Part shown: one piece after another, positions 1 to 64,000 of the stretch | How positions within the stretch are numbered: position 1 is the stretch's first letter | How the letters are laid out: each line of letters starts with the position of its first letter | From: Marinicella sp. | GTDB taxonomy: Bacteria > Pseudomonadota > Gammaproteobacteria > Xanthomonadales > Marinicellaceae | Reading direction: 5' to 3' | Assembly: GCA_965230295.1 (NCBI GenBank) | Contig: OZ246001.1 | Span: 3,168,001-3,232,000 of the forward strand | Length of the DNA: 64,000 bases | The notes under the pieces: generated by a model | What the model saw: the letters and a program-made list of their open reading frames with translations, nothing else | The model's database searches: none | What the model was told of the DNA's origin: nothing | Program-made: the position numbers and the translations under genes

Positions 1-2
1 AT

Positions 3-701
3 TTTAATCTGTTGATGTATGTGTTGGTTTTCATAGTTTGTGCTGGCATCATCTTTCAGCAACATTCAAAACACCTGCGATTACAAGCCATTGAACTGGC
101 CAAAGAACAGATCGAAATGAAAATGCAGGCTTTACAGTCACAACTCAGCCCGCATTTTTTGTTCAATTGTTTGAATGGCATTTCCGGCTTGGTTCGGGTG
201 GCCGATCAAAACCAGGTGATTCAAGCCATAGCTCGATTGGGTGATTTATTGCGCTATGCGGTCAATGTCAGTCAAGAGTTAACCACTCCCTTAGCCAGCG
301 AATTGGATTTCATGGAGAATTATGTGGCATTACAAAAGCTGCGATTGGGAGATCAGTTTGATTATGAGATCAACTGTGATGACTCACTGTTATCAGCAAC
401 ATGTCCACCCTTTATGTTACATACCTTGGTGGAAAATGCCTTCGTGCATGGCATGAGTACTGCTGGTGAACCGTTAAGGATTCGAGTCGACATTCAAGCA
501 AAGGCTGGGCAAATGATTTTTCAGGTCCACAATCACATGAAGCCAGCTGGTCGGCAGCAGGCACCCGTTGGGCTCGGGGTTGCACTAAAAAACCTGAAGA
601 ATCGGCTGACCTTACAATACCAACAAAACTTCAGTATCACACAACATGCGGCATCTGAGTCATACCTGGCAGAAATCAGGATGCCATTGATGGAGGTATG
701 A
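3..701 (+). CDS. LytS/YehU-family sensor histidine kinase (5'-truncated by window edge)
   Basis: LQSQLSPHFLFNCLN H-box, LVENAFVHG N-box and GLGVALKN; the frame is open to the window start. Confidence 0.9.
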   Translation, partial: FNLLMYVLVFIVCAGIIFQQHSKHLRLQAIELAKEQIEMKMQALQSQLSPHFLFNCLNGISGLVRVADQNQVIQAIARLGDLLRYAVNVSQELTTPLASELDFMENYVALQKLRLGDQFDYEINCDDSLLSATCPPFMLHTLVENAFVHGMSTAGEPLRIRVDIQAKAGQMIFQVHNHMKPAGRQQAPVGLGVALKNLKNRLTLQYQQNFSITQHAASESYLAEIRMPLMEV

Positions 702-702
702 G

Positions 703-1452
703 ATGCAACAGATCAAAGCACTGATCGTAGACGATGAAGCATTGGCCCGGGTTAATATACGCGCGGCTTTGCAAGGCTTCAGCAATTGGCTGGTGGTTGG
801 TGAATTACATCATGGAAAAGAGCTAACCCGTGTGTGTGATGTTACCCAACCAGATGTGGTTTTCCTCGACATCCAAATGCCTGGTGATAATGGCATGACA
901 CTGGCTGAAACAATGATGCAAGGTGCGCGACCCCCGTTAATTGTCTTTGTCACCGCTTATGATGCTTTTGCAGTAGATGCCTTTGAATTACAAGCTTTTG
1001 ATTACCTGCTAAAACCCTTCGATGATGAACGGTTTGCCCAAACCATCAAACGGGTTGAAGCGCAGCTGTCCCTGCCAGATTCAGCCTTGAGACATTGGCA
1101 ATTGAGTCAGTTACAAGGTCGTGAAAAGCTTGATCAGTTGGTGATTCGCTCTATAGGGTCGATTAAGATCATCCCCCTTGTAGATGTCATACGCTTTCAG
1201 TCATGTGGCAATTATGTTGAAGTGCATCATAAAGAAGGCATGGACTTGCATCGTGTCTCACTGAATCATTTAGAAACCCGTCTTGATGCTGCGGAATTTG
1301 CACGGGTCCATCGATCCTCGGTGGTTAAACTGAATCAAATCAAAGAGCTAAAAACCATTGATGACCATCATCACCTGATCCTGGCCAATGGTGATGAAGT
1401 TAAAATCTCACCCGCCTATAAGGGTAGGTTGTTCGAGCGCATGGGTATTTAG
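703..1452 (+). CDS. LytTR-family response regulator
   Basis: REC motifs IVDDE, FLDIQMPG, FVTAY, DYLLKPF; LytTR FARVHRSSVV; directly follows the kinase. Confidence 0.95.
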   Translation: MQQIKALIVDDEALARVNIRAALQGFSNWLVVGELHHGKELTRVCDVTQPDVVFLDIQMPGDNGMTLAETMMQGARPPLIVFVTAYDAFAVDAFELQAFDYLLKPFDDERFAQTIKRVEAQLSLPDSALRHWQLSQLQGREKLDQLVIRSIGSIKIIPLVDVIRFQSCGNYVEVHHKEGMDLHRVSLNHLETRLDAAEFARVHRSSVVKLNQIKELKTIDDHHHLILANGDEVKISPAYKGRLFERMGI

Positions 1453-1579
1453 GATGTTTATTATCTGCGGAGCACTGTCCGACAGTTCTCCAATGATGAG
1501 TTGAACTTGGTTTTAGATCAGCGCATAGATTAAATGGCCAAAAAGTAGTAAAAATTGTCAGAATTATTCAGAAGGAATC

Positions 1580-1626
1580 AACGTATCCTGATAAATTTTG
1601 AATCTTGGCCCTCATCAGGATACGTT
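1580..1626. promoter_or_regulatory. Perfect 13-bp inverted repeat with 21-nt spacer, candidate operator or hairpin
   Basis: AACGTATCCTGAT (1580-1592) and ATCAGGATACGTT (1614-1626), about 180 bp upstream of the DUF6502-like gene. Confidence 0.45.
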
Positions 1627-1808
1627 AATTTCCAGTTTATTACCTTTGGTTGGGTCATGATCAATGAACCCTGGTAATAAATCACACACACATTAAATTA
1701 GTTTTCTAACGATTATTCAATAATCTACTAATTCACACACAAGTCTATTGTATATGTACAAAAAATAATATAATATAGTCTGCATAAAAATATGCAGGGT
1801 ATTGACAA

Positions 1809-2567
1809 TTGGATCAAAGTGATGTTCTGAAAAGTTTGAATTTGGCGCTCAAAGCGTTTGCTGAGATGATTTATCAGTTTGATATTCCACAAGCAGAGGT
1901 TTGGAAGCTTGTGCGTTGGCACCTGGCTCACATTGCCAAAAATAACAGCGATGAGGATGAGTCGAAGAAGAACATAGCGGCACGTGCAGGGATCGATCGC
2001 AACAGTTATGCCAAATTCATAAAGGAGCCACCGCCAGAAGGTAAACCTTCAAATTTATCTGCGTTGATCACCATGGCATATGCACAAAGCAAGGATGGCG
2101 AATTGTCTATTAAGGATTTCTTTAAGATTTCAGAAAAGGTGATGAGAACCACCATGTCACCACAGAATGCCCTTGAAGAGTTGATTTCACGGAATGTCAT
2201 TTCATTCAAACCCAACTCATCAACCCATGTCATCGTAAAAAATGAGGGTTTATATGCTTCTGGAATGACAGAGTCATACCTCAATGTCTTTGCATCAACA
2301 CTGAACAAAGTAATCAGAACTTTGTTACACAACAGGGATGCGAAGCAATCTGACCAACTGTTTCAAGCCAACTTCTATTCAACCCAAATGCCTTTGAATG
2401 AACAAAGAGAGTTCAAACAATTCACTAAAGATGAATTTTGGGCATTGCGTGTGCGATTAAGGGAAAAAATTGAAGAACTTGAAAATCCGGATCTGCCTGT
2501 AGGTGCATTTTCTGAGGTCGGCGTTTCCTTACTACAAACCTACTTAGTCAAACACAACAAACACTAA
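1809..2567 (+). CDS. DUF6502-like protein (putative HTH-containing regulator)
   Basis: N-terminal IAARAGIDR HTH-like segment, SPQNALEELI, TLLHN, C-terminal EVGVSL; matches DUF6502 architecture as recalled; TTG start. Confidence 0.65.
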   Translation: MDQSDVLKSLNLALKAFAEMIYQFDIPQAEVWKLVRWHLAHIAKNNSDEDESKKNIAARAGIDRNSYAKFIKEPPPEGKPSNLSALITMAYAQSKDGELSIKDFFKISEKVMRTTMSPQNALEELISRNVISFKPNSSTHVIVKNEGLYASGMTESYLNVFASTLNKVIRTLLHNRDAKQSDQLFQANFYSTQMPLNEQREFKQFTKDEFWALRVRLREKIEELENPDLPVGAFSEVGVSLLQTYLVKHNKH

Positions 2568-2589
2568 CATAAATATTGGAGTCACTATA

Positions 2590-2859
2590 ATGAAAAAAAT
2601 AATAACAATGATCTGTTTCCTGGCATTCTCATCTTTTGCAATCGGTGCTGAAGACGGCACCGGTCAAGGCAAAGCTTCTGGATCAAACAGCAGTGAATCA
2701 TTTGCCTATTGTAATTTCTTGGTTCTCAACGCAGAAGACGGTACAGGGCAAGTTGATGCAGAAGACGGAACCGGCCAAAGTAAAGCAGAAGATGGCACAG
2801 GCCAAGGTAAATACCCTGATCCAAGGGTAGAGCTTTGTAAACAGCTGCTGTTTAAATAA
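2590..2859 (+). CDS. Small secreted protein with four AEDGTGQ repeats and a Cys pair
   Basis: GGAG RBS; Sec signal MKKIITMICFLAFSSFAIG; repeats identical in protein but synonymously diverged in DNA. Confidence 0.85.
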   Translation: MKKIITMICFLAFSSFAIGAEDGTGQGKASGSNSSESFAYCNFLVLNAEDGTGQVDAEDGTGQSKAEDGTGQGKYPDPRVELCKQLLFK

Positions 2860-2868
2860 ACACACACT

Positions 2869-2967
2869 GGAAAACAAGGTCGTTTTCCTCCCCTTCTGGG
2901 GCCACACCAAGGACGGTTAATCATAGGGTAAGTTATTACACACACTACACACCTTACCCTATGATTA
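2869..2967 (+). other. Hairpin cluster after the peptide gene (structured 3' UTR, possible sRNA or terminator)
   Basis: GGAAAAC/GTTTTCC, CCCC/GGGG, and a perfect 15-bp stem TAATCATAGGGTAAG (2918-2932)/CTTACCCTATGATTA (2953-2967) followed by TTTTT. Confidence 0.5.
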
Positions 2968-3069
2968 TTTTTAAACCATCAGTAGATCAAAGAATGTCCT
3001 GACAAGGAACGGGTCAGTGTTGATTTTAGACATCACTTGAATGGCCAAAACAATTTAACTAATCCTAAT

Positions 3070-4374
3070 CAAGGACAGGCATCGCTTGGAAGGTTTAAAG
3101 TCAGTTACTTAAGGTTGATTTGGCTTTAAATTTGATTGTTGAGGTGATGTATTTAGATTGTTTTTGACAGAACTGATGTTGGAATTGTTTTTTCAAAGAT
3201 TTTGATGGCTTTAATCCGAGCTGGACGGTTGCAGACATGCTCTGCTGCTGTGATTTTGATGGTTTAGGGCTATTCCAATGCAGGTGTGAGCGTAATTCCA
3301 ATCGTCCATTGACGCCTAGTTTTAGCTGAGAATTCTTTGAGTTGTGAGGTAGTTCCAACAGCGGAAAATCCGATGGATTTAAAGCCTTTGAGTTCATCTA
3401 ACCAAGTGTCAGGATTGATACCGATTTCATCGATGGCTTTGGCTGTTTTCTTGGAGATGAATCCACGTTTATCATCACGTAAACAACGCGCAGTTTCATC
3501 CACTATACTGATGTAGCTGGATAGATAAAAGGGTAGATCATTATCACCTTTGCCGAAACCTGATAACCATGTGTTTTGGTTATCAATTCGCTCTTTAATT
3601 GAAGTGAAATCAGAGTCTTTTAAATTCCTTGCCATTGCTGCCCTAATAGGATTCAAATCTACGTATGCCATACTGGTCAAAAGGGCACGTTCATCTAGCA
3701 ATGCCTGGCTTTTGAACCTACTTTCCCAGAAGTGACCAGTACACTTGTCTTCTTCATTAGCCATACGTGCAACATACTCATTAATGGCTTTCATGTACCA
3801 TGACACTGACATCAGCCTGACTCGATATTCAGCGACATATTCTTTAACTCGCCTTAGCTCAGCTTCGGTGTAGATTTCACCCTTCAGATACCTGTCACAA
3901 AGGACAGGTAATGAATAAAGTGAGCACCAAGTCATAAGCACTTGAGTGGCGTTCCATTCTATAGTTGAATTGACCTTTAAAACGATGTGAAAGTGGTTGT
4001 TCATGATGGCGTATGAACACACATCAATAGCAAATACAGAAGTGACCTGTTTGATGCGATCAATGAGCCACTGGCGACGGTGTTCAAAAGACTTTCCAGT
4101 GAACTTATCTTTACCACAAAGAAAGGCCCTGCGAACACACCTTGAAACAACGTGATAATAGGGCGTTTGTTCAACACAAATTTGTTGATTCCTGGCTACA
4201 GTCATACAAAGCTCCATATAAAAGGAAAATTTTGGCAATTTGAAGGATGTTTTTCTGTAGCAAACTACTGATGAGCGTGTAAGAATATATTTAAGTGATG
4301 CCTGTCCTTGTTTTGTTTCTTTCTGATGAGCGTGTAAGAATATATTTAAGTGATGCCTGTCCTTGTTTTGTTTC
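3070..4374. mobile_element. RAYT/Y1-transposase element bounded by 18-bp imperfect inverted repeats
   Basis: CAAGGACAGGCATCGCTT (3070-3087) versus AAGTGATGCCTGTCCTTG (4293-4310 and 4348-4365), 17/18 match, enclosing the HUH transposase. Confidence 0.7.
3270..4205 (-). CDS. REP-associated tyrosine (HUH, Y1_Tnp) transposase
   Basis: YYHVVSRCVRRAFLCG, HUH motif MNNHFHIVL, GHFWESRFKS, catalytic YVDLNP; ATG at 4205 preferred over TTG at 4238. Confidence 0.9.
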   Translation of the reverse strand: MTVARNQQICVEQTPYYHVVSRCVRRAFLCGKDKFTGKSFEHRRQWLIDRIKQVTSVFAIDVCSYAIMNNHFHIVLKVNSTIEWNATQVLMTWCSLYSLPVLCDRYLKGEIYTEAELRRVKEYVAEYRVRLMSVSWYMKAINEYVARMANEEDKCTGHFWESRFKSQALLDERALLTSMAYVDLNPIRAAMARNLKDSDFTSIKERIDNQNTWLSGFGKGDNDLPFYLSSYISIVDETARCLRDDKRGFISKKTAKAIDEIGINPDTWLDELKGFKSIGFSAVGTTSQLKEFSAKTRRQWTIGITLTPALE

Positions 4375-4404
4375 CTGTCTTTGTTTTGTTTCTTGTTTTG
4401 TTTC
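4268..4404 (+). repeat. Tandem 52-bp duplication plus shorter partial copies at the transposase end
   Basis: 4268-4319 is identical to 4323-4374, followed by progressively shorter (CCTGTCT)TTGTTTTGTTTC copies. Confidence 0.9.
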
Positions 4405-4792
4405 AGGTGCCAATGGCAACAGAGGCCAGGTCAGGGTCTATTTGGATAATCCGGTCTATTTGGATGGATTCAATGCTTCACCAGGTAAAGACTCTAACTA
4501 AAAGATTTTCTTTTTTTGCCAGATCTTTGAGTCGCCACACAGGTCTAAATGACCACAACTCACCATCGCGAACAGTGACGTTTCATGGCAGTGTATTGAA
4601 CGATGTCATGGATACACGCCAATCATTCCCGGTTCCTCCGGATTTTCATCAGTTTGGTCTGTCAAAACTGGATAATTTTATTGAATATTCAGTGTTTGAA
4701 ATTAAAATGTCCGTTTGAATTTACAGGCACCCTGATTAGGACCTTCAGATTGAAGTTTTAAGGATGCCAGAACCCACTTACTGAACATAAAT

Positions 4793-7700
4793 ATGACCAT
4801 GAAAAAAGCCATTAACATATCTCTAGCCACCATATTCTTATTTTTGTCAACGAATGCATTTGCGCAAGCACCCAGATTCAGTAAAAGTTTTTCTGATGGA
4901 TTGATCAACGTGGGGGAGACCACCACGCTGACTTTCACCATAGATAACTCGAACAGTGTGTTGGATTTAGAAAATGCCATTTTCAGAGATGATTATCCTT
5001 TGGGGCTACAAACAGCTGCTCCATCGAATTTAAGTTTCAACTGTTCAGGTGGCATAGGCAATAACCTGACATACATAGAAACCAATCTCTATGTCAACGC
5101 GGGCGAGGTGTGTACTGTATCTATTGATGTAACCGGCGTCAGTGCCGGTTTACAAGTCAATACCACATCCGAGATGACTTCAAGTCTAGGCAATGCAGGC
5201 CCCGCACAAGCTTCAATTGTGGTTAAAGATGCAGGTTCGCCAGCTTTCACAAAATCCTTTGGTGCAGCTCAGATTGAAGTGGGTGAGGTGACCTTTTTAG
5301 AGTTTTCCATAGACAACACAGCCAATGCAAGTGCAGCCAACAACTTGACCTTTATCGATGTATTACCACCAGGTATACAAGTGGCCACTCCAGATAATCT
5401 GGATTCTTCATGTGGTGGCATCACTGGGGTACTGAGTAACCAAGTGGATTTGAGTGGCACTTCACTGGCGGCAGGCGAGTCGTGCCTGATTTCTTTGGAT
5501 GTCGTTGGTGTGAGTCCAGGTATACAAGAAAACATCACCATTGATCTCACCTCAAGCGCAGGAAACAGTGGTCCTGCCGTGAGTTCAATTGAAGTACTGG
5601 CTACCCCTGTCCCTGTTTTCAATAAGTCATTTGCTGATGCTTCAATCGAAGTCGGTGGTACAACCACACTGACATTTACAATTGATAATACTTCAGTGGT
5701 TACGGACGCAAATGGCATGGCTTTTGATGATGTCTTGCCAGCCGGGATTGAAATTGCAGTCCCCGATAACTTAAGTAACAGCTGTGGTGGGGTGGTCAAC
5801 CTCACACCTGGCCAGTTGTCCTTTTCAGGTGGCAGTGTGACGGCCAATAATTCTTGTCAGATTTCAGTGGATGTCGAAGGCACCAATGCCGGCATCCAAA
5901 ACAACATCACCACCAACCTGACATCCAGTATCGGTGCCAGCAATCCAGCGACAGATCAAATCATTATTCGCGATTCCGGGACACCTGGATTTACCATGTC
6001 CTTTGCGGCCAGTGTGGTGGGTCAAAACACACCTGTTGCATTGACATTCATGATCGACAACAGCGCCATTGGCAGTGATGCGACCAATATGAACTTCAGT
6101 CACACCCTGCCAACTGACATGGCAATTGCTGCGCTACCCAATGTCAGTAACAACTGTACGGGAGGCACGGTTACTGCAATCAGTGGTTCATCTGTAATCA
6201 GTTACAACAGTGGTACTGTTGGTGCCAACCAGTCGTGTGAATTGAGTGTGGATGTGGTGGGTCTGGAGCCAGGGATTTACGTCAACATCACCTCAGATTT
6301 GGTTTCAAGTTTAGGCAACAGTGGACCTGCATTGGCCAACCTGGAAGTGCTGATTGCCCCTGATTTCTCTTTGAACACCCAAACGAACTACATGAGTGTA
6401 GGGGGTGTGACAACAATTACTTATTTGATATCTCATTTAGATGGTGATGCAGATGCGAACAGTTTGAACTTGACCCATTTGCTTCCTGGAGGTCTGGAAT
6501 TGGCAACACCTGCAAACGCAGCACACACTTGCGATGGTGGAGTACTAACTGCTGTTGATGGCAGCAATGTATTGACCTATACAGGTGGTGCGTTGATGCA
6601 GGGAAGTTTATGCAACATCTCTGTAGATATCATGGCCACCAGCTTAGGCGTGCAGAATGGAAGTTCTGATGATTTGACTTCCAATCTTGGTAACAGTGGT
6701 TCAGTGGATCTCAATATTGAGGTCATTGACGCCATCGAGTGGAATGTGGCCGGATCAGCCAGTTGGTTTGATGGTGCTAACTGGATGCCTAACCAAGTAC
6801 CTAACAGTGCACTTAATGTAAAAATCAACAATGGTGGCACTTCGGCTGTTGGTCTGGATGATGACGACATTGCCATGTTGGACTTTGGTGTGGGTGTCGA
6901 TGGCGGATCAGGTTTTCTGACTTTTGCTGATGACACCAGTTCTGAAATTGAGGTCAATGGGGCATTTGACATTGGTGTAACAGCTCAGGGATCTTCCACT
7001 TCGACAGGACGGGTTGAGTTCTTGGGAGACTCTAACAGCTTATTTGATTTCAGGAGTGACCCATCCACCATGCGAATCGGTGTGACCCAAACGGATGGTG
7101 ATGCAGATGGCACCCTGGTATTTTTAGACAGTTTCATTTCCTCATCGCCTCAGTTCGATGCATTGATGGTCGGAGTATCAGATGGCAGCGGCTCGGCAAT
7201 GGGAACCTTGGTGGCTGTGGATGCAAACACATCAAGTATCCAAACTGAAAACAACCCGGTCATGATCGGTGTCGCTAACAGCTCAGGTGATGCCACCGCT
7301 ATTTTCAATGGGACCGAAGTTCAAAACGTCGGTAGTTTTGATGCCGGCGTCAGCCATGGGGCTGGTCATGCCAATGCCACTGTAGACCTAGGGTTCAGTT
7401 TTAAAGGCACCACCAATGGTGGTTTACAAGGCCCGGCCAACATCGGTATCACCAACGACACAGGATCGGCCACGGCTGTGGTTAATCAGCAGTTGGATAT
7501 CTTTGGCACAGTCACAGCCAGCCGCTTTACCGAGTTGAATGTGGGTATCGCCAACGGAACCGGTGCAGCCAATGGCACCTTGCGTAACTCTAATGGCATC
7601 AGCATTCCAGTGATCAATGTGGGACTGAACCCGGGTGGTGGAACCGCTGATGGCTTGATCTATGTGGATCATGGCTTGATCGACACCACCACATTGACCC

Positions 7701-10700
7701 TGGGCGCTGGCAGCGTGTTGCAATTGAACGCCAACAGCACCACCAGAGCGGGTAATGGGTTTTCTGGCACGGTTTATTCAGCCGTAAATGCCAACACAGC
7801 TGTATTGGCTGGTGAACTCATCATTGATGTGAGTTTCTTATTAACGTCACCAGCCACTTTTGAAGTGGTAAACACCAATTCTCCAACAGGCATCACAGGT
7901 GTTTTCTCAACAGTCACAGTAAATAACTTACCTTCAGGTTTCGTGGTCTCTTCAGGGGTCCAACTGGACAATTTGGGTAACCAACAATTCGTGGTCAACA
8001 TCACCGGTACCCCGGTGCTGCCAGAATGGGATAATGTCAATACTGGTGTTGATGCCGGAGATTGGTTTGATGGTGGAAACTGGTCAGGTGGGTTCGTTCC
8101 ATTGGCAGTGGATCCGGCGATAGTAAATAATGGTGGTGAAGCATTGGCAGACAGCCAGACAGCACCTGGCACTGTGAGTCCCAGAGACATCATCATTGGC
8201 CAGGACGGTGGAACAGGTATATTCCGCAGCGAAGGAGTGGATGTGGTCCCCGGATTCAGCTTTTTGATCGCTAAAGTCAGTCCATTGATTTCAGCAGAAC
8301 AAACGGCCACCGGTGATGTGGTGATCAATGACGCCAACATCATTGTGCCTCCAAATGACTCACCGAGCACTTCAGTGTTTGACCCTGGTTCAGTCTTGGC
8401 AGTTGGTTTTGCCCAAGGTGGAGGCACTGCTGATGCCAGTATGGTCGTCAACAATGGCAGCATTCAGGTGGGTGATGATGTGTTGATTGGAGCGGCCTTA
8501 CCCATTGCTGTCGATGCCACCCCGACAGCTGATGCCTCATTCACCTTCAATGGTGCGGGTATCGATGTAAGCACCATTGAGGCAGATTCTGGTAATGGCG
8601 ATGTGCACATTGCTTTTGCTCAAGATTCGAATTCAGGTCCTGGTGCATCGCCGACCGCGATCGCCACTGCGAACATCAACAATGCCACCATCAATGCCGA
8701 TATCAACATCGCAGAAACGGATGCCTTCACTGATGACGCCATCAGCCAAGCCACAGCGAATAATGTGGTTCTAAGTAACCTGTTTGTGACTGGTGATTTG
8801 GACATTGCTGATGTCGGTGCTTTCGATCCCAGGGTGCAGGTCACTGCCACAGCCACTGCGACAATCACGGATGTGACCTTTGGTCCTGACAGCGGTTCAT
8901 TCAGTATTGGTAATGTCAATGCGGGTGATCCAGATGCCATAGGTACATCTATATCCACAAGTACCTGGACCCGAGTATCCATCACCGATTCAGATTCTGA
9001 TTTCGGTGTGGCTGATGTGTCAGCCAACCGAAGCAACACGGTAGCAACGGTCGATGCAGAAGTTACCTTCATTGACTCCATTTTGTCCATTGATGATTTA
9101 AATGTAGGTGATGTGTATGCCCAGGAAAATGGCGTCGGTAACCTCACGGCGACATTGAATCTTGAACAAAACACCACAGTGACTGGCCAGGAGTTGGTAC
9201 TGGGAGAATACTCCATCAATGATACGGCCAGAGCCACTTCGACAGTCAACCTCAATGTGACTGATTCAACCATCAGTCTGGGTGATGAAACTGTGTTGGG
9301 CGAAACCCGCGGTAGCAGCACCAACAGCGCCACTGAAATCATCATTGGTATGACCATGACCAATTCAAGCTTGGTTTCACCTGCTGTAAACATCGCTGAA
9401 AGCCTTTCACCCGCTGGATCACTCAGTGCCACATTGAGCTTGAACTCTGGTTATGTAGATACCGATGCATTGGACCTGGGTACCGATGGGACCATTGTGT
9501 TTGGCTTAAATGGCGCCAACCGGGCCACTTTGGCCAATGTCGGCGATACCAACACCTACTCAGCCATTGATGCAAGCGATGCAACCATTGCAGGAAACAT
9601 CGTTGTGGATTTCATCTCACCACCACCTGGTGGGTTTTTTACCTATGATTTAATTGTTACCGAAAGCGCCACGGCATTGGATGATTTCTCTGCTACCGCT
9701 TCTGTACTGAACCTGCCAGCCAGTGTGAATGTTTCGTTCTTTGGTGTGGCGGAAGACAACGGTGTTGATGTCTTGCGTTTGGTGGTTGCCTCACCCTTGG
9801 CTATTGACGATGCCTTCACTGTTGCGGAAGATTCAGTCAATCAGTCGTTTGATGTTCAGTTAAACGATGACAATTTAGCTATCAATGGCGTCATCATTGA
9901 GGCGGTCTCCACCCCAACTTTTGGTTCTGTCAGTATTGCTGCTGGAAATGATGCTTTGATTTATTCAGCTGGTCCTGATTTTTGTACCATTGATTCCAGC
10001 TTGGACACGTTCACTTACACCATCAGCGGTGGTTCAGTGGCCACTGTTACCGTCAATGTGACTTGTGTCAATGATGCCCCATCATTCAACGTTCTGGGAG
10101 ATGTTGTGGTGAATACTTTTGATGTGTCTAACAACCCGTTGTTGATCAGTGATTTTGCTGAAAACATCACTTTAGGTCCAGCCAATGAATCAGGTCAACA
10201 AATCGAAGGGTTCAACATCACAGTCCAGTCAGACACCAATGGCATCCTCAGTGGTATTTCTCTGGCCAATGATGCCACCCTCAGTGTAAATTTCAGTGGC
10301 AGTTTTGGTACAGCTTTGGTTGACGTGACTTTACAAGATAACGGCGGCACAGCCAACAACGGGTTCGATACATCGGCTGTCCAATCATTCAGCGTCATCC
10401 ACACCGACTTAATCTTTGCCAATGGCTTTGAACAAGCCACTGTCTTCAAAGTGGTGAATTATTTGGTTAAAGTTCAAGAGCAGAGCGTCCTGGGTCAAGG
10501 TCCGGTTTATCTGGATGCCTATGATGCGATTGAATTCAACGGTGAAATATACCGTTTGTATCAAGACCACCATTCTGTCCAGCAAGTCGCTGCTTTGAAC
10601 AGTTGGTTGCATGAGGTCTTGATGTTCACCGAACCGTTTGAAGATTATGACGGTGATGGCACACAGAACTTGTTTGATCCACAACCATTTTCTGCCAACA

Positions 10701-10705
10701 AATAA
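4793..10705 (+). CDS. Large secreted adhesin-like protein (DUF11-like Ig repeats, beta-helix-like regions, Big/cadherin-like domain)
   Basis: Signal peptide ...TNAFA; four FxKSF...TTTLTFTIDN repeats; two WFDGxNW modules; AIDDAFTVAED and VNDAPSF; DLIFANGFE; terminal DYDGDG. Confidence 0.85.
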   Translation: MTMKKAINISLATIFLFLSTNAFAQAPRFSKSFSDGLINVGETTTLTFTIDNSNSVLDLENAIFRDDYPLGLQTAAPSNLSFNCSGGIGNNLTYIETNLYVNAGEVCTVSIDVTGVSAGLQVNTTSEMTSSLGNAGPAQASIVVKDAGSPAFTKSFGAAQIEVGEVTFLEFSIDNTANASAANNLTFIDVLPPGIQVATPDNLDSSCGGITGVLSNQVDLSGTSLAAGESCLISLDVVGVSPGIQENITIDLTSSAGNSGPAVSSIEVLATPVPVFNKSFADASIEVGGTTTLTFTIDNTSVVTDANGMAFDDVLPAGIEIAVPDNLSNSCGGVVNLTPGQLSFSGGSVTANNSCQISVDVEGTNAGIQNNITTNLTSSIGASNPATDQIIIRDSGTPGFTMSFAASVVGQNTPVALTFMIDNSAIGSDATNMNFSHTLPTDMAIAALPNVSNNCTGGTVTAISGSSVISYNSGTVGANQSCELSVDVVGLEPGIYVNITSDLVSSLGNSGPALANLEVLIAPDFSLNTQTNYMSVGGVTTITYLISHLDGDADANSLNLTHLLPGGLELATPANAAHTCDGGVLTAVDGSNVLTYTGGALMQGSLCNISVDIMATSLGVQNGSSDDLTSNLGNSGSVDLNIEVIDAIEWNVAGSASWFDGANWMPNQVPNSALNVKINNGGTSAVGLDDDDIAMLDFGVGVDGGSGFLTFADDTSSEIEVNGAFDIGVTAQGSSTSTGRVEFLGDSNSLFDFRSDPSTMRIGVTQTDGDADGTLVFLDSFISSSPQFDALMVGVSDGSGSAMGTLVAVDANTSSIQTENNPVMIGVANSSGDATAIFNGTEVQNVGSFDAGVSHGAGHANATVDLGFSFKGTTNGGLQGPANIGITNDTGSATAVVNQQLDIFGTVTASRFTELNVGIANGTGAANGTLRNSNGISIPVINVGLNPGGGTADGLIYVDHGLIDTTTLTLGAGSVLQLNANSTTRAGNGFSGTVYSAVNANTAVLAGELIIDVSFLLTSPATFEVVNTNSPTGITGVFSTVTVNNLPSGFVVSSGVQLDNLGNQQFVVNITGTPVLPEWDNVNTGVDAGDWFDGGNWSGGFVPLAVDPAIVNNGGEALADSQTAPGTVSPRDIIIGQDGGTGIFRSEGVDVVPGFSFLIAKVSPLISAEQTATGDVVINDANIIVPPNDSPSTSVFDPGSVLAVGFAQGGGTADASMVVNNGSIQVGDDVLIGAALPIAVDATPTADASFTFNGAGIDVSTIEADSGNGDVHIAFAQDSNSGPGASPTAIATANINNATINADINIAETDAFTDDAISQATANNVVLSNLFVTGDLDIADVGAFDPRVQVTATATATITDVTFGPDSGSFSIGNVNAGDPDAIGTSISTSTWTRVSITDSDSDFGVADVSANRSNTVATVDAEVTFIDSILSIDDLNVGDVYAQENGVGNLTATLNLEQNTTVTGQELVLGEYSINDTARATSTVNLNVTDSTISLGDETVLGETRGSSTNSATEIIIGMTMTNSSLVSPAVNIAESLSPAGSLSATLSLNSGYVDTDALDLGTDGTIVFGLNGANRATLANVGDTNTYSAIDASDATIAGNIVVDFISPPPGGFFTYDLIVTESATALDDFSATASVLNLPASVNVSFFGVAEDNGVDVLRLVVASPLAIDDAFTVAEDSVNQSFDVQLNDDNLAINGVIIEAVSTPTFGSVSIAAGNDALIYSAGPDFCTIDSSLDTFTYTISGGSVATVTVNVTCVNDAPSFNVLGDVVVNTFDVSNNPLLISDFAENITLGPANESGQQIEGFNITVQSDTNGILSGISLANDATLSVNFSGSFGTALVDVTLQDNGGTANNGFDTSAVQSFSVIHTDLIFANGFEQATVFKVVNYLVKVQEQSVLGQGPVYLDAYDAIEFNGEIYRLYQDHHSVQQVAALNSWLHEVLMFTEPFEDYDGDGTQNLFDPQPFSANK

Positions 10706-10720
10706 CAATCTTGTTAACCT

Positions 10721-10755
10721 AAAAAAAAAGCCAGCTCCTAAAGCTGGCTTTTTTT
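10721..10755 (+). terminator. Rho-independent terminator
   Basis: A-tract, AAGCCAGCT-CCTAA-AGCTGGCTT stem, T-tract just after the stop at 10705. Confidence 0.85.
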
Positions 10756-10772
10756 ATGTCAATCACCTCAAA

Positions 10773-10821
10773 ACTAATCATCCGACCAAGGACTGGCATT
10801 CAATACACCACAAGCAAAATC
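10773..10821 (-). pseudogene. Diverged copy of the 3' end of the 15800-17422 gene (left arm of a direct repeat)
   Basis: 41/49 identical to 15799-15847; minus strand reads DFACGVLNASPWSDD* versus DFVWGVLNANPLSDD*. Confidence 0.8.
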
Positions 10822-11007
10822 CTAAGTCATTATTCAAAAACTCTAATGGGTGTTTGTCTGCGTTTTTGCCAATAACAAAAGATGTTCGCTCGTTTGACAT
10901 TTAGACACCTAAAAAAGCAGCAAAGCATAAATATTCATGGTTTTAGATTGATTTAAAACATTGTAAGAATTCTATATTAGTGTTATTTTGGATAATAAAA
11001 ATATTAA

Positions 11008-13698
11008 ATGATGCAAAAATCTCAAGAACTCAAACCCCATCAAGAATTAGCTGTTCATAGAATTAAAAATTCAATCCTGCTAAAAAATAACACTTTCACA
11101 AATGCTTATATTGCCTCTGGCGCTGGGCTCGGTCGGGTATCAATTGAAATATTGCTGTGGTTATTTGATAGATATGAAAATCTAATTGTAGTCACTGATA
11201 AAAAAATATTGCTACAACAATTGAACAAGGAGTTCAGACAATTTTTAAATATCGAAGAAACAGATCGGAAAAATCAATTCGATTCAAATCAAGAAATAAA
11301 AATTAATGATTCCTCAGTTAAATTTACTACGGTACAAAAGTTATTGTCTGATAATATCTCGATGGATTACCAAAAAAATGTAAATTGCATTTTGTTGTAT
11401 GACATGCCAGCAAATAGCCAAGTCAAACTGGTTAATTCATATTTAAATGATGAAAATAATATTAAAGTAATTTCATTGTCAGGTTATGAAATTAGGTCAA
11501 CAGAATGGAGAAAAATATTCGGAGATCCTGCTTTTGTATATTCATATGAGGATGCTATACAAGATGGTATTCTAAAGCCAGTCAAGTTTTTTCCAATAAC
11601 AGATCAACCAATTCAGTATTTTTATGATTCGGAGCAAATTAAAAACTTTTTGGATGTGTTGGTTGATGAAGTTAATTTAAATTATTCAGATAAACTGCTT
11701 ATTGTTTGTAAAAATACTTTAGAAGCAGAGCAAATTCATAGGTACTTTAAGAGTACTAACTATGAATCCTATTTATTAGTTTCTCAAAGAAAAAGGCTGA
11801 ATTATGATTTTTCAAGATTTATTAATAATACAAATAGTTGTATAGGAATAGTGGTCAATATTTTAACTGGCTTTAAGGTTCCTGAATTGAAAAACATTGT
11901 TTTGTTGTCATCAATAACTTCTGAGTTAAAGTTCAATAACATCATTTCATTAATCAGTCATAACAATTATTCTAACGATCTCGGAACGATTTGGGATTTT
12001 GGAGGTAATAAAAAACTAATAAAGAACGAATATGTAGTGATTGATGAATACGATAACTATGGGAGATTTGGTTTCTTGGATGAGTTTGATAACCTGTCTT
12101 ATGAAAGAAATACCCTAAGTAAATCAAACAGTGAATTTGATGATAACATCAAAGATTCTCAAGGTTTCAATGAAACAGAAGAAAGTGCTTCTACAAGATT
12201 TTTAGCTAATCCACATCATGACAAACCATCTAAAGTAGATCTGCTTGGAAGAGATGGGTTGGTTCACATTCTTAAAGGGATCATTAATAGAAACTCTAAT
12301 AAGCACATGATAATTTCTCTGTTTGGCCGATGGGGAAGTGGGAAAAGCTCAGTTATTGAGATATTGGAACAAAAGTTTGATGATGAAACTACTCATTTCA
12401 TAGTATTTAATGCTTGGCTAAACAGTCATACTGAGAATATGGTTGCATCAATTGCAACAAAAATTACTACCAGTATTTATTCAACAAAAGGTTCGTTAGC
12501 AAAGAATTTTTTAAGTTTTAAGTGGCACTTAAAGAATAAAAAAACTGATTTCAAATTATACTTTCTGGTATTAATTCTTCTGGTTATAACATTTTTTGCC
12601 TATTCAGTTTTAACTGGAGCAACTTTCCCAAAAGGCATTAGCTTAGGGGTTGTATTGACTGCTGTTTTGGCTCCATTTATAAAACTAATGTTCAATGCAT
12701 ACTCTAAATCGTTATTAATGAAGTTTAATAAAATTACAAAAAAGCCGAGCTATAAAACGCATATTGGTGTTTCAGAAACTATAAAAAATGAAATAAAAAA
12801 CCTCTTAATTATTCATGCAAAGTCTAAAAAAAGTCTGAAATACATTGTTGTAATTGATGATTTAGACAGGTGCTCAGATCAAAAGATTATTGATACCCTA
12901 GAGGCTGTACAGTTGGTTGTAGATATCGAGAATGTAATTGTTATTGTTGCTATTGATGAAGAAGTATTGATGCAAGCGGTTGCTAACTCATACAAAAGGC
13001 AACGAACAGATATTGATGACAATAAAGCATTTAGCTTGGCAAGAGACTTTTTGGGCAAAATTCTTCAAGTGACAATAACACTGGATAAACCCAATATGAC
13101 AAAACGAAAATTTTTTATCAAAGAAAGGTTGTATCCAGACGTACTCAAAAATGAAGAGTCCAGTGATCTCTCAAATTTAAACACGCTTAAAACAAGTAGT
13201 CAGTCTGGTTTGATTAAACATGAGAGTGAAAACTTATTCGATTATGAGTTGGATTTTGACGAAGATGACTCTTATGATATCAGTGAAAAATACTTAAGTG
13301 ATTCAGTTGATGAGTATGAGTTTTTCGAAAATTGTGTAGAAATTTTTAATATTGACAATCCTCGAACTATGATAAGACTTCATAACATTATTACTATTTG
13401 TAAAGGTTTATATCCAAACATTACCAGTACAAAAGAAAAACTTAGGATTTATATGTTTATTTCTTTTTGGTATGAAAAATATTCCAGCTCTATAGGCGAA
13501 GAAAAAACAAAACTATATGAGTTGATCAATAGTTTTGAATTAGATCAAAATGATTCAATTTCTGTATTCGCCAATAGAATTGGTGTTTTTAATAATGCAA
13601 AATACGATATTAAAAAAATTATCAGTAGAGTAAAGAATCTATCCTTACCCAGAAATGATTTAGAAAATTTCGATGCAGGTGATATGAAAGGCAATTGA
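11008..13698 (+). CDS. Degenerate HsdR-like SF2 motor domain fused to a membrane KAP-family P-loop NTPase
   Basis: KAP motifs GRWGSGKSS, two TM helices, IVVIDDLDRC, FLGKILQV, NPRTMIRLHN; N-half FGDPAFVYSYEDAIQDGIL aligns with HsdR; strongly AT-rich. Confidence 0.8.
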   Translation: MMQKSQELKPHQELAVHRIKNSILLKNNTFTNAYIASGAGLGRVSIEILLWLFDRYENLIVVTDKKILLQQLNKEFRQFLNIEETDRKNQFDSNQEIKINDSSVKFTTVQKLLSDNISMDYQKNVNCILLYDMPANSQVKLVNSYLNDENNIKVISLSGYEIRSTEWRKIFGDPAFVYSYEDAIQDGILKPVKFFPITDQPIQYFYDSEQIKNFLDVLVDEVNLNYSDKLLIVCKNTLEAEQIHRYFKSTNYESYLLVSQRKRLNYDFSRFINNTNSCIGIVVNILTGFKVPELKNIVLLSSITSELKFNNIISLISHNNYSNDLGTIWDFGGNKKLIKNEYVVIDEYDNYGRFGFLDEFDNLSYERNTLSKSNSEFDDNIKDSQGFNETEESASTRFLANPHHDKPSKVDLLGRDGLVHILKGIINRNSNKHMIISLFGRWGSGKSSVIEILEQKFDDETTHFIVFNAWLNSHTENMVASIATKITTSIYSTKGSLAKNFLSFKWHLKNKKTDFKLYFLVLILLVITFFAYSVLTGATFPKGISLGVVLTAVLAPFIKLMFNAYSKSLLMKFNKITKKPSYKTHIGVSETIKNEIKNLLIIHAKSKKSLKYIVVIDDLDRCSDQKIIDTLEAVQLVVDIENVIVIVAIDEEVLMQAVANSYKRQRTDIDDNKAFSLARDFLGKILQVTITLDKPNMTKRKFFIKERLYPDVLKNEESSDLSNLNTLKTSSQSGLIKHESENLFDYELDFDEDDSYDISEKYLSDSVDEYEFFENCVEIFNIDNPRTMIRLHNIITICKGLYPNITSTKEKLRIYMFISFWYEKYSSSIGEEKTKLYELINSFELDQNDSISVFANRIGVFNNAKYDIKKIISRVKNLSLPRNDLENFDAGDMKGN

Positions 13699-13852
13699 TA
13701 AACAATTTCAGTGGGATATAAAAATAAATAGGGCAAATCTGTTAAAACTGACTGGATAACACATGCAAAAGAATTGAATGGATTGAAACTGAAACCAGCT
13801 AATAATAGACCTTCTTATGAAAGTAAAACGCCCAAAGTACTATGAAAGTACT

Positions 13853-13864
13853 AAGGACAGGCAC
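13853..13864 (+). repeat. Solo copy of the transposase-end motif
   Basis: AAGGACAGGCAC, preceded by a local TATGAAAGTA duplication. Confidence 0.55.
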
Positions 13865-13896
13865 TACTAATAATTCTAATGGAAACCTGTTCTCGA

Positions 13897-14310
13897 TCAG
13901 TTCTTATTTCTTGTGACCACCACCGAAGCACTGGATCGTTCAGCGCCAACATCACACACGGCCTCGATGTTGTTGCCATCCGGATCCAACAGAAACGCGG
14001 CGTAATAAGAGTCGTGATAGCCTCGATAACCAGGCTTCCCGTTATCTTTGCCACCTGCATTCAGCCCCGCCTCATAAAATGCATGCACATCTTCGATAGA
14101 TTCAGCTTGCAAAGCCAAATGAAAATAAGCTGCTCGAGCACTGTCTTCGGCGATGTAAAACTCATCGAAATTGAATTCGTTATCGCCAACCCTAAAGCCA
14201 TCGCCCTTGCCAAGTGCATTCAGAATCGCTGAATAAAAGTGCTTACTCAGCTCGAGGTCTGAGACATAAACCCCAATATGATCAATCATTCTGCCTTGGT
14301 GGTATTTCAT
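13897..14310 (-). CDS. VOC (glyoxalase/bleomycin resistance) family protein
   Basis: MIDHIGVYVSDL, FHLAL, YYAAFLLDPDGNNIEAV; start may be ATG at 14289. Confidence 0.92.
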   Translation of the reverse strand: MKYHQGRMIDHIGVYVSDLELSKHFYSAILNALGKGDGFRVGDNEFNFDEFYIAEDSARAAYFHLALQAESIEDVHAFYEAGLNAGGKDNGKPGYRGYHDSYYAAFLLDPDGNNIEAVCDVGAERSSASVVVTRNKN

Positions 14311-14483
14311 ATCGCCCCCAAAAACACATCATTATAGAATGTAGTTGCAAGAATGTTCGGTGTCATCTTTTTCCTCAGTTGTTGATGTGCTTTGGGACTA
14401 GATATTACCACAATTAATTAAATGATCCTGATACCTATAACAGCTTGTGGGGCCCACAATGACAGTCATATTGAGGTAAAACC

Positions 14484-14495
14484 AAGGACAGGCAC
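14484..14495 (+). repeat. Solo copy of the transposase-end motif
   Basis: AAGGACAGGCAC, intergenic. Confidence 0.55.
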
Positions 14496-14601
14496 TGCTC
14501 AAAGAAACCAGTTTGAGTTTAAATTGATTAATTGAAGAACTGATCGTCAGTTTTCAGAGGTTGAGCACCTTGGCCCAATTCAGTTTATAATAAATTGTTG
14601 T

Positions 14602-15714
14602 ATGAATATGGATCAAAAAAACGGCCTATTGATTGTGGCACTCATGTTGTTGCTGTTTTCTTGTACCAACCACCACCAAACAAAGAAACAAGCTGCTTTC
14701 AAAGCATTCCTCTATGACATCATGATTGAATATCATTTGCCAGGATTGGCCGTGGCAGTCATCAGTGACGGAAAATTAATTGCGGTAGAAGAATTGGGTC
14801 TGCGCAGGGTCGACCTGAACACCCCCATACAAACTAATGACTCATTTCATGTGGGCTCTGTGAGTAAACCCATTTCAACAACTGTCATCGCGACCTTGGT
14901 TGAAGAGGGGATATTAAGTTGGGATACATCAATCAAAGCAGTGTTTCCGGAATTGGTTGGCGTCACACAAAACCAATATCATGATGTCTCAATTAAACAG
15001 CTACTGGCCCACCGAGGTGGAATCCTGGCCTGGGAGGAAGACGAAGAAATTGCTTTATTTAAACCTGAAAAGGGCAGTGCCCGAAATCAGCGGTATGCTG
15101 CTGTGACCTGGTTGTTGAACCAGACGCCTGTGGCTGAACCCGGGACAGCACATGTTTATTCAAATGCCGGTTACATGATTGCCGCAGCGATGGCCGAGAA
15201 GGTCACAGGAAAAGCATGGGAAACTTTGGTGATCGAACGCTTGGCGGTTCCGTTGGACCTTGAAAGTTTAGGCTTTGGCTGGCCTGCCAAAGAGGATGCC
15301 GATCAACCATGGGGCCATTACATGGTTGAAAATAACCCCATACCCCATCACCTGGATGACCTTTATGCTGCCGGACCGTTGTTGGTACCAGCAGGCGACA
15401 TTCACATGAACATCAGGGATTTGGCAAGCATCGCTCAACTGCACTTGGATGGCTTGCAGGAAAAGGCCCGACTATTAAGACCTGAGACCTTTGCTGAATT
15501 ACACAACCCGATGGGAGATTATGCTTTGGGCTGGAATATTCGATCAACAGCCAGCCACCATTTAGGTGGACTTGGCACATTCCTATCGGCAATTTGGATA
15601 TCTGTACCAAGAAACATTGCCGTTGTCATTTCGACCAATACCGATGCAGACAACGCCATTGCATCTAAAATCATCAGTGAATCCATTAAAACTTTCAACA
15701 CCGAAAGCCAATGA
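14602..15714 (+). CDS. Serine hydrolase, beta-lactamase class C-like family; probable lipoprotein
   Basis: SxxK (GSVSK), LLAHRGG, YSN, HLG; lipobox LLFSC. Confidence 0.88.
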   Translation: MNMDQKNGLLIVALMLLLFSCTNHHQTKKQAAFKAFLYDIMIEYHLPGLAVAVISDGKLIAVEELGLRRVDLNTPIQTNDSFHVGSVSKPISTTVIATLVEEGILSWDTSIKAVFPELVGVTQNQYHDVSIKQLLAHRGGILAWEEDEEIALFKPEKGSARNQRYAAVTWLLNQTPVAEPGTAHVYSNAGYMIAAAMAEKVTGKAWETLVIERLAVPLDLESLGFGWPAKEDADQPWGHYMVENNPIPHHLDDLYAAGPLLVPAGDIHMNIRDLASIAQLHLDGLQEKARLLRPETFAELHNPMGDYALGWNIRSTASHHLGGLGTFLSAIWISVPRNIAVVISTNTDADNAIASKIISESIKTFNTESQ

Positions 15715-15744
15715 TGCGAATCATTGGCAGGCACTACCAGTCAC

Positions 15745-15774
15745 AAAAAAGCCAGCTGAATAAAACTGGCTTTT
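15745..15774. terminator. Bidirectional terminator between convergent genes
   Basis: AAAAAAGCCAGCT-GAATA-AAACTGGCTTTT. Confidence 0.7.
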
Positions 15775-15799
15775 CATATCGATATCAAGAAGTTAGTTA

Positions 15800-17422
15800 C
15801 TAATCATCCGACAAAGGATTGGCATTCAGCACACCCCAGACAAAGTCTGATCGGGCCGTATTCAATTGTGTCGTGCCAGGGGTGAAAAACACCGCACGTT
15901 CAGGTGCGCCGTTGGTGACCTTACCGATCCCATCCAAAGATAAATTCATGGTGCCACCGACAGTATTGCCGTTAGGTCCTTGACCATTGGCGCCGGCTTG
16001 CACATGACAGCTCATACACGATGAGGTATTAACAAAACCACCTTCGGTCACCGATGCACCCATGATTACCGGTGAGCCATCGTTGTTGTAATAATTGGTT
16101 TGGGTGCCTTTGAGCCGGTAATTCTGCCAGGCACCACTGCTGACTGTAGGCATGGGGTGTTTACTACTGGCGTGAGTGACTTTCCCTTGGCCAACCTTCA
16201 TGCCTTTGAACAGGGCGGCCAACTGGGGCGTCATGTCAGTCGAAGCGTATTTCTCATTGCGCACAAACAAAGTGTCTTTCAGTTCAGTGGTGATCTGTTT
16301 GGGCGGGATGTAATGACTCATGAATTCACCTTCACTGCCATCCGCCAGTTTCAAAGAGACACTGTATTGAAACCCAAAACTGTCCTTACAGCCGATGTAA
16401 TCACAGCGACCGATGTTATTCACATGTTCGAAAGCAAACCAGTGCCAGTTCGGCAGGGCTTTGGACGCACCGGTGACTGCCACCAGATAATGTGTCTTGA
16501 CCTTCTGGGTGTCAGGATTTTCGATGTTCATGGTGATGTAAGGATGATCCGCATGGTTCATCGGTGTGCTTGGATCATCATCATGATCACTGATGTAACC
16601 CAGTTCCTTCATCACCGTTTCCTCGATAAAATCAACTTTGAACATCACCGCTTCTTGTGGATAACTCACCCCTTGGCCCAGTGGCCGATAAGGTGCTTGA
16701 CTTGCGGCCTGAAACTGCTGTTCTTTAAACACATCGACCAAGCCATTGCTGTGGTACAGATCATTGACCACGCTGTAATTAAAGAACGGTTTGTTGTGAT
16801 ATACGATCTCGGCTTCGGTGTCCCTGGCGACACGCGAAATGTCATCATCCAGCACTTTGGCCTGACTGGCCAGATGCGGCGACAGGCCGTGCTTGTCTTT
16901 GAATTCAGTCAGCTCGATACCACCATTGGCTTTTGGAAACATAGGGCAGTGCGCATCACCACCCGGCGAATTGCCCCGGAATGTGGTCTTACCCGTCTTC
17001 TTATTCAATTCACAACAATCAGTAGAACCTTTATCGGCACAGTAGGCTTTGGGTTTCTGTACCCAGATTTGTTGATCAGTCGCCCAATTGGTCCAGAATT
17101 CCGCTTTCACCGCAGCCAGAAAATGCTTCCAGGCAAAAGCATCCGGACAGGCCATCGCCGGACTGCTGATGTCATTAAAAACCACTTCGCCTTTGCGCAC
17201 CCTGACCGCATCTTTACAATTGGCCGCATCCCGTACCTGACTCTTGAAATACATCGCCTGATCGATACTCGATGGCGAACCCCCAGCGATGGCCAGGCTC
17301 AAAACAGAACCAGACATAACCACCACCAGCCCAAAGACCATCAGTTTTTTTAACTGAGACAAAGAGCCTTTCCATAAGCCCGATTGAATACTCCCATTTG
17401 AAACTTTTTGATTGATACTCAT
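15800..17422 (-). CDS. Exported Cys-rich protein with one C-terminal CxxCH (putative c-type cytochrome)
   Basis: Hydrophobic N-terminal signal, SSCMSCH, several additional Cys; GGGGGAAG RBS. Confidence 0.7.
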   Translation of the reverse strand: MSINQKVSNGSIQSGLWKGSLSQLKKLMVFGLVVVMSGSVLSLAIAGGSPSSIDQAMYFKSQVRDAANCKDAVRVRKGEVVFNDISSPAMACPDAFAWKHFLAAVKAEFWTNWATDQQIWVQKPKAYCADKGSTDCCELNKKTGKTTFRGNSPGGDAHCPMFPKANGGIELTEFKDKHGLSPHLASQAKVLDDDISRVARDTEAEIVYHNKPFFNYSVVNDLYHSNGLVDVFKEQQFQAASQAPYRPLGQGVSYPQEAVMFKVDFIEETVMKELGYISDHDDDPSTPMNHADHPYITMNIENPDTQKVKTHYLVAVTGASKALPNWHWFAFEHVNNIGRCDYIGCKDSFGFQYSVSLKLADGSEGEFMSHYIPPKQITTELKDTLFVRNEKYASTDMTPQLAALFKGMKVGQGKVTHASSKHPMPTVSSGAWQNYRLKGTQTNYYNNDGSPVIMGASVTEGGFVNTSSCMSCHVQAGANGQGPNGNTVGGTMNLSLDGIGKVTNGAPERAVFFTPGTTQLNTARSDFVWGVLNANPLSDD

Positions 17423-17968
17423 ACTTCCCCCTTAATATTAATGATTAATGTTAGCGAAGGAAATGCCAATCAGAATTCACCCATTAAAACTTCCCCGCTA
17501 ATTTATTATACATAAAAGGAGATGTTATATTGGCGGTTATGTCTAGAAGATAAAACGTGCACTTACATATTTAGAAGGCCACAAACTCAAATCAAATCCA
17601 AGACGGTATTTGTCGGCTTCATTTCTGATCCAGGACGTTTGTTGTCGGCATAAGATGAGTGTTTGCAGCCTAGTAAAATTATTGCGATTTACAGTGCTAC
17701 TTGAAATAGAATTTTTCTGAAATATAAGTCAATATAATATTACAGAACTTCATTGAAATTAATGATTTAATGAAAACTGATTCATTTAATCATCTTAATT
17801 GTACGTTCATTAGGAATCGAAACTGTTCAGTACTTTTGGTAATTTTTACATCGTATTTTTGATGAAAGCATAATATTCTAGTACTTACTTTGATTTATAT
17901 GGACAGTGTGATGCAATTGTATTCAATTAATGATTGCATGAGTTAGAATCAAATCATGGAGGGATTTT

Positions 17969-20584
17969 ATGGATTTTGAAAAAACTTTACCTGTCAGTTA
18001 TTTGTTGTTTACCCGCAAGGGGCGAATTGATCGGCTGACATTCTGGAACTTACAGCTGTTTATCTGGCTTGCTTTTTACGTGTTATTCAATGCGTTTGAT
18101 TCTTGGTTTGGATTTAGTTCGACTTGGCTGTTATACCCACTGTTGTTTTGGTCTTTGTATTGTTGTGGTGCCAAACGCATACATGACATGAATGTATCTG
18201 CCTGGTGGTTGTCTCTGGCGGTGATTCCTGTGGTTGGGCCTTTGGTCTTGTTATTGGCATTGGGGTTTAAAAAGGGCAAATCTTTACGCAATCGATATGG
18301 AAACCAGCCAGGAACAGTGGATGAGTACTTGACGGTCGAAGCGGTTAGCGAAATTGATCATTTGCAGTCAGGTGAAAAGATTATCAATGACGTGACGCAG
18401 TTGAATCCTGTGCTCGTTTCTCAGGTGGTCGTGCCCAAGACTATCGATGAGATCAAAGAGGTACTAACAGGTACAGACCAGCCGGTATCTGTGGGTGGTG
18501 GGCATTTCAGTATGGGTGGTCAAACCGCCAGTGCCGGTACCATTCATTTGGACATGCGACAAATGAATGCCATCTTAGATTTTTCAGAACAAGACAAAAC
18601 CATCAAGGTCGAACCTGGCGTTCGTTGGTGTGACATTCAAAGGCATGTCGATCCCTATGATTTGAGTGTGATGATCATGCAAACCTATGCCAATTTCACT
18701 GTAGGCGGCTCGCTGAGTGTGAATGTACATGGCCGATATGTGGGATTAGGCCCTTTGATTTTATCGGTTAATTCAATAGATGTGATGTTGGCTGATGGCG
18801 CTGTGGTCCATGCCACGCCTGATGAAAACAGTGAAGTGTTTTATGGCATGATCGGTGGCTACAATGCGCTGGGCATTATCGTGGCGGCTGAATTGAAGTT
18901 GGCCGACAACGTTAAGGTCGAACGGACTTCCCAAAGGCTAAACACCGATGAATACCATTCGATGTTCAAGCAAGAGGTCAGGGAAAATAAGCAAGCCATC
19001 TTCCACAATGGTGACATGTATCCACCGAAGTTCGAACGGGTCAATGCAGTGACCTGGTCGGAAACCAAGCGCAAAGCGACCACTGGATCACGATTGATGC
19101 CTCTGCAAGATGCTTATCCTTTAGAGCGGTACTTTTTCTGGTTATTCTCTGAGACTTACAGCGGCCATCGCATCAGAAGATACCTGTTAGATCCTTTGTT
19201 ATACCTCAAGAAAAAGGTTCACTGGCGTAATTACGAGGCTGGGTACGATGTGTTTGAATTGGAGCCAGAAACCAGAAAACACCGCACTTATGTGCTGCAA
19301 GAATATTTTGTGCCGGTTGAAAAGTTCGATGAATTCACACCGTTGATGACTGAGATTTTTACCAGACACCAAGTCAATGTGGTCAATATTTCGATCCGCC
19401 ATGCCGCGCCGGATTCTGGCAGCCTCATGGCTTGGGCCACAGAGGAAGTGTATGCCTTCGTGGTGTACTACAAACAACGCACCCGAGAAAATGCCAAGGG
19501 CAGGGTAGCCGTGTGGACTCGCGAGTTGATCGATGCTGTGCTGGCATGTGGTGGTAGTTACTATTTACCTTATCAACCGCACGCCACACCAGCACAGTTT
19601 CATCAAGCTTATCCAGGTGCGAAGCAGCTGTTTAAGTTAAAACAAGAGATGGATCCGGATTATCGTTTCAGGAATGTGCTTTGGGACACCTATTATCGAT
19701 CAGGCTCAGAGCGAAATGAAGGGTATATGGGACCATCAGAATTCAGGGGCGTATTCAATAAAACAGAATCCAGAGATGCCTTCTATCGATTCTTACAAGT
19801 GGTGTTTCGCTTATACCCGGAGGATCGTTTTCATTTGTTGGTCGATCAAAGGGTTGGACAGTATGAAACTGATGAAGAGATCTATAAAGACATACAAAAA
19901 CAGTTGCCTTCTATTCAACCGTTCTTATCAGATTTAACCTACGGCTTACCGGCTTTGAAAAAGCAGAAGCAAGTGATGGCTGAACAGACCCTGCATCTTT
20001 TAGGTAACAAAACGACCATCAATGGTTACTTGGAAATCGGTTCAACCGGCCGTTATGTCAGTGCTTTGAAGAAGTCGGTTAAAGTGCATGAACCGATTTA
20101 TCTGATGAGTGAAAACACACCTGACTATTCAGTGGGTGAAATCTTCGAGCGAGGCGGCATTAAAAAATTGGGTGAGCACTTACCACTGGATTACCAACCG
20201 CTGGATCCTGATGTGATCAAGCCTGAAAGTCTGGATGTGATCACTTGTTACATTGGATTACACCATTGTCCAGTAGAAGTTTTACCGGACTTTGTGGCAT
20301 CTATTCACCGTGCTTTGCGACCTGGTGGGTTGTTGATCCTGCGAGATCATGATGCAGGAACTGAAGAGATGAAAACCTTTGTGGCTTTGGTTCATACCGT
20401 GTTTAATCTAGGGACCGGTGAAAGTTGGGACTACAACGCCGATGAGTACCGTAATTTCCAAGGACTCGATTATTGGGTGGATTTACTCGAAAGTCATGGA
20501 TTCAAAGACCACAAACACCGTTTTTATCAGCACAAAGACCCATCAGATAATGTGCTGATGGCATTCAGCAAGGAGGCATCATGA
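17969..20584 (+). CDS. DUF805 - FAD-binding oxidoreductase - class I SAM methyltransferase fusion
   Basis: KGRIDR...KRIHDMN...NRYG (DUF805); GGGHFSMGGQ and TVGGSLSVNVHG (FAD_binding_4); LKQEMDPDYRF; LEIGSTG and LRPGGLLILRDHD (MTase). Confidence 0.88.
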   Translation: MDFEKTLPVSYLLFTRKGRIDRLTFWNLQLFIWLAFYVLFNAFDSWFGFSSTWLLYPLLFWSLYCCGAKRIHDMNVSAWWLSLAVIPVVGPLVLLLALGFKKGKSLRNRYGNQPGTVDEYLTVEAVSEIDHLQSGEKIINDVTQLNPVLVSQVVVPKTIDEIKEVLTGTDQPVSVGGGHFSMGGQTASAGTIHLDMRQMNAILDFSEQDKTIKVEPGVRWCDIQRHVDPYDLSVMIMQTYANFTVGGSLSVNVHGRYVGLGPLILSVNSIDVMLADGAVVHATPDENSEVFYGMIGGYNALGIIVAAELKLADNVKVERTSQRLNTDEYHSMFKQEVRENKQAIFHNGDMYPPKFERVNAVTWSETKRKATTGSRLMPLQDAYPLERYFFWLFSETYSGHRIRRYLLDPLLYLKKKVHWRNYEAGYDVFELEPETRKHRTYVLQEYFVPVEKFDEFTPLMTEIFTRHQVNVVNISIRHAAPDSGSLMAWATEEVYAFVVYYKQRTRENAKGRVAVWTRELIDAVLACGGSYYLPYQPHATPAQFHQAYPGAKQLFKLKQEMDPDYRFRNVLWDTYYRSGSERNEGYMGPSEFRGVFNKTESRDAFYRFLQVVFRLYPEDRFHLLVDQRVGQYETDEEIYKDIQKQLPSIQPFLSDLTYGLPALKKQKQVMAEQTLHLLGNKTTINGYLEIGSTGRYVSALKKSVKVHEPIYLMSENTPDYSVGEIFERGGIKKLGEHLPLDYQPLDPDVIKPESLDVITCYIGLHHCPVEVLPDFVASIHRALRPGGLLILRDHDAGTEEMKTFVALVHTVFNLGTGESWDYNADEYRNFQGLDYWVDLLESHGFKDHKHRFYQHKDPSDNVLMAFSKEAS

Positions 20585-21666
20585 ATCGATTAAGACTCTT
20601 AACTTTGGTGGTGATGATTTTGGCAATCGCTACCTGGTACTTGAAACAAGACGACTCATTGACTGTCACTGAAGCGTCTGGTCTGGTGGTGGATGCCAGT
20701 TGGATGGTGCCTTTGGATAACCCACTCACGCCTGAATCTTACCGAAGACCGCCAGATCAAACCTTCTTGACCTATCCAGAGTGGTTTTTGGTTCACAGTC
20801 CAGCTGAAATGGCAGAATCCTTTAGAGCCCAAACTTCTACAGGCTTTCCATACAAAGAACATGTCAGCCAAATCTGGGGTAGCTATACGGTGATCAATGA
20901 TCAGATCAATGAGACATTTCCATACAATGATGAGTATCACATGATGATCAAAGTGATCGGTGTGAGTTCAACCATTGAATACTGGCTGCGACAGGTTTAC
21001 GAAGTGGTCATTGGGCGATTGACAGATACAGAAAAGCCCATCACCGCAGAAGATCAGTTCAATCAACAATACATCCATGACTATGTGACATTCATTCATG
21101 AGAAACCCTGGTATCTGTATGACTTCAATGCACAACTTAAGAAGCTTTGGTCAGATACTCCCTTGTGGGGCGATCACATGTTCAGGAAACTGGAGCGCCG
21201 TTATATCCTGACTTCTGAACTGCTGGTGAAAAGTGCTTATGGCTATTTGATCGGTGTGGGTACCAAAGAATTGTATGGTACAGCAGCATCAACCACTGCA
21301 GTGGTGGTTAATAACTTAAATCAAGCACAACTGTCTGATCACAATGTAGTCGAGAGCTACTCTGACACCAAACACTTGGTCGAACTGCCCAGATACCGCC
21401 CATTCAAACAAGCCGCCATAAATATTGCGAAAGCGGGAGGCGAGTTTGAAGAAATCGCAGGGAACAATTCAGCGATCTTATTAACGGTATTAACGGGTCA
21501 AGAGTGGAATGACGATACCAAAACCAAAGTAATCTTTAACCAACCCTTACCATCTAATCCTGAGCTAAATCGGCTGGCGATAGTCACGCCTGTGCCTTAT
21601 TTGCATGAGTTGTTACTTCGATTAGATGATTCAGGAACGGAGATCGAGCATTTGTATGATTTTTGA
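20581..21666 (+). CDS. Membrane-anchored hypothetical protein coupled to the FAD oxidase
   Basis: ATGA overlap, AGGAGG RBS, N-terminal TM helix, TFLTYPEWFLV motif. Confidence 0.8.
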   Translation: MNRLRLLTLVVMILAIATWYLKQDDSLTVTEASGLVVDASWMVPLDNPLTPESYRRPPDQTFLTYPEWFLVHSPAEMAESFRAQTSTGFPYKEHVSQIWGSYTVINDQINETFPYNDEYHMMIKVIGVSSTIEYWLRQVYEVVIGRLTDTEKPITAEDQFNQQYIHDYVTFIHEKPWYLYDFNAQLKKLWSDTPLWGDHMFRKLERRYILTSELLVKSAYGYLIGVGTKELYGTAASTTAVVVNNLNQAQLSDHNVVESYSDTKHLVELPRYRPFKQAAINIAKAGGEFEEIAGNNSAILLTVLTGQEWNDDTKTKVIFNQPLPSNPELNRLAIVTPVPYLHELLLRLDDSGTEIEHLYDF

Positions 21667-21843
21667 TAATGGGTTTAATTTAGGCCAATAATTTAAAAAG
21701 TTGTGTTCATTGGTGTACCCGTTGATAAATCATCTTCCTTTCGGTATGATCACTTGATTATGTGTGAATCATAAAGGACGACCTATTCAATGACCGAAGA
21801 TAAGAAGAAAAACCATAATACTCAACTTTGTGGAGTATGACCA

Positions 21844-24800
21844 TTGAGTAAGGGTTTTCAGTCAAATTTTGAATTCCTATCTGAATATAGTTCCGTTTTT
21901 AGTGATCTCGGCTATTCAGCCGAAATCAATTTCGTACCTGATCCCAATGTTTCATTAGTTAAACTAAGACAATTGGGAGAACTTTTAGCTTCAGAAATTG
22001 CAGCAAGAATTGGTATAGAACTAAATGATGAAATGCGCCAAGTTGATTTGTTGCGCCAAATAGATTTTAAAATGCGCCTAAATAGCAATATACGTGATGC
22101 ATTTCATAATCTTCGTAAAATTGGTAATAAGGCTGTTCATGATTTTCAATCTAGCACACACAGAGATGCATTAATTGCTTTAAATCTGGCATATATGCTT
22201 TCCGGCTGGTTTTACAGAGAGTTTGGAGGACCAAAAGGTGATAGTTTTAAGCTTGGAAAGTTTGTCAAACCTCAAGATCCTTCTGAAAATGTTAGAGATT
22301 TAGAAGAAAGAATACTTATATTAGAAAATTCAAGAATCAAAGACACTGAAAGGATCAAAAAAGCCAAAGCTCTTGAAGTCATACAAAAAGAGAAGCTTGA
22401 AGCAGAAAGAATAAGAAATGCAAAAATGCAATCCGAAAAAGAAATATTTGAGGAATTGGCATTAGAGGCAGAGCAAAAACTAGAACAAACCATAAAAGAA
22501 TTTGAATCCAATCAAATAGAGAAAGCACAAAGCTTCAATCAAAAAACAGCAGAAGAACAAAAAGAGTTCCTCGAGCTTATCGAAAACTCAACTTTAGACC
22601 TCTCAGAAGCTGACACCAGGATAATCATCGATCAACAATTGATCAATGCTGGGTGGGAAGCTGATACAGAAAACATAAGGTATTCAAAAGGATCAAAACC
22701 AGAAGCCAATCGCAACAAAGCCATCGCCGAATGGCCTACGGCCAGTGGACCGGCTGACTATGTGTTGTTTATGGGTTTAACTCCTGTAGCTGTTATTGAA
22801 GCCAAAAAGAAAATCAGAAATGTCTATGCTGATATAGATCAAGCCAAAAGATATTCCAAAGATTTTTTCACCAAAGACATTTGTGTGATCGAACAAAACT
22901 ATGGAGAGTATAAGATTCCTCTGGCTTACTCAACCAATGGAAGACCTTTCTTAAAGCAACTTGAACAAGAAAGTGGAATTTGGTTTTTGGATACAAGAGA
23001 GCCAACCAATCAGCGTCGAGTGCTACAAGGTTGGTATTCACCTGAAGAAATTAAAGAATACCTAAAACAAGATATACAGGGAGCAGAGAACAAGCTCAAT
23101 GAGATGGATTTCAACTATGACTTTACTCTCAGACCTTATCAGATAAAAGCCATCCAAGCTGTTGAATCATCTATACAACAAGGTGACCCAACCGCATTGG
23201 TCGCTATGGCTACAGGAACTGGAAAAACAAAAACCAGTATCGCACTGGTCTACCGATTGCTTAAATCAGAAAGATTCAGAAGAATACTGTTTTTGGTTGA
23301 TCGATCTGCTCTCGGTGAACAAGCAGCCGACTCGTTCAAAGAAACACGCATGGAAAACCTCAATACATTTGCAGATATATTTGGTTTAAAAGAATTAACA
23401 GATAAAAGCCCCGACACAGACACCAAAGTACAAATCGCTACAGTGCAAGGCATGGTTAAACGAATTTTTTATAATGATGGGGAGCAGATAAAACCAAGTG
23501 TTGGCCAGTACGATTGTATCGTCGTTGATGAATGTCATCGAGGCTATCTACTCGACAGGGAAATGGGCGAAACCGAACTTGAATTTCGAAATCAATCAGA
23601 CTACATCTCAAAGTACCGTTCTGTGATTGAGTACTTTGATGCTTTTAGAATCGGTTTAACAGCGACTCCTGCACTGCACACTTCAGAAATATTTGGCAAT
23701 CCTGTCTTTAACTACACCTATACAGAAGCTGTAGTCGATGGCTTTCTATCTGACCATCTACCGCCAATCAGAATCATCACAAAATTGGCACAAGATGGCA
23801 TAAAATATGAAGTGAATGAAGAAGTCCAAGTCTATGATCCACAAACAAATCAATTAGAGCTATTCAACACTCCTGATGAACTTGATTTTGATGTGTCTCA
23901 ATTTAATCGGAGTGTTATCAATGAAAACTTTAATTTAGCAGTGATCAAACATCTCATTGAAAATGATCTAATTGATCCTTATCAAGAATCAAAAACTTTG
24001 GTGTTTTGTGTGACTGACAAACATGCAGACATGGTAGTAGAACTTTTTCATAGGGTTTGTGATGAATACCACGGAGGAGTGGATGATGGAGCCATTCAAA
24101 AAATAACGGGTAATAGCGACAAGCCCTTAGAAAAAATTCGTTACTTCAAAAATGACAGGTTGCCCAATATCGCAGTTACAGTTGATCTTCTTACCACTGG
24201 AGTCGATGTGCCAAAGATCTGTAACTTAGTTTTCTTAAGAAGGGTTAATTCTCGTATTTTGTTTGAACAAATGCTTGGTAGAGCCACACGTCGTTGTGAT
24301 GAAATAGGAAAAGAAACATTTCGAATTTTTGATGCTGTAGATATCTACGAAAAACTGGAAGAAACCAGCAGCATGAAACCGGTGGCTACAGATCCTAAGA
24401 TAACGTTTACTCAATTAGAAGGAGAGCTGAGCAATCCTGAGCAAAGCGATCACCAGCAATTAGCCAAGGATCAATTTCTAGCCAAACTTCAACGCAAAAA
24501 AAGACACCTGACAGACCAACAAAAACACAAGTTTGAAACTGTTGCTGGACAATCACCCGAGGCCTTTATCGAAGACTTAAAATCAATGGATGTCAAGACC
24601 ATTGCAGAATGGTTCACTCAGCATCCAGGGTTAGGGGAGTTGTTAGATGCTCGTTATGGTGATAAACAGCTCAGGCCAGTGATCATTTCTGATCATGAAG
24701 ATAAAGTAGTGAATGTTGCTCATGGTTATGGAGACGGACAAAAGCCTGAAGATTACCTCAAAGCTTTCGAAAAATTTATCAAAGCCAACTCCAATCGCAT

Positions 24801-25245
24801 GCAAGCCTTACAATTAGTTGTCACCAGACCGTGGGAATTGACTCGAGAAAGTTTGAAAGAATTGGCCGTAGAATTGGATTTAAATGCCTTTCGTGAGCAA
24901 GATTTAAAAACAGCATGGTATGAAGCCACCAACCAAGACATCGCAGCACGCATTATTGGGTTCATTCGACAAGCTGCCATTGGAGAACCGCTAAAACCCT
25001 GGGAAGATCGAGTCAATAAAGCCTTAGAAATTTTGCTTGCCAGTAAAGACTGGAGCACACCCCAGAAAAAATGGTTACAAGCCATAGCCAATCAAACCAT
25101 TGCAACCATAATCGTAGACACCAAGGCTTTGGATCACGGCTATCTCAAAGATCAACTGGGAGGAATACGCCGTGCGAATAAGTTATTTGATAATAAAATT
25201 GAAGACATATTGATTAACTTTAACAAATCATTATGGAAGTCATAA
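21844..25245 (+). CDS. hsdR: Type I restriction enzyme R subunit (EcoKI-like, DUF4145 N-terminus)
   Basis: ADYVLF...IEAKK nuclease, MATGTGKT, VVDECHRG, GLTATP, QMLGRATR. Confidence 0.96.
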   Translation: MSKGFQSNFEFLSEYSSVFSDLGYSAEINFVPDPNVSLVKLRQLGELLASEIAARIGIELNDEMRQVDLLRQIDFKMRLNSNIRDAFHNLRKIGNKAVHDFQSSTHRDALIALNLAYMLSGWFYREFGGPKGDSFKLGKFVKPQDPSENVRDLEERILILENSRIKDTERIKKAKALEVIQKEKLEAERIRNAKMQSEKEIFEELALEAEQKLEQTIKEFESNQIEKAQSFNQKTAEEQKEFLELIENSTLDLSEADTRIIIDQQLINAGWEADTENIRYSKGSKPEANRNKAIAEWPTASGPADYVLFMGLTPVAVIEAKKKIRNVYADIDQAKRYSKDFFTKDICVIEQNYGEYKIPLAYSTNGRPFLKQLEQESGIWFLDTREPTNQRRVLQGWYSPEEIKEYLKQDIQGAENKLNEMDFNYDFTLRPYQIKAIQAVESSIQQGDPTALVAMATGTGKTKTSIALVYRLLKSERFRRILFLVDRSALGEQAADSFKETRMENLNTFADIFGLKELTDKSPDTDTKVQIATVQGMVKRIFYNDGEQIKPSVGQYDCIVVDECHRGYLLDREMGETELEFRNQSDYISKYRSVIEYFDAFRIGLTATPALHTSEIFGNPVFNYTYTEAVVDGFLSDHLPPIRIITKLAQDGIKYEVNEEVQVYDPQTNQLELFNTPDELDFDVSQFNRSVINENFNLAVIKHLIENDLIDPYQESKTLVFCVTDKHADMVVELFHRVCDEYHGGVDDGAIQKITGNSDKPLEKIRYFKNDRLPNIAVTVDLLTTGVDVPKICNLVFLRRVNSRILFEQMLGRATRRCDEIGKETFRIFDAVDIYEKLEETSSMKPVATDPKITFTQLEGELSNPEQSDHQQLAKDQFLAKLQRKKRHLTDQQKHKFETVAGQSPEAFIEDLKSMDVKTIAEWFTQHPGLGELLDARYGDKQLRPVIISDHEDKVVNVAHGYGDGQKPEDYLKAFEKFIKANSNRMQALQLVVTRPWELTRESLKELAVELDLNAFREQDLKTAWYEATNQDIAARIIGFIRQAAIGEPLKPWEDRVNKALEILLASKDWSTPQKKWLQAIANQTIATIIVDTKALDHGYLKDQLGGIRRANKLFDNKIEDILINFNKSLWKS

Positions 25246-25295
25246 TGAGAATAAACATTCATTAACTAAAACAAAACGAAGGAAAAACAAACTCA

Positions 25296-26780
25296 ATGAG
25301 CACAAAAGAACTGGTCGCAAAACTTTGGAACCTCTGTAACCTCCTCAGGGATGATGGAGTCACGTACCATGAATACATCAATGAACTGACCTTTTTAATA
25401 TTTTTAAAAATGGCCAAAGAAACCAGTACCGAAGAGGTTCTTCCTGAAGGTTATCGGTGGAGTGATCTAGTTGGTTATGATGCAGCCAGCCGATTAGAAG
25501 AGTACAAAAAAATGCTTATCCACCTAGGTTCTCATGGTTCTCAAGTCACAAAGTCAATCTATGCTAATGCAAACTCAGTGATCAGAAAACCTTCTACGTT
25601 GACAAAATTGGTCACTGAAATTGATAAACTGGATTGGTACAGTGCCAGAGAAGAAGGCCTTGGCGATATGTATGAAGGCCTCTTGGAAATCAATGCGACT
25701 GAGAAAAAATCCGGTGCCGGTCAGTATTTCACACCACGCGTATTGATTAATATGATGGTCGAATTGATGAAGCCAACATTAGAAGATGTCATCGTTGACC
25801 CAACAGCAGGAACCGGTGGATTTCTCATCAGTGCTCACCACTATTTAGATGAGCACAATGACATCGATTTGCTTGATGAAAAGGCATACGATAAATACCA
25901 GCACAGAACATTTTACGGAATGGAGCTGGTACCCGATGCCCGACGTCTGGCAATGATGAACCTGATGTTACACAAACTGGCTGTTAATGATGAAAACTCT
26001 GGGATCCTCTATGGTGATACGTTATCGAATGAAGGCAAGCAGCTTCCACAGGCCAGCCTAGTTTTAGCCAATCCACCCTTCGGAACCAAGATGGGTGGAG
26101 GTGTGCCAACGCGTGACGATTTGGTGCATTACACCAGTAACAAACAATTGGCCTTTTTACATTTAATCTACCACCGCATGCTCAAACCAGGTGGTAGAGC
26201 AGCCGTGGTCTTACCTGATAACGTTTTGTTTGAAGGTTCTACAGGAAAAACCATTCGCCAAGATCTGATGGATAAATGCAATTTGCACACCATTTTGCGA
26301 CTTCCCACCGGTATCTTTTATGCTGCAGGGGTGAAAACCAATGTGCTATTCTTTCAAAAATCTGCCAACCCCAATCAAGACAAAAACAACACCAAAAATG
26401 TTTGGGTCTACGACTTGCGTAACAATATGCCGCAATTCGGCAAACGCACTGTCCTAACCAAATCTCACTTCGATGAATTTTACCAAGCCGTTGGTAGTGA
26501 TCTCACAAAAGTTGATGACAAAGCCCGTGATCAATTTATCAAAAAGCACAAAGACGATACTGATGGTTGTCGCCTACGTTGTTTTACTCGAGAAGAAATT
26601 GCTCAAAAAGAAGACTCATTGGATCTTGCCTGGATACGAGATGATTCCACCGAATCTGCAGCTGATCTTCCTGAGCCTGATGTGTTAATTAATGAAGCCA
26701 TGGAAGAACTGGCAGGAGCGATGAAATATTTGAGGTTGATTTTGGCAGAGTTGGAAGAAAATGAAGGGGCCAATTTGTGA
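25296..26780 (+). CDS. hsdM: Type I RM N6-adenine methyltransferase M subunit
   Basis: GQYFTPR, DPTAGTGGFL, NPPF; EcoKI-like N-terminus LVAKLW. Confidence 0.97.
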   Translation: MSTKELVAKLWNLCNLLRDDGVTYHEYINELTFLIFLKMAKETSTEEVLPEGYRWSDLVGYDAASRLEEYKKMLIHLGSHGSQVTKSIYANANSVIRKPSTLTKLVTEIDKLDWYSAREEGLGDMYEGLLEINATEKKSGAGQYFTPRVLINMMVELMKPTLEDVIVDPTAGTGGFLISAHHYLDEHNDIDLLDEKAYDKYQHRTFYGMELVPDARRLAMMNLMLHKLAVNDENSGILYGDTLSNEGKQLPQASLVLANPPFGTKMGGGVPTRDDLVHYTSNKQLAFLHLIYHRMLKPGGRAAVVLPDNVLFEGSTGKTIRQDLMDKCNLHTILRLPTGIFYAAGVKTNVLFFQKSANPNQDKNNTKNVWVYDLRNNMPQFGKRTVLTKSHFDEFYQAVGSDLTKVDDKARDQFIKKHKDDTDGCRLRCFTREEIAQKEDSLDLAWIRDDSTESAADLPEPDVLINEAMEELAGAMKYLRLILAELEENEGANL

Positions 26781-28477
26781 GTAAGATTCCAGAAAATTGG
26801 TCATATTTAGCTTTAGACGAAGCTGCTCAATTAATTAGAGGTGTCAGCTATAAAAAAAGTGAATCTAGTATGCAGGATCAAAAAGGTTATTTGCCAATTT
26901 TGAGGGCAAATAACATACAAGATGGAAGATTGATTTTCAATGATTTGATTTTTGTACCCAAAGAAAAAATAAAGGACTCTCAACTAATAAAATTTGGTGA
27001 CGTTATCATTGCTATGTCTAGTGGTAGTAAAAAATTAGTTGGGAAAAGTGGAATTGCTAAATTTGACTACGAAGGAGCTTTTGGAGCATTTTGTGGGCTT
27101 TTAAGGCCAAACAAAAATCTCTGCATGCAATATGTAGGTTGGTTCACAAGAAGCAAAGAATACTCCCTGAAGGTTTCTTCATTATCTAAAGGTGTTAATA
27201 TTAACAATCTTAAGCCATCACATTTTAAAGAAATACAAGTACCATTAGCACCACTAAACGAACAAATCCGCATTGCCAAAAAGCTAGACTCTTTATTGAC
27301 CAAAGTCCAATCCGCCCAAGCCAAACTTGAAAAAATCCCAACCCTCCTTAATCGCTACTGTCAATCGGTATTGGCTGCTGCAACAACAGGTAAATTATCA
27401 AATAACAATAATTCGCTAGAGTTAGATAGCAAAGGATTTCCAAAAAACTGGACATATAAAAGATTTAAAGAGCTTGGTGAGTTATCAAGAGGTAAATCAA
27501 AACATAGACCACGAAATGACCCCAAATTATATGGAGGGGATTACCCATTTATTCAAACAGGAGCTGTTGCTCAATCAGATGGTTGGATTAAAAATCATAA
27601 TAAAACATATAGTGAGTTTGGGTTGAGCCAGAGTAGACTTTTTCCAGAAAATACACTTTGTATTACTATTGCAGCTAATATTGCAAACACAGCAATATTA
27701 ACTTATCCAGTTTGTTTTCCTGACAGTGTAGTTGGTTTTATTGCTGATGAGTCAATTTGTAATGAGATTTATATTAAATATCTTATTGATATATTTAAAG
27801 AAGACTTAGAGTTACTAGCCCCAGCAACAGCACAAAAAAACATTAATTTAGGTATTTTAAATTCATTGGACTTACCAGTCCCTTCTCTTGAGGAACAAAA
27901 AGAAATCGTCCGTCGTGTTGAAAATCTATTTTCACTTGCAGATCATGTAGAAAAACAATACCAAAAAGCCAAAACTCAAGTTGACCGACTCACTCAATCC
28001 ATCTTAGCAAAAGCCTTTCGCGGAGAACTCGTCCCTCAAGACCCTAATGATGAACCTGCTGAAAAGTTATTACAAAGAATTAAAGCAGAAAAAGACAAAC
28101 TAAAAAAAGTAACTAAAAAGACAACAAAGAAAAAAGTTATGAAAGATAAAAAGCAGAGTTTAAAAGAGTTAGATACAAATGTAAGCAAGCCATTTAAATT
28201 AAATGAAGCAATCAGTAGTCTTACAGTCATAGAACACAGCCCATGGCCAAATAATGAGAACTTTAAAAAGTTTAATTCTGTTGCTCATAACTTAATTGGA
28301 CAGGTTTTTACTATAGATCAGTTTAAAAATATGATTGGTTTTTCAGGGGATTTTGATGAATTAAAACGATTGGTTTTTTTCCTACTAAAAGGACATGACA
28401 ACAATAATCCGATTCTAGAGCTAGTTCATTGGTCAAAAGCTCCAGGAGAATACAAGTTTAGGGTTATTGAGAAATAG
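26777..28477 (+). CDS. hsdS: Type I RM specificity subunit with a ~130-aa C-terminal extension
   Basis: Two TRDs with PLNEQIRIA and PSLEEQKEIV spacers; ILAKAFRGELVPQDPNDEPA; GTG start overlaps the hsdM stop. Confidence 0.95.
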   Translation: MSKIPENWSYLALDEAAQLIRGVSYKKSESSMQDQKGYLPILRANNIQDGRLIFNDLIFVPKEKIKDSQLIKFGDVIIAMSSGSKKLVGKSGIAKFDYEGAFGAFCGLLRPNKNLCMQYVGWFTRSKEYSLKVSSLSKGVNINNLKPSHFKEIQVPLAPLNEQIRIAKKLDSLLTKVQSAQAKLEKIPTLLNRYCQSVLAAATTGKLSNNNNSLELDSKGFPKNWTYKRFKELGELSRGKSKHRPRNDPKLYGGDYPFIQTGAVAQSDGWIKNHNKTYSEFGLSQSRLFPENTLCITIAANIANTAILTYPVCFPDSVVGFIADESICNEIYIKYLIDIFKEDLELLAPATAQKNINLGILNSLDLPVPSLEEQKEIVRRVENLFSLADHVEKQYQKAKTQVDRLTQSILAKAFRGELVPQDPNDEPAEKLLQRIKAEKDKLKKVTKKTTKKKVMKDKKQSLKELDTNVSKPFKLNEAISSLTVIEHSPWPNNENFKKFNSVAHNLIGQVFTIDQFKNMIGFSGDFDELKRLVFFLLKGHDNNNPILELVHWSKAPGEYKFRVIEK

Positions 28478-28481
28478 TGTC

Positions 28482-29954
28482 ATGTATTTAATGAGTTTGT
28501 TTTACAAAAGTAATTCTAATGCATTGAAAACATATGATTTCAATTTTTACACAGACAGGATCCACAGTAATAAAGTTGAACCGATTTGTTTAGTTGGGCT
28601 TAACGGATCGGGTAAATCAAAGTTAATTGAAATTATCGCTGAAATATTTTTTGTATTGGATGCCAATCGTCAAATGAAACATTCAACGGCTGACCAAAAG
28701 GCTTGTAAATCTGACTTTCGTATGACTTATCAGATTGGAATTATACCAAAAGAAAAAATAGTGAAAATTAAAGGTAGGTTTAGACAAACGCCAGAAGTAA
28801 CTGTTAATGACGAGCTACTCTCAGTCGAACACTACGGAGATATTCTTCCTAAACATATTGTTGGGTACTCTTCTGGGCATAATGAAACAATCAGTCCAAA
28901 ATTTTTCACCCTTAGGAAAAATGACTTAGCTAGAATGCGTAAGTCTATCGAAGACGATAAGTCAGAAAATCTTGATTTAACGAGAACACTTTTTCTTGAT
29001 AGAAACACCAGTATTTTGTTGTTAATAACAATATTTGTTTTTAATCAGGTTAAAGGAAAGTTAAACCCTTTTATCAAAAAAATTAACAAGCATCTTAAAT
29101 TAGATTCAATTTCAACCTTCCAAATATTAATCACAAATCTAAAAGGTACTATTCGTTTCTCCAGAAAAATGGAAGAAATAATCCTTAAACTAGAAAAGTG
29201 TTCATTATTAGATGAAACATCTATTGAAGATAATAATCGCAGTTATAGGTTTGAATTTTTTTTAAATGATGTATCAAGAAAGGCCTTTGTTGACCAATTC
29301 AAAACCCCTCAGGATCTTTTTAATGATTTATATGGACTACATAGCTTGAATCTTTTAGACGACTCTCAGAAGAATAGTATATTTAGAATTTCTGAAGAAG
29401 AAATTAAAGTGACTCTAAGTGAGCCACAGGTAGAGGCCACTTATAAAGATATGAGTGATGGTGAACATCAATTTATTCAAATTTTTGGCTCATCGTACAT
29501 CTTTGCCAATGACAATTCAATTTTTCTGTTTGATGAGCCAGAGAGTCATTTTAACCCAGTCTGGCGTGCTAAGTTTGTAAATATACTGAACGAGATTCTT
29601 GAAGACGATCTTAATGCGGCGGAATTTTTATTATCAACCCACTCGCCATATATTGTTTCTGCTTGTAAGAGAGAGAATGTATTTAAATTTAACAGAACTC
29701 AAGATGGGATTATTCATGAGTTTTTAGAAGATCAAACTTTTGGAGCATCATTTGATGTGTTGCTTGAAATGTTGTTTGATATGAAAGGACTTGTTTCGGA
29801 ATTGGCTAAAAGGAAAATGAAGGAGTTGGTAAGATCTGAAATACCAAGGGAGAAAAAAATAGAAAAATTAGAAAATGAATTCGGAGATTCATATGAGAAA
29901 AGACTGTTAATAAACATGTTAAACAAAGGATTGCTAGATGCTGTTTCCAGTTGA
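28482..29954 (+). CDS. Restriction system-associated ABC/AAA ATPase (PtuA-like)
   Basis: Walker A GLNGSGKS, signature MSDGEHQ, Walker B FLFDEPESHFNP, H-loop STHSPY; ATG at 28482 (track uses TTG at 28467). Confidence 0.9.
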   Translation: MYLMSLFYKSNSNALKTYDFNFYTDRIHSNKVEPICLVGLNGSGKSKLIEIIAEIFFVLDANRQMKHSTADQKACKSDFRMTYQIGIIPKEKIVKIKGRFRQTPEVTVNDELLSVEHYGDILPKHIVGYSSGHNETISPKFFTLRKNDLARMRKSIEDDKSENLDLTRTLFLDRNTSILLLITIFVFNQVKGKLNPFIKKINKHLKLDSISTFQILITNLKGTIRFSRKMEEIILKLEKCSLLDETSIEDNNRSYRFEFFLNDVSRKAFVDQFKTPQDLFNDLYGLHSLNLLDDSQKNSIFRISEEEIKVTLSEPQVEATYKDMSDGEHQFIQIFGSSYIFANDNSIFLFDEPESHFNPVWRAKFVNILNEILEDDLNAAEFLLSTHSPYIVSACKRENVFKFNRTQDGIIHEFLEDQTFGASFDVLLEMLFDMKGLVSELAKRKMKELVRSEIPREKKIEKLENEFGDSYEKRLLINMLNKGLLDAVSS

Positions 29955-31056
29955 AAAAGTTGATACAAACCTATCATATTTAAATGAAGTTCTTAAAAAT
30001 TTTATTTTGGCATCAATCAATGAGAACAGATATTACAAGAAAAAATTATTCCCGAAAGAGTTTTTAGTCGTACATGATAATAAGAGCAATGTAGTTGATA
30101 AAAAGTTTAAACAAGCTTTTTATTCCATAAAAAATCTAGATGGTCCAGAAAAACGAAGATTGAGAAGAATGTATTTTAATCAGCAAAGAGTAAAACGGCT
30201 GTGTAACTCATTAACTATTCCTATCATCTCTTTGGACAGCTTCCCCCCAAAGTTAATTGAATCATTGAAACAGTTAGGAGAGTATTTGTATTCGAGTGTA
30301 TTGAATCAAAAAGCATTCACAAATCTAGCAAATGTACAAGAAACATTAAGTGGACATTGGTCAAGATTCAAATTTGTCAATGGGAATGTGTGTTGCTTTT
30401 GTGGAATTAATGATTATGAAGAGCAATTAGCTAATGTACCAAACCAAAATCAATGGAAACCAGCATATGACCATTATTTGCCTAAATCGAAATACCCTTT
30501 TGCGGCAGTTTGTTTTGATAATCTCATTCCAGTATGTTTTCAATGTAATAGTAAGGCTAAACGAAGTTTAGACCCATGTTTTTGTAAAGATAAATTGCGA
30601 CATAAATCATTCTATCCCTACAGCAATTATAGAGATAAAAGATTGAAATTAAAGGCAAATATATCGGAAGTGGATTCTGAAAGCACTGTTTTTCTGGATG
30701 ATTTTTGGTCGGTTTATTTGTTTGATGAGCAAAGTTCACAATTAATTTCTTGGGATCGATTATTTGATGTAAAAAGAAGAGTAAAAGAGAGAGTTAATAG
30801 GAAATATTTATTATGGTTGGAAGAAATAATAGATAGTGGTTTTGAAACAATAACGAAATTAAAGGCAACCTTAAAAAGTAAATCAGTTTTCTTCGAAAAC
30901 AAAATAAGAGAACAAAGGGGCGCTTATCATAAAGCCATGTTATTCCAGGAATTGGAAGCATTATCAGATGAAATGTTACTTTCAATTACCAATTCAATAA
31001 GAAAGTTACCATCTGATGAAATTGAACTGATGAATCAATTTCAAGAGAGATTTTAG
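29938..31056 (+). CDS. HNH endonuclease (PtuB-like)
   Basis: CCFC...YDHYLPKSKYP...NLIPVCFQCN; overlaps the ATPase stop. Confidence 0.88.
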   Translation: MLFPVEKVDTNLSYLNEVLKNFILASINENRYYKKKLFPKEFLVVHDNKSNVVDKKFKQAFYSIKNLDGPEKRRLRRMYFNQQRVKRLCNSLTIPIISLDSFPPKLIESLKQLGEYLYSSVLNQKAFTNLANVQETLSGHWSRFKFVNGNVCCFCGINDYEEQLANVPNQNQWKPAYDHYLPKSKYPFAAVCFDNLIPVCFQCNSKAKRSLDPCFCKDKLRHKSFYPYSNYRDKRLKLKANISEVDSESTVFLDDFWSVYLFDEQSSQLISWDRLFDVKRRVKERVNRKYLLWLEEIIDSGFETITKLKATLKSKSVFFENKIREQRGAYHKAMLFQELEALSDEMLLSITNSIRKLPSDEIELMNQFQERF

Positions 31057-31083
31057 TGTGGCGAAATGCTTCAACAACTTTAA

Positions 31084-32445
31084 TTGAGTAAATATATGGA
31101 ATTCATAGCAAATGCACTAAACGGAAATTTTTTAACCAATATACTTCCTACTGATGAAGATGAGGTCGAAGGGGTATTGGCTGCAATAGCTTATGGAGAT
31201 GATAAGCTCAACGATAATGATAGTTTACTGGGAAACTGTATATCAAATGGATTTAAGTTGGATATATGGATGAGGTATGACCACACTGTTCCAGTTAGTG
31301 TTAATCTATTGAAGAAACTACTGAGGTCTCATTCTAAAAATATTTATTGCAAATTGATACCCGATTGCTTGCACAGCAAACTCATTTGGTGGAAGGGGTA
31401 TGGAGCCTATATTGGTTCTGCAAATTTAACTCGAAGGGCTTGGTTTAATAATATTGAGACTGGATTGTTTTTGACAAACGAAGAGCTGATTGACAACTCT
31501 CTGGATATTCAATTCGAAGACTTTTTCGAAAATTTAGAAAACACCAAGCAAGCGTTTCCTCTTACCCAAGAAATCATTAATGAAATGCAAGAATTGCATA
31601 AGATAAGAGGCAATCGAGATCAAATAGGAAAAGATAAGCGTTCAAGCCCTTATTGGGGTGGACCTACTAACCTCGATAAGAAAAGTACCGCTGATAGAAG
31701 AAAAGCGAACTTCAAAAAAGAGTGGCTTGAAACATTAAGTTATCTTCGAGACATTGGAAACCAATTGAATGACTATCGACCCAGCTGGGTTAATGAAGAC
31801 ATTCCAGATGGATGGCATGCTGACCAGTTCCTTCATGCATATTATTATAATAAAGTCAGTGATGGTAGGCAGAGGCCTTACTGGAACTTTCATGAAAAGA
31901 ATAAAAGTAATCCACAGGCTGCACTTGTTGAGGCAATGAGGTGGTGGCAGAACGAACCAACACCACCCTCACATGAAGACAAAACATTGTACCAAAGTGC
32001 TCCATTTATTCAGAGCGTACTGAGCAGAGAAAACATATCTAAGTTAACACTCGATCAATTTATAGAAGTTTGTGGATATACTCATGCCACAGAAGACCAC
32101 ATAATTAAATTTCCATTGGAACTATTAGGAAAAGGAGAAATAAAGTCCATGTCACAAGAAAAGAGGATCCCAGTTGTTTCAGAATGGATTTGGAATCAAA
32201 GAAATGAAAAAGGGTGGAATGTGGCTCAACTTTTGAGCTATGTTTTATATGGAGGAAAAGATACCGACTTATGGGAGCGGCTTTACAACAGTGGTCGTGA
32301 ACCTGAATACAGAATTAAACGTTATGGATTGAACTCAATTGCTGAAGTTATTGGCTGGGCAAGACCTGACATAAGTCCTCCAAGAAATGGAAGGACGAGT
32401 AAGGGGTTAAGAGCACTGGGTTACAGTGTGGAAATATACACATGA
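31084..32445 (+). CDS. Phospholipase D-family nuclease with C-terminal helical domain
   Basis: Single HxK motif LHSKLIWWKGYGAYIGSANLT...NIETG; alternative start ATG at 31096. Confidence 0.8.
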   Translation: MSKYMEFIANALNGNFLTNILPTDEDEVEGVLAAIAYGDDKLNDNDSLLGNCISNGFKLDIWMRYDHTVPVSVNLLKKLLRSHSKNIYCKLIPDCLHSKLIWWKGYGAYIGSANLTRRAWFNNIETGLFLTNEELIDNSLDIQFEDFFENLENTKQAFPLTQEIINEMQELHKIRGNRDQIGKDKRSSPYWGGPTNLDKKSTADRRKANFKKEWLETLSYLRDIGNQLNDYRPSWVNEDIPDGWHADQFLHAYYYNKVSDGRQRPYWNFHEKNKSNPQAALVEAMRWWQNEPTPPSHEDKTLYQSAPFIQSVLSRENISKLTLDQFIEVCGYTHATEDHIIKFPLELLGKGEIKSMSQEKRIPVVSEWIWNQRNEKGWNVAQLLSYVLYGGKDTDLWERLYNSGREPEYRIKRYGLNSIAEVIGWARPDISPPRNGRTSKGLRALGYSVEIYT

Positions 32446-32472
32446 AACCCCAAACCATTCAATAATCAGTCA

Positions 32473-33717
32473 ATGACAGATAAATCAAACCATCAATCAC
32501 CAGCTCTTTTGAAAGGTATCAAAGTCTTGGATTTGAGTCGTATTTTGGCTGGGCCTTGGGCCAGTCAGGCTTTGGCTGATTTTGGGGCGACGGTTTGGAA
32601 GATCGAGAAACCGGGTGTGGGTGATGATACACGTCATTGGGGGCCGCCTTATTTGGCTGGTGGTTCGGTTGATGAATCGTTGTCGGCTTATTTTCTTGCG
32701 GCCAATCGTGGTAAGCATTCTGTTTGTATTGATTTCACTCAAGAAGAGGGGCAGCGTTTGATCATTGAGTTGGCTCGTAAGGCTGATGTGTTGATTGAAA
32801 ATTTTAAGGTGAGTGGTCTTGAGAAGTATGGGCTGGATTATGAAAGTTTAGCTCAGATTAATCCTGGTTTGATTTATTGTTCGATCACAGGTTTTGGGCA
32901 AACTGGACCCAAAGCCCATGAGGCGGGTTATGATGCGATGATTCAGGCCTGTGGTGGTTTGATGAGTGTTACTGGAGAACCTGCGGAGGTGGGTGGTCAG
33001 GCGCAGAAAGTGGGTGTGGCGGTTACGGATCTGATGACCGGCATGTATGCCACCTCGGGAATTCTGGCAGCGTTGAATCATCGGCATGTGAATGGTGAAG
33101 GACAGCACATTGATCTGTCGTTATTGGACACACAAATCGCCATGCTGGCCAATCAGGGTATGAATTATCTGGTCAGTGGGAATATTCCTCAGCGTCATGG
33201 CAATGGTCATCCCAATATTGTGCCTTATCAAGCCTTCAGTTGTGATGATGGAGAGGTTTTGTTGGCGGTGGGGAATGATGATCAGTTCAGGAGGGCTTGT
33301 TTTGTTTTAGGACTTGATGATTTGGTTGAAGACGATCGATTTGTCACCAACAGTGATCGGGTGACTAATAGAAATCAATTGATACCTTTATTGGCTAAGG
33401 TGTTTTTGTCGCAAAGTTGTCAGCATTGGCTGACTTTGTTACAAGAGGCTGGTGTGCCTTGTGGGCCGGTGAATGACATTGGTCAGGCCATGAATGAGCC
33501 GCAGGTGAAACATCGGGAGATGGTGTTTGATCTGGTCGGTGATGATGGCCGGAAAATTCCGCAAGTGGCCAATCCGTTGAAGTTTTCTAAGTCGGGTTTG
33601 GCTTATGATTTGCCACCGCCTGTTTTGGGTGGTTCGACCAGGCAAGTGTTGTCCGAGGAGTTGGGGTTGTCTGAGACAGAGATAAGTGAATTGATGGGGA
33701 AGGGGGTGGTTTCTTAG
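32473..33717 (+). CDS. CaiB/BaiF family III CoA-transferase
   Basis: LKGIKVLDLSRILAGP, KIEKPGVGDDTR, ADVLIENF, SITGFGQTGP, GYD. Confidence 0.96.
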   Translation: MTDKSNHQSPALLKGIKVLDLSRILAGPWASQALADFGATVWKIEKPGVGDDTRHWGPPYLAGGSVDESLSAYFLAANRGKHSVCIDFTQEEGQRLIIELARKADVLIENFKVSGLEKYGLDYESLAQINPGLIYCSITGFGQTGPKAHEAGYDAMIQACGGLMSVTGEPAEVGGQAQKVGVAVTDLMTGMYATSGILAALNHRHVNGEGQHIDLSLLDTQIAMLANQGMNYLVSGNIPQRHGNGHPNIVPYQAFSCDDGEVLLAVGNDDQFRRACFVLGLDDLVEDDRFVTNSDRVTNRNQLIPLLAKVFLSQSCQHWLTLLQEAGVPCGPVNDIGQAMNEPQVKHREMVFDLVGDDGRKIPQVANPLKFSKSGLAYDLPPPVLGGSTRQVLSEELGLSETEISELMGKGVVS

Positions 33718-33732
33718 GTTGTCTTTATTATG

Positions 33733-33891
33733 CCGTCATTGTGGCGTCATTGTGGCGTTGGCCGCGACCAAGTGTCTTAATTGTTTAAATTTTAGTAGGT
33801 ATTGGGTTCTAGATAGTACATCAAGATGACGTCGACGCTCTGGAAATGTTTATTAAAAAATGGATCCCCGGGTCAAGCCCGAGGATGACGG
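33733..33891. repeat. CGTC-tagged REP palindrome with a degenerate inverted partner
   Basis: TGGATCCCCGGGTCAAGCCCGAGGATGACGG (33861-33891); CCGTCATTGTGGCG... near 33733; lies between convergent genes. Confidence 0.65.
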
Positions 33892-33949
33892 TATCTGAAA
33901 CTTCTTTTGGTTAAAACTCGTTCATATTTCTAATACGAATCTACAGCAA

Positions 33950-36900
33950 TCAATTCAAGCCTCTACCAGGGGTGTAGGGGGCGCCGGCGGTTTCTAGTTC
34001 GGTTTCGAATGTTTCCAGTTGTTCTATGTAGGCTTTGAGGTCTTCACGGAATTGTTGGAAGTCTTGTTCGGCGCTTTCTATGGCTTTTTGTTGGGTGGCG
34101 GTGGGGGTTTGGGTGGTGCGCCAGTGGCCGTATGTCACGTAGCCGACTCGGGGTCTGATGGCGGCTTTGGTGCTTTCATAGAGGCTTTGGCGTGTTGCAT
34201 CGCCGTTCAGGCGGTGGCGCAAGTCGGTGAGCTGGTCTTGTAGGTCATTCAGATCTGCGAACTGTTTTTCACTGGCTTGTGGCGTTTTAAGTAGGGCGGC
34301 TTTGATGTGTCTTAGGCGGTTGGCCGCTTCCTGTAACTTGTTTCCGGCACTGGAGACCTGGCGAGACAGTTCACTGGTTTTGTGCTGGAAGGTGGTGGTG
34401 GCGACATATTCAGCCTGTGATGTGGATTGGTTCACGGGTTTAACTGTGAATGTTTGTGGTTCACCATAGGTATCCAGTTTACCTTCGTGGGCGATGTGCA
34501 GCGAAACGCGGTAGTTACCAGGTGCCACCATTGGACCTGCCGGATCGGTGACCCAAGGTGGTCTGAAGCCCGGTTTGGTCAGGTTAATCGGATTGGGTGC
34601 TGAGCGTTTTAAATCCCAGCTGGTGCGGTGCAGTCCTTTTTTATTGGCACCTTTGAGCCAGCGTATGGGTTGGCCTTGTTCGTCACTGACCAGCAGCAAG
34701 ACTTGAGGTTGGTCTTCTTTGGCTTCTGCGGCGAGTTGTTCCCATCCGGGGAATGGCACGTTGGCATTTTTCTTGGCCAGAGCTTTCTCCGATTTTTGTC
34801 TTTGTTCTTTGGCCGTTTGTGGCACGTTGTTGAGGTAATAGGTGAACACCGCGCCGAAGGGTGGGTTGTCGCTGGCAAAGCGGGTGGTGCCTTGACCTGG
34901 CATGCCTGCGGCCTGCATGGGCACACTGGGCACATACCACCAAGCATCCCTGACCGGGAAGAGGGCGTTGGTTTTGTCCTCGATGACCTGACCGATCTGT
35001 CTCAGGGGTGAATAATCATCCAATACATAGAAGCCGCGGCCAAAAGTGGCGCCAACCAGGTCATGGTCACGGTGATGGATTTCGATGTCACGGAAGGAGA
35101 TGGTCGGAACACCGGCACCTAATTTGATCCAGTTGTCTCCCTGGTTGGGTGAAAAGTAGATGCCAAATTCGGTGCCGATGAACAGCAGGTTTTCATCAAC
35201 AGGGTCTTGTTTGAGCACCCAAACCAGGGTGTTATCGGGCAGGTCTCCGGCAATGGATTGCCAGCTTTTGCCTCGATCTTTACTGATAAAAATCAGGGGT
35301 CTGAAATCTCCGAATTTATGCGCATCGGCCACCGCGAATACGGTGTTTGTATCATGATGGGAGGCTTCCACGTCATTGATGAAGGAACGGGTTGGGATTT
35401 TGGGTAGCTTACTGGATTTCCAGTTTTGTCCACCGTCCTCGCTGACATGAACCAGTCCATCATCAGAGCCGGTGTACAGCAGGCCTTCGGCCACGGGTGA
35501 TTCATCAATCGCACTCAAGGTGGCGTATTTAGACATGGCGCGGGTGTCGTACAGAGAGTCAACACTCCACACCCGGTTGTCCATCATTTCCAGTTCGTAG
35601 CGGTTGGTGTTGGTGGTCAAATCACCGCTGATGGGGGTCCATGAGTCACCTCGGTCATCACTTTGCCACACCCGCTGGGAGCCAAAATAGATGCGTTTGT
35701 GGTTATGTGGGCTGACTTCAATGGGGCTGTCCCAGTTCCAGCGTTCAGGTGGGTCATTGGGACCTGCCAGTGGCTGAATGAAAATGACTTCTTCCGTGCG
35801 TCGGTCATGTCGGTGCAGGGTGCCTTGTTGAATTTGTTGGTAAGAAATATAAGGGTCTTCGGGATCAAACACGGCATCTGAGCCATCAGCGCCTAAAGGT
35901 ACGTACCAGTCCTGGTTACGCACACCTTCGGTGTTCATGGTTCTTGATGGCCCATGCAGGGTGCCCAAATCCTGGGTGCCACCAATGATGTTATAAAAGG
36001 GTTCGGTGTTGTCCAAATCCAGTTTGTAAAATTGTGATATGGGCAAGTTGGTGAAATGGCGCCAGGTGGTGCCTTCGTCATAACTTTCATACAAGCCGCC
36101 ATCCGTGCCAGAGATCAGGTGCTTGCCATCTTCCGGATCAATCCACAGGGCATGGTTGTCACTGTGTTTTTCCCGTCCTGTGCCCAGGTAATCAAAGGTT
36201 TTTCCGCCATCACGGGTGACGTGGTAGAACACATCCATCTGATAAACCAGATCAGGATTCTGGGCTGAGGCTTCTATTTCCTGATAGTAGTGTGGTCCGG
36301 TCCCGCCGGAGATGTAGCTGTTGCGTTTTTCCCAGCTTTCGCCTTTGTTGGTGGATCGGTAAAAGCCTTTTTCCTTGTTGTTTGCTTCAATGGTGGCATA
36401 AACCAGGTTGGGATTGGCAGGCGTGACAGCCAGTCCGATCTTACCCATGTGGCCTTTGGGCAGGCCGGTTTTGACCTGATACCAATCATCACCGTTGTTG
36501 GTTGATTTATAGATGCCTGAGTTGGGCCCGCCTCCTAAAAAGGACCAGGTGGTTCTGAATCTTTGGTATGCAGCGGCGTAAAGAACATCCGGGTTGGATG
36601 GGTCAAATTCCACATCGGTCACACCGGTGTTTTTGTCGATTTCAAGTTCCAATGTCCAGGAGTTGCCACCGTCAGTGGATTTGTACAAGCCGCGTTCACC
36701 CCCAGCTGACCACAAGGGACCTTCGGCGGCCACAAACACCACATCGCTGTTTCTGGGATCGATCAATATTTTTCCAATGTGTTGGGATTTTTCTAAGCCC
36801 ATTTGTTGCCAGGTTTGGCCACCGTCTTTACTTTTGTATACGCCATCACCCCAGGCCACATGGCGACCACTGACGTTTTCACCCGTACCCACCCAAATCA

Positions 36901-37225
36901 CGTCTGAGTTGTTAGGGTCAATGGTTACCGCGCCTATGGAGTAGGAATTTTGGCTGTCAAAAACAGGTTTCCAAGTGGTGCCCCGGTTGGTGGTTTTCCA
37001 CAGGCCACCAGAGCCAACGGCCACATACCAGGTGCTCTTGTCCGTTGGGCTCACGGCAATGTCCGCAATGCGTCCACCCATGAATGCGGGCCCGATCTCG
37101 CGCAGTTTTAGTCCGGCAACGGCCTTGGAGATGGCTTTGTTGTGTTCTGTTTTGGCAATAAGCTGGGTTGAGGCAATGAATGGAATGGTGATGAATAAGG
37201 TGAGGATAAAACGGTTTTTAAACAT
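33950..37225 (-). CDS. Secreted VPS10/sortilin-like BNR-repeat protein (annotated as glycosyl hydrolase)
   Basis: LREIGPAFMGGRIADIAV, many SxDGGxTW Asp-boxes, C-terminal coiled coil. Confidence 0.92.
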   Translation of the reverse strand: MFKNRFILTLFITIPFIASTQLIAKTEHNKAISKAVAGLKLREIGPAFMGGRIADIAVSPTDKSTWYVAVGSGGLWKTTNRGTTWKPVFDSQNSYSIGAVTIDPNNSDVIWVGTGENVSGRHVAWGDGVYKSKDGGQTWQQMGLEKSQHIGKILIDPRNSDVVFVAAEGPLWSAGGERGLYKSTDGGNSWTLELEIDKNTGVTDVEFDPSNPDVLYAAAYQRFRTTWSFLGGGPNSGIYKSTNNGDDWYQVKTGLPKGHMGKIGLAVTPANPNLVYATIEANNKEKGFYRSTNKGESWEKRNSYISGGTGPHYYQEIEASAQNPDLVYQMDVFYHVTRDGGKTFDYLGTGREKHSDNHALWIDPEDGKHLISGTDGGLYESYDEGTTWRHFTNLPISQFYKLDLDNTEPFYNIIGGTQDLGTLHGPSRTMNTEGVRNQDWYVPLGADGSDAVFDPEDPYISYQQIQQGTLHRHDRRTEEVIFIQPLAGPNDPPERWNWDSPIEVSPHNHKRIYFGSQRVWQSDDRGDSWTPISGDLTTNTNRYELEMMDNRVWSVDSLYDTRAMSKYATLSAIDESPVAEGLLYTGSDDGLVHVSEDGGQNWKSSKLPKIPTRSFINDVEASHHDTNTVFAVADAHKFGDFRPLIFISKDRGKSWQSIAGDLPDNTLVWVLKQDPVDENLLFIGTEFGIYFSPNQGDNWIKLGAGVPTISFRDIEIHHRDHDLVGATFGRGFYVLDDYSPLRQIGQVIEDKTNALFPVRDAWWYVPSVPMQAAGMPGQGTTRFASDNPPFGAVFTYYLNNVPQTAKEQRQKSEKALAKKNANVPFPGWEQLAAEAKEDQPQVLLLVSDEQGQPIRWLKGANKKGLHRTSWDLKRSAPNPINLTKPGFRPPWVTDPAGPMVAPGNYRVSLHIAHEGKLDTYGEPQTFTVKPVNQSTSQAEYVATTTFQHKTSELSRQVSSAGNKLQEAANRLRHIKAALLKTPQASEKQFADLNDLQDQLTDLRHRLNGDATRQSLYESTKAAIRPRVGYVTYGHWRTTQTPTATQQKAIESAEQDFQQFREDLKAYIEQLETFETELETAGAPYTPGRGLN

Positions 37226-37395
37226 AATGATGGCTCTTGATTGGATGATACTTTGATTGAGAACGAAAATATCTAATCATAAATGGCAGGCATAAGCAAA
37301 CCCTAAGAATGCATTGGTGGCGAAGTGATTCATGGTTTTTTGTGGTTTCTTGATGTTAAAATACGCCTTGTATTTTTTCAAACCCATACTTCTAT

Positions 37396-39225
37396 ATGAC
37401 CTTACCAAAAAAATTGTTATTTTTGTTCTTCATGGCTGCCTGTTTGCCAAATCTGTCTGAATCAGCAGAACACAACTTATTAAATCAGGGGCTGAAAGAG
37501 GTGCGCTTGAATGATGTGATTTACATGGCTCAAAACCAAGAAATCAAGAGGTATGATTTAAGCAGTTCAAGTTGGTTGTCAGCCGTCAGTTTGAATTCAG
37601 GACCCGATGCTTTTAATGTGAACCCCCATGGCATCTTTGTGGCTCATGGCAACGAATTGTATGAGTATTCAGCCAGCGGTGCGCCAAGAACTTTGGTTTA
37701 TACCAACACTGATCCAATATTGGAAGTGGTTTATTTAAGCGATCACTTGATATTTGCCACGGCTGATAATACCTATGCTTTTGACTTATTGAGCCAAACA
37801 TTGACCAGTGAAATTCCTTCTGGTGTCAAAGGTTTGGTTGCTGTGCCGGGCCGGCGACACGTTTTTGCCATAAAAGTTGACACCATTCCACGTGACATCG
37901 TGAAGACCAGCTTATCAGAAGCTGGGGTGTTGGACTATTTTCGTGACAGTAATTACCACGGAAACTACCCACAGGGAGAGCGGATGTATACCTTTCCTGA
38001 TGAAAGGCGGGTCGTTGATGCATCGGGTATTGTGTATTTTACTGTGGACATGACGTTTTCTGCTGATTTGCAAGGTTCATTCAGTCATTTGGATTTTTAT
38101 GGTGATCTACCTATCGTGTTGAGAAACGGTGAATTATCAGCCTATTCGAATACATTCGAAATCACGGGTTCTTATACACCACAAATTCAAAGTGACTTTT
38201 TTTATGTCTACAATGATGAAATTCATGCATTTTCTGATCAAGGCAATGACTTTCTGGTTGAAACTTTTGACATCAGTTTATTGACATCAGACATACCTTT
38301 TCAGGCGATTGATCCTACCGGGCTTCAATACGAACCATATCGATTGTCCTATGACAATCACCAAACTGTTTATCTATTGGACCGACCTAACTTGAGTATT
38401 TACCCGTATGATGTTGGCTCTGAGTCTTATCAAGACACCATTTCACTTGAGAACCCTCCTACAGAAATGGAGTATTCAGTAGAAAACAGCAAACTCTACT
38501 TAACGGTGGCCAATAATTCCATCCTTGAATACGACCCTGCATCAAAAGAAATGTCAGTTTTGATTGATGAAGACCCGTATTTAAACTTTGCAAACAACTA
38601 CCTACACAAACTTGAAATGGCAGGGGAGTACTTGTTGGTGCTTCATTATTTGCCAATTTCATTTCGTGGCTTCTCCTTATTTGATCATTCAGGCACATTG
38701 ATTGCGTCCCAAGACATTTTTGAATCTACTGATTACTTGTCATGGGATAGTGGCAAGCGCATCATGTACTTTTACCATAACAATGCCACAACAGGAGCCA
38801 TTCGTGGCATTGAGATCAACGAAGCAGGAGAGTTTGGTGACGAAATCATCAGAAACCAGAGCTTGTTTTTTGATCCTGTATTTTTGTGTACGAGCCCGGA
38901 TGGCGATTTGTTGGTTCAATCCCGTGGATATGTTCTGGAAACTGATGATTATGAAGTGGTTGAGTACTTACCGCATGCAATCACTGATTGCAGTTGGTCA
39001 AATGGCACTTTGTATACACTTGAAGATGCCGGAACGTTGCGGCTCCAGTCATGGAGTGAAAATTTCGAAGAAACACTGGTGACCGACTTGTTCGCTGCAC
39101 CGTTAGGCATGCAGGGTTTGACCAGTGGCGCCGTCTTCTTGATGTATAAGGAGTTTGATGGAGTTCCTCAATTCAGCATTGAAAACGATGTCATTTTCAA
39201 CAACCATTTTGAACAGGGAGAGTAA
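37396..39225 (+). CDS. Secreted beta-propeller-like hypothetical protein with terminal DVIFNNHFE
   Basis: Signal peptide, beta-rich composition, DSNYHGNYP segment. Confidence 0.7.
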   Translation: MTLPKKLLFLFFMAACLPNLSESAEHNLLNQGLKEVRLNDVIYMAQNQEIKRYDLSSSSWLSAVSLNSGPDAFNVNPHGIFVAHGNELYEYSASGAPRTLVYTNTDPILEVVYLSDHLIFATADNTYAFDLLSQTLTSEIPSGVKGLVAVPGRRHVFAIKVDTIPRDIVKTSLSEAGVLDYFRDSNYHGNYPQGERMYTFPDERRVVDASGIVYFTVDMTFSADLQGSFSHLDFYGDLPIVLRNGELSAYSNTFEITGSYTPQIQSDFFYVYNDEIHAFSDQGNDFLVETFDISLLTSDIPFQAIDPTGLQYEPYRLSYDNHQTVYLLDRPNLSIYPYDVGSESYQDTISLENPPTEMEYSVENSKLYLTVANNSILEYDPASKEMSVLIDEDPYLNFANNYLHKLEMAGEYLLVLHYLPISFRGFSLFDHSGTLIASQDIFESTDYLSWDSGKRIMYFYHNNATTGAIRGIEINEAGEFGDEIIRNQSLFFDPVFLCTSPDGDLLVQSRGYVLETDDYEVVEYLPHAITDCSWSNGTLYTLEDAGTLRLQSWSENFEETLVTDLFAAPLGMQGLTSGAVFLMYKEFDGVPQFSIENDVIFNNHFEQGE

Positions 39226-39229
39226 GTTC

Positions 39230-40513
39230 ATGAATACCCAAAGTTACAACAGTAGGTTACTCACCATGGCCCTGGCCATGCTCCTTTTTTCAGTTTCAGT
39301 TTGGAGTCAGAACACCTCTGACAACAGCTCTTTGAGACAGGATTTTGATGGGTTGGTTTTGCCGGATCATTCGTGGACAGGCATGCAGTTTGGTTGGGAT
39401 GTTGCCGCTGAAGACGATACATTAGTCGTGTCCAATTTCGGAACAGCCATCACGGCATCTGTCTATGTATTTAAACGCATCAATCACCAATGGCAACAAA
39501 CACAAAGAATCATCCAGCCCAGTAATTCAGAAGATTTTGCCATTACCTTCGATTTATTCAAAGATCGCATGATTGTCAGTGCCCCTGATTACAGATTCCA
39601 GGCTCATAAGAATCGTGGCAGTGCACCAGGAGCCGCATATATTTATGAGTTTGATGGGGCGATGTGGGAACAGACTGGTCTGGTTTTCGCTGAAGATGAA
39701 TCTAATTTCAACGAAGAATTTGGATACAGGGTGAAAATTTATGGGGATACCGCCATTGTTTCAGCTCCGGAAGATGACGACGGCATGTATGAAAGTTATG
39801 GAGCGGTCTATGTGTTCACCAAAGGTGTTGATGGATGGAGCCAGTCAAAAAAGATTATATTGCCCATCAGAAGGGTTGACGAGTTTTTTGGTGTTGAAAT
39901 TGATTTGGGGGTGACCAGTCCTGAGAAACTGAACGGTGATCGAATTGTGATTGGCACATTGAAATCTGAAGCGGTGTATATTTTCGAGTTGATCAATGAA
40001 GATTGGATCTTGGTAGATCAACTGTTTGCCAATGATTACGGGTCCCAAAGTGGCTGGGGTAGGTCGTTGTCAATTCAGGATGATCTGTTGGTGGTGGGTT
40101 CACCCCTCGAAGAAAAAGGCGTCGTTAATGTGTTCAAAAAAATGGATGATACATGGACCCATCAAGAAACATTTACTAACCTCATTGATGATGGCTCACT
40201 TTATTTTGGAAATCGTGTGACCTTACACAACAATAAGATACTGGTGTCTTATTTAATGGATCCAGGCAGCATCAACGACAATGGCCAAAATTTTCTTTAT
40301 CAATTTAATGGGATTGAATGGATTAGAACCCATGCATTCAACACTGAACTCAGTAACTTCAATTTTGGTCAAGCGTTGACTGATGATTGGGTGTTTTTGG
40401 GTACGCCAAAAACCAACCGACATCCCAATACAGTTACCGGAGTGGTGTATGCAATCAGCATTGACAACCTATTTTGTAGTGGTTTTGAAATCAGTCCTGA
40501 TGCGTGCAAGTAA
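39230..40513 (+). CDS. Secreted FG-GAP repeat protein
   Basis: FGWDVA, VSAP..GAAYIY, FGYRV, GAVYVF repeats; GGAG RBS before ATG 39230; terminal DNLFCSGFE. Confidence 0.88.
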   Translation: MNTQSYNSRLLTMALAMLLFSVSVWSQNTSDNSSLRQDFDGLVLPDHSWTGMQFGWDVAAEDDTLVVSNFGTAITASVYVFKRINHQWQQTQRIIQPSNSEDFAITFDLFKDRMIVSAPDYRFQAHKNRGSAPGAAYIYEFDGAMWEQTGLVFAEDESNFNEEFGYRVKIYGDTAIVSAPEDDDGMYESYGAVYVFTKGVDGWSQSKKIILPIRRVDEFFGVEIDLGVTSPEKLNGDRIVIGTLKSEAVYIFELINEDWILVDQLFANDYGSQSGWGRSLSIQDDLLVVGSPLEEKGVVNVFKKMDDTWTHQETFTNLIDDGSLYFGNRVTLHNNKILVSYLMDPGSINDNGQNFLYQFNGIEWIRTHAFNTELSNFNFGQALTDDWVFLGTPKTNRHPNTVTGVVYAISIDNLFCSGFEISPDACK

Positions 40514-40578
40514 TCAAGTCTGAGTCATTTGCTTACAATTGAATGCTTATTTCAATAGTGACATAGGTGATTAATTTT

Positions 40579-42564
40579 TTATGTATTATCAAGCCTGCCC
40601 TGAATAATCACTTTACTTTCTATCAGGCTGCCGACAGCTAAATCAGAAATTTTGATGTTGGATTGATGCACCAATACAGGCAGGGTATAAAAATCCTTGG
40701 CATCGTCGGTGAGTTTCAATTTAACTGTTAACAACAGCAGATTTTGATTCTGCAAAGTATATTTTTTGATGGACAAGACTTTTCCCATGATTGAAGCATG
40801 AAAATCACTGTATTCGGACCATAAATGGTAGTCCTTTTCCTGTACTTCTCCAACCATGGCAACATAGGCTTCTTCTGCCTGGAATGGCAGTTTTACACTG
40901 GCTGCGATCGCTGATAAGCACACCTTCTGGGTACCTCCCTTGCCATAGGTGCTTTGGTTTTCTGCATAATCAACCGGGATAAAATCGAAGGTGGTAAAAC
41001 AATCTGCATGCCCGGCGGTGATTTCTGCTTGCAGCTTATTCGAGCCTTTCCAGTGTTTGATGTTCCTGATGTCTAATTCAGTTGGGTTAAAACATGGAAC
41101 AATCGGGTATGAATCAATGATTTTCGAGTCATCACTGACGGTGTGAATTTTTATCTCGGATGATTCATCGTTATCAACAGCAAGGCTCTGATTTAATTTG
41201 AGTAATTTCCAAACTTTGGTTTTGTAACCGGCTTTAATCAAGTCATAAATGATGTTGGCGCCTTCACCGTTTTGTTGCAACAGGTATTGATCAAAGTATC
41301 TCCTTAACTCGGGTATCATGGTGTTTTTTTGGTGGTCTTTGGTGGGTTTAAAACCAAACTGTTCCACCAATATTTTGATCAATGACAGGCCACCGTGTCT
41401 GCATGCAGCTTTGGCAATGAGGTCTTGGGTTGATAATGTTGGATCAGCACCCAATTCAATTTGAGCCAATGCATTCTTGATGAGGCCCCAAGAGATGGCC
41501 CTGTCTAAGGGTGATTTTTTGGTCGGACCAGCTTGTGCGTTGATGTTTGCACCCAAGGCCACCAGTTCTTTCAGTGCATCAATTTGATCATCATCGATTG
41601 CATAATGAACGGCTGCCTTGTCATGTCGATCCCTGTCGTTGATGTTTGCACCAAGATTAATAAGAGTTTTGACTGAATCGATGTGGTTTATTTGGGTGGC
41701 ATAATGCAGGGCTTTTAAACCATAACTGTTTTCAACAGCAATGAGGTCAGGATTGGTTTGTATCTGTTGTTTCAGTTGGTCTTGGTCATTGTTGAAAATG
41801 GCATCAAACAGCTTCTTGCCGTGATCTAATTTGAACCTGAAGTCATTGGACTTGATGTTGTTGTGATGGGCCTTTTTGACTTTTTCGTAGAGGGCTTTTG
41901 ATTGTTGATAAGAAGCAAAGCCCAAACCTTCTTCAAGGCTGATCGGTTGAGCGGATACACTGATGATATGGATCACATGAGGATTTTGCTCAAGCCTTTG
42001 GTATGCCTCCAATTTATGATGGCCATCCAATACATACATGGTTTGTATGTTTTGGTGAACCGAAGCGGTAATCAACTTGGGCTTTTTGCCTGCCTTGATG
42101 CTTTTCATGTGCTGTAGGACGGCCTCTTCGTTCAATTGAATGGATGGTTGTGTACTGATCAAAATATCTTCATAAGGATAGTAATTACAATGTGATTTTT
42201 TCGGTTTGAGGTAATCGTATTCATCCAGCTCAATGGCTTTCAATAGGTACTGCCCCGGCTCGAACATGGACAGCAGGCCCTCAAGTGATTGAGAGAGCGG
42301 TAAATCACTGGTCTCGTCATTGACAAGCTGACGAATTTGTTTCAAGGTTTGTGTCGGGTCATCATCGTTCGAACTTCTGACCAAATATTGATCGACACTG
42401 CCTTGGCAATCTGACCAATGAAACGCTATTGGCTGGCCTTCAAATAAGATTGCTGATTCGAATGAGTCGCCCCTCAATGAAATTTGTGAGGATGAGTTTT
42501 CCAGTTCGAAGATCTCATATCCCTGCAAATAATGATCTTCGTAAGTGATGTATTGTATGTCCAT
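40579..42564 (-). CDS. ParB/Srx-like domain + ankyrin repeats + unknown C-terminal domain
   Basis: YVLDGHHKLEAY; ALHYA...LGANIND, AVHYA...LGANINA, SPLDRA...LGADP. Confidence 0.75.
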   Translation of the reverse strand: MDIQYITYEDHYLQGYEIFELENSSSQISLRGDSFESAILFEGQPIAFHWSDCQGSVDQYLVRSSNDDDPTQTLKQIRQLVNDETSDLPLSQSLEGLLSMFEPGQYLLKAIELDEYDYLKPKKSHCNYYPYEDILISTQPSIQLNEEAVLQHMKSIKAGKKPKLITASVHQNIQTMYVLDGHHKLEAYQRLEQNPHVIHIISVSAQPISLEEGLGFASYQQSKALYEKVKKAHHNNIKSNDFRFKLDHGKKLFDAIFNNDQDQLKQQIQTNPDLIAVENSYGLKALHYATQINHIDSVKTLINLGANINDRDRHDKAAVHYAIDDDQIDALKELVALGANINAQAGPTKKSPLDRAISWGLIKNALAQIELGADPTLSTQDLIAKAACRHGGLSLIKILVEQFGFKPTKDHQKNTMIPELRRYFDQYLLQQNGEGANIIYDLIKAGYKTKVWKLLKLNQSLAVDNDESSEIKIHTVSDDSKIIDSYPIVPCFNPTELDIRNIKHWKGSNKLQAEITAGHADCFTTFDFIPVDYAENQSTYGKGGTQKVCLSAIAASVKLPFQAEEAYVAMVGEVQEKDYHLWSEYSDFHASIMGKVLSIKKYTLQNQNLLLLTVKLKLTDDAKDFYTLPVLVHQSNIKISDLAVGSLIESKVIIQGRLDNT

Positions 42565-42772
42565 ATTTCATTATCTCTTCTTTTGCTGGCTGGAGCCGGC
42601 CTGGATGGTAATCATATGATAATTTTTCATCTATTTTCCATGTTTTTTTCAGGATTTTATTTTCTGAATCCATTCAAATAGTACCCGAATATCCCAATGA
42701 TGATTGTGGCGCTCCTTGCTGTTTGTCAGATGATTTTGCTGTAGAGGTTCCGGCGGCCATATTCAGTCCATT

Positions 42773-42788
42773 TGTTACAGCGGTCACA
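42773..42788. promoter_or_regulatory. Candidate CRP/Clp-type site
   Basis: TGTTA-N6-TCACA, one mismatch to TGTGA-N6-TCACA, 100 bp upstream of 42889. Confidence 0.35.
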
Positions 42789-42888
42789 TTGTTGGTAAAT
42801 ATTAATAATTAAAATGATGCGTTCAGCATGAATGACATGCTTGGTGATTGATAGACACCATTGTCCATAAGCTTGGGAGGCTTGATAG

Positions 42889-45800
42889 ATGTTTTATAGG
42901 TCAAAAGTTTTTATATTGATGATCGGTTTGCTTGGGTTGCCTTTGCATGCATTTTCAGGAACAGCAGGCAATGACCTCATTCATAAGAATGGTTTTGAAC
43001 TGTTTCCCTTGAACTTTTTCAAAAGTGAAGTGCAGCCTAAATTGGATGCCGAATGTTCCAGTTGTCACGTTGGAGAACGTTTTGGCATCACGACCTTACA
43101 AAAATCAGGAGCGGTTTTTACCGATGAAGACACGGCTGTTAATTACCAACGATTTAAGTTGATGCTGTCATTGGATGAGCCAGTACAAAGTCGCTTGTTG
43201 GCCAAAGTCATCCCCAGTACAGATCCCCGTGCCATACCGCATGCCGGTGGTGAATTGATAAGCCTTGGTAGCGACATGTATCAATCCATAGTGGCGTGGG
43301 CAAACCTGGAAAAAAGCGTGGATTGTGCCAATTGTGGCACCACGGCAGACAAGGCGTACATAGCCTATTTAGACCAGCCTGCCTGGCATTGGGGGGTGAA
43401 CAGGATGCCTGTCAGGACTGATTGGGGTTTGAGGTCCGGTGCAAGAATCATGCTGCAGCAAGTCAACCCATCTTCTTTACAGCCCATCGGTGCACCGATA
43501 GATTTTTTGAATGGTTCTTTTTGTGGTTCTGATGGCATGTGTGATTTTGGGCGATCGTCAGCCAACCATGCAGGTGATCAATTGGTTTTCGAGTGTCGGG
43601 TCAATCCCGGTCAAGATGACATTCCTTGGTTGGATTTGAGTTGGAATATTTGTCTTGCTGAAATTGGTGCAGATGGTCATGCGGTTAACCCCAGATTTTT
43701 ACGCCCGGAAAGTGATCGGCATGTGGGTTGGTCGGTGTCCAGGATTGATCCTTTGGGTTTGTTTGACAGTGATGGCAGGGGTGTCAGGGGGTTGTATGAT
43801 GATCATGTGAGGATGCGCAAAAAGAACGATTTTTACCCCATTTTTTCACCTGATGATCAGCGCATTTATTTCAGCAGTCGATCAGCCGATCCTCGTTCAA
43901 GCGTTGGTGGTACCCGTGCATACCATGGATTTGAGCACACCAACAACATCATCTCTACCAACCTGCAAGGTGGTGATGCCAAAAGCATCTATCTGAACGA
44001 AGGCGGGACTGCTTTGGAGATGGCTTTTCTTAAAAATGGCAATTTGGCCGTCCATGTCTGGAACTTAGAGCGCATGGACCGGCACAGTTACATCCAAATG
44101 ACTGCCGATGGCATGATGGAATTGCCTGTGTTGTTTGGCCGGGTTCAAGGCCGCAACATGTGGGGGGATATCATGCAGTTAGCCAATGGACGAACCATTG
44201 GCATGACTGGTAGGAGGCGGGGCTCCATCAGCAACTTCTTGCCATTTTCGGCAGATCACACCACCGGTACTGGATTGGATCCTGTCTTTCCGGGATTTGA
44301 AATTCTTGATCCAGCCATCGATGCAGAAATGGATGACAGCTTTGCCTATTGTAGCAATCCGCCAGAAGGGCAGAACTGCCACACTTCGCGATTCTATGAC
44401 GACCCTTCTTATGCCCCCAATGGCACCGCTCTGATCACATACCACCCGAATAAAACCTACTATTCTAATGACGATGCAGCCGATGGTTTTTGGCAAAACT
44501 ATGGCGGTTCCATCCAAGCCATCATGCCTTATGTACCGGAACTGACTGTGGCATCGATTGATCACGCTGGTAACACCCAAGTACTGTTAACACCGCCCAC
44601 TGGTCGGGCCTTCAGATACCCAAGCTGGGTAGGGCGCATCCATCCACCAGCCATTCAAGCTGTGGTTACCGACGAAGCTCAAGACACTGCTGAATTACAT
44701 ATCGCCGACTTTCCGCTGTGGTTGTCTTTTGCGGTGAATAACTCTCAAAATAAAACCCATTTAATCAACCAGTTGGATTCAATTGTTGCGGTGCGGGTAT
44801 TGAGAAAGTCCATCGATGCCAATGCCTGTACCAGTGATGCTGAAACCATCCGTAAAAATGTCTGGACAGCCGTCTATGACCACCCAACCCATTTAGGCAT
44901 CAACAACGCCACGGGCTATACACGCCTTAAGGTGCCACAAGCGTTGGGTGGTGATGTCAATGGTGACATTCCATTGAATAATGACAAGTCCATCAGGTTG
45001 ACAGTACCTGCGGGGCAACTGTTGTTGTTCCAAGGCATTGATGCAGAAGGGTTTTTGGTTGAACAACATGACCGGGTGTTTGCTTTACCACCGGGTCACC
45101 GCATAGATTCGTCGGTAAAAAGAAGCCAATACAATGCACAATGTTCGGCTTGTCATGGGGCATTCAATGCACCTTTTACCAGCATTTTGGATTATGACCA
45201 ATTGGCCACAGGGATGGATTTCAACACCCAGGCCATCACATCCATTGATGTTACAGATGCCGCCACAGTGGAGGAAAAACTGACTTTCAAGAGTTTGTTC
45301 AGGCCGATCATCAATGACCGTTGTGTCAGTTGTCATGATGCGGCTGATCCTGAAGGGGACTTAACCCTGGTTGAAACCTATTCATTGACTGCAAACTATC
45401 CCATGCCAGGCAGCCAATGGGCCTCATCTGTTAATCAGAATTATGACAGTTTGGTACCGGTGGCTGAACGGGTTTACGGTTTTGCCTGGTCTGCTGCCAG
45501 AAACTACATCATCACCGAAGGCAGTGATTACATCAATGAATTCATCAACCCCACTGATCCGTACCAACCCATGGGAAATCTGGCGCCTTGGGACCCGGGT
45601 TATCAGGCACTGTTTTTACCTGATGTGAACGATGAGCTCAATTACCTCACTGATTACCCTTATCAATCGCATTTTGGTCGGGGTGGTGATTTTGCCAGAA
45701 CCAGTTTCTTATTGGAGGTTTTAACCGGGCAGGATCTGGATCCCAGAAAAGATTATGCGGGCAGTCATGACCACACCGGCATATTGAGTGAGCAAGAAAT

Positions 45801-45927
45801 CATTTCCTTAAAGGCTTTGATTGATAATGGTTTTCCGTACATGTCTCAATGTGATGACAAAGTGGTGACTGAAGGGATCAATACCGGTTTACCATGGGGG
45901 GATCCTGTAGAACAAGATCATTTATGA
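42889..45927 (+). CDS. Secreted tri-heme protein with TolB-like propeller and hydrazine synthase alpha-like middle domain
   Basis: CSSCH, CSACH, CVSCH; PIFSPDDQRIYFSS; DKSIRLTVPAGQLLLFQGIDAEG; GGGAGG RBS. Confidence 0.75.
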   Translation: MFYRSKVFILMIGLLGLPLHAFSGTAGNDLIHKNGFELFPLNFFKSEVQPKLDAECSSCHVGERFGITTLQKSGAVFTDEDTAVNYQRFKLMLSLDEPVQSRLLAKVIPSTDPRAIPHAGGELISLGSDMYQSIVAWANLEKSVDCANCGTTADKAYIAYLDQPAWHWGVNRMPVRTDWGLRSGARIMLQQVNPSSLQPIGAPIDFLNGSFCGSDGMCDFGRSSANHAGDQLVFECRVNPGQDDIPWLDLSWNICLAEIGADGHAVNPRFLRPESDRHVGWSVSRIDPLGLFDSDGRGVRGLYDDHVRMRKKNDFYPIFSPDDQRIYFSSRSADPRSSVGGTRAYHGFEHTNNIISTNLQGGDAKSIYLNEGGTALEMAFLKNGNLAVHVWNLERMDRHSYIQMTADGMMELPVLFGRVQGRNMWGDIMQLANGRTIGMTGRRRGSISNFLPFSADHTTGTGLDPVFPGFEILDPAIDAEMDDSFAYCSNPPEGQNCHTSRFYDDPSYAPNGTALITYHPNKTYYSNDDAADGFWQNYGGSIQAIMPYVPELTVASIDHAGNTQVLLTPPTGRAFRYPSWVGRIHPPAIQAVVTDEAQDTAELHIADFPLWLSFAVNNSQNKTHLINQLDSIVAVRVLRKSIDANACTSDAETIRKNVWTAVYDHPTHLGINNATGYTRLKVPQALGGDVNGDIPLNNDKSIRLTVPAGQLLLFQGIDAEGFLVEQHDRVFALPPGHRIDSSVKRSQYNAQCSACHGAFNAPFTSILDYDQLATGMDFNTQAITSIDVTDAATVEEKLTFKSLFRPIINDRCVSCHDAADPEGDLTLVETYSLTANYPMPGSQWASSVNQNYDSLVPVAERVYGFAWSAARNYIITEGSDYINEFINPTDPYQPMGNLAPWDPGYQALFLPDVNDELNYLTDYPYQSHFGRGGDFARTSFLLEVLTGQDLDPRKDYAGSHDHTGILSEQEIISLKALIDNGFPYMSQCDDKVVTEGINTGLPWGDPVEQDHL

Positions 45928-45945
45928 AAACCAATTCAGTTGAAT

Positions 45946-46245
45946 AAGGAATGTTCTTGGGGCTTCATTCTGGTTCATGGTCTGACAGGTCTTCATATTT
46001 GCTGCGCAAATAAACCGACCTTTACAGACTATTGTCTGAGCAGTTGCTTCGCATTGCATGTCTGTTCCTGACAAAAGTGAAAACGACCACGGCGAACATA
46101 ACTTGCTACCTCGCACGAATAACGCCATTCACATAAGGCTTCTTGACTTCGTCAAATCGCCATATGTTCATTGGCTATTCTCTTCGCCTCTGATTCGCTA
46201 TGCTCACCAACCGGCTCGGCGGGTCAAGCTGCTCAGCAGCTTTCC
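45946..46245 (+). repeat. Structured dispersed repeat, copy A (two internal insertions)
   Basis: AAGGAATGTTCTTGGGGCTTCATTC...ACAAAAGTGAAAACGACCACGGCGAACAT...AACCGGCTCGGCGGGTCAAGCTGCTCAGCAGCTTTCC; blocks shared with 51160 and 54890. Confidence 0.85.
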
Positions 46246-46287
46246 GGGGTGGTGCTGGCCACCCCATGTCTCATGATTGGTGGTAAG

Positions 46288-47604
46288 TCAAAATTCAGCC
46301 AGCCAATCCAAAACCACTCCACTGACGGCATCGGTCCACTTACCGGGTTTGCCGTCGAAAGAATCTTTGGCGGATTCATGGATACTTTCCCAATGGTCTA
46401 ATCCGGGGTGTTTATACAGCACATGATCTTGATGACCGGCGGCTTTGAGGATTTCAATGATCAGGTCATTGTCTGCTTCACTCATGATCCAGTCATTGGT
46501 ACCCCAGCGTATGCGGGCGGGAACCTTCAATTGTTCCCATTCCCCAGCCACATCGAAGTGTTGTAGTTGTTGGTAATACTTCATGGGTCTGCCGTACATG
46601 TGCTCAGGGCTGTGATAATTATCCGCAGCGATGGCTGGGTAGGTATCGATCACATCCTGGTAGCTTTTCCTTTCGATCAACATACCATGGTAGAGTGGAA
46701 TGTATGATTGGTTCACCTTTTGGGTGATCTCGCTTTGACTGAAACCTTTGAAAGCCAAAATCCTGCGCTCAATTTCCAACATGTGCTCATACCAGCTTTT
46801 GACAAAAGTGCCGTCAGAAACCACAGCAGCGAAATCAAATTTATTGGCAATATGGGGTGCCAGGGCAGATCCCATTGAACTACCATAAACCACAATGCGT
46901 TCCGGGTCGACATAGGGCAGTGTTTTCAACAATTCAGCTGCGGTGTGGTAGCCATTCAATTCGGTTTTGAAATCAGTGCGTGAGCAGTTGCCTTCTGAGT
47001 CCCCCAATCCTGGTTTCTCGATCCGAAGCACCACTTTGTTACTCTTGGTAACGATTTCCCGAATCATGCGGGTGAAAGGCGTGATGCGGTTGGGGTTGAT
47101 CTCGATGCTGGAACAACTCAGTCCTTGTAACAGCATGATGGCGGGTTGCCTCTCTGTCGTGTTCTCAGGACGGGTGATGATCACCCGCTGACGAATACCA
47201 TAGTCACTGGTGATGTGGGTGTAAGTGGTTTCAATGCCGTCATGGGTCTCTTGGGGCTGGGCTTTAAAACGAACAGTGATCGTTTTGCTTTCAAGACCGC
47301 GTTTGTAGGTGAGCTTGTATGGTTTTTTGGCCACCAATGCATCAGTCAAATCGCGCCAGTCCTCAGGCCTTAAAATCGGTTGGCCATTGACAGCGATGAT
47401 GTGGTCTTGGGCTTGTAAGCCCGCTTTTGCCAAGGGTGTATTGGGTTCAAGTGTACGGATGATCATGCCCGCGGTGTTCGTTTCCGGGAATTGGAACCGG
47501 GCTTCCCAGCTGGCGCGCCTGGGTAAATCATCGGCCAAAATGTGTGCCGTGAATGTCAAAAGCCAAATCAATGTCATCAGTGTCAATACAGGTCGTGTTT
47601 TCAT
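46288..47604 (-). CDS. Secreted PDZ + alpha/beta hydrolase
   Basis: Signal peptide; PLAKAGLQAQDHIIAVNGQ (PDZ); EKPGLGDSEG; nucleophile GSSMG; GLDH. Confidence 0.88.
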   Translation of the reverse strand: MKTRPVLTLMTLIWLLTFTAHILADDLPRRASWEARFQFPETNTAGMIIRTLEPNTPLAKAGLQAQDHIIAVNGQPILRPEDWRDLTDALVAKKPYKLTYKRGLESKTITVRFKAQPQETHDGIETTYTHITSDYGIRQRVIITRPENTTERQPAIMLLQGLSCSSIEINPNRITPFTRMIREIVTKSNKVVLRIEKPGLGDSEGNCSRTDFKTELNGYHTAAELLKTLPYVDPERIVVYGSSMGSALAPHIANKFDFAAVVSDGTFVKSWYEHMLEIERRILAFKGFSQSEITQKVNQSYIPLYHGMLIERKSYQDVIDTYPAIAADNYHSPEHMYGRPMKYYQQLQHFDVAGEWEQLKVPARIRWGTNDWIMSEADNDLIIEILKAAGHQDHVLYKHPGLDHWESIHESAKDSFDGKPGKWTDAVSGVVLDWLAEF

Positions 47605-47707
47605 CTCTTATCTCGTATTGAAAATGAGATATACTAAGCAAACCGCGATGCGGTGAAGCTGATTTATGACGAAACTCAACCTTGACGATGCCAAAAGCCG
47701 ATAATTC

Positions 47708-48493
47708 ATGATGACCATTCCGCTGCTAAAACTAGATCTGAAGCGCACCTACTCAAATTACTACCTGTTCAACTCAAGAATCCTCACTCATGTGGTTTTT
47801 TGGTTGACTTACTATGTCTGTTTTTCTGTGATTTGGTCAGGCCGATATGGCTTGTATGGATCGTTCTACCTGGAGTTTATTTTATTACCGATGCGGATTG
47901 CCGCTACTTATTTGGTCATGTATTGGGCCATGCCCCGTTTTTTATTACCGGCCAAGTTGCTCAGTTTTTTATTGAGCCTGTGTGGTATTTTATTGATATG
48001 TGGGATCTTCCAAAGGCTGTCGATTTACTTTTTTTATGAGGAATTTCTCGACATCACGCAAAGCGCTTTGTTCAGCCCTCAAGCCATGTTCAGGGCCATT
48101 TTGTTGATCAACACCACAGTGATGTTGGCGATGACCATTAAATTTTACGGCCTCTATCAAGAACTCAGACGCCAAGGTGGCAAAGAAACCGTGAAGATGA
48201 TTGAACTGAAATCAGAGCGCCGCATGCACCTCATTCACCCGGATGACATCACCCACATTCAGGGCTTGGGCAATTACATCACCATCCACCTCAATGATGA
48301 TCAGGAGTTGACCAGTTACATCACTTTGAAAAACATCATGGCGCAATTGCCCGATCATTTTCTCAGGGTCCACAAATCCCACATCATCAACAAGAAACAC
48401 CTCAAGTCCTACAACAATGAAGACCTACAAATCGGCCAAAAGACGATTCCTCGTGGCAAAGACATCAAGGATGAAGATTTGAAAATCCGTTAG
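47708..48493 (+). CDS. Membrane-bound LytTR-domain regulator
   Basis: Four TM helices, then IQGLGNYI and FLRVHKSHIIN. Confidence 0.88.
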   Translation: MMTIPLLKLDLKRTYSNYYLFNSRILTHVVFWLTYYVCFSVIWSGRYGLYGSFYLEFILLPMRIAATYLVMYWAMPRFLLPAKLLSFLLSLCGILLICGIFQRLSIYFFYEEFLDITQSALFSPQAMFRAILLINTTVMLAMTIKFYGLYQELRRQGGKETVKMIELKSERRMHLIHPDDITHIQGLGNYITIHLNDDQELTSYITLKNIMAQLPDHFLRVHKSHIINKKHLKSYNNEDLQIGQKTIPRGKDIKDEDLKIR

Positions 48494-48507
48494 CCACCAT
48501 TGTTTTT

Positions 48508-48545
48508 GGGCCTGTTAACACTGTTTGCATCGTGTTAACAGGCCC
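48508..48545. repeat. 14-bp perfect inverted repeat (terminator or collapsed MITE)
   Basis: GGGCCTGTTAACAC-N10-GTGTTAACAGGCCC between convergent stops. Confidence 0.65.
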
Positions 48546-48550
48546 TGGTT

Positions 48551-49153
48551 TCAGTCATAGATTCTGATGATCTGGCCGTTGTCCCGGCCTTGGACACTTC
48601 GGACATAGCCATTGACCACTTTTACCATGGGGATGGGGTTATGGCCCGGGAAGAAATCCCGGTATTTTTCATAAGCATCTGCAACCACGCCTGATGACAC
48701 CACATTGACTCTGATGTTGTTGTCCAACTCCAATGACACGGCCTTGACAAAACTATGGATCGCCCCATTGACCATGGCGGCACTGGTGGTCATTAAAACA
48801 GGGTCATCTGCCAAAATGCCGGTTGTCAGGGTTAGCGAGCCATTTGGGTTCAGGAAATTTTGTCCGATTCTGACCAAGTTGACTTGTCCCATCAATTTAC
48901 TGTTGATCCCGATGTGAAAATCGGCTTCTGTGAGGTTGTTAAAGCGATCCCACTTGGCTTCGCCAGCAATGCCTATGATGGCATCAACCTGGCCAACTTG
49001 ATTGAACATGTTCTTGATGGATTCACTGTTTGAAATATCAACTGTATATTCCGAGCCGGTTCGGCCAGCAATCAAAACTTCATGATTTTGTTTGAAATGA
49101 GCGGTGACTTTTTTGCCAATGGTTCCATGGCCTCCAATGATCAATATCTTCAT
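48551..49153 (-). CDS. Short-chain dehydrogenase (atypical SDR)
   Basis: MKILIIGGHGTIG, SKLMGQVNL, IRVNVVS. Confidence 0.92.
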   Translation of the reverse strand: MKILIIGGHGTIGKKVTAHFKQNHEVLIAGRTGSEYTVDISNSESIKNMFNQVGQVDAIIGIAGEAKWDRFNNLTEADFHIGINSKLMGQVNLVRIGQNFLNPNGSLTLTTGILADDPVLMTTSAAMVNGAIHSFVKAVSLELDNNIRVNVVSSGVVADAYEKYRDFFPGHNPIPMVKVVNGYVRSVQGRDNGQIIRIYD

Positions 49154-49593
49154 GTTAATGCCTTTAAAGTGTGTTCAAAATGATAACCAATGATGCCGAA
49201 GCCATGGTTGAAATAAAATTTATGCGATGGGGTGTTTTGTACATATGTATTGAGCCCGATGGCGGTGAAATTTTTCTGTGCTGACCATTGTTTAATGGCA
49301 TTCATGAAAAAAGCCCCCAGACCTTTTGATTGATGATTTGGATCAATCACGACATTGTCTATTTCAAGTTGTTTGCCACAATAGATTCTGACTGTGATCC
49401 AGCCACTGGAAATGCCAACCATTTTGTTATCTAGGAACAAGCCAAAACAGGTGTAGTTGGGCATGTCTGCCATGGCACTCAGGTGGTTTTCTATGAGATT
49501 TGGTGACATCGAAGGGTTCAGATGCTGAAGCAAATACAGGGCTGTTTTTTTGTGGTCTATCGGGTTGATGACACAAAATTGGGGATCATTCAT
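49150..49593 (-). CDS. GNAT N-acetyltransferase
   Basis: IDNVVIDPNHQSKGLG, N..SHKFYFNHGF. Confidence 0.92.
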   Translation of the reverse strand: MNDPQFCVINPIDHKKTALYLLQHLNPSMSPNLIENHLSAMADMPNYTCFGLFLDNKMVGISSGWITVRIYCGKQLEIDNVVIDPNHQSKGLGAFFMNAIKQWSAQKNFTAIGLNTYVQNTPSHKFYFNHGFGIIGYHFEHTLKALT

Positions 49594-49643
49594 GGTTGTT
49601 TATAAATATACATATCGAAATATGTAGATATGATGAATTAAAA

Positions 49644-49952
49644 TTACTGATTTGTCAAGAACCGGGCATAGGTTTCAATCAATTGTTCATTTCTTTTGAG
49701 GTATGTCCACTTACCGTGCCTGGTTGAAATGAGTAAACCACACTTTTCCATGTTGCTCAGGTAAGTTGAAATGGTGGACTGCGACAGGCCTGATTTTTCC
49801 TGGATAAAGGTGACACAGACACCGTCATCAAAGTGGTTGATGGCTTGGTGTGGTGGGAAGTTCTTTTCTGGTTCCTTCAACCACTCCATAATACGCAACC
49901 GTGCATGGTTAGATAAGCATTTTCCAATTTCTGTGGCGGTCTTTAAGTCCAT
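49644..49952 (-). CDS. ArsR/SmtB-family transcriptional regulator
   Basis: LSNHARLRIMEWL, GVCV, GLSQSTISTYL, RHGKWTY. Confidence 0.92.
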   Translation of the reverse strand: MDLKTATEIGKCLSNHARLRIMEWLKEPEKNFPPHQAINHFDDGVCVTFIQEKSGLSQSTISTYLSNMEKCGLLISTRHGKWTYLKRNEQLIETYARFLTNQ

Positions 49953-50171
49953 GGTTTATATCTTGTTACTTGGTTTGTTATGAATCAAGTGTGGTGTGAA
50001 TGACATTATTCAAGTTCAATCACAGTGATGGTAAACATGATACCACAAGCTCATCCAATCAATGGAATCAGAGGGTTTAGACTCAGATCCAATAATTCCA
50101 TCTGAAAATCAATGTTGAAGCAATCAATGGTGATTTAAAACGATTGTCCTCAATAGAAAAGTGAAGCCGGT

Positions 50172-51050
50172 TCAGTTGGCATCGTTCAGTGCGGGATAGA
50201 GGTGGAGCAGGCAGCCTTTACCGGCAAAAGTCAGCTGGTACTTGGGTTCGGGGCCGTTGGGGTCGGTGTTTTCCAGAACACCTTTCTCGACCAGATAGTC
50301 AAACAAGGTTTTGGACAACTGTTTGGCTTTGAGCTTGGCAGTGATTTCCAGACGACTGGCGACCCCTTTGGCCATGTAAACGGCTTTCAGGATCCGTGCA
50401 TCTGTTTCTGACAATTCAGGCATGGGTCCGGTGTATTCGGGGTACTGTAATTCAGGGTATTTACCTTGGATTTTCTTATAAGATTCCTGGATGGAGCGGA
50501 TGTCGTCTTCTTTGTTATCAGTTAGGTGATAGGTATGAAAGACGCCTGATTGTTTGTTCTTGAAGTCGACCTTTGCCAGGAAGATGGGCAATTCAGTGCC
50601 TTTGGCCAAATGATAGAAGCCGGTTTTCCAGCGTTCGGTTTTGCCACGTGTGCCTTCAGGCGTAACCAGAAAAAAGATCTGGCGTGACTTGTGTTTTTCC
50701 ACAAACCGAGTGATCTTGCCGATTTGACCTTGGGCTCCGCCCTTGCGGTTGATCGGAATGGCTCCCAGCCACATCATGATGCGACCAATGATCGGCTTGC
50801 GACACCAGCTTTCTTTGATCGAAAAGTATATTTTGATGTCCAGGATGATGGCAGCTCCCATGGCATAGATGACATCCCAGTTGGAGGTGTGTGGTGCTGC
50901 AATCGTGATGCCAGCCCCTTTGTATCCGGCATCTATGACTTGCCAGCCGGCGATTTTGAACCATACTTTGAAGATGAGTTTCAGGAAGTATTTTCCAATG
51001 ATGCCATCAAAGATGGTTTTATCGCGAATTTCGAGTGAACTGTTTGCCAT
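50172..51050 (-). CDS. PlsC-like acyltransferase with C-terminal winged-helix-like extension
   Basis: APHTSNWD, TPEGTR, WKTGFY; tail ELSETDARILKAV...YQLTFAG. Confidence 0.88.
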   Translation of the reverse strand: MANSSLEIRDKTIFDGIIGKYFLKLIFKVWFKIAGWQVIDAGYKGAGITIAAPHTSNWDVIYAMGAAIILDIKIYFSIKESWCRKPIIGRIMMWLGAIPINRKGGAQGQIGKITRFVEKHKSRQIFFLVTPEGTRGKTERWKTGFYHLAKGTELPIFLAKVDFKNKQSGVFHTYHLTDNKEDDIRSIQESYKKIQGKYPELQYPEYTGPMPELSETDARILKAVYMAKGVASRLEITAKLKAKQLSKTLFDYLVEKGVLENTDPNGPEPKYQLTFAGKGCLLHLYPALNDAN

Positions 51051-51159
51051 TGAAGTGCCTGTGTTTGGATTTTATTGATTGTGTCAGTCATTATATGGGC
51101 ACAATTCAGAAGAAAAAGTGAAATTTTGTGGCAGGATGCCATTGGGTTCATTGAATGAA

Positions 51160-51310
51160 AAGGAATGTCCTTGGGACTTCATTCACTTTTGTTTTCTACA
51201 AAAGTGAAAGCGGCCACGGCGGACATGACTTACTACTTCGGGCTTGCACTCTCTGGCTCAGCGAGGCTTCGCCAACCAAGTGCGCCAGTCGAACTGTTCC
51301 ACAGTTCTCC
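51160..51310 (+). repeat. Structured dispersed repeat, copy B (minimal, diverged)
   Basis: AAGGAATGTCCTTGGGACTTCATTCACTTTTGT...ACAAAAGTGAAAGCGGCCACGGCGGACAT...GAACTGTTCCACAGTTC. Confidence 0.8.
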
Positions 51311-51355
51311 TTGGCTGCTTGTGGCTATGACATGGACTGAAGTCCACGCTCCGAT

Positions 51356-52717
51356 TTATTCTTGCACACCCACCAGATTTACATTTGGCCCCATGTCTTG
51401 TCCATCATCACCGGCTAGGTGGCCTATTGAGCCTGGTAGCAGCTGATAATCTGTGATCTGATTCAATGCCGGGTTGGTGAATGTTGGGCTGCCACTGAGT
51501 GAATGGGCATCTTGCGAATGGTGAGTCTGCCATTGTGTTAAATCATAGGCTTGGTTGTTTTCAAAAATGTCGGCCACATAAAGGTTGTGATCCATGGTGC
51601 TTTCATGCGGTGTGGTATCCCATGGATGCAGATAAAATCGTGAGACAATGATGTTGTTGAATAAGCTGTTTTGATAGGCGCCTTGATCTGTGGCGCCATC
51701 TGAGCAACCGTCAAACCCCAAATCGTAGAAGTAATTATTGGTCAAGTGGTTGTAATCACCACCTTCACCCGTGGCTCCTGAACAATGGTTCAATGAGAAT
51801 GTGCCAGCTGATGCCGTGCTGATGTTGTTGTGAATGTGGGTGTATCGGGTGTTCAAACGAGCAGCTATGGAAACATCACGGATGTAGTTATTGGCAATCA
51901 CTGAACCTGTATTGCCGATCGATGGAAAATGATCGTGTTTATAATGTATACCGGTTCGGTGATTGGATATTTCGTTGTTCAATATCCTGACATGGCGATC
52001 ATGGGTGTAATAAATGCCGGCTGAATTCATTGATCCCAAGTTGGGCCCTGGGCCATCTATGCGGTTGTTTTGAACCACCGTATCCAGGCCAAACTGAAAT
52101 ACAGTCACACTGCCGGCATTGTCGTTGACAAAATGTGTGCCGGAAAACTGGTTGTTCTCAACCATGACCTTGATCACGTCTTCGGTGATGCGGTTTTCTC
52201 CCACATTAACGCCGATTTTACAGTCAAGAAACACCAGATTGCTGATGGTGATGTGGCTTTGGTCGATATAAAAACACTGGGCACCGGTGTCGCTGTTGAT
52301 GTCATACTGACCATCGATGGTGACTTGTTCACCCGGATAGGATCTGATGGTGATTCGATTCCAAGCATCAGGCTGTGGTGATTGAAAAGTATGTGACCGT
52401 CCGAATGCCATCACCATGTCATAATTACCATAAGCGCCTTCGGTGAACAAGAAAGTGTCGTTATAAACACCACCCATCAAATAGAGTATATCACCACCAC
52501 TTAACAGGTTTTGTGCCGTGCGTAAATCACATGGATCGGCATACTCACAACTGGCAGCCATTGATGCCCCGGGTGCCGCATAAAAACAATCATTTTTGGC
52601 AGCACAAACCACCGATTCAAAATCTGCCTTGTACACCATGTCACCGTAACTCACCAATGGATTGGTACTTGCACCAGCAGTCCAAAAAAGTAAACATAAA
52701 AGCACCCTTATCATCAT
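51356..52717 (-). CDS. Secreted right-handed parallel beta-helix protein
   Basis: GDILYLMGGVY, ITIRSYPGEQVTIDG, IxNNxI ladders, DGQDMG; start at MMIRVLL gives a signal peptide. Confidence 0.85.
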   Translation of the reverse strand: MMIRVLLCLLFWTAGASTNPLVSYGDMVYKADFESVVCAAKNDCFYAAPGASMAASCEYADPCDLRTAQNLLSGGDILYLMGGVYNDTFLFTEGAYGNYDMVMAFGRSHTFQSPQPDAWNRITIRSYPGEQVTIDGQYDINSDTGAQCFYIDQSHITISNLVFLDCKIGVNVGENRITEDVIKVMVENNQFSGTHFVNDNAGSVTVFQFGLDTVVQNNRIDGPGPNLGSMNSAGIYYTHDRHVRILNNEISNHRTGIHYKHDHFPSIGNTGSVIANNYIRDVSIAARLNTRYTHIHNNISTASAGTFSLNHCSGATGEGGDYNHLTNNYFYDLGFDGCSDGATDQGAYQNSLFNNIIVSRFYLHPWDTTPHESTMDHNLYVADIFENNQAYDLTQWQTHHSQDAHSLSGSPTFTNPALNQITDYQLLPGSIGHLAGDDGQDMGPNVNLVGVQE

Positions 52718-52924
52718 ATCTGACTGAACTTCTAAAAAAGGATCAGTATCCAATAAGAGTGAACTGCTGTTTGTGACCCAAATCAAACTAAATAAAATAA
52801 GTTATCCGAAATCGTGCGCCTCGGTCGACAACAGGTGATAAAGCTGTGGCTTTAATTGGTGTTTTTTATCACTTTTAGAGTGAAGTGCCATTACAATGGT
52901 TTTTATTTTTTTTAAAAGAGATTT

Positions 52925-54109
52925 ATGCTGGAAACACCTTTCAAATCCAAGTTACCACATGTAGGCACCAGTATTTTTACTGAGATGTCACTGATGGCTG
53001 CACAGTACGGGGCGATCAATTTATCACAAGGGTTTCCTGAGTTCGACGCGCCTGAATTTCTGAAATCGGCAATCAGTCAAGCCATTGCTGAAGGTAAGAA
53101 TCAATATTGTCAGTCATCAGGCTTACCCGATTTATTGTTACAAATTGGTGCTCTGGTGGATCGGTGTTACCGGTCAAGCTCAGATCAGCAGTTGGATGCG
53201 ATGAACACCGTTACGGTGACTTCGGGTGCCACTGAAGCTTTGTGGGTGGCTTTCCAGTCTGTGGTCCGCCCAGGTGATGAAGTCATCATATTTGATCCAG
53301 CCTATGATTCTTATGAACCAGCGGTTGAATTGGCGGGTGGTCGATGTCGACACATTGCCATGACGGCACCAGATTATGCGATTGACTGGTCTCAGGTGGC
53401 CCAAACCATCAATGACAAAACACGGGCCATCGTGATCAACAGCCCACATAATCCGACCGGGACATTATTGGGTGCTGATGACATGGAAGCTTTGCAGGCG
53501 CTGGTGTTAAAACATGATCTTTATGTGATCAGTGATGAAGTGTATGAGCACATCACGTTCGATGGAGCGCGCCATGAAAGTGTGTTGGCCTATCCGGATT
53601 TGTTTGAGCGGGCCTTTGTGATTTCCAGTTTTGGCAAGACATTTCATTGTACCGGATGGAAGATGGGCTATTGTGTGGCGCCAAAGCATTTAACGGCTGA
53701 GTTCAGGAAGGTTCACCAGTATGTGACATTTTGTTCATTCACACCGGCTCAATTTGCCATCGCTACCATGTTGAAAACCCATCCTGAACACATCGGTGAA
53801 TTGGGCGGTTTCTACCAGCAAAAAAGGGATGTATTGGTTGAAGCATTAAAACCCTCACGATTTAAAGTTTTGCCCGCCAAAGGAACTTACTTTGTTTTAT
53901 TGGACTATTCTGAAATTTCCGATAAGACCGATGTTGAGTTTTGTCATTGGCTGACCCAGGAAGTGGGGGTGGCCGCGATTCCACTCAGCCCGTTTTATCA
54001 GGCTGACATTCTGGATGCCTATCATCAGGAAAACAAGGTGGTGCGTTTGTGCTTTGCCAAACAGGATGAAACTTTATTAAAAGCAGCAGAGATACTATGT
54101 CAACTCTAA
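52925..54109 (+). CDS. ybdL: PLP-dependent methionine aminotransferase (class I/II)
   Basis: SKLPHVGTSIF, NLSQGFP, NSPHNPTG, SDEVY, SSFGKTFHCTGWKMG. Confidence 0.9.
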   Translation: MLETPFKSKLPHVGTSIFTEMSLMAAQYGAINLSQGFPEFDAPEFLKSAISQAIAEGKNQYCQSSGLPDLLLQIGALVDRCYRSSSDQQLDAMNTVTVTSGATEALWVAFQSVVRPGDEVIIFDPAYDSYEPAVELAGGRCRHIAMTAPDYAIDWSQVAQTINDKTRAIVINSPHNPTGTLLGADDMEALQALVLKHDLYVISDEVYEHITFDGARHESVLAYPDLFERAFVISSFGKTFHCTGWKMGYCVAPKHLTAEFRKVHQYVTFCSFTPAQFAIATMLKTHPEHIGELGGFYQQKRDVLVEALKPSRFKVLPAKGTYFVLLDYSEISDKTDVEFCHWLTQEVGVAAIPLSPFYQADILDAYHQENKVVRLCFAKQDETLLKAAEILCQL

Positions 54110-54888
54110 CCATAGCAGCCATACAGTACGACATCCAGTGGTTAGCAAGACAGGCCAATCTTGCCAAGCTGGAAACCATGATTGAACAATTCTTTTCATC
54201 ACATGATGCGGTGGATCTGTTGCTGTTACCGGAAACTTTTTCGACCGGTTTCTGCACCACTGATCCGGCTGTCAGCGAGCCAGAGTATGGTGGTGGTGAT
54301 TTGCTTTGGCTTAAGCAAATGGCTCAAAAGTATAACTGTGTGGTGGCGGGCAGTGTTTTTGTGAAGCAGGATGACAAAAAAGCCAACCGATTTTATTGGG
54401 CTGGACCGGATGGTGTGGTGGCTTATTACGACAAAAGACATTTGTTTCGATTGGGCAATGAAGGAGATTATGTGGTTCAGGGTAAGGACAGGAAAGTTTT
54501 TAACATCAAAGGGGTAAATATATTACCTCAGGTGTGTTATGACCTGCGTTTTCCGGTCTTCTCAAGGAACAGGCAAGATTATGACTTGATGATCAATGTG
54601 GCCAATTGGCCAGCCGCCAGGCGCCATGTTTGGGACACATTGCTCAAAGCTCGGGCGATGGAAAACCAAGCCTATGTGGTGGGTGTGAATCGGGTTGGTG
54701 AAGACGGCCACGGGGTTGCGCATTCCGGGGGCACATGTGTGCTGGATTATGCTGGTGAACCATTGCTTACAGCTGAGGATGATACTGAACAGGTGATCAG
54801 CTTGGCATTGGATTTTTCAGCATTAGATAAATTCAAGGAAGATTTTCCTGCCTATTTGGATGCAGATGATTTTAATCTTGTTCAGTAA
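54097..54888 (+). CDS. yafV: Omega-amidase (nitrilase-family amidohydrolase)
   Basis: LLPETF, YDKRHLF, VCYDLRFP, ARAMENQ; coupled to ybdL. Confidence 0.88.
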   Translation: MSTLTIAAIQYDIQWLARQANLAKLETMIEQFFSSHDAVDLLLLPETFSTGFCTTDPAVSEPEYGGGDLLWLKQMAQKYNCVVAGSVFVKQDDKKANRFYWAGPDGVVAYYDKRHLFRLGNEGDYVVQGKDRKVFNIKGVNILPQVCYDLRFPVFSRNRQDYDLMINVANWPAARRHVWDTLLKARAMENQAYVVGVNRVGEDGHGVAHSGGTCVLDYAGEPLLTAEDDTEQVISLALDFSALDKFKEDFPAYLDADDFNLVQ

Positions 54889-54889
54889 T

Positions 54890-55158
54890 AAGGAATGTTC
54901 TTGGGGCTCCATTCACTTTTGTTCTAGACAAAAGTGAAAGCGACCACGACGAACATGGCATGGTACCTCGCGCTCTTCGCCTCTGATTGGCCTACATGGA
55001 TGTAGGTCTGCCGCGATAGCTAGGAGCGATAGCGGCCGCTATAACAAAAGCTCACGGCTAATCAATCATTACATCAAGGCTTCTTTGCTTTGCAAAATCG
55101 CCAAGATTGCATGATTTGCCTAACCGGCTCGGCGGGTCAAGCTGCTCAACAGCTTTCC
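54890..55158 (+). repeat. Structured dispersed repeat, copy C
   Basis: Same core as copies A and B; insertion carries CCTACATGGATGTAGG. Confidence 0.85.
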
Positions 55159-55201
55159 TGAGACCGGACATTTAAACCAACCATGAAATACCATTAATTT
55201 T

Positions 55202-55231
55202 ATAGCCAGCTCTGTGAATTGAGCTGGCTAT
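55202..55231. terminator. Terminator hairpin between convergent genes
   Basis: ATAGCCAGCTC-N8-GAGCTGGCTAT with T-rich flanks on both strands. Confidence 0.7.
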
Positions 55232-55277
55232 TTCTGTGGCAATCATCTTTGCTGGATGGGCCGAGCTGCACCCTTAA

Positions 55278-57377
55278 TCAGTCAAACCCGTTGGTAAAAA
55301 TTGTGTCATTACAGTTGGCAATGCAGGTTACGTTGAATTCATAATATTCACCATTGGCATAGTCGTCATTGAACTGACGAATGCGAACGTCGTACCGTCC
55401 TGTTTCGGTGACTGTCCAATCGATCTGTGAGGCACGACCCGTCCCGCCATCATCATCAAAAGCCAATTCTGCTCCACATTCCTTTTGTAGGGACATGGTG
55501 GTGTCAGCACCTCCATTTAAATTGGATGTTTCAATCCGATAAGTGGCACCGGCCTGGCCATTAAAGTGAACCCAATCGGCATCACAATGTAGGTGGGCTT
55601 GGGTGAAACCCAAATGGATTTGTGAACCAGAACAAAAGTCATCAGTGCCACCAGAACCCATGTTTTCCCAGCCATCATCTGCACAGGTTTGAACCCCTTG
55701 AACAGTAATGACGCGATCCAACCAGGATGAATTGTTGTTCAATACAGTATCAACAGATGAGTTGATGTTGGCCGCCAGGTAGTAATTACCTGCTGGCAAA
55801 TTAGTTGGTATGGTGACAGGGATGTTATCCAGGTGGAAATAGCTGTCTGGATTCATGTTGCCACTGACGGTACTGCCAATGAATGTGGCACCGATCCAAT
55901 CATTGATGTTGTGCGTCAAGTACCAGTTTATGGTGGTACTGGCTTGGGCGGTGCCGGAATTTTCTAAGACAAAATCAGATACTTCAAAGGTGTCTCCAAC
56001 AGTCAGGTTGGTGCTGCTTAAAGTGGCATCGTCATAATTTTGGAAGCCGGGTGAATGAAACAAAGAAATGCTGAAATCAGTTTGCGACACTGCTGTACCT
56101 GGAAATGCATTTCTGACTGCCATCACATCATCACCATATAATACGGTATAAGCACGGTATTTTTTCGGTGCGTAGTTCATCACCGATAATTCTTCGAATT
56201 GATGGTTCAAGCCCCAAGCATGACCCAGTTCATGTAATAAAGTGCGGTTGGCATTGTATAAGCCGTTGTTAGAGTAGGTGGCATAATCATCAACACTCCA
56301 ATTAAATGCCGGGTTGACTGCTATATCTGCCTCAATACTTAAACCGGTACCATCCCATCGCAACCAACAGATGGCCAAAGTGTTAGCCCCCCAACCCTGG
56401 CCGAATTGGTCAATCATGGTTTGGTTATTAACGAAGCCGGCGATGTCATAAACATTGTTCTGCCATGCCCAAGTTGAAGGCGGATTGACATGGACCTGGA
56501 AGATGTCTGAATAATCATTCCAATAAGACATTTGGTACTCATCATGCAAGCCCAAAAGGCCTCCGGGACCCAGTTGGTTGTATACAATTGGAGTGAATTT
56601 GGCTGGGTGGTCGTAGGACCAGCGATTGCTTAATTGTTCAGGTAAATGGGTATCTAAAGTTGTCGATTGCATTGCCATACTGTCCACAGGGCCCATATTG
56701 GCCGATGGTTTCATTGAGTGATGCTCGTGGTTTGCATGAGGGCGTGTTGTATTGACTGATGCCGATAAGTTTTTGACAAAATCACTGTCATAAGATTTAA
56801 CAGGCAGGTCTTTGATGACATGTTTTTCCGCACCGGGTGATAATTTTCTGGATGGCAATGCTTTGCTTTTGGCCAGAGGAATTTCTTGCTTGATTTGTTC
56901 AACAAATTCATCAAAGCTGATCGTTGAATGACCAGCTTTGATCACTTCACCTAAACCGCCGATAACCGATGCCTTGTTTTCACTGGCGCTGAATTTTCCC
57001 TGATATAAGCCAGTCACTGGGCTTATCAACGGTTTAATCGGGCTTTCAAGCATCAACAACACTTCTTCATCAACCGCAAATTCTGGTACATCGCTCAGCG
57101 ATTGGCCTTCTTCTGGTAACTGCCCGCCCGCAAAAGTCAAAGTCAATTCATCGGCATAGTATTGACCAAATAAAACTTCATCTATGGAGAATTCATAATC
57201 TGTAACGATTAAGTTGCCTTGTGTGTTCCATCGAGATTTCTTAGACCTGACTTCACCAACAAAAATCATTTCTGATCTTTGAATCACTTCTTCTCTTTCC
57301 ATTTGAACGACTGCAGCTTGAATCACCTGTATGTTGATCAGAAATGCGCCTATTAATATGTATATAAATTTTTTCAT
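55278..57377 (-). CDS. Secreted metzincin (matrixin-like) protease with CARDB-like and PPC-like domains
   Basis: HELGHAWGLNH, Met-turn SVMNY, AFDDDGG PPC-like domain, terminal DTIFTNGFD. Confidence 0.9.
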   Translation of the reverse strand: MKKFIYILIGAFLINIQVIQAAVVQMEREEVIQRSEMIFVGEVRSKKSRWNTQGNLIVTDYEFSIDEVLFGQYYADELTLTFAGGQLPEEGQSLSDVPEFAVDEEVLLMLESPIKPLISPVTGLYQGKFSASENKASVIGGLGEVIKAGHSTISFDEFVEQIKQEIPLAKSKALPSRKLSPGAEKHVIKDLPVKSYDSDFVKNLSASVNTTRPHANHEHHSMKPSANMGPVDSMAMQSTTLDTHLPEQLSNRWSYDHPAKFTPIVYNQLGPGGLLGLHDEYQMSYWNDYSDIFQVHVNPPSTWAWQNNVYDIAGFVNNQTMIDQFGQGWGANTLAICWLRWDGTGLSIEADIAVNPAFNWSVDDYATYSNNGLYNANRTLLHELGHAWGLNHQFEELSVMNYAPKKYRAYTVLYGDDVMAVRNAFPGTAVSQTDFSISLFHSPGFQNYDDATLSSTNLTVGDTFEVSDFVLENSGTAQASTTINWYLTHNINDWIGATFIGSTVSGNMNPDSYFHLDNIPVTIPTNLPAGNYYLAANINSSVDTVLNNNSSWLDRVITVQGVQTCADDGWENMGSGGTDDFCSGSQIHLGFTQAHLHCDADWVHFNGQAGATYRIETSNLNGGADTTMSLQKECGAELAFDDDGGTGRASQIDWTVTETGRYDVRIRQFNDDYANGEYYEFNVTCIANCNDTIFTNGFD

Positions 57378-57920
57378 GTTGTACTCTCGATAGCGTTATT
57401 TACTTGCGTTTGTTGACCGCCTTGTGATTAATCATGCGCTTTGAAATAAGAATGTGCGCCGGTTAATTTGAGCAATAAAGCAAATCATGAATCAGTTCAC
57501 GTTTTGCTTAATGTTTGATTAATATTCGGTTTGTTTAAGGGTGATTGGCGGATTTATTTCTGGTTTGGTTAATCTACAAAATGACCGTAAATTACGTTCT
57601 CTTGATATATGTCTACGTGTTGATTTATTGGTGAATTTGATCATCAAAATCAGTCTTGAAGAAATTATTGTTGGTGTGGGTATTGAACTGATCACCCGTT
57701 CTCCCATGTCCGATATAAACAGCAGCAACTTGTAACCACAGGCCATCAACTTAACTTCTGAGGACACAGCGGCAAACCACATTTAACCAACACTTGATTA
57801 TAAATGACCATCCCATGCGTTCTCGGGACCAAGGTTTGTACTTTGCCGCCAACCCCTTGTTTTCATTGAGTTTCCTTTCAACAATGAAATTCGATTTCAA
57901 AGTTCATTTAAGAGGGTTGT

Positions 57921-60900
57921 ATGAAAAACGTCAAAGTTATTAATCATGGTATCAAGTTCAACAGTGATCGACACAACGGATTAAAGTTGCCTGTATTTCT
58001 GTGGTTACTGACCGTTCTCTGGTTGCCATTGGCTGCTGCCAAAGACATGCCTGGGGCGTCACCCACGTCTTATGCAGTTTCACCATCAGGTGCCTTTCAA
58101 TATTCAATTCCTTTGCTGATGCCAACTGGACGAAACGGCGTTCAGCCTCAGTTGAGTTTGAATTTTTCCAGTGACCGCGGCAATGGCTTGCTGGGAGTGG
58201 GCTGGGGCCTTTCAGGGCTGTCTGCCATCACCCGTTGTGGTCAGACTTTTGTCACCAATGGCAGAAAAAGGGGTGTTTGGCACAACAACAACGATCGATT
58301 TTGTATGAATGGCAGCCAACTCATTTTGGTCAGTGGTACTTATGGTGCAAATGGTTCAACCTATCGCACAGAATTGGACACTTTTGCCAAGATTGAAGCG
58401 ATGGGTAATGGTTCAGTGAATCATAACGGAGGTCGTGCGCCTTCTGGGTGGAAGGTTTGGTCCAAAGACGGCAAAGTCTTTTACTATGGCACGGTTGATC
58501 CGGGCCAGTCGAATTCTGCGCAGAACCGATTGCCGGGGACCAACAGCATCCACCGTTGGAATTTGGCTCGAATGGAAGATCGCAGCGGAAACTATTACGA
58601 GGTTCATTACTACAGTGGCAATGGAAGACCCAATAAAATTCTCTACACCCTGAAAAATGGCATTTCAACTGGCCAGGAAATCAAATTCAATTACCAATCA
58701 ACCCGGCCTGATCCGCGTCACGTGTATGTAGCCGGTAAGCGCATAGACCATACCCAAAGACTCAAGAACATCAATATCAAGAACGCGGGCCAGGCTTTTC
58801 GGCAGTATCACATGGTTTATGAACAAGCACCGGTAACAGGTCGTTCGCGATTAACTGCCATTCGTGAATGTGGTGTTAATGGTTCAACATGCTTTCCCGA
58901 CATCAAAATAAAGTGGCAGGCCAACCAGGCCGGATACCGCAATGCCACAGCTGCGGAAGACAAAGCGCCCGATAACATGATTGCCTACTACACATACACC
59001 AAACACTTGGGTGGTGGTCAAGTTGAACACAACAGCGTCAAAGAAATCAATCGTGGTGAATGGGTGGACCTGAATGGCGATGGAGAGGCTGACCAGGTTA
59101 TTGCTTATGTGGCGCCAGGCGGCAATTATGTGCGTAAAGTATATCTGCGTGATCACAGTCGACCCAGTGGATGGAGTACTGATCAAGGCCGATGGCATTT
59201 ACCCAAACCATTGCGCAGCTACACCAATGCTGTGGTCAACACCACCACAGCACGATTTGGTTCAGGAGTGATCAATATGGGCCAGTTTGCTGATGTCAAC
59301 GGCGACGGGCTGGTGGACATCGTGTATTCATACCGTTTGGATCGGGCGCGACAGCAATATGCAGACCCCAACAACCCCATCAGTCAAATCGAGGATTTCC
59401 GGCATACGTACCTCAATACTGGTAATGGCTGGCAATTAAGTGCGGTCTGGAAGCCCAAAGACCTGCTGTACGATTATGTATCCAACGGGGCCGGTTATTA
59501 TCGGGTAGAAACCGTCCGTGGGCGCTTGCTGGATATCAATGGTGATGGGCTGGTTGATTGGGTGCGTGCGTATTTTGATTACATCGCGAACAACACCGGA
59601 CGGCCATTCAGGAACACCTGGATCAATGACGGTTCGGGTTGGAACCACCATGTTGGTTATAAATTGCCTGATGTGTTTGCTCACTATCGAGGCATCTATT
59701 CGATTCCACATGGGCAATTTGTTGATGTCAATGGAGATGGTTTGCCTGATTGGGTGCAGTCGTATCATGCCAGTACAGAAACACCGCAACGCAAAACATG
59801 GGTGAATACCGGCAGTGGCTGGTCCAGACAAAGTCGCTTTGACTTACCCGATTTGATGTATGACAACCTGGGTGGCTGGAACGACGTCACTCCCAATAAA
59901 CGCGGTAGCTTTGTTGACATCAATGGAGATGGTTTGCGGGATTGGGTTGAATCTTATGAAACCGGAGGTGGCTTTCAACGCCGAGGTATTCGACTGAACA
60001 CTGGTAATGGTTGGGGTGGACGCAATGTTGGTTTTGCAGCACCGCCATTCGCCCATGTCAATTTCAGGTATTCAAACTTTGGTCATGGCTACCCGATCAA
60101 CAAACGAGGTGAGTATTTGGACTTGAATGGCGATGGATTGATGGATTATGTCGAATCATACAAATCTTCGGCAACAGGTTTCCCGACATCTCGCAAAGCC
60201 TACATCAACGTGGGTAATCGATGGCAATTACAAGCGGCCAACAGCGTCTATACACCCAGGGTTTTGTACTATGACTACAGTGGGCGCAGGAATGCCAAGT
60301 CCAAAATTGGCCAGTTTGTCGATATCAATGCGGACGGTTCTGCTGATTGGGTGGCTTCACGTTCTGACATCACCAATTATTCACGCCTAAAAAGGCAACA
60401 CGTGATGGATCAAGTGGCTTCGATCACATCCACAATGGGTGTTGAAGTGAAACCCACATTGCTGCCACTGACTCACAATGACATCATCTATCAGAAGCGA
60501 CCCAATCAGATGGCCAATGGACAGCCAGCACCGCTGACCAATCATGCCCGTTTTGTTGAATCGCCGATGTATGTGACCTCAAAACTATTGACTTCAAGGC
60601 CAGACAGCAACACCGAATACAACACCACCAAGTATCGCTATGGTGGCTTACAAGTACACCGCCTGGGGCGTGGGGCATTGGGCTTTTTCAGATTCGAAAC
60701 CATTGATTCATTGGGTGTTTCAACGGTTCAGGAATTCAAACAAGTGTTCCCATTGGCAGGGCAGGTCAAGCAGGTCAGACAGCGTAAATCCGGGCGAATA
60801 TTATCGGATCAGAAGAACAATTATAAGGTAGAGGCTACTGATCGCAAGCTTGGTAAAACCTACTTTGCCGCACTGCAGCAAACCACCCGTGATGACAATG

Positions 60901-63900
60901 AATTCAGTGCCAATCAGACTTACCGCAAAACGGTGCAACAACGACAGTTTGAACCTTATGGTCAAGGGGCAGGTGATTATGGCAACTTGTCATCGGTCAA
61001 AACACAAACTTATGGAGTCAGGAACGGTCAGTCTACTTTGTTACACACCATCCTTTTTGACCCGTCCTACGATCCGGCTGACACCAATAATTGGCTGATC
61101 AATCGTTTACAGTCGGTGTCCGTGACGACCACCCAAAGCAATGCCACAGGTCAAAGTGCAGACCAAGAAACATTAGTCACTGAATTTGATTACGATTCAA
61201 AGGGCCGGATCACGAGAATGGTGCGCCAACCCAATGATGCACCTGCCGAGAACACCACACTCACAACTCAGTTCACCTACCATCCAAGCTATGGTGTTTT
61301 AACCCAGCAAAGCATCATGTCAGGCTCGGAAACACGCAGCAATTTCATAGGCTATGACGCTGATTACAGGCTGCCGAATACCTTTACCAATGCCTTGGGC
61401 CACCGCGCTCAAATCACTGCATACCATCCAGTCTGTGAGTTGCCAACTCTGATAAAAGATGCCAATGCCTTGCAAACACAAATAGATTACGACAACTTCT
61501 GTCGACAAACATCAATCACTGAACCAACCGGAATCACCCAGACAGTCAGTTACAGTGAGCCGCCTACCGGTTGTGTAGACTGTCAAAGTGAACCCCAACT
61601 GATGATCACAGAGTCGACGCCTAACAGCCAGTCTCAAGATGTGATTTACTTTTTGAATCGCTATGGCCAAACCATTCGATCACAAACCAAGGGCAAGACT
61701 GATCAACACATTTGGCAATACACCCACTACACACGTTTTGGTCAAATCAAGAGTCAAACCCAACCCTTTTACCAACAGGGTGTCGATGATTTCACAACGC
61801 ATTATGCCTATGATGATTTGAATCGATTGATTCAAGTGAGGCTGCCATTTGATGATGTCAACCAAAATCCAGAAACGGTTGAGCATGATTTTGGCATTGA
61901 TGCGGCCACCGGATGGATGAGACATGCTTCCATTGATCCGGAAGACAAGCTCACCATCACCTACCTCAATGCACTGGGTCACGTTATGCGCGTGACCAAT
62001 GAATTAGGTCATTCAATGCACTATGCCTATGATGCCCACGGCAACCTCGTACAAACCAAAGATGCAGGGGTTGCTGGTAATGGCTTAAACGCCAATATCA
62101 CATCAATCAGCTATGACCAGCTGGGGCGACGCATCAGCCTGCAAGACCCTGATTTAGGGACGACTAACTACCGTTATTCTGCATTTGATGAATTGTTGTC
62201 ACAGACCGATGCCAAAGGCAATGTTCAAAGCATGCGATATGACCCACTGGGCAGATTGATTGAGCGACAAGTGGCAGGCACGAACGGTCGATCTTCTTAT
62301 ACCCAGTGGATATATGACAGCGTCAATGCAAGCAGTGACAGTTCTTTTGCAGGAGTCGGTGCATTGCATAAAGTGATGAGTAACCTCTCTTCACCAGGTA
62401 ACCCGGCCAGTGCCAATCATGTCAAAGAGTATAACTACGGTGCTGTTGGGCGGTTGGTTGAGGACTTAACTTATTTTGAAGGGGAAGTGTATCAACAGCA
62501 ATACAGTTACAGCCATGCCGATGGTTTTCTTGAGACACGTCAGTACCCGACTGTCATTGATATCAACAATCAAAAACAACCCATCTCAACGCCGTTCAAA
62601 TTGAAATACAAGTATGACAATGGTTATCTGGCATTGGTGGTCAGTGTCGATGAAAGTGATCCGCAAAATTATGTTGAACAGGATCAATGGTCGATAGACA
62701 GATACGATGCCCAAGGTCGTGTGATTACAGAGACTCTGGGAGATGTGGTTCAGTCCCAAAGCCAATACAAAGCAGGTATGGGCGGATTGGAACGCATCAT
62801 ATCAACTGTAGTCAGTGGCAATAATTTGGATCTGGTTGTTCAAGACATTGGTTACACGTTTGATGGCGTTGGAAATGTCACTTCTCGATCCGGTTACCTG
62901 AATGGCATTTCTGAGCATTTTAATTACGATGCGCTGCATCGCTTGACTCGTTACTCACACTCGGGAATCGATGCGCGACCTGCTGTGGATTTAACCTATG
63001 ATGCCATTGGTAACATTACCCACAAATCTGACGTAGGTACCTATATATATGACAACACCCAGGCTGGCCCACATGCACTGAGTCGAATCATAGATCCACC
63101 CGGTGTAGACAGTCGTCATCATTTTGATGTGAGTTGGGCCTGGCAAGCAGATTCAATGCCACATCCAGACCCGGGTTTTGACTCAGGGTTGTATTCAAGT
63201 GGTCCTGGCAACCATGTCTTCACATACGATGCCAACGGCAACCTGATACAAAATGGTCAGCGAAACATCAGCTGGACAGCGTTTGATAAGCCCAGGCGAT
63301 TGGTTCGACAAACCACGGAAGGGTTTGTGGGATCACAATTCAGTTACGATGGCCATTTCAACCGAATCAAAAAAGTTGAATCTGTGTATTCACCGTCAAT
63401 GATCGTTCTGGAGAATAAAGAAGAAACATTCTACATCGGTAAGGATTACGAAAAGATCACCAACCCGGCCAACCAATCTGTCCTTCATCGCTATACCCTG
63501 AATTTGGGGCAGCACATGATACAAGTCGAACGAGCAGGTGATGCGGGCAATGATCAGACCCACTACATGCTTGCCGATAACCAGGGTTCAACCCAAGTGG
63601 TGCTCAATTCAGCAGGTGAGGTCAAACAAACGCTGAACTTTGACCCATGGGGCAAAAGGCTTCAAACAGCCCCTTCTGAATTGCCTGTTAACCAAATAAC
63701 CAACCGGGGTTATACCGGGCATGAAATGGATGATGAGTTGGGATTGGTCAATATGAACGCCCGAATTTACGATCCGGCCATTGGGCGATTCCTCAGTGCA
63801 GATCCTGTCTTACCAGATGCATTCAACATGCAGCAATACAACAGGTACAGTTATGTGACCAATAACCCAATGTCTTTTACCGACCCTTCCGGAAATTTTG

Positions 63901-64000
63901 GTGTTGGTTTAACAACCATTTGTCAAAGCTCAAATGGTGGGGAAAGTTACTCTTGTACAGGATTCCCGACCTCTGGAACAGTGCTGTGGCCAGGGAAACC
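57921..64000 (+). CDS. SpvB/TcB-like + FG-GAP + YD/RHS core toxin, 3'-truncated by window edge (not in the ORF track)
   Basis: Manual translation: AGAGGG RBS, MKNVK...LPLAAA, VSPSGAFQYSIPL...GNGLLGVGW; seven DxN[GA]DG repeats; RGYTGHEMDDELGLVNMNARIYDPAIGRFLSADP and NPMSFTDPSG in the same frame. Confidence 0.93.
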   Translation, partial: MKNVKVINHGIKFNSDRHNGLKLPVFLWLLTVLWLPLAAAKDMPGASPTSYAVSPSGAFQYSIPLLMPTGRNGVQPQLSLNFSSDRGNGLLGVGWGLSGLSAITRCGQTFVTNGRKRGVWHNNNDRFCMNGSQLILVSGTYGANGSTYRTELDTFAKIEAMGNGSVNHNGGRAPSGWKVWSKDGKVFYYGTVDPGQSNSAQNRLPGTNSIHRWNLARMEDRSGNYYEVHYYSGNGRPNKILYTLKNGISTGQEIKFNYQSTRPDPRHVYVAGKRIDHTQRLKNINIKNAGQAFRQYHMVYEQAPVTGRSRLTAIRECGVNGSTCFPDIKIKWQANQAGYRNATAAEDKAPDNMIAYYTYTKHLGGGQVEHNSVKEINRGEWVDLNGDGEADQVIAYVAPGGNYVRKVYLRDHSRPSGWSTDQGRWHLPKPLRSYTNAVVNTTTARFGSGVINMGQFADVNGDGLVDIVYSYRLDRARQQYADPNNPISQIEDFRHTYLNTGNGWQLSAVWKPKDLLYDYVSNGAGYYRVETVRGRLLDINGDGLVDWVRAYFDYIANNTGRPFRNTWINDGSGWNHHVGYKLPDVFAHYRGIYSIPHGQFVDVNGDGLPDWVQSYHASTETPQRKTWVNTGSGWSRQSRFDLPDLMYDNLGGWNDVTPNKRGSFVDINGDGLRDWVESYETGGGFQRRGIRLNTGNGWGGRNVGFAAPPFAHVNFRYSNFGHGYPINKRGEYLDLNGDGLMDYVESYKSSATGFPTSRKAYINVGNRWQLQAANSVYTPRVLYYDYSGRRNAKSKIGQFVDINADGSADWVASRSDITNYSRLKRQHVMDQVASITSTMGVEVKPTLLPLTHNDIIYQKRPNQMANGQPAPLTNHARFVESPMYVTSKLLTSRPDSNTEYNTTKYRYGGLQVHRLGRGALGFFRFETIDSLGVSTVQEFKQVFPLAGQVKQVRQRKSGRILSDQKNNYKVEATDRKLGKTYFAALQQTTRDDNEFSANQTYRKTVQQRQFEPYGQGAGDYGNLSSVKTQTYGVRNGQSTLLHTILFDPSYDPADTNNWLINRLQSVSVTTTQSNATGQSADQETLVTEFDYDSKGRITRMVRQPNDAPAENTTLTTQFTYHPSYGVLTQQSIMSGSETRSNFIGYDADYRLPNTFTNALGHRAQITAYHPVCELPTLIKDANALQTQIDYDNFCRQTSITEPTGITQTVSYSEPPTGCVDCQSEPQLMITESTPNSQSQDVIYFLNRYGQTIRSQTKGKTDQHIWQYTHYTRFGQIKSQTQPFYQQGVDDFTTHYAYDDLNRLIQVRLPFDDVNQNPETVEHDFGIDAATGWMRHASIDPEDKLTITYLNALGHVMRVTNELGHSMHYAYDAHGNLVQTKDAGVAGNGLNANITSISYDQLGRRISLQDPDLGTTNYRYSAFDELLSQTDAKGNVQSMRYDPLGRLIERQVAGTNGRSSYTQWIYDSVNASSDSSFAGVGALHKVMSNLSSPGNPASANHVKEYNYGAVGRLVEDLTYFEGEVYQQQYSYSHADGFLETRQYPTVIDINNQKQPISTPFKLKYKYDNGYLALVVSVDESDPQNYVEQDQWSIDRYDAQGRVITETLGDVVQSQSQYKAGMGGLERIISTVVSGNNLDLVVQDIGYTFDGVGNVTSRSGYLNGISEHFNYDALHRLTRYSHSGIDARPAVDLTYDAIGNITHKSDVGTYIYDNTQAGPHALSRIIDPPGVDSRHHFDVSWAWQADSMPHPDPGFDSGLYSSGPGNHVFTYDANGNLIQNGQRNISWTAFDKPRRLVRQTTEGFVGSQFSYDGHFNRIKKVESVYSPSMIVLENKEETFYIGKDYEKITNPANQSVLHRYTLNLGQHMIQVERAGDAGNDQTHYMLADNQGSTQVVLNSAGEVKQTLNFDPWGKRLQTAPSELPVNQITNRGYTGHEMDDELGLVNMNARIYDPAIGRFLSADPVLPDAFNMQQYNRYSYVTNNPMSFTDPSGNFGVGLTTICQSSNGGESYSCTGFPTSGTVLWPGK

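Follow-up and report, generated by a model that had tools for sequence, protein, structure and literature searches.

A two-gene unit of a divergent DUF6502-superfamily regulator and an exported AEDGTGQ-repeat protein resembles the HetR/PatX peptide switch

Why would a gene for a regulator be followed, after a very short gap, by a gene for a small, apparently exported protein that carries four copies of the heptapeptide AEDGTGQ? We examined this question for one gene pair (ORF A and ORF B) in a 64,000-nucleotide stretch of Marinicella sp. DNA, referred to here as the window; a literature search found no publication on this regulator/repeat-peptide module. The two ORFs make up a self-contained unit that may be the proteobacterial equivalent of HetR and PatX, a peptide-controlled switch. 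The features of the locus are as follows.

1748..1776, + strand: putative promoter (-35-like TTGTAT at 1748-1753, spacer of 17 nt, -10-like TAATAT at 1771-1776)
1775..1802, no strand assigned: operator-like palindrome (perfect core CTGCATA-N4-TATGCAG at 1780-1797; extended arms at 1775-1786 and 1791-1802)
1809..2567, + strand: ORF A (TTG start, 252 aa), a divergent protein of the DUF6502 superfamily, predicted to fold in three domains like HetR
2578-2581: GGAG, read from the sequence, 8 nt upstream of the ORF B ATG
2590..2859, + strand: ORF B, 89 aa, exported repeat protein (by prediction), with the signal peptide encoded at 2590-2646
2647..2667, + strand: AEDGTGQ copy 1, at the predicted signal-peptidase site
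2710..2712, + strand: codon of Cys41, a residue that all 10 orthologues share
2731..2805, + strand: AEDGTGQ copies 2-4 (2731-2751, 2758-2778 and 2785-2805), with the variable dipeptides VD and SK between them
2836..2838, + strand: codon of Cys83, likewise shared by all 10 orthologues
2869..2888, no strand assigned: hairpin directly 3' of ORF B, with no T-run following it on the + strand

Gene order and the repeat units

The preliminary description had reported a 252-aa regulator and, 22 bp behind it, an 89-aa exported ORF, and the two genes indeed lie in this arrangement, at 1809-2567 and 2590-2859 on the + strand. The hairpin at 2869..2888 may mark the end of the operon. The flanking genes are unlike among the window and three orthologous loci (L001, L002 and L003), and the order ORF A-ORF B is kept at all four. 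We considered the upstream LytS/LytTR pair and the downstream RAYT-like gene as parts of the module and rejected both, because they are missing beside L001-L003. The cassette contains no maturase, leader-type, protease or transporter/importer gene in the neighbourhoods inspected, those of the window and L001-L003.

The AEDGTGQ units begin at residues 20, 48, 57 and 66 of ORF B, and the last three are in tandem with a period of 9, bracketed by Cys41 and Cys83; this spacing, as well as the codon strings quoted earlier for the four copies, matches the sequence exactly. At the DNA level, any two of the four copies differ by 3-4 synonymous changes in 21 bases and by no others. When we pooled 12 copies from the window, L001 and L002, all seven third codon positions varied, compared to none of the 14 first and second positions, which bears out the earlier argument that the use of different synonymous codons points to selection on the peptide. 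Similarly, among 10 orthologous peptides (39-66% identical), the invariant columns are M1, K2, both Cys and the repeat positions. Selection acts on only the seven AEDGTGQ residues.

The N-terminus of ORF B consists of MKK, a hydrophobic stretch and an A-x-G|A site, and these are kept in the 10 orthologues. Read from the sequence, this is a probable Sec-type signal peptide with cleavage predicted at AIG|A, where residues -1 and -3 are small. The repeat stretch (2731..2805) has an AlphaFold pLDDT <50 and is thus predicted to be disordered, and the two invariant Cys are predicted to sit in flanking helices. Neither Pfam nor NCBIfam has a family that matches ORF B at E<=1, calcium-binding repeat families included, and none of 4,338 candidates qualified as a longer relative at E<=0.01, a result that the search tool itself rates as weak evidence. 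Three of the four units in the window precede a dipeptide that ends in Lys, but none does so in a further locus, L065; thus, no common cleavage site is evident. A complex prediction with two copies of ORF A and mature ORF B (residues 20-89) was run without controls and scored 0.01 and 0.00, where the mark was 0.32, which speaks neither for nor against binding.

The regulator: family and predicted fold

ORF A had been called 'DUF6502-like', and this assignment holds at the level of profiles but not at that of the Pfam model. ORF A does not match PF20112 (DUF6502), for which membership requires a gathering score of 27 bits, even at E<=1, nor does it match any other Pfam family at this threshold, the HetR family included. 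Its wider family (A2) has 43 members, of which only 2 match PF20112 (best E 4.8e-6), and the homologue at L023 reaches 18.5 bits. By comparison of profiles with hhalign, the ORF A family and canonical DUF6502 are related with a probability of 99.5% (E 7.3e-23 across 251 columns in one comparison, E 2.5e-22 across 250 in another). An ESM-Atlas feature search with ORF A yielded 30 matches, all 30 in one set of DUF6502-carrying clusters; in the top three clusters, DUF6502 is found in 46%, 98% and 49% of members. On the strength of this whole-length profile homology, ORF A is a divergent member of the DUF6502 superfamily.

The AlphaFold monomer model of ORF A (AF2, pLDDT 89.2) has five N-terminal helices with an HTH at ~53-72, a winged helix at 80-145 and a C-terminal part at 154-252; it combines an HTH, a winged helix and two long helices, without a TPR superhelix. 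The best four Foldseek matches in the PDB are all HetR chains, with a probability of 1.00 and TM 0.49-0.57, although no match reaches E<=0.001 (the E-value for HetR is 1.5e-3). In VIA-align, 228 residues align to 4izz_A (Z 10.1, rmsd 4.7), such that residues 4-247 of the model correspond to 10-298 of HetR. A search independent of Foldseek, through 48,161 chains, placed HetR (4hri_B) at the top with Z 9.3 and 218 aligned residues, and HetR was the sole whole-length match, since all of the non-HetR matches cover the winged helix alone. These winged-helix-only matches reach Z 8.3, so that the HetR values of 9-10 are only ~1-2 units higher, and the structure-search tool cautions that helical models often give middling Z values. 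Solved HetR structures include PDB 4IZZ, 4J00, 4HRI, 4YRV and 3QOD. At the level of sequence, searches of the PDB with the profiles A2 and A5 recovered no HetR at E<=10. PF03574 (Peptidase_S48), the HetR family model beside HetR_C, is absent from the window's genome at E<=10. We consider ORF A to have a predicted HetR-like architecture, in which five helices make up the HTH unit, the winged helix would correspond to the flap and the C-terminal part to the hood; in our own reading of the model, the C-terminal part appears to follow the alpha-beta-alpha-beta order of the HetR hood.

HetR is a cyanobacterial regulator that is turned off by exported RG[ST]GR peptides and that, with its PatS/PatX pair, is described as specific to filamentous cyanobacteria (PMC7761841, PMC12756182). 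The HetR hood is reported to be an alpha-beta-alpha-beta entwined dimer, to whose strand beta3 PatS6 (ERGSGR) makes main-chain bonds (PMC4649674). It is also reported that PatX has a Sec signal, that its export is required for activity, that a periplasmic peptidase cuts it and that HRGTGR binds HetR (PMC12756182).

The operator, the relatives and the paralogous modules

The -35/-10 hexamers assigned at 1748-1776 are putative, a reading from the sequence of a site that the consensus promoter scan did not list; ATTGTA and ATAAnATA do not vary when the upstream regions of four orthologues are aligned. Between this putative promoter and ORF A sits a conserved palindrome of 30 bp. It is retained in L001, L002 and L003; the L002 copy is perfect (15+15), and L003 keeps the site despite a protein that is only 43% identical. 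TGCATA-N4-TATGCA occurs a single time in the 4,008,074-base genome. Allowing <=2 mismatches in the 14 arm bases, we found 6 sites including the true one, which by our estimate is about the number expected by chance. Three of the five near-matches were inspected: the sole site with 1 mismatch is inside an 834-aa ORF and another is inside a 263-aa ORF. The third, at 2,021,319, is located 84 nt upstream of a 344-aa ORF on the minus strand. With a single copy of the operator core in the genome, no target was found beyond the operon itself. The palindrome is thus a candidate private operator, which ORF A would bind.

The preliminary description had staked its reading on linked repeat peptides beside homologues, and we find an exported partner with a [DE]G[TS]-type motif beside 21 of 32 family homologues. 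This number is a hand count, because the automatic partner filter was too strict (14 calls, one of them, L022, false), and such linkage counts overstate independence, since the related genomes are kin. The motif is repeated in the partners except those of L009 and L010. The remaining 11 homologues, which include a whole clade of five and two at contig ends, have no partner peptide. A metagenome scan added one further locus, L065.

In relatives the gene pair recurs with different motifs, among them ANDGTGQ, STDTGTGG and VVGDGSN. In the window's genome, all five DUF6502-superfamily genes are followed by an ORF that repeats a G[TS]G 6-mer, and only 17 of the 12,181 ORFs, these five included, do so. 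The two small-peptide modules of this genome differ both by motif (AEDGTGQ versus STDTGTGG) and by palindrome (TGCATA-N4-TATGCA versus CTGTAA-N6-TTACAG). The AEDGTGQ-type and ANDGTGQ-type regulators form sister clades in a FastTree tree, and the ANDGTGQ clade has no repeat copy at the cleavage site. Fixed differences between these clades occupy 11 of 99 C-terminal positions versus 7 of 153 positions elsewhere (p 0.044), a mild concentration from a single evolutionary transition; they include R214S and R218N, alongside the change from E to N in the peptide.

The earlier statement that GGTG-type repeats lie beside DUF6502 genes proved accurate. We surveyed 30 canonical DUF6502 loci, and at 24 of them the adjacent downstream gene is for a lipoprotein bearing a GGIGG[TS]G-type motif, compared to 0 of 30 in the antisense control, and the motif of these canonical DUF5666 lipoproteins is right beside the signal peptide/lipobox. 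None of the 30 best canonical loci has a small repeat ORF beside it. Among 301 sampled Gammaproteobacteria genomes, 73 encode canonical DUF6502, and the window's genome has three copies.

Readings of the module and known systems

The explanation that we favor, with a probability of roughly 45%, is a HetR/PatX-like module that regulates itself, the G-T-G peptides derived from exported ORF B acting back on ORF A. ORF A would be cytoplasmic, with a dimer on the 30-bp palindrome between its own -10 box and start codon, while ORF B would be exported by Sec and would display four AEDGTGQ copies in a disordered stretch. Signal peptidase would directly expose copy 1, and Cys41 and Cys83 would close the loop that contains copies 2-4. 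Periplasmic proteolysis would free short peptides with an E-D-G-T-G-Q core; after re-entering cells, these would add as a strand to the hood-like part of ORF A, in the manner of ERGSGR and HRGTGR with HetR, and peptide-bound ORF A would change its hold on the operator. Two genes for SBP_bac_5 peptide-binding proteins in the window's genome are a possible route back into the cell. We infer DNA binding by ORF A, the processing of ORF B, its re-import, peptide binding and the sign of its effect. The invariant Cys and flanking helices also fit a stable, uncut exported mini-protein, and ORF A and ORF B are predicted to be in different compartments; both points weigh against this HetR/PatX-like explanation, as do the lack of a sequence-level link to HetR, the narrow margin of the HetR Z values, the shorter flap and hood equivalents, the acidic peptide, a cassette with neither protease nor transporter gene, the single operator core and the 11 homologues that have no partner.

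If ORF A were instead a local autorepressor that senses another signal, ORF B could be exported envelope or periplasmic cargo that never binds ORF A, with G-T-G units that serve, for example, ion or envelope-partner binding. We regard this as a serious contender, although we do not expect it to prove correct. It is consistent with the private operator, with the lack of a protease or importer gene in the cassette, with the two invariant Cys in flanking helices and with the canonical DUF6502 partners, large DUF5666 lipoproteins that are effector-like more than precursor-like; by our own reading, the period of 9 and the acidic and Gly residues would suit cation binding. However, a Pfam search at E<=1 gives no match for ORF B, calcium-binding repeats included, and its repeat stretch is predicted to be disordered. 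Moreover, cargo leaves unexplained both the superfamily-wide pairing of a HetR-like fold with the G-[ST]-G core of HetR ligands and the joint divergence of motif, regulator and operator in paralogous modules of one genome. If the cargo explanation is true, the pair would still stand for a defined family of autoregulated operons, marked by a private operator and by a short motif that is under strong selection for a role in the envelope.

Feedback before export is improbable. ORF A would in this case bind the G-T-G units of the unexported ORF B precursor in the cytoplasm, with neither processing nor re-import, and would therefore tune the operon to export capacity. The motif adjoins the signal peptide or lipobox both in the window type and in the canonical DUF5666 lipoproteins, and one partner in the window's genome has four units ahead of its hydrophobic segment, both in favor of such feedback; the ANDGTGQ clade, though, has no copy at the cleavage site, and the PatX precedent is reported to need export for activity (PMC12756182).

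The several identical cores and variable spacers of ORF B would also suit a multi-core RiPP-like or secreted bioactive peptide precursor, matured by enzymes encoded elsewhere, with ORF A merely its regulator. This earlier reading is unsupported and, in our view, very improbable, because the cassette has no maturase, leader-type or transporter gene and the flanks differ among the window, L001, L002 and L003; a Sec signal peptide is also atypical for RiPP leaders. The RRNPP- or arbitrium-type quorum-sensing pair to which the module was initially compared is alike in layout, with a regulator and then a small exported propeptide, but is hardly credible here, because ORF A has no TPR match at E<=1 and its predicted fold is an HTH and winged helix with a HetR-like tail; only the general logic of an exported peptide and a cytoplasmic receptor survives, and HetR with its Sec-exported PatX is the nearest precedent.

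Peptide cell-cell signalling through cytoplasmic receptors is regarded as a Gram-positive trait. It is conceivable, though we consider it doubtful, that the DUF6502 superfamily as a whole acts as cytoplasmic receptors, similar to HetR, of exported G-[ST]-G peptides, such that HetR-type control would not be a cyanobacterial invention and Marinicella-like bacteria would possess orthogonal multi-copy 'pherotypes' (AEDGTGQ, ANDGTGQ, STDTGTGG, VVGDGSN and others) with private operators, a new Gram-negative class of peptide signalling. If this is true, a proteobacterial module would share the predicted receptor fold, the export logic and the G-[ST]-G ligand core of HetR, and would provide an evolutionary context for it. 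A function would also be assigned to the widespread DUF6502 proteins and their DUF5666 partners, and the regulator/operator/peptide triplets would be naturally orthogonal and could be tested with synthetic peptides.

Among known systems, RTX calcium-binding nonapeptide repeats do not correspond to ORF B, which has no Pfam match to them at E<=1 and whose AEDGTGQxx lacks the GGxGxD pattern. The fungal alpha-factor precursor likewise combines a signal peptide with tandem identical units and short variable spacers; it belongs to a eukaryotic pathway with Kex2-type sites, whereas ORF B has no evident common cleavage site. In the RRNPP and arbitrium (AimR/AimP) systems of Firmicutes and phages, a regulator gene is followed by one for a small exported propeptide, and related systems have different peptide 'types'; ORF A differs in having no TPR receptor domain (no match to TPR families at E<=1), its host is diderm and each precursor holds several copies of the unit. 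Canonical DUF6502 (PF20112) with DUF5666 (PF18914) shares a homologous regulator (hhalign 99.5%) and a downstream exported product with a G-G-T-G-type motif near the mature N-terminus. ORF A, however, falls below the Pfam model, and the canonical partner is a multi-domain lipoprotein of 300-500 aa with a single motif, while ORF B, at 89 aa, is almost only motif copies.

From HetR and its peptides (PatX, PatS and HetN) the module differs in several respects. ORF A has no detectable sequence similarity to HetR, and its flap and hood equivalents are shorter. The RG[ST]GR motif of PatX, which is not found in ORF B, is basic whereas AEDGTGQ is acidic, so that only the G-T-G core is common, and the motif is described as single in PatX, compared to four to five copies in ORF B-type precursors. 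ORF A and ORF B share one operon, the host is a gammaproteobacterium and peptide binding is here only proposed. The likeness lies in the predicted whole-chain architecture, which in the model of ORF A matches that of HetR, in a palindromic DNA site, for ORF A next to its own gene, and in a small Sec-type exported protein with a six-to-seven-residue unit around a G-[ST]-G core, which EDGTGQ shares.

The ORF A/ORF B pair and its repeat units

The features discussed here are as follows.

1775-1786 and 1791-1802: extended arms of a palindrome with the core CTGCATA-N4-TATGCAG at 1780-1797
1809..2567, + strand: ORF A, predicted HetR-like regulator, 252 aa, TTG start
2590..2859, + strand: ORF B, exported AEDGTGQ-repeat peptide, 89 aa

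The two genes are 22 bp apart, with GGAG 8 nt upstream of the second start codon. The N-terminus of ORF B consists of MKK and a hydrophobic stretch up to AIG|A, a putative cleavage site read directly from the sequence. AEDGTGQ starts at residues 20, 48, 57 and 66, and the three tandem copies are bracketed by Cys41 and Cys83. The preliminary description gave four codon strings for these copies, which match the DNA exactly, and took their synonymous differences as a sign of selection on the peptide. Indeed, the four DNA copies differ pairwise at 3-4 of 21 bases, synonymously throughout, and among 12 pooled copies (window and orthologous loci L001 and L002) the third codon positions are variable at 7/7 and the first and second positions at 0/14, a pattern with a chance of 1 in 116,280 if seven sites fall at random among 21 positions. 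Ten aligned orthologous ORF B peptides have an overall identity of 39-66%; M1, K2, both Cys and the repeat positions are invariant, and the dipeptide spacers between units vary freely. Because the changes are synonymous only and the repeat columns invariant, the repeat observation is real, and purifying selection acts on all seven residues in each copy.

ORF B matches no family in Pfam or NCBIfam at E≤1. Besides ORF B itself there are six relatives, which all share its layout and have AEDGTGQ, without variation, as 4-5 units; no longer relative was found at E≤0.01. The AlphaFold model of ORF B is of low confidence (pLDDT 54.3, below 50 over the repeat stretch 49-75), and it places both Cys in two short helices, 35-48 and 78-87. 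Because of the low pLDDT over the repeats and the Cys in flanking helices, the units look, in this model, like linear motifs in a disulfide-closed loop rather than a folded repeat domain.

Family membership and linkage to repeat partners

The preliminary description called ORF A 'DUF6502-like'; this stands at the profile-profile level and fails with the Pfam HMM. ORF A has no match to Pfam DUF6502 even at E≤1 and none in NCBIfam; its only Pfam match is a sub-threshold one to HTH_19 (E 0.046, residues 53-73). Close relatives are scarce: of 506 candidates, 8 proteins reach E≤0.001, and the name of one gives a Marinicella MAG as its source, while a larger search of 1.84 billion gave 50 representatives at E≤0.001, 14 of these at E≤1e-10. 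PF20112, the model that defines canonical DUF6502, is matched by 2/43 aligned members of the wider ORF A family (best E 4.8e-6). Compared by profile, this family and canonical DUF6502 are homologous with a probability of 99.5% (E 7.3e-23 over 251 columns; E 2.5e-22 over 250 columns in a second comparison), and the ESM-Atlas feature matches of ORF A fall 30/30 in one DUF6502-carrying cluster set (top score 0.95). Therefore, on sequence comparison, ORF A belongs to the DUF6502 superfamily, in a divergent branch that escapes the Pfam model.

Canonical DUF6502 genes occur in 73/301 sampled Gammaproteobacteria genomes. In 24 of the 30 best canonical loci (23/29 when a locus of an unpublished genome is left out), the reading frame that opens next to the DUF6502 stop codon specifies a lipoprotein whose lipobox is directly followed by (A/E/G)GGIGG[TS]G(I/V), compared to 0/30 in the antisense control; GGTG motifs beside DUF6502, mentioned in the preliminary description, are thus borne out. 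All six matching neighbours scanned at canonical loci, downstream or upstream, are DUF5666 proteins, and a small repeat ORF is absent from all 30 loci. ORF B of the window shows the canonical partner in a miniaturised, multiplied form.

At three genome loci the ORF A-ORF B pair is kept with wholly different flanking genes (folC and PEP synthase-like; prolidase-like and nhaA; GNAT and MATE), and therefore the conserved unit is the two genes. The ORF A profile A1 matches in 28/44 genomes within the taxonomic family. Among 32 unique full-length ORF A homologues in the fetched loci, 21 by hand count adjoin a same-strand small exported ORF with a [DE]G[TS]-type motif, a count that overstates independence since the genomes are kin. 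The peptide gene lies upstream of the regulator in two of these 21 loci. No partner peptide was found for the other 11 homologues, of which 2 lie at contig ends and 5 form one clade. The motif is a repeated unit except in L009 and L010, whose partners are weakly repetitive; that of L013 is partly masked.

Partner motifs in family homologues (examples)
GGDGTGNK, VGSDGTE
VVGDGSN; IGNDGQND; GEGGSN
VEQAGTD, QEGTDN; ADSDGSGA; AQDGTGN

L003 and the metagenome locus L065, with regulators about 44% identical, carry ANDGTGQ x5, every copy being switched together, with the spacers GK (L003) and VD/VN/ID (L065).

In the Marinicella genome itself, just 17/12,181 ORFs of at least 60 aa contain a repeated 6-mer with G[TS]G, and 5 of these 17 directly follow the five DUF6502-superfamily genes. 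Three of the five are canonical, and the exported proteins encoded next to them all have a G-G-T-G or E-G-T-G unit in repeated form. One canonical partner, C1:2553842-2554555 (-), has AETEGTG[IL] x4 on the N-terminal side of a hydrophobic segment and ATGEGTGG x6 on the C-terminal side, and some motif copies would stay cytoplasmic if the upstream start is real. A second small module (C1:249656-250745) consists of a 252-aa ORF A paralogue and, after an 11-nt gap, an exported protein of 106 aa that carries STDTGTGG x5. Two repeat ORFs lie away from the five genes: a 264-aa exported protein with (I/V)DDGSG x6 (C1:2041941-2042735, +) and a 119-aa frame with STGSGS x8 (C1:3706087-3706446, -).

A putative operator and the neighbouring genes

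The palindrome lies 6-35 nt upstream of the ORF A start codon and is kept in L001, L002 (perfect, 15+15 bases) and L003, the last with a protein of only 43% identity. Upstream of it, ATTGTA and ATAAnATA, with -35/-10-like spacing, are invariant in 4/4 loci. The 4.0-Mb genome has a single copy of TGCATA-N4-TATGCA; two of three inspected near-matches, including the sole 1-mismatch site, lie within coding ORFs, and the third, at 2,021,319, precedes a 344-aa ORF by 84 nt. Beyond the operon, this genome scan for the palindrome revealed no output gene. The paralogous STDTGTGG module has a different palindrome, CTGTAA-N6-TTACAG, at the equivalent position (TCTGTAAGTATTTTTACAGA, 7-26 nt upstream of the start), and the sister regulator of that module, in L034, has one of the same type with 13-base arms. 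Perfect palindromes with arms of at least 7 bases are present within 120 nt in 14/34 upstream regions, compared to about 0.11 per region after shuffling. The sequence pattern fits a role for ORF A as a dimer that represses its own operon from a private operator.

Several other elements surround the module. Directly upstream are a LytS-type histidine kinase fragment (3-701, +; the window edge lies inside the gene) and a Response_reg+LytTR regulator (703-1452, +), which are probably unrelated neighbours because the module lacks such genes at its side in L001-L003. Short CACACA-rich runs occur at 1680-1745, upstream of the operon, and at 2860-2950, after ORF B, and likewise upstream of the orthologous operons in L001-L003. 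A perfect 15-nt inverted repeat (2918-2932 / 2953-2967), which may be a REP-like hairpin, separates ORF B from a 322-aa IS200/Y1-type, REP-associated tyrosine transposase-like gene (3270-4238, -; PF01797 E 3.4e-5; NF047646 40.6 bits, cut-off 80). Farther on, 4793-10705 (+) encodes a secreted protein of 1970 aa with five DUF7933 domains (PF25564, E 4e-108).

Predicted fold and comparison with HetR/PatX

The AlphaFold2 model of ORF A, built from the 43-member alignment, has a mean pLDDT of 89.2 and a pTM of 0.73. The best four Foldseek matches in the PDB are all chains of HetR, the cyanobacterial regulator (4j00_A: E 1.5e-3, probability 1.00, TM 0.56; 4izz_A: TM 0.57); none reaches E≤0.001. VIA-align superposes model residues 4-247 on HetR 10-298 in 4izz_A (Z 10.1, rmsd 4.7, 228 residues), and the remaining HetR entries score Z 7.4-9.8 (5/6 at ≥8.5), whereas non-HetR rows with Z≥7.8 (maximum 8.3) cover the winged helix 80-150 alone. 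In a Foldseek-independent search of 48,161 representative chains, HetR 4hri_B came first (Z 9.3, rmsd 5.4, 218 aligned) and only 3 chains reached Z≥8, although the search program cautions that common arrangements can give Z values of this size. Sequence comparison lends no support: HetR was not found among PDB sequences by the profiles A2 and A5 at E≤10, nor did PF03574 match in the Marinicella genome at E≤10. These models point to a probable shared architecture, short of proof.

The N-terminal part of ORF A has five helices, helices 4 and 5 forming the HTH, a stretch that also resembles the IS21-type transposase HTH (E 0.0036). Where HetR has its flap, the model has a winged helix. The last four elements (helix 154-177, invariant LFQANFYSTQM, helix 196-224, invariant PVG..EVGVS) share the alpha-beta-alpha-beta order of the HetR hood, an entwined dimer domain that, according to PMC4649674, binds ERGSGR through main-chain bonds to a strand. 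Fixed differences between the AEDGTGQ and ANDGTGQ clades number 11/99 positions in the C-terminal part versus 7/153 elsewhere (one-sided p 0.044) and include R214S and R218N, alongside E to N in the peptide; as a single transition, this enrichment is a weak hint.

In the main rival to a HetR/PatX-like feedback, ORF A would be a local repressor and ORF B an exported cargo that does not bind to it at any stage. This reading, which we consider somewhat less likely than the feedback, agrees with the private operator, with the two Cys kept throughout in ORF B and with the large DUF5666 proteins that accompany canonical relatives. On the family tests applied, ORF A and ORF B are not assigned to HetR, PatX, RRNPP or Pfam DUF6502, and the RRNPP comparison of the preliminary description is accordingly dropped. 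Literature searches found nothing on DUF6502, on HetR outside cyanobacteria or on HetR-like proteins in proteobacteria. Among the matches listed, judged by title and abstract start, none on DUF5666 was on-topic; none listed for HetR homologs in Gammaproteobacteria was either, and Elhai and Khudyakov (2018, PatX) might bear on HetR relatives.

We propose, with a probability of about 45%, a HetR/PatX-like feedback in which a peptide derived from ORF B would act back on ORF A. Peptide re-import is conceivable, because the genome has two Opp/Dpp-type binding-protein genes. The pair is a divergent DUF6502-superfamily module that may operate in a HetR/PatX-like way. According to PMC12756182, PatX, the exported RG[ST]GR peptide precursor, has a Sec signal, needs export for its action and, after cleavage by the periplasmic peptidase PatP, gives HRGTGR, which binds HetR; ERGSGR on the HetR hood leads to DNA release, as described in PMC4649674. 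The proposal rests on similarities to that system: the logic matches, the receptor fold matches as a prediction only, and the HetR ligand peptides have their unit length and their G-[ST]-G core in common with the ORF B units.

Follow-up and report, generated by a model that had tools for sequence, protein, structure and literature searches.

KAP NTPases with membrane helices inserted within the NTPase domain were reportedly described by Aravind and colleagues in 2004. Protection by KAP NTPases has been shown only recently. According to the available portion of that work, KAP NTPases joined to other regions protect against phages as single genes and require their Walker B, and the means by which they sense infection is left unexplained (PMC13552941). 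For one KAP defence protein tested there, a mechanism other than abortive infection was reported. PifA is a KAP member which, in the accessible text of PMC13001434, causes membrane depolarisation and nucleotide leakage and is said to be without membrane helices. Tmn, of the YobI family, appears in the accessible accounts as a P-loop NTPase whose Walker A and Walker B are separated by two membrane helices, and as a single-gene sensor-effector in which a variable domain sets the specificity; it cooperates with Septu and with PrrC (10.1101/2022.08.21.504612; PMC13001434). PrrC itself, as far as the partial text goes, combines an ABC-type ATPase with a HEPN nuclease, has no HsdR-like part, and is kept silent by the type Ic system EcoprrI until a phage peptide inhibits restriction (10.1101/2022.08.21.504612).

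The window, which is the whole stretch of 64,000 nucleotides of Marinicella DNA that was analysed, holds an open reading frame with an ATG start (11008..13698, plus strand) whose product of 896 residues joins an HsdR-like pseudo-motor, through a disordered linker, to a KAP NTPase with a membrane hairpin (ORF list, translation, Pfam). We propose, with a probability of roughly 0.55, that the gene is intact, was acquired horizontally and encodes a candidate phage-defence protein of the KAP NTPase class. It would work as a single protein, with a pseudo-helicase as the sensor and the membrane KAP part as the switch under its control. Our literature search found no helicase-KAP or HsdR-KAP fusion described, although the supplementary tables of PMC13552941 and PMC13001434 may list such proteins.

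The N-terminal domain (residues 1-345, 11008..12042, plus strand) was confirmed as an HsdR-type SF2 motor that has two lobes and degenerate ATPase motifs. Pfam matched ResIII over residues 7-127 (E 6.5e-10, 39.6 bits, cut-off 22.5) and SWI2_SNF2 over residues 55-195 (E 1.3e-10, 41.7 bits, cut-off 26.7). An earlier, sequence-only reading of this DNA had aligned the first ~340 residues in order with an HsdR encoded 8 kb downstream, and BLASTP with residues 1-399 recovered every peptide pair that it had listed, residues 8-314 running in order along residues 429-812 of the window HsdR (E 1e-6, 20% identity). With hhalign, the family profile matched the same HsdR at a probability of 99.8% (E 8e-28, columns 5-332 against 425-837). 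In the AlphaFold2 model, which has a mean pLDDT of 75.4, and 78-94 in most 10-residue blocks of the N-domain, strands and helices span residues 10-345. A PDB search with the N-domain sequence gave no match at E < 0.4. Among PDB structures, Foldseek ranked 3h1t, a fragment of HsdR, as most similar to the model (E 3.9e-11; TM-score 0.51, on the target), followed by SauUSI, LlaBIII, RadD, XPB and EcoR124I HsdR. Both RecA-like lobes align in order with HsdR, and the N-domain retains the HsdR-like F-G-x-P-x-F-x-Y after motif III and W/F-D-F after motif VI.

In its chemistry the domain departs from HsdR, and the loss of the catalytic motifs claimed by the sequence-only reading was borne out. In the alignment columns of motif I (residues 36-43, A-S-G-A-G-L-G-R, 11113..11136, plus strand), L41 stands in for the lysine and G42 for the Ser/Thr. 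The motif II remnant (residues 127-134, C-I-L-L-Y-D-M-P, 11386..11409, plus strand) was aligned by hhalign with VVDECH so that Y131 pairs with the Asp and D132 with the Glu, while P134 takes the place of the His, which leaves a single acid and no His. The QxxGRxxR of motif VI is absent from the window N-domain, where N311, S314, L315 and H318 occupy those positions, and this N-domain is among the most degenerate of its family. As that reading had also stated, the fused protein has no nuclease domain detectable by Pfam, HSDR_N included. The C-terminal part of HsdR assembles it onto the methylase, and this part is missing as well. The motor spans residues ~5 to ~340, about 85 residues fewer than the aligned part of the window HsdR, before it gives way to a low-confidence linker (residues 346-400, 12043..12207, plus strand; Pfam, AlphaFold2). 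The linker has a pLDDT below 50 over residues 349-352 and 355-393, varies in length across the family and falls in gapped, unconserved columns. Finally, unlike HsdR, this motor is fused to a membrane NTPase.

Judged by its residues, the KAP half is catalytically intact, and it carries two predicted membrane helices, as had been claimed. The P-loop NTPase module (residues 401-880, 12208..13647, plus strand) is more conserved than any other part of the fused proteins and matches PF07693 over residues 425-801 (E 2.3e-38, 132.6 bits, cut-off 20). Pattern searches located Walker A (residues 440-447, G-R-W-G-S-G-K-S, 12325..12348, plus strand) and Walker B (residues 617-622, D-D-L-D-R-C, 12856..12873, plus strand). 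The predicted hairpin lies between them, inside the NTPase domain (residues 512-564, 12541..12699, plus strand), as the Kyte-Doolittle segments 512-541 and 542-564, which AlphaFold2 modelled as helices 513-536 and 546-566.

The protein thus has the KAP core above the Pfam threshold, the helices in or near the NTPase domain and the defence-island location of the PifA/EF_KAP class. It also joins the NTPase to a function-setting region in one polypeptide, as described for that class in the available part of PMC13552941, although in the KAP defence proteins tested there the region is C-terminal and of unknown fold, whereas here it is an N-terminal degenerate HsdR-type motor. The PADLOC models for QatA, PifA and PDC-S20 all match the KAP part only. 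The PifA model does so over residues 423-698 (E 2e-24), but similarity does not extend over the full length, profile positions 30-259 of 720 being matched. QatA is the best match for the KAP part (PADLOC E 1.8e-25, NCBIfam E 7.6e-29), yet the NCBIfam score is 100.8 bits against a cut-off of 600 and the match is limited to residues 404-726; nor do the window neighbours form a qat operon, as judged from ORFs and Pfam rather than from QatB-D models. Tmn is similar in the position of its two helices and in its single-gene layout, and its partner Septu adjoins fused homologues of the present protein. It differs in that the window protein has no match to PADLOC tmn or Pfam YobI-ATPase at E <= 1, and in that the variable domain of Tmn is a C-terminal solenoid, not an N-terminal pseudo-helicase, with no conserved neighbourhood reported in the accessible text (PMC13001434). 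Marginal YobI-ATPase scores were seen in some relatives of the window protein.

The fused protein is rare. Residues 1-399 searched against 1.84 billion representatives gave 23 matches at E <= 0.001, 13 of which, besides the query, were proteins of 820-960 residues with the domain at the N-terminus and with the KAP motifs in 13/13. An exhaustive search was needed, since a word-based one with residues 1-400 recovered the query alone. Further fused clusters came from a word-based profile search, and the family set comprises 28 distinct full-length proteins, the truncated fragments P0003, P0012, P0014, P0015 and P0019 being excluded from the counts. The fused form was not found in 40 related genomes, which held weak KAP or HsdR matches only, and the matches in plasmids (39 records), phages (1 record) and IMG/VR (3 loci) were distant KAP-domain matches without a fused member.

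Across these 28 sequences the degeneracy of the ATPase motifs is a family-wide trait, as the earlier reading would predict. The two-acid motif II survives in one of the 28 and its His in none, while KAP K446, D618 and D620 are each present in 28/28. The loss is nevertheless uneven, with the motif I lysine kept in 18/28 (GK[ST] in 13/28), an acid at the Glu-aligned motif II position in 24/28, and the Gln, first Arg and second Arg of motif VI in 8/28, 8/28 and 18/28, respectively. Given these remnants, the N-domain could have kept an enzymatic activity, as a non-canonical SF2 ATPase or translocase working with its one remaining acid and with other residues. We consider this extremely improbable. 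SF2 helicases need the lysine of Walker A as well as the glutamate of DExx for hydrolysis, and the window protein has a Leu in place of the lysine and neither motif VI arginine. Moreover, the lysine has been lost to six states across the family (L, R, Q, V, A and gap), three of which (Q, L and gap) co-occur within one close clade (P0029-P0034 and L014). Since the lysine is kept in 18 members, some of the fused proteins may still depend on binding a nucleotide there.

As judged by the Nei-Gojobori method from two close pairs of homologues, the N-domain is under purifying selection and is not neutrally decaying. Between L014 and L095 its dN/dS is 0.268 over 344 codons (Fisher test of pN = pS, 6.5e-9), compared with 0.135 for the KAP part, and between L102 and L097 it is 0.303 over 345 codons (p 1.1e-9), compared with 0.065 for the remainder. 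The alignments further show that KAP backbones that are nearly identical have exchanged the N-domain as a cassette on at least two occasions. From residue 362 onwards, L013 and L014 mostly share about 90% identity, apart from two blocks of 40 residues around the membrane hairpin in which it is 53-60%; over residues 41-321 it is 23-47%. In their DNA the N-domain segment has no nucleotide match, whereas HsdR/SoFic/HsdM are at 79%, HNH at 81% and KAP at 86%. Similarly, P0026 and P0028 share 98% identity in KAP and 33% in the N-domain, while for P0013 and P0026 the values are 73% and 94%.

The domain can also be replaced. L012 carries MrcB_N (McrB_N) at the N-terminal position (28.2 bits, cut-off 25) and P0036 a weak EVE match there (18.3 bits, under the cut-off of 23), and five sister KAP proteins have no recognised N-terminal domain; the KAP halves of the sister proteins are 37-40% identical to that of the window protein (39% for L012). 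The sequence-only reading had cast the pseudo-HsdR as a bait for anti-restriction factors or a monitor of the restriction-modification (RM) complex or DNA. With McrB_N, and possibly EVE, in the place of the N-domain, a DNA sensor would fit at least as well as a bait or a monitor of the RM complex. Only the nature of these replacements suggests that the N-domain may bind DNA. Its calculated pI ranges from 4.9 to 9.0 in the family (6.9 in the window protein) and is mostly acidic, which does not suggest strong unspecific DNA binding.

The family is located in defence islands, often in or beside type I RM operons, with Septu PtuA/PtuB, SoFic, HNH, an RnlA toxin and an integrase near fused homologues. 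In L011 the order is hsdM, hsdS, fused gene, hsdR, which puts the gene between hsdS and hsdR, where prrC is also located; this is the only fused gene lodged within an hsd operon. In L012, L013, L014, L015 and L095 the KAP gene lies downstream of the hsd genes on the same strand. Type I RM (M/S-like) genes are present in the flanks, 10 kb for the fused loci, of 5/8 fused loci compared with 7/72 other KAP loci (Fisher 0.0014), in agreement with the expectation that homologues sit near type I RM, although the five positive loci represent only about three independent lineages and the count is biased towards the fused family because the Hsd queries were taken partly from its own loci. Fused loci with at least 10 kb of flank and other KAP loci with at least 15 kb were counted, with Hsd genes detected by BLAST; L009, L010, L016, L020, L091, L092 and L094, with less than 10 kb, were excluded.

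This association, together with the specifically HsdR-like fold of the N-domain (Foldseek, hhalign) and a type I RM system 8 kb from the window gene, invites the explanation that the protein guards restriction. The dead motor would then be a stand-in for the restriction motor. It would either sit on, or watch, the core of the type I methylase, or be bound by phage anti-restriction proteins whose targets are HsdR-like motors, and KAP would fire when the contact is lost or the stand-in is captured. Of an integrated decoy as known from plant NLRs, which the sequence-only reading had proposed, the likeness to HsdR and the cassette exchange are the features observed. It would be a single-chain counterpart of the PrrC-EcoprrI guard, in which an NTPase switch is likewise coupled to a suicide or arrest function with a possible anti-restriction link (10.1101/2022.08.21.504612, in the part available). 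Recombination would shuffle the bait alleles, and the observed cassette exchange would indeed be expected from an arms race with phage inhibitors. If true, an attack on restriction would be converted into the firing of a membrane NTPase. Nevertheless, we regard this explanation as unlikely. The N-domain is without the nuclease and C-terminal regions of HsdR and shares about 20% identity with the HsdR encoded nearby; L013 and L014 differ by an exchange of the N-domain although their HsdR and HsdM genes still match at 79%; and the N-domain can be replaced by McrB_N, by a domain with a weak EVE match or by nothing. No RM genes were found within the flanks examined of L096, L097 and L102, and the window gene, unlike prrC, is not inside an hsd operon. 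Of the earlier pseudo-HsdR interpretation, the degenerate HsdR-type motor under selection stands; the link to restriction is hypothetical, and the window gene lies outside the RM operon, 8 kb away. A predicted complex between the window HsdM and the N-domain scored 0.02, with the mark at 0.32, and weighs neither way.

A second feature of the neighbourhoods, seen in three clades, is a nuclease gene whose end lies 10-41 bp ahead of the fused gene. Its fold differs from clade to clade: an HNH gene in L013, L014 and L020, an HNH_2 gene in L097 and L102, and an EC042_2821 restriction-endonuclease-like gene in L010. In L095 the same HNH gene is found about 3.8 kb upstream, with other ORFs intervening. 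A universal partner gene was considered and rejected, since both the upstream and the downstream neighbours are conserved within clades only. Since the window copy is without the upstream nuclease of these three clades, and no relative of those nucleases was found in the window, the solo copy could be incomplete; the fused protein might be the regulatory subunit of a two-gene nuclease system, and the window copy an orphan with reduced or no function. This appears quite unlikely, as no nuclease lies directly upstream in L009 and L096, and L011, L012 and L015 carry HsdS, a YgjP-like peptidase or an unassigned protein in that place. In addition, the window ORF is intact at 896 residues with all KAP residues, and single-gene KAP proteins protect, as reported in the accessible part of PMC13552941.

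We prefer the reading of the protein as a sensor joined to a membrane switch. Anchored by its hairpin, the KAP module would lie at the inner membrane face, and the pseudo-motor, no longer translocating, would act as the specificity (sensor) module. What it binds at the membrane would most likely be either a phage factor or invading DNA. This contact would switch the KAP NTPase, probably as an oligomer, and the switched NTPase would bring about a membrane-associated arrest of infection through loss of ions or nucleotides or through activation of a partner. Such a partner could be the nuclease encoded directly upstream in several homologues, whereas the window copy, which has none, would act alone. 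A separate effector domain was not recognised in the family. Since one KAP defence protein is reported as non-abortive in PMC13552941, the outcome at the membrane may or may not be abortive. The fused family would supply a recognisable candidate for the sensor of a KAP NTPase, a restriction motor that preserves the fold but not the chemistry. Selection acts on this motor, which moves between proteins as a module and can give way to readers of modified DNA. Because of this, domain swaps, binding assays and escape mutants can be designed. With its frequent position in type I RM operons and the adjoining Septu genes, the family also lends itself to testing whether layers of defence cooperate with or guard one another.

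The setting of the window copy has to be considered separately. The fused gene has a GC content of 0.29-0.32, compared with about 0.46-0.51 in its flanks, and occurs once in the genome. By GC alone it is a solitary single-gene islet, since a DNA search with window 8500-16000 found no conserved synteny in 23 genomes of the genus and no empty site could be demonstrated. Upstream is a gene of 1970 residues, repeat-containing and adhesin-like, and on the other side a glyoxalase-family gene (ORFs, Pfam). Such neighbours, which are not defence genes, and the lack of a fused relative in the 40 related genomes would suit a membrane NTPase with some other role, or a gene decaying after transfer. We think this very unlikely given that the reading frame is open and complete, that both halves are under purifying selection in the two close homologue pairs, and that most homologous loci lie in a defence-island context. 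A scan for promoters and terminators gave 15 promoter-like sites compared with 17.7 expected. An A-run, GC-rich hairpin and T-run read from the sequence 3' of the 1970-residue gene (10721..10755), which the consensus scan did not list, sets that gene apart from the fused gene.

The nearby island, as context of the fused gene (21844..32445, plus strand; ORFs, Pfam, PADLOC), comprises a type I RM system (HsdR, HsdM, HsdS) together with a PLD-like gene and a Septu-like pair, with matches to PADLOC PtuA (E 6.4e-44) and to PDC-M62B/M01B/PtuB-like models. Its hsdR (21844-25242) begins 8.1 kb 3' of the stop codon of the fused gene, which agrees with the distance given in the sequence-only reading, and five unrelated ORFs of higher GC lie between them. 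The window HsdR and HsdM are 41-48% identical to those of Shewanella islands that hold fused homologues.

The fused gene (11008..13698, forward strand) is an 896-residue ORF with an ATG start, and its product matches three Pfam families above their curated thresholds, namely ResIII (residues 7-127, E 6.5e-10), SWI2_SNF2 (residues 55-195, E 1.3e-10) and KAP_NTPase (residues 425-801, E 2.3e-38). The ORF list, Pfam, alignments, motifs and structural model confirm in every particular the fused ORF described by the sequence-only reading. BLASTP against the HsdR of the same window (21844-25242) aligned residues 8-314 colinearly with HsdR residues 429-812 (E 1e-6, 20% identity), reproducing each peptide pair that this reading had listed, and hhalign of the family profile against the same HsdR gave a probability of 99.8% (E 8e-28) spanning both RecA-like lobes. 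In the AlphaFold2 model (31 rows; mean pLDDT 75.4, mostly 78-94 in the N-domain blocks; pTM 0.51) residues 349-393 are disordered. The structure comparison proposed earlier supports an SF2/HsdR-like N-domain, since the best PDB match was the HsdR fragment 3h1t (E 3.9e-11), followed by SauUSI, LlaBIII, RadD, XPB and EcoR124I HsdR. In motif I the lysine position is occupied by Leu and the Ser/Thr position by Gly. Motif II retains a single Asp, placed by hhalign opposite the Glu of VVDECH, with Tyr opposite the Asp and no His, and motif VI lacks the Gln and both Arg. All three motifs are intact in the window HsdR and in the outgroup protein P0020. Pfam found no nuclease domain in the fused protein. 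Both the loss of motifs I, II and VI and the absence of a nuclease had been claimed at the outset, and both are borne out. Judged from its sequence, the protein falls outside HsdR, having the SF2 motor but missing the catalytic motifs and the nuclease domain.

This degeneracy is a trait of the family. Among 28 distinct full-length proteins (three duplicate rows removed), two acids at motif II are found in 1/28, one acid at its Glu-aligned position in 24/28 and the His in 0/28, while the motif VI Gln and first Arg are each present in 8/28 and the second Arg in 18/28. At motif I the lysine is kept in 18/28 and the full GK[ST] in 13/28; the lysine substitutes are L, R, Q, V, A or a gap, with Q, L and the gap all occurring inside one close clade. 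The structural positions G40, Y178, A183, C234 and W329-D330 of the N-domain are invariant or nearly so. Nei-Gojobori estimates for two close pairs of homologous loci, with a Fisher test of pN = pS, gave an N-domain dN/dS of 0.268 for L014 versus L095 (344 codons, Fisher 6.5e-9; rest of the protein 0.135) and 0.303 for L102 versus L097 (345 codons, Fisher 1.1e-9; rest 0.065). The N-domain is thus under purifying selection, less strict than that on the KAP half. These values rule out neutral decay, the outcome that the sequence-only reading had named as able to overturn it.

The KAP half is intact, as claimed. Walker A lies at residues 440-447 and Walker B at residues 617-622, with K446, D618 and D620 kept in 28/28 family members, and between them are two strongly hydrophobic segments (residues 512-541 and 542-564), helices in the model, that correspond to the two predicted TM helices. 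The QatA, PifA and PDC-S20 models (PADLOC, NCBIfam) match the KAP part only, and at 100.8 bits the match to the QatA equivalog stays below its cut-off, which is 600; the protein belongs to the KAP family and is not a QatA, PifA or Tmn. In enterococci, KAP NTPases fused to other regions confer protection that depends on Walker B as well as on the fused region, and one of these proteins is reported not to act via abortive infection (PMC13552941). PifA is said to be a KAP protein that brings about membrane depolarisation and nucleotide leakage (PMC13001434). In the more distant Tmn, a variable domain recognises a phage protein, ATP turnover rises and Mg2+ is exported, which awakens Septu and Gabija (PMC13001434; 10.1101/2022.08.21.504612). 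In the protein studied here, the pseudo-motor N-domain is inferred to bind the trigger, upon which the KAP module would switch and the infection would be arrested at the membrane.

The proteins of the Shewanella loci L013 and L014 share 23-47% identity at residues 41-321 and mostly about 90% from residue 362, with two blocks around the membrane hairpin at 53-60%. Their DNA has zero match across the 41-321 segment, against 79% for the HsdR/SoFic/HsdM block, 81% for the upstream HNH gene and 86% for the KAP part. Likewise, the homologues P0026 and P0028 share 98% identity in KAP against 33% in the N-domain, and the reverse is seen for P0013 and P0026 (KAP 73%, N-domain 94%). By these comparisons the N-domain is swapped as a cassette between KAP backbones, which is the pattern expected of a specificity-setting part. 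The KAP subfamily also occurs in other builds, 37-40% identical to the window KAP half and so as near as the fused members: L012 (Arenicella, 8714-11620, 968 aa) carries an N-terminal MrcB_N (28.2 bits, cut-off 25), P0036 (666 aa) has a weak N-terminal EVE match (18.3 bits, under the cut-off of 23), and P0037-P0040 and L093 have a short N-terminus only. McrB-N and EVE domains are modified-DNA readers in type IV restriction systems. Mainly because these domains, the EVE below threshold, replace the N-domain, we rank a sensor of DNA or of a phage factor above a decoy.

The boldest reading, in which the N-domain guards type I restriction or acts as its decoy in fused form, seems to us unlikely. 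The expectation that homologues sit near type I RM was upheld in part. Among the eight fused loci with at least 10 kb of sequence (seven shorter ones being left out), same-strand type I RM genes flank the fused gene in 5/8. The order is hsdM (836 aa), hsdS (426 aa), fused gene (902 aa), hsdR (1094 aa) at L011 (6100-15914, Nitrospirota MAG); hsdR, SoFic, hsdM, hsdS, Septu ptuA/ptuB, HNH, fused gene at L013 and L014; hsdM, hsdS, ptuA-like and, at greater distance, the fused gene at L095; and hsdM, hsdS, hsdR, methylase-S fusion, 379-aa gene, fused gene at L015. HsdM- or HsdS-like matches occur at 7/72 other KAP loci (at least 15 kb), and the resulting Fisher value of 0.0014 makes the association look too strong, since L013, L014 and L095 are one lineage, the short loci were dropped and some Hsd queries derive from loci of the family itself. 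The flanks of L096, L097 and L102 have no RM genes, and hold either an integrase and an RnlA toxin or, immediately upstream, an HNH_2 gene. The McrB_N form at L012 follows hsdM, hsdS, a Schlafen/AlbA_2 gene, hsdR and a YgjP-like peptidase. In three clades a nuclease gene, of a different fold in each, lies directly upstream of the fused gene, and these partners are conserved within clades only. The SoFic-like Fic gene between hsdR and hsdM is at 1865-3049 in L013 and 724-1890 in L014, where a GajB/UvrD-like 1002-aa gene comes after the fused gene.

The fused family is rare. A word-based search with residues 1-400 recovered the query alone, and an exhaustive search with residues 1-399 against 1.84 billion representatives gave 23 proteins at E <= 0.001. 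Excluding the query, 13 of these have 820-960 aa, match at the N-terminus and carry KAP motifs (13/13); the remainder are fragments, genuine HsdR/Res-like enzymes (P0020, P0022) and one repeat protein. A profile search added fused members in small clusters (1-11 sequences each), with Sphingobacteriales and Oleiphilaceae MAGs as named sources. Genome and metagenome scans located members in three Shewanella species, one Pseudoalteromonas and one MAG each of Oleiphilus, Nitrospirota and Sphingobacteriales, and also on scaffolds from Tara and other metagenomes. A scan of 40 genomes related to that of the window yielded no member, and plasmid, phage and IMG/VR collections gave distant KAP-domain matches only. 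The literature covered, the founding KAP paper and supplements aside, contains no description of an HsdR-like/KAP fusion, though such proteins may be listed there. The L097 copy (5987-8641), although 89% identical to the intact one of L102, reads as two ORFs of 641 and 239 aa, which reflects either a broken gene or an assembly error.

The window copy, the only one in the 4.0-Mb genome, has no partner gene upstream and lies outside any operon. An A-run, hairpin and T-run (10721-10755) terminates the upstream 1970-aa gene, and a glyoxalase-family gene is convergent with the 3' end. The GC of the fused gene is 0.29-0.32, compared with 0.46-0.51 for the upstream gene and 0.46-0.50 for genes from 14.5 kb onward. 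A lower-GC defence island (21844-32445) lies 8.1 kb downstream and encodes HsdR (1133 aa), HsdM, HsdS, a Septu-like pair made up of a PtuA-like ATPase (PtuA model E 6.4e-44) and a protein that matches PDC-M62B/M01B and, weakly, PtuB, and a PLD-like protein that weakly matches DrmC/ZacB. HsdR and HsdM of this island share 41-48% identity with their counterparts in the Shewanella islands carrying the fused gene. With 33-36% identity to P0002, L009 and P0004 and 27-28% to the Shewanella forms, the window fused protein belongs to a different branch of the family from the latter. The fused gene and the RM island were therefore acquired separately, within a single variable region. The genus is too divergent at the DNA level for an empty site to be recognised in relatives. 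The N-terminus of the 1970-aa ORF (4793-10705, forward strand) is signal-like and its interior holds many repeats; the ORF is adhesin-like by eye and is overlapped by long antisense ORFs. A 322-aa ORF (3270-4238, reverse strand; local GC 0.38-0.41) weakly matches IS200-like Y1 transposases (E 3.5e-5), and an 871-aa ORF (17969-20584, forward strand) has an unusual combination of DUF805, FAD_binding_4 and a C-terminal methyltransferase domain.
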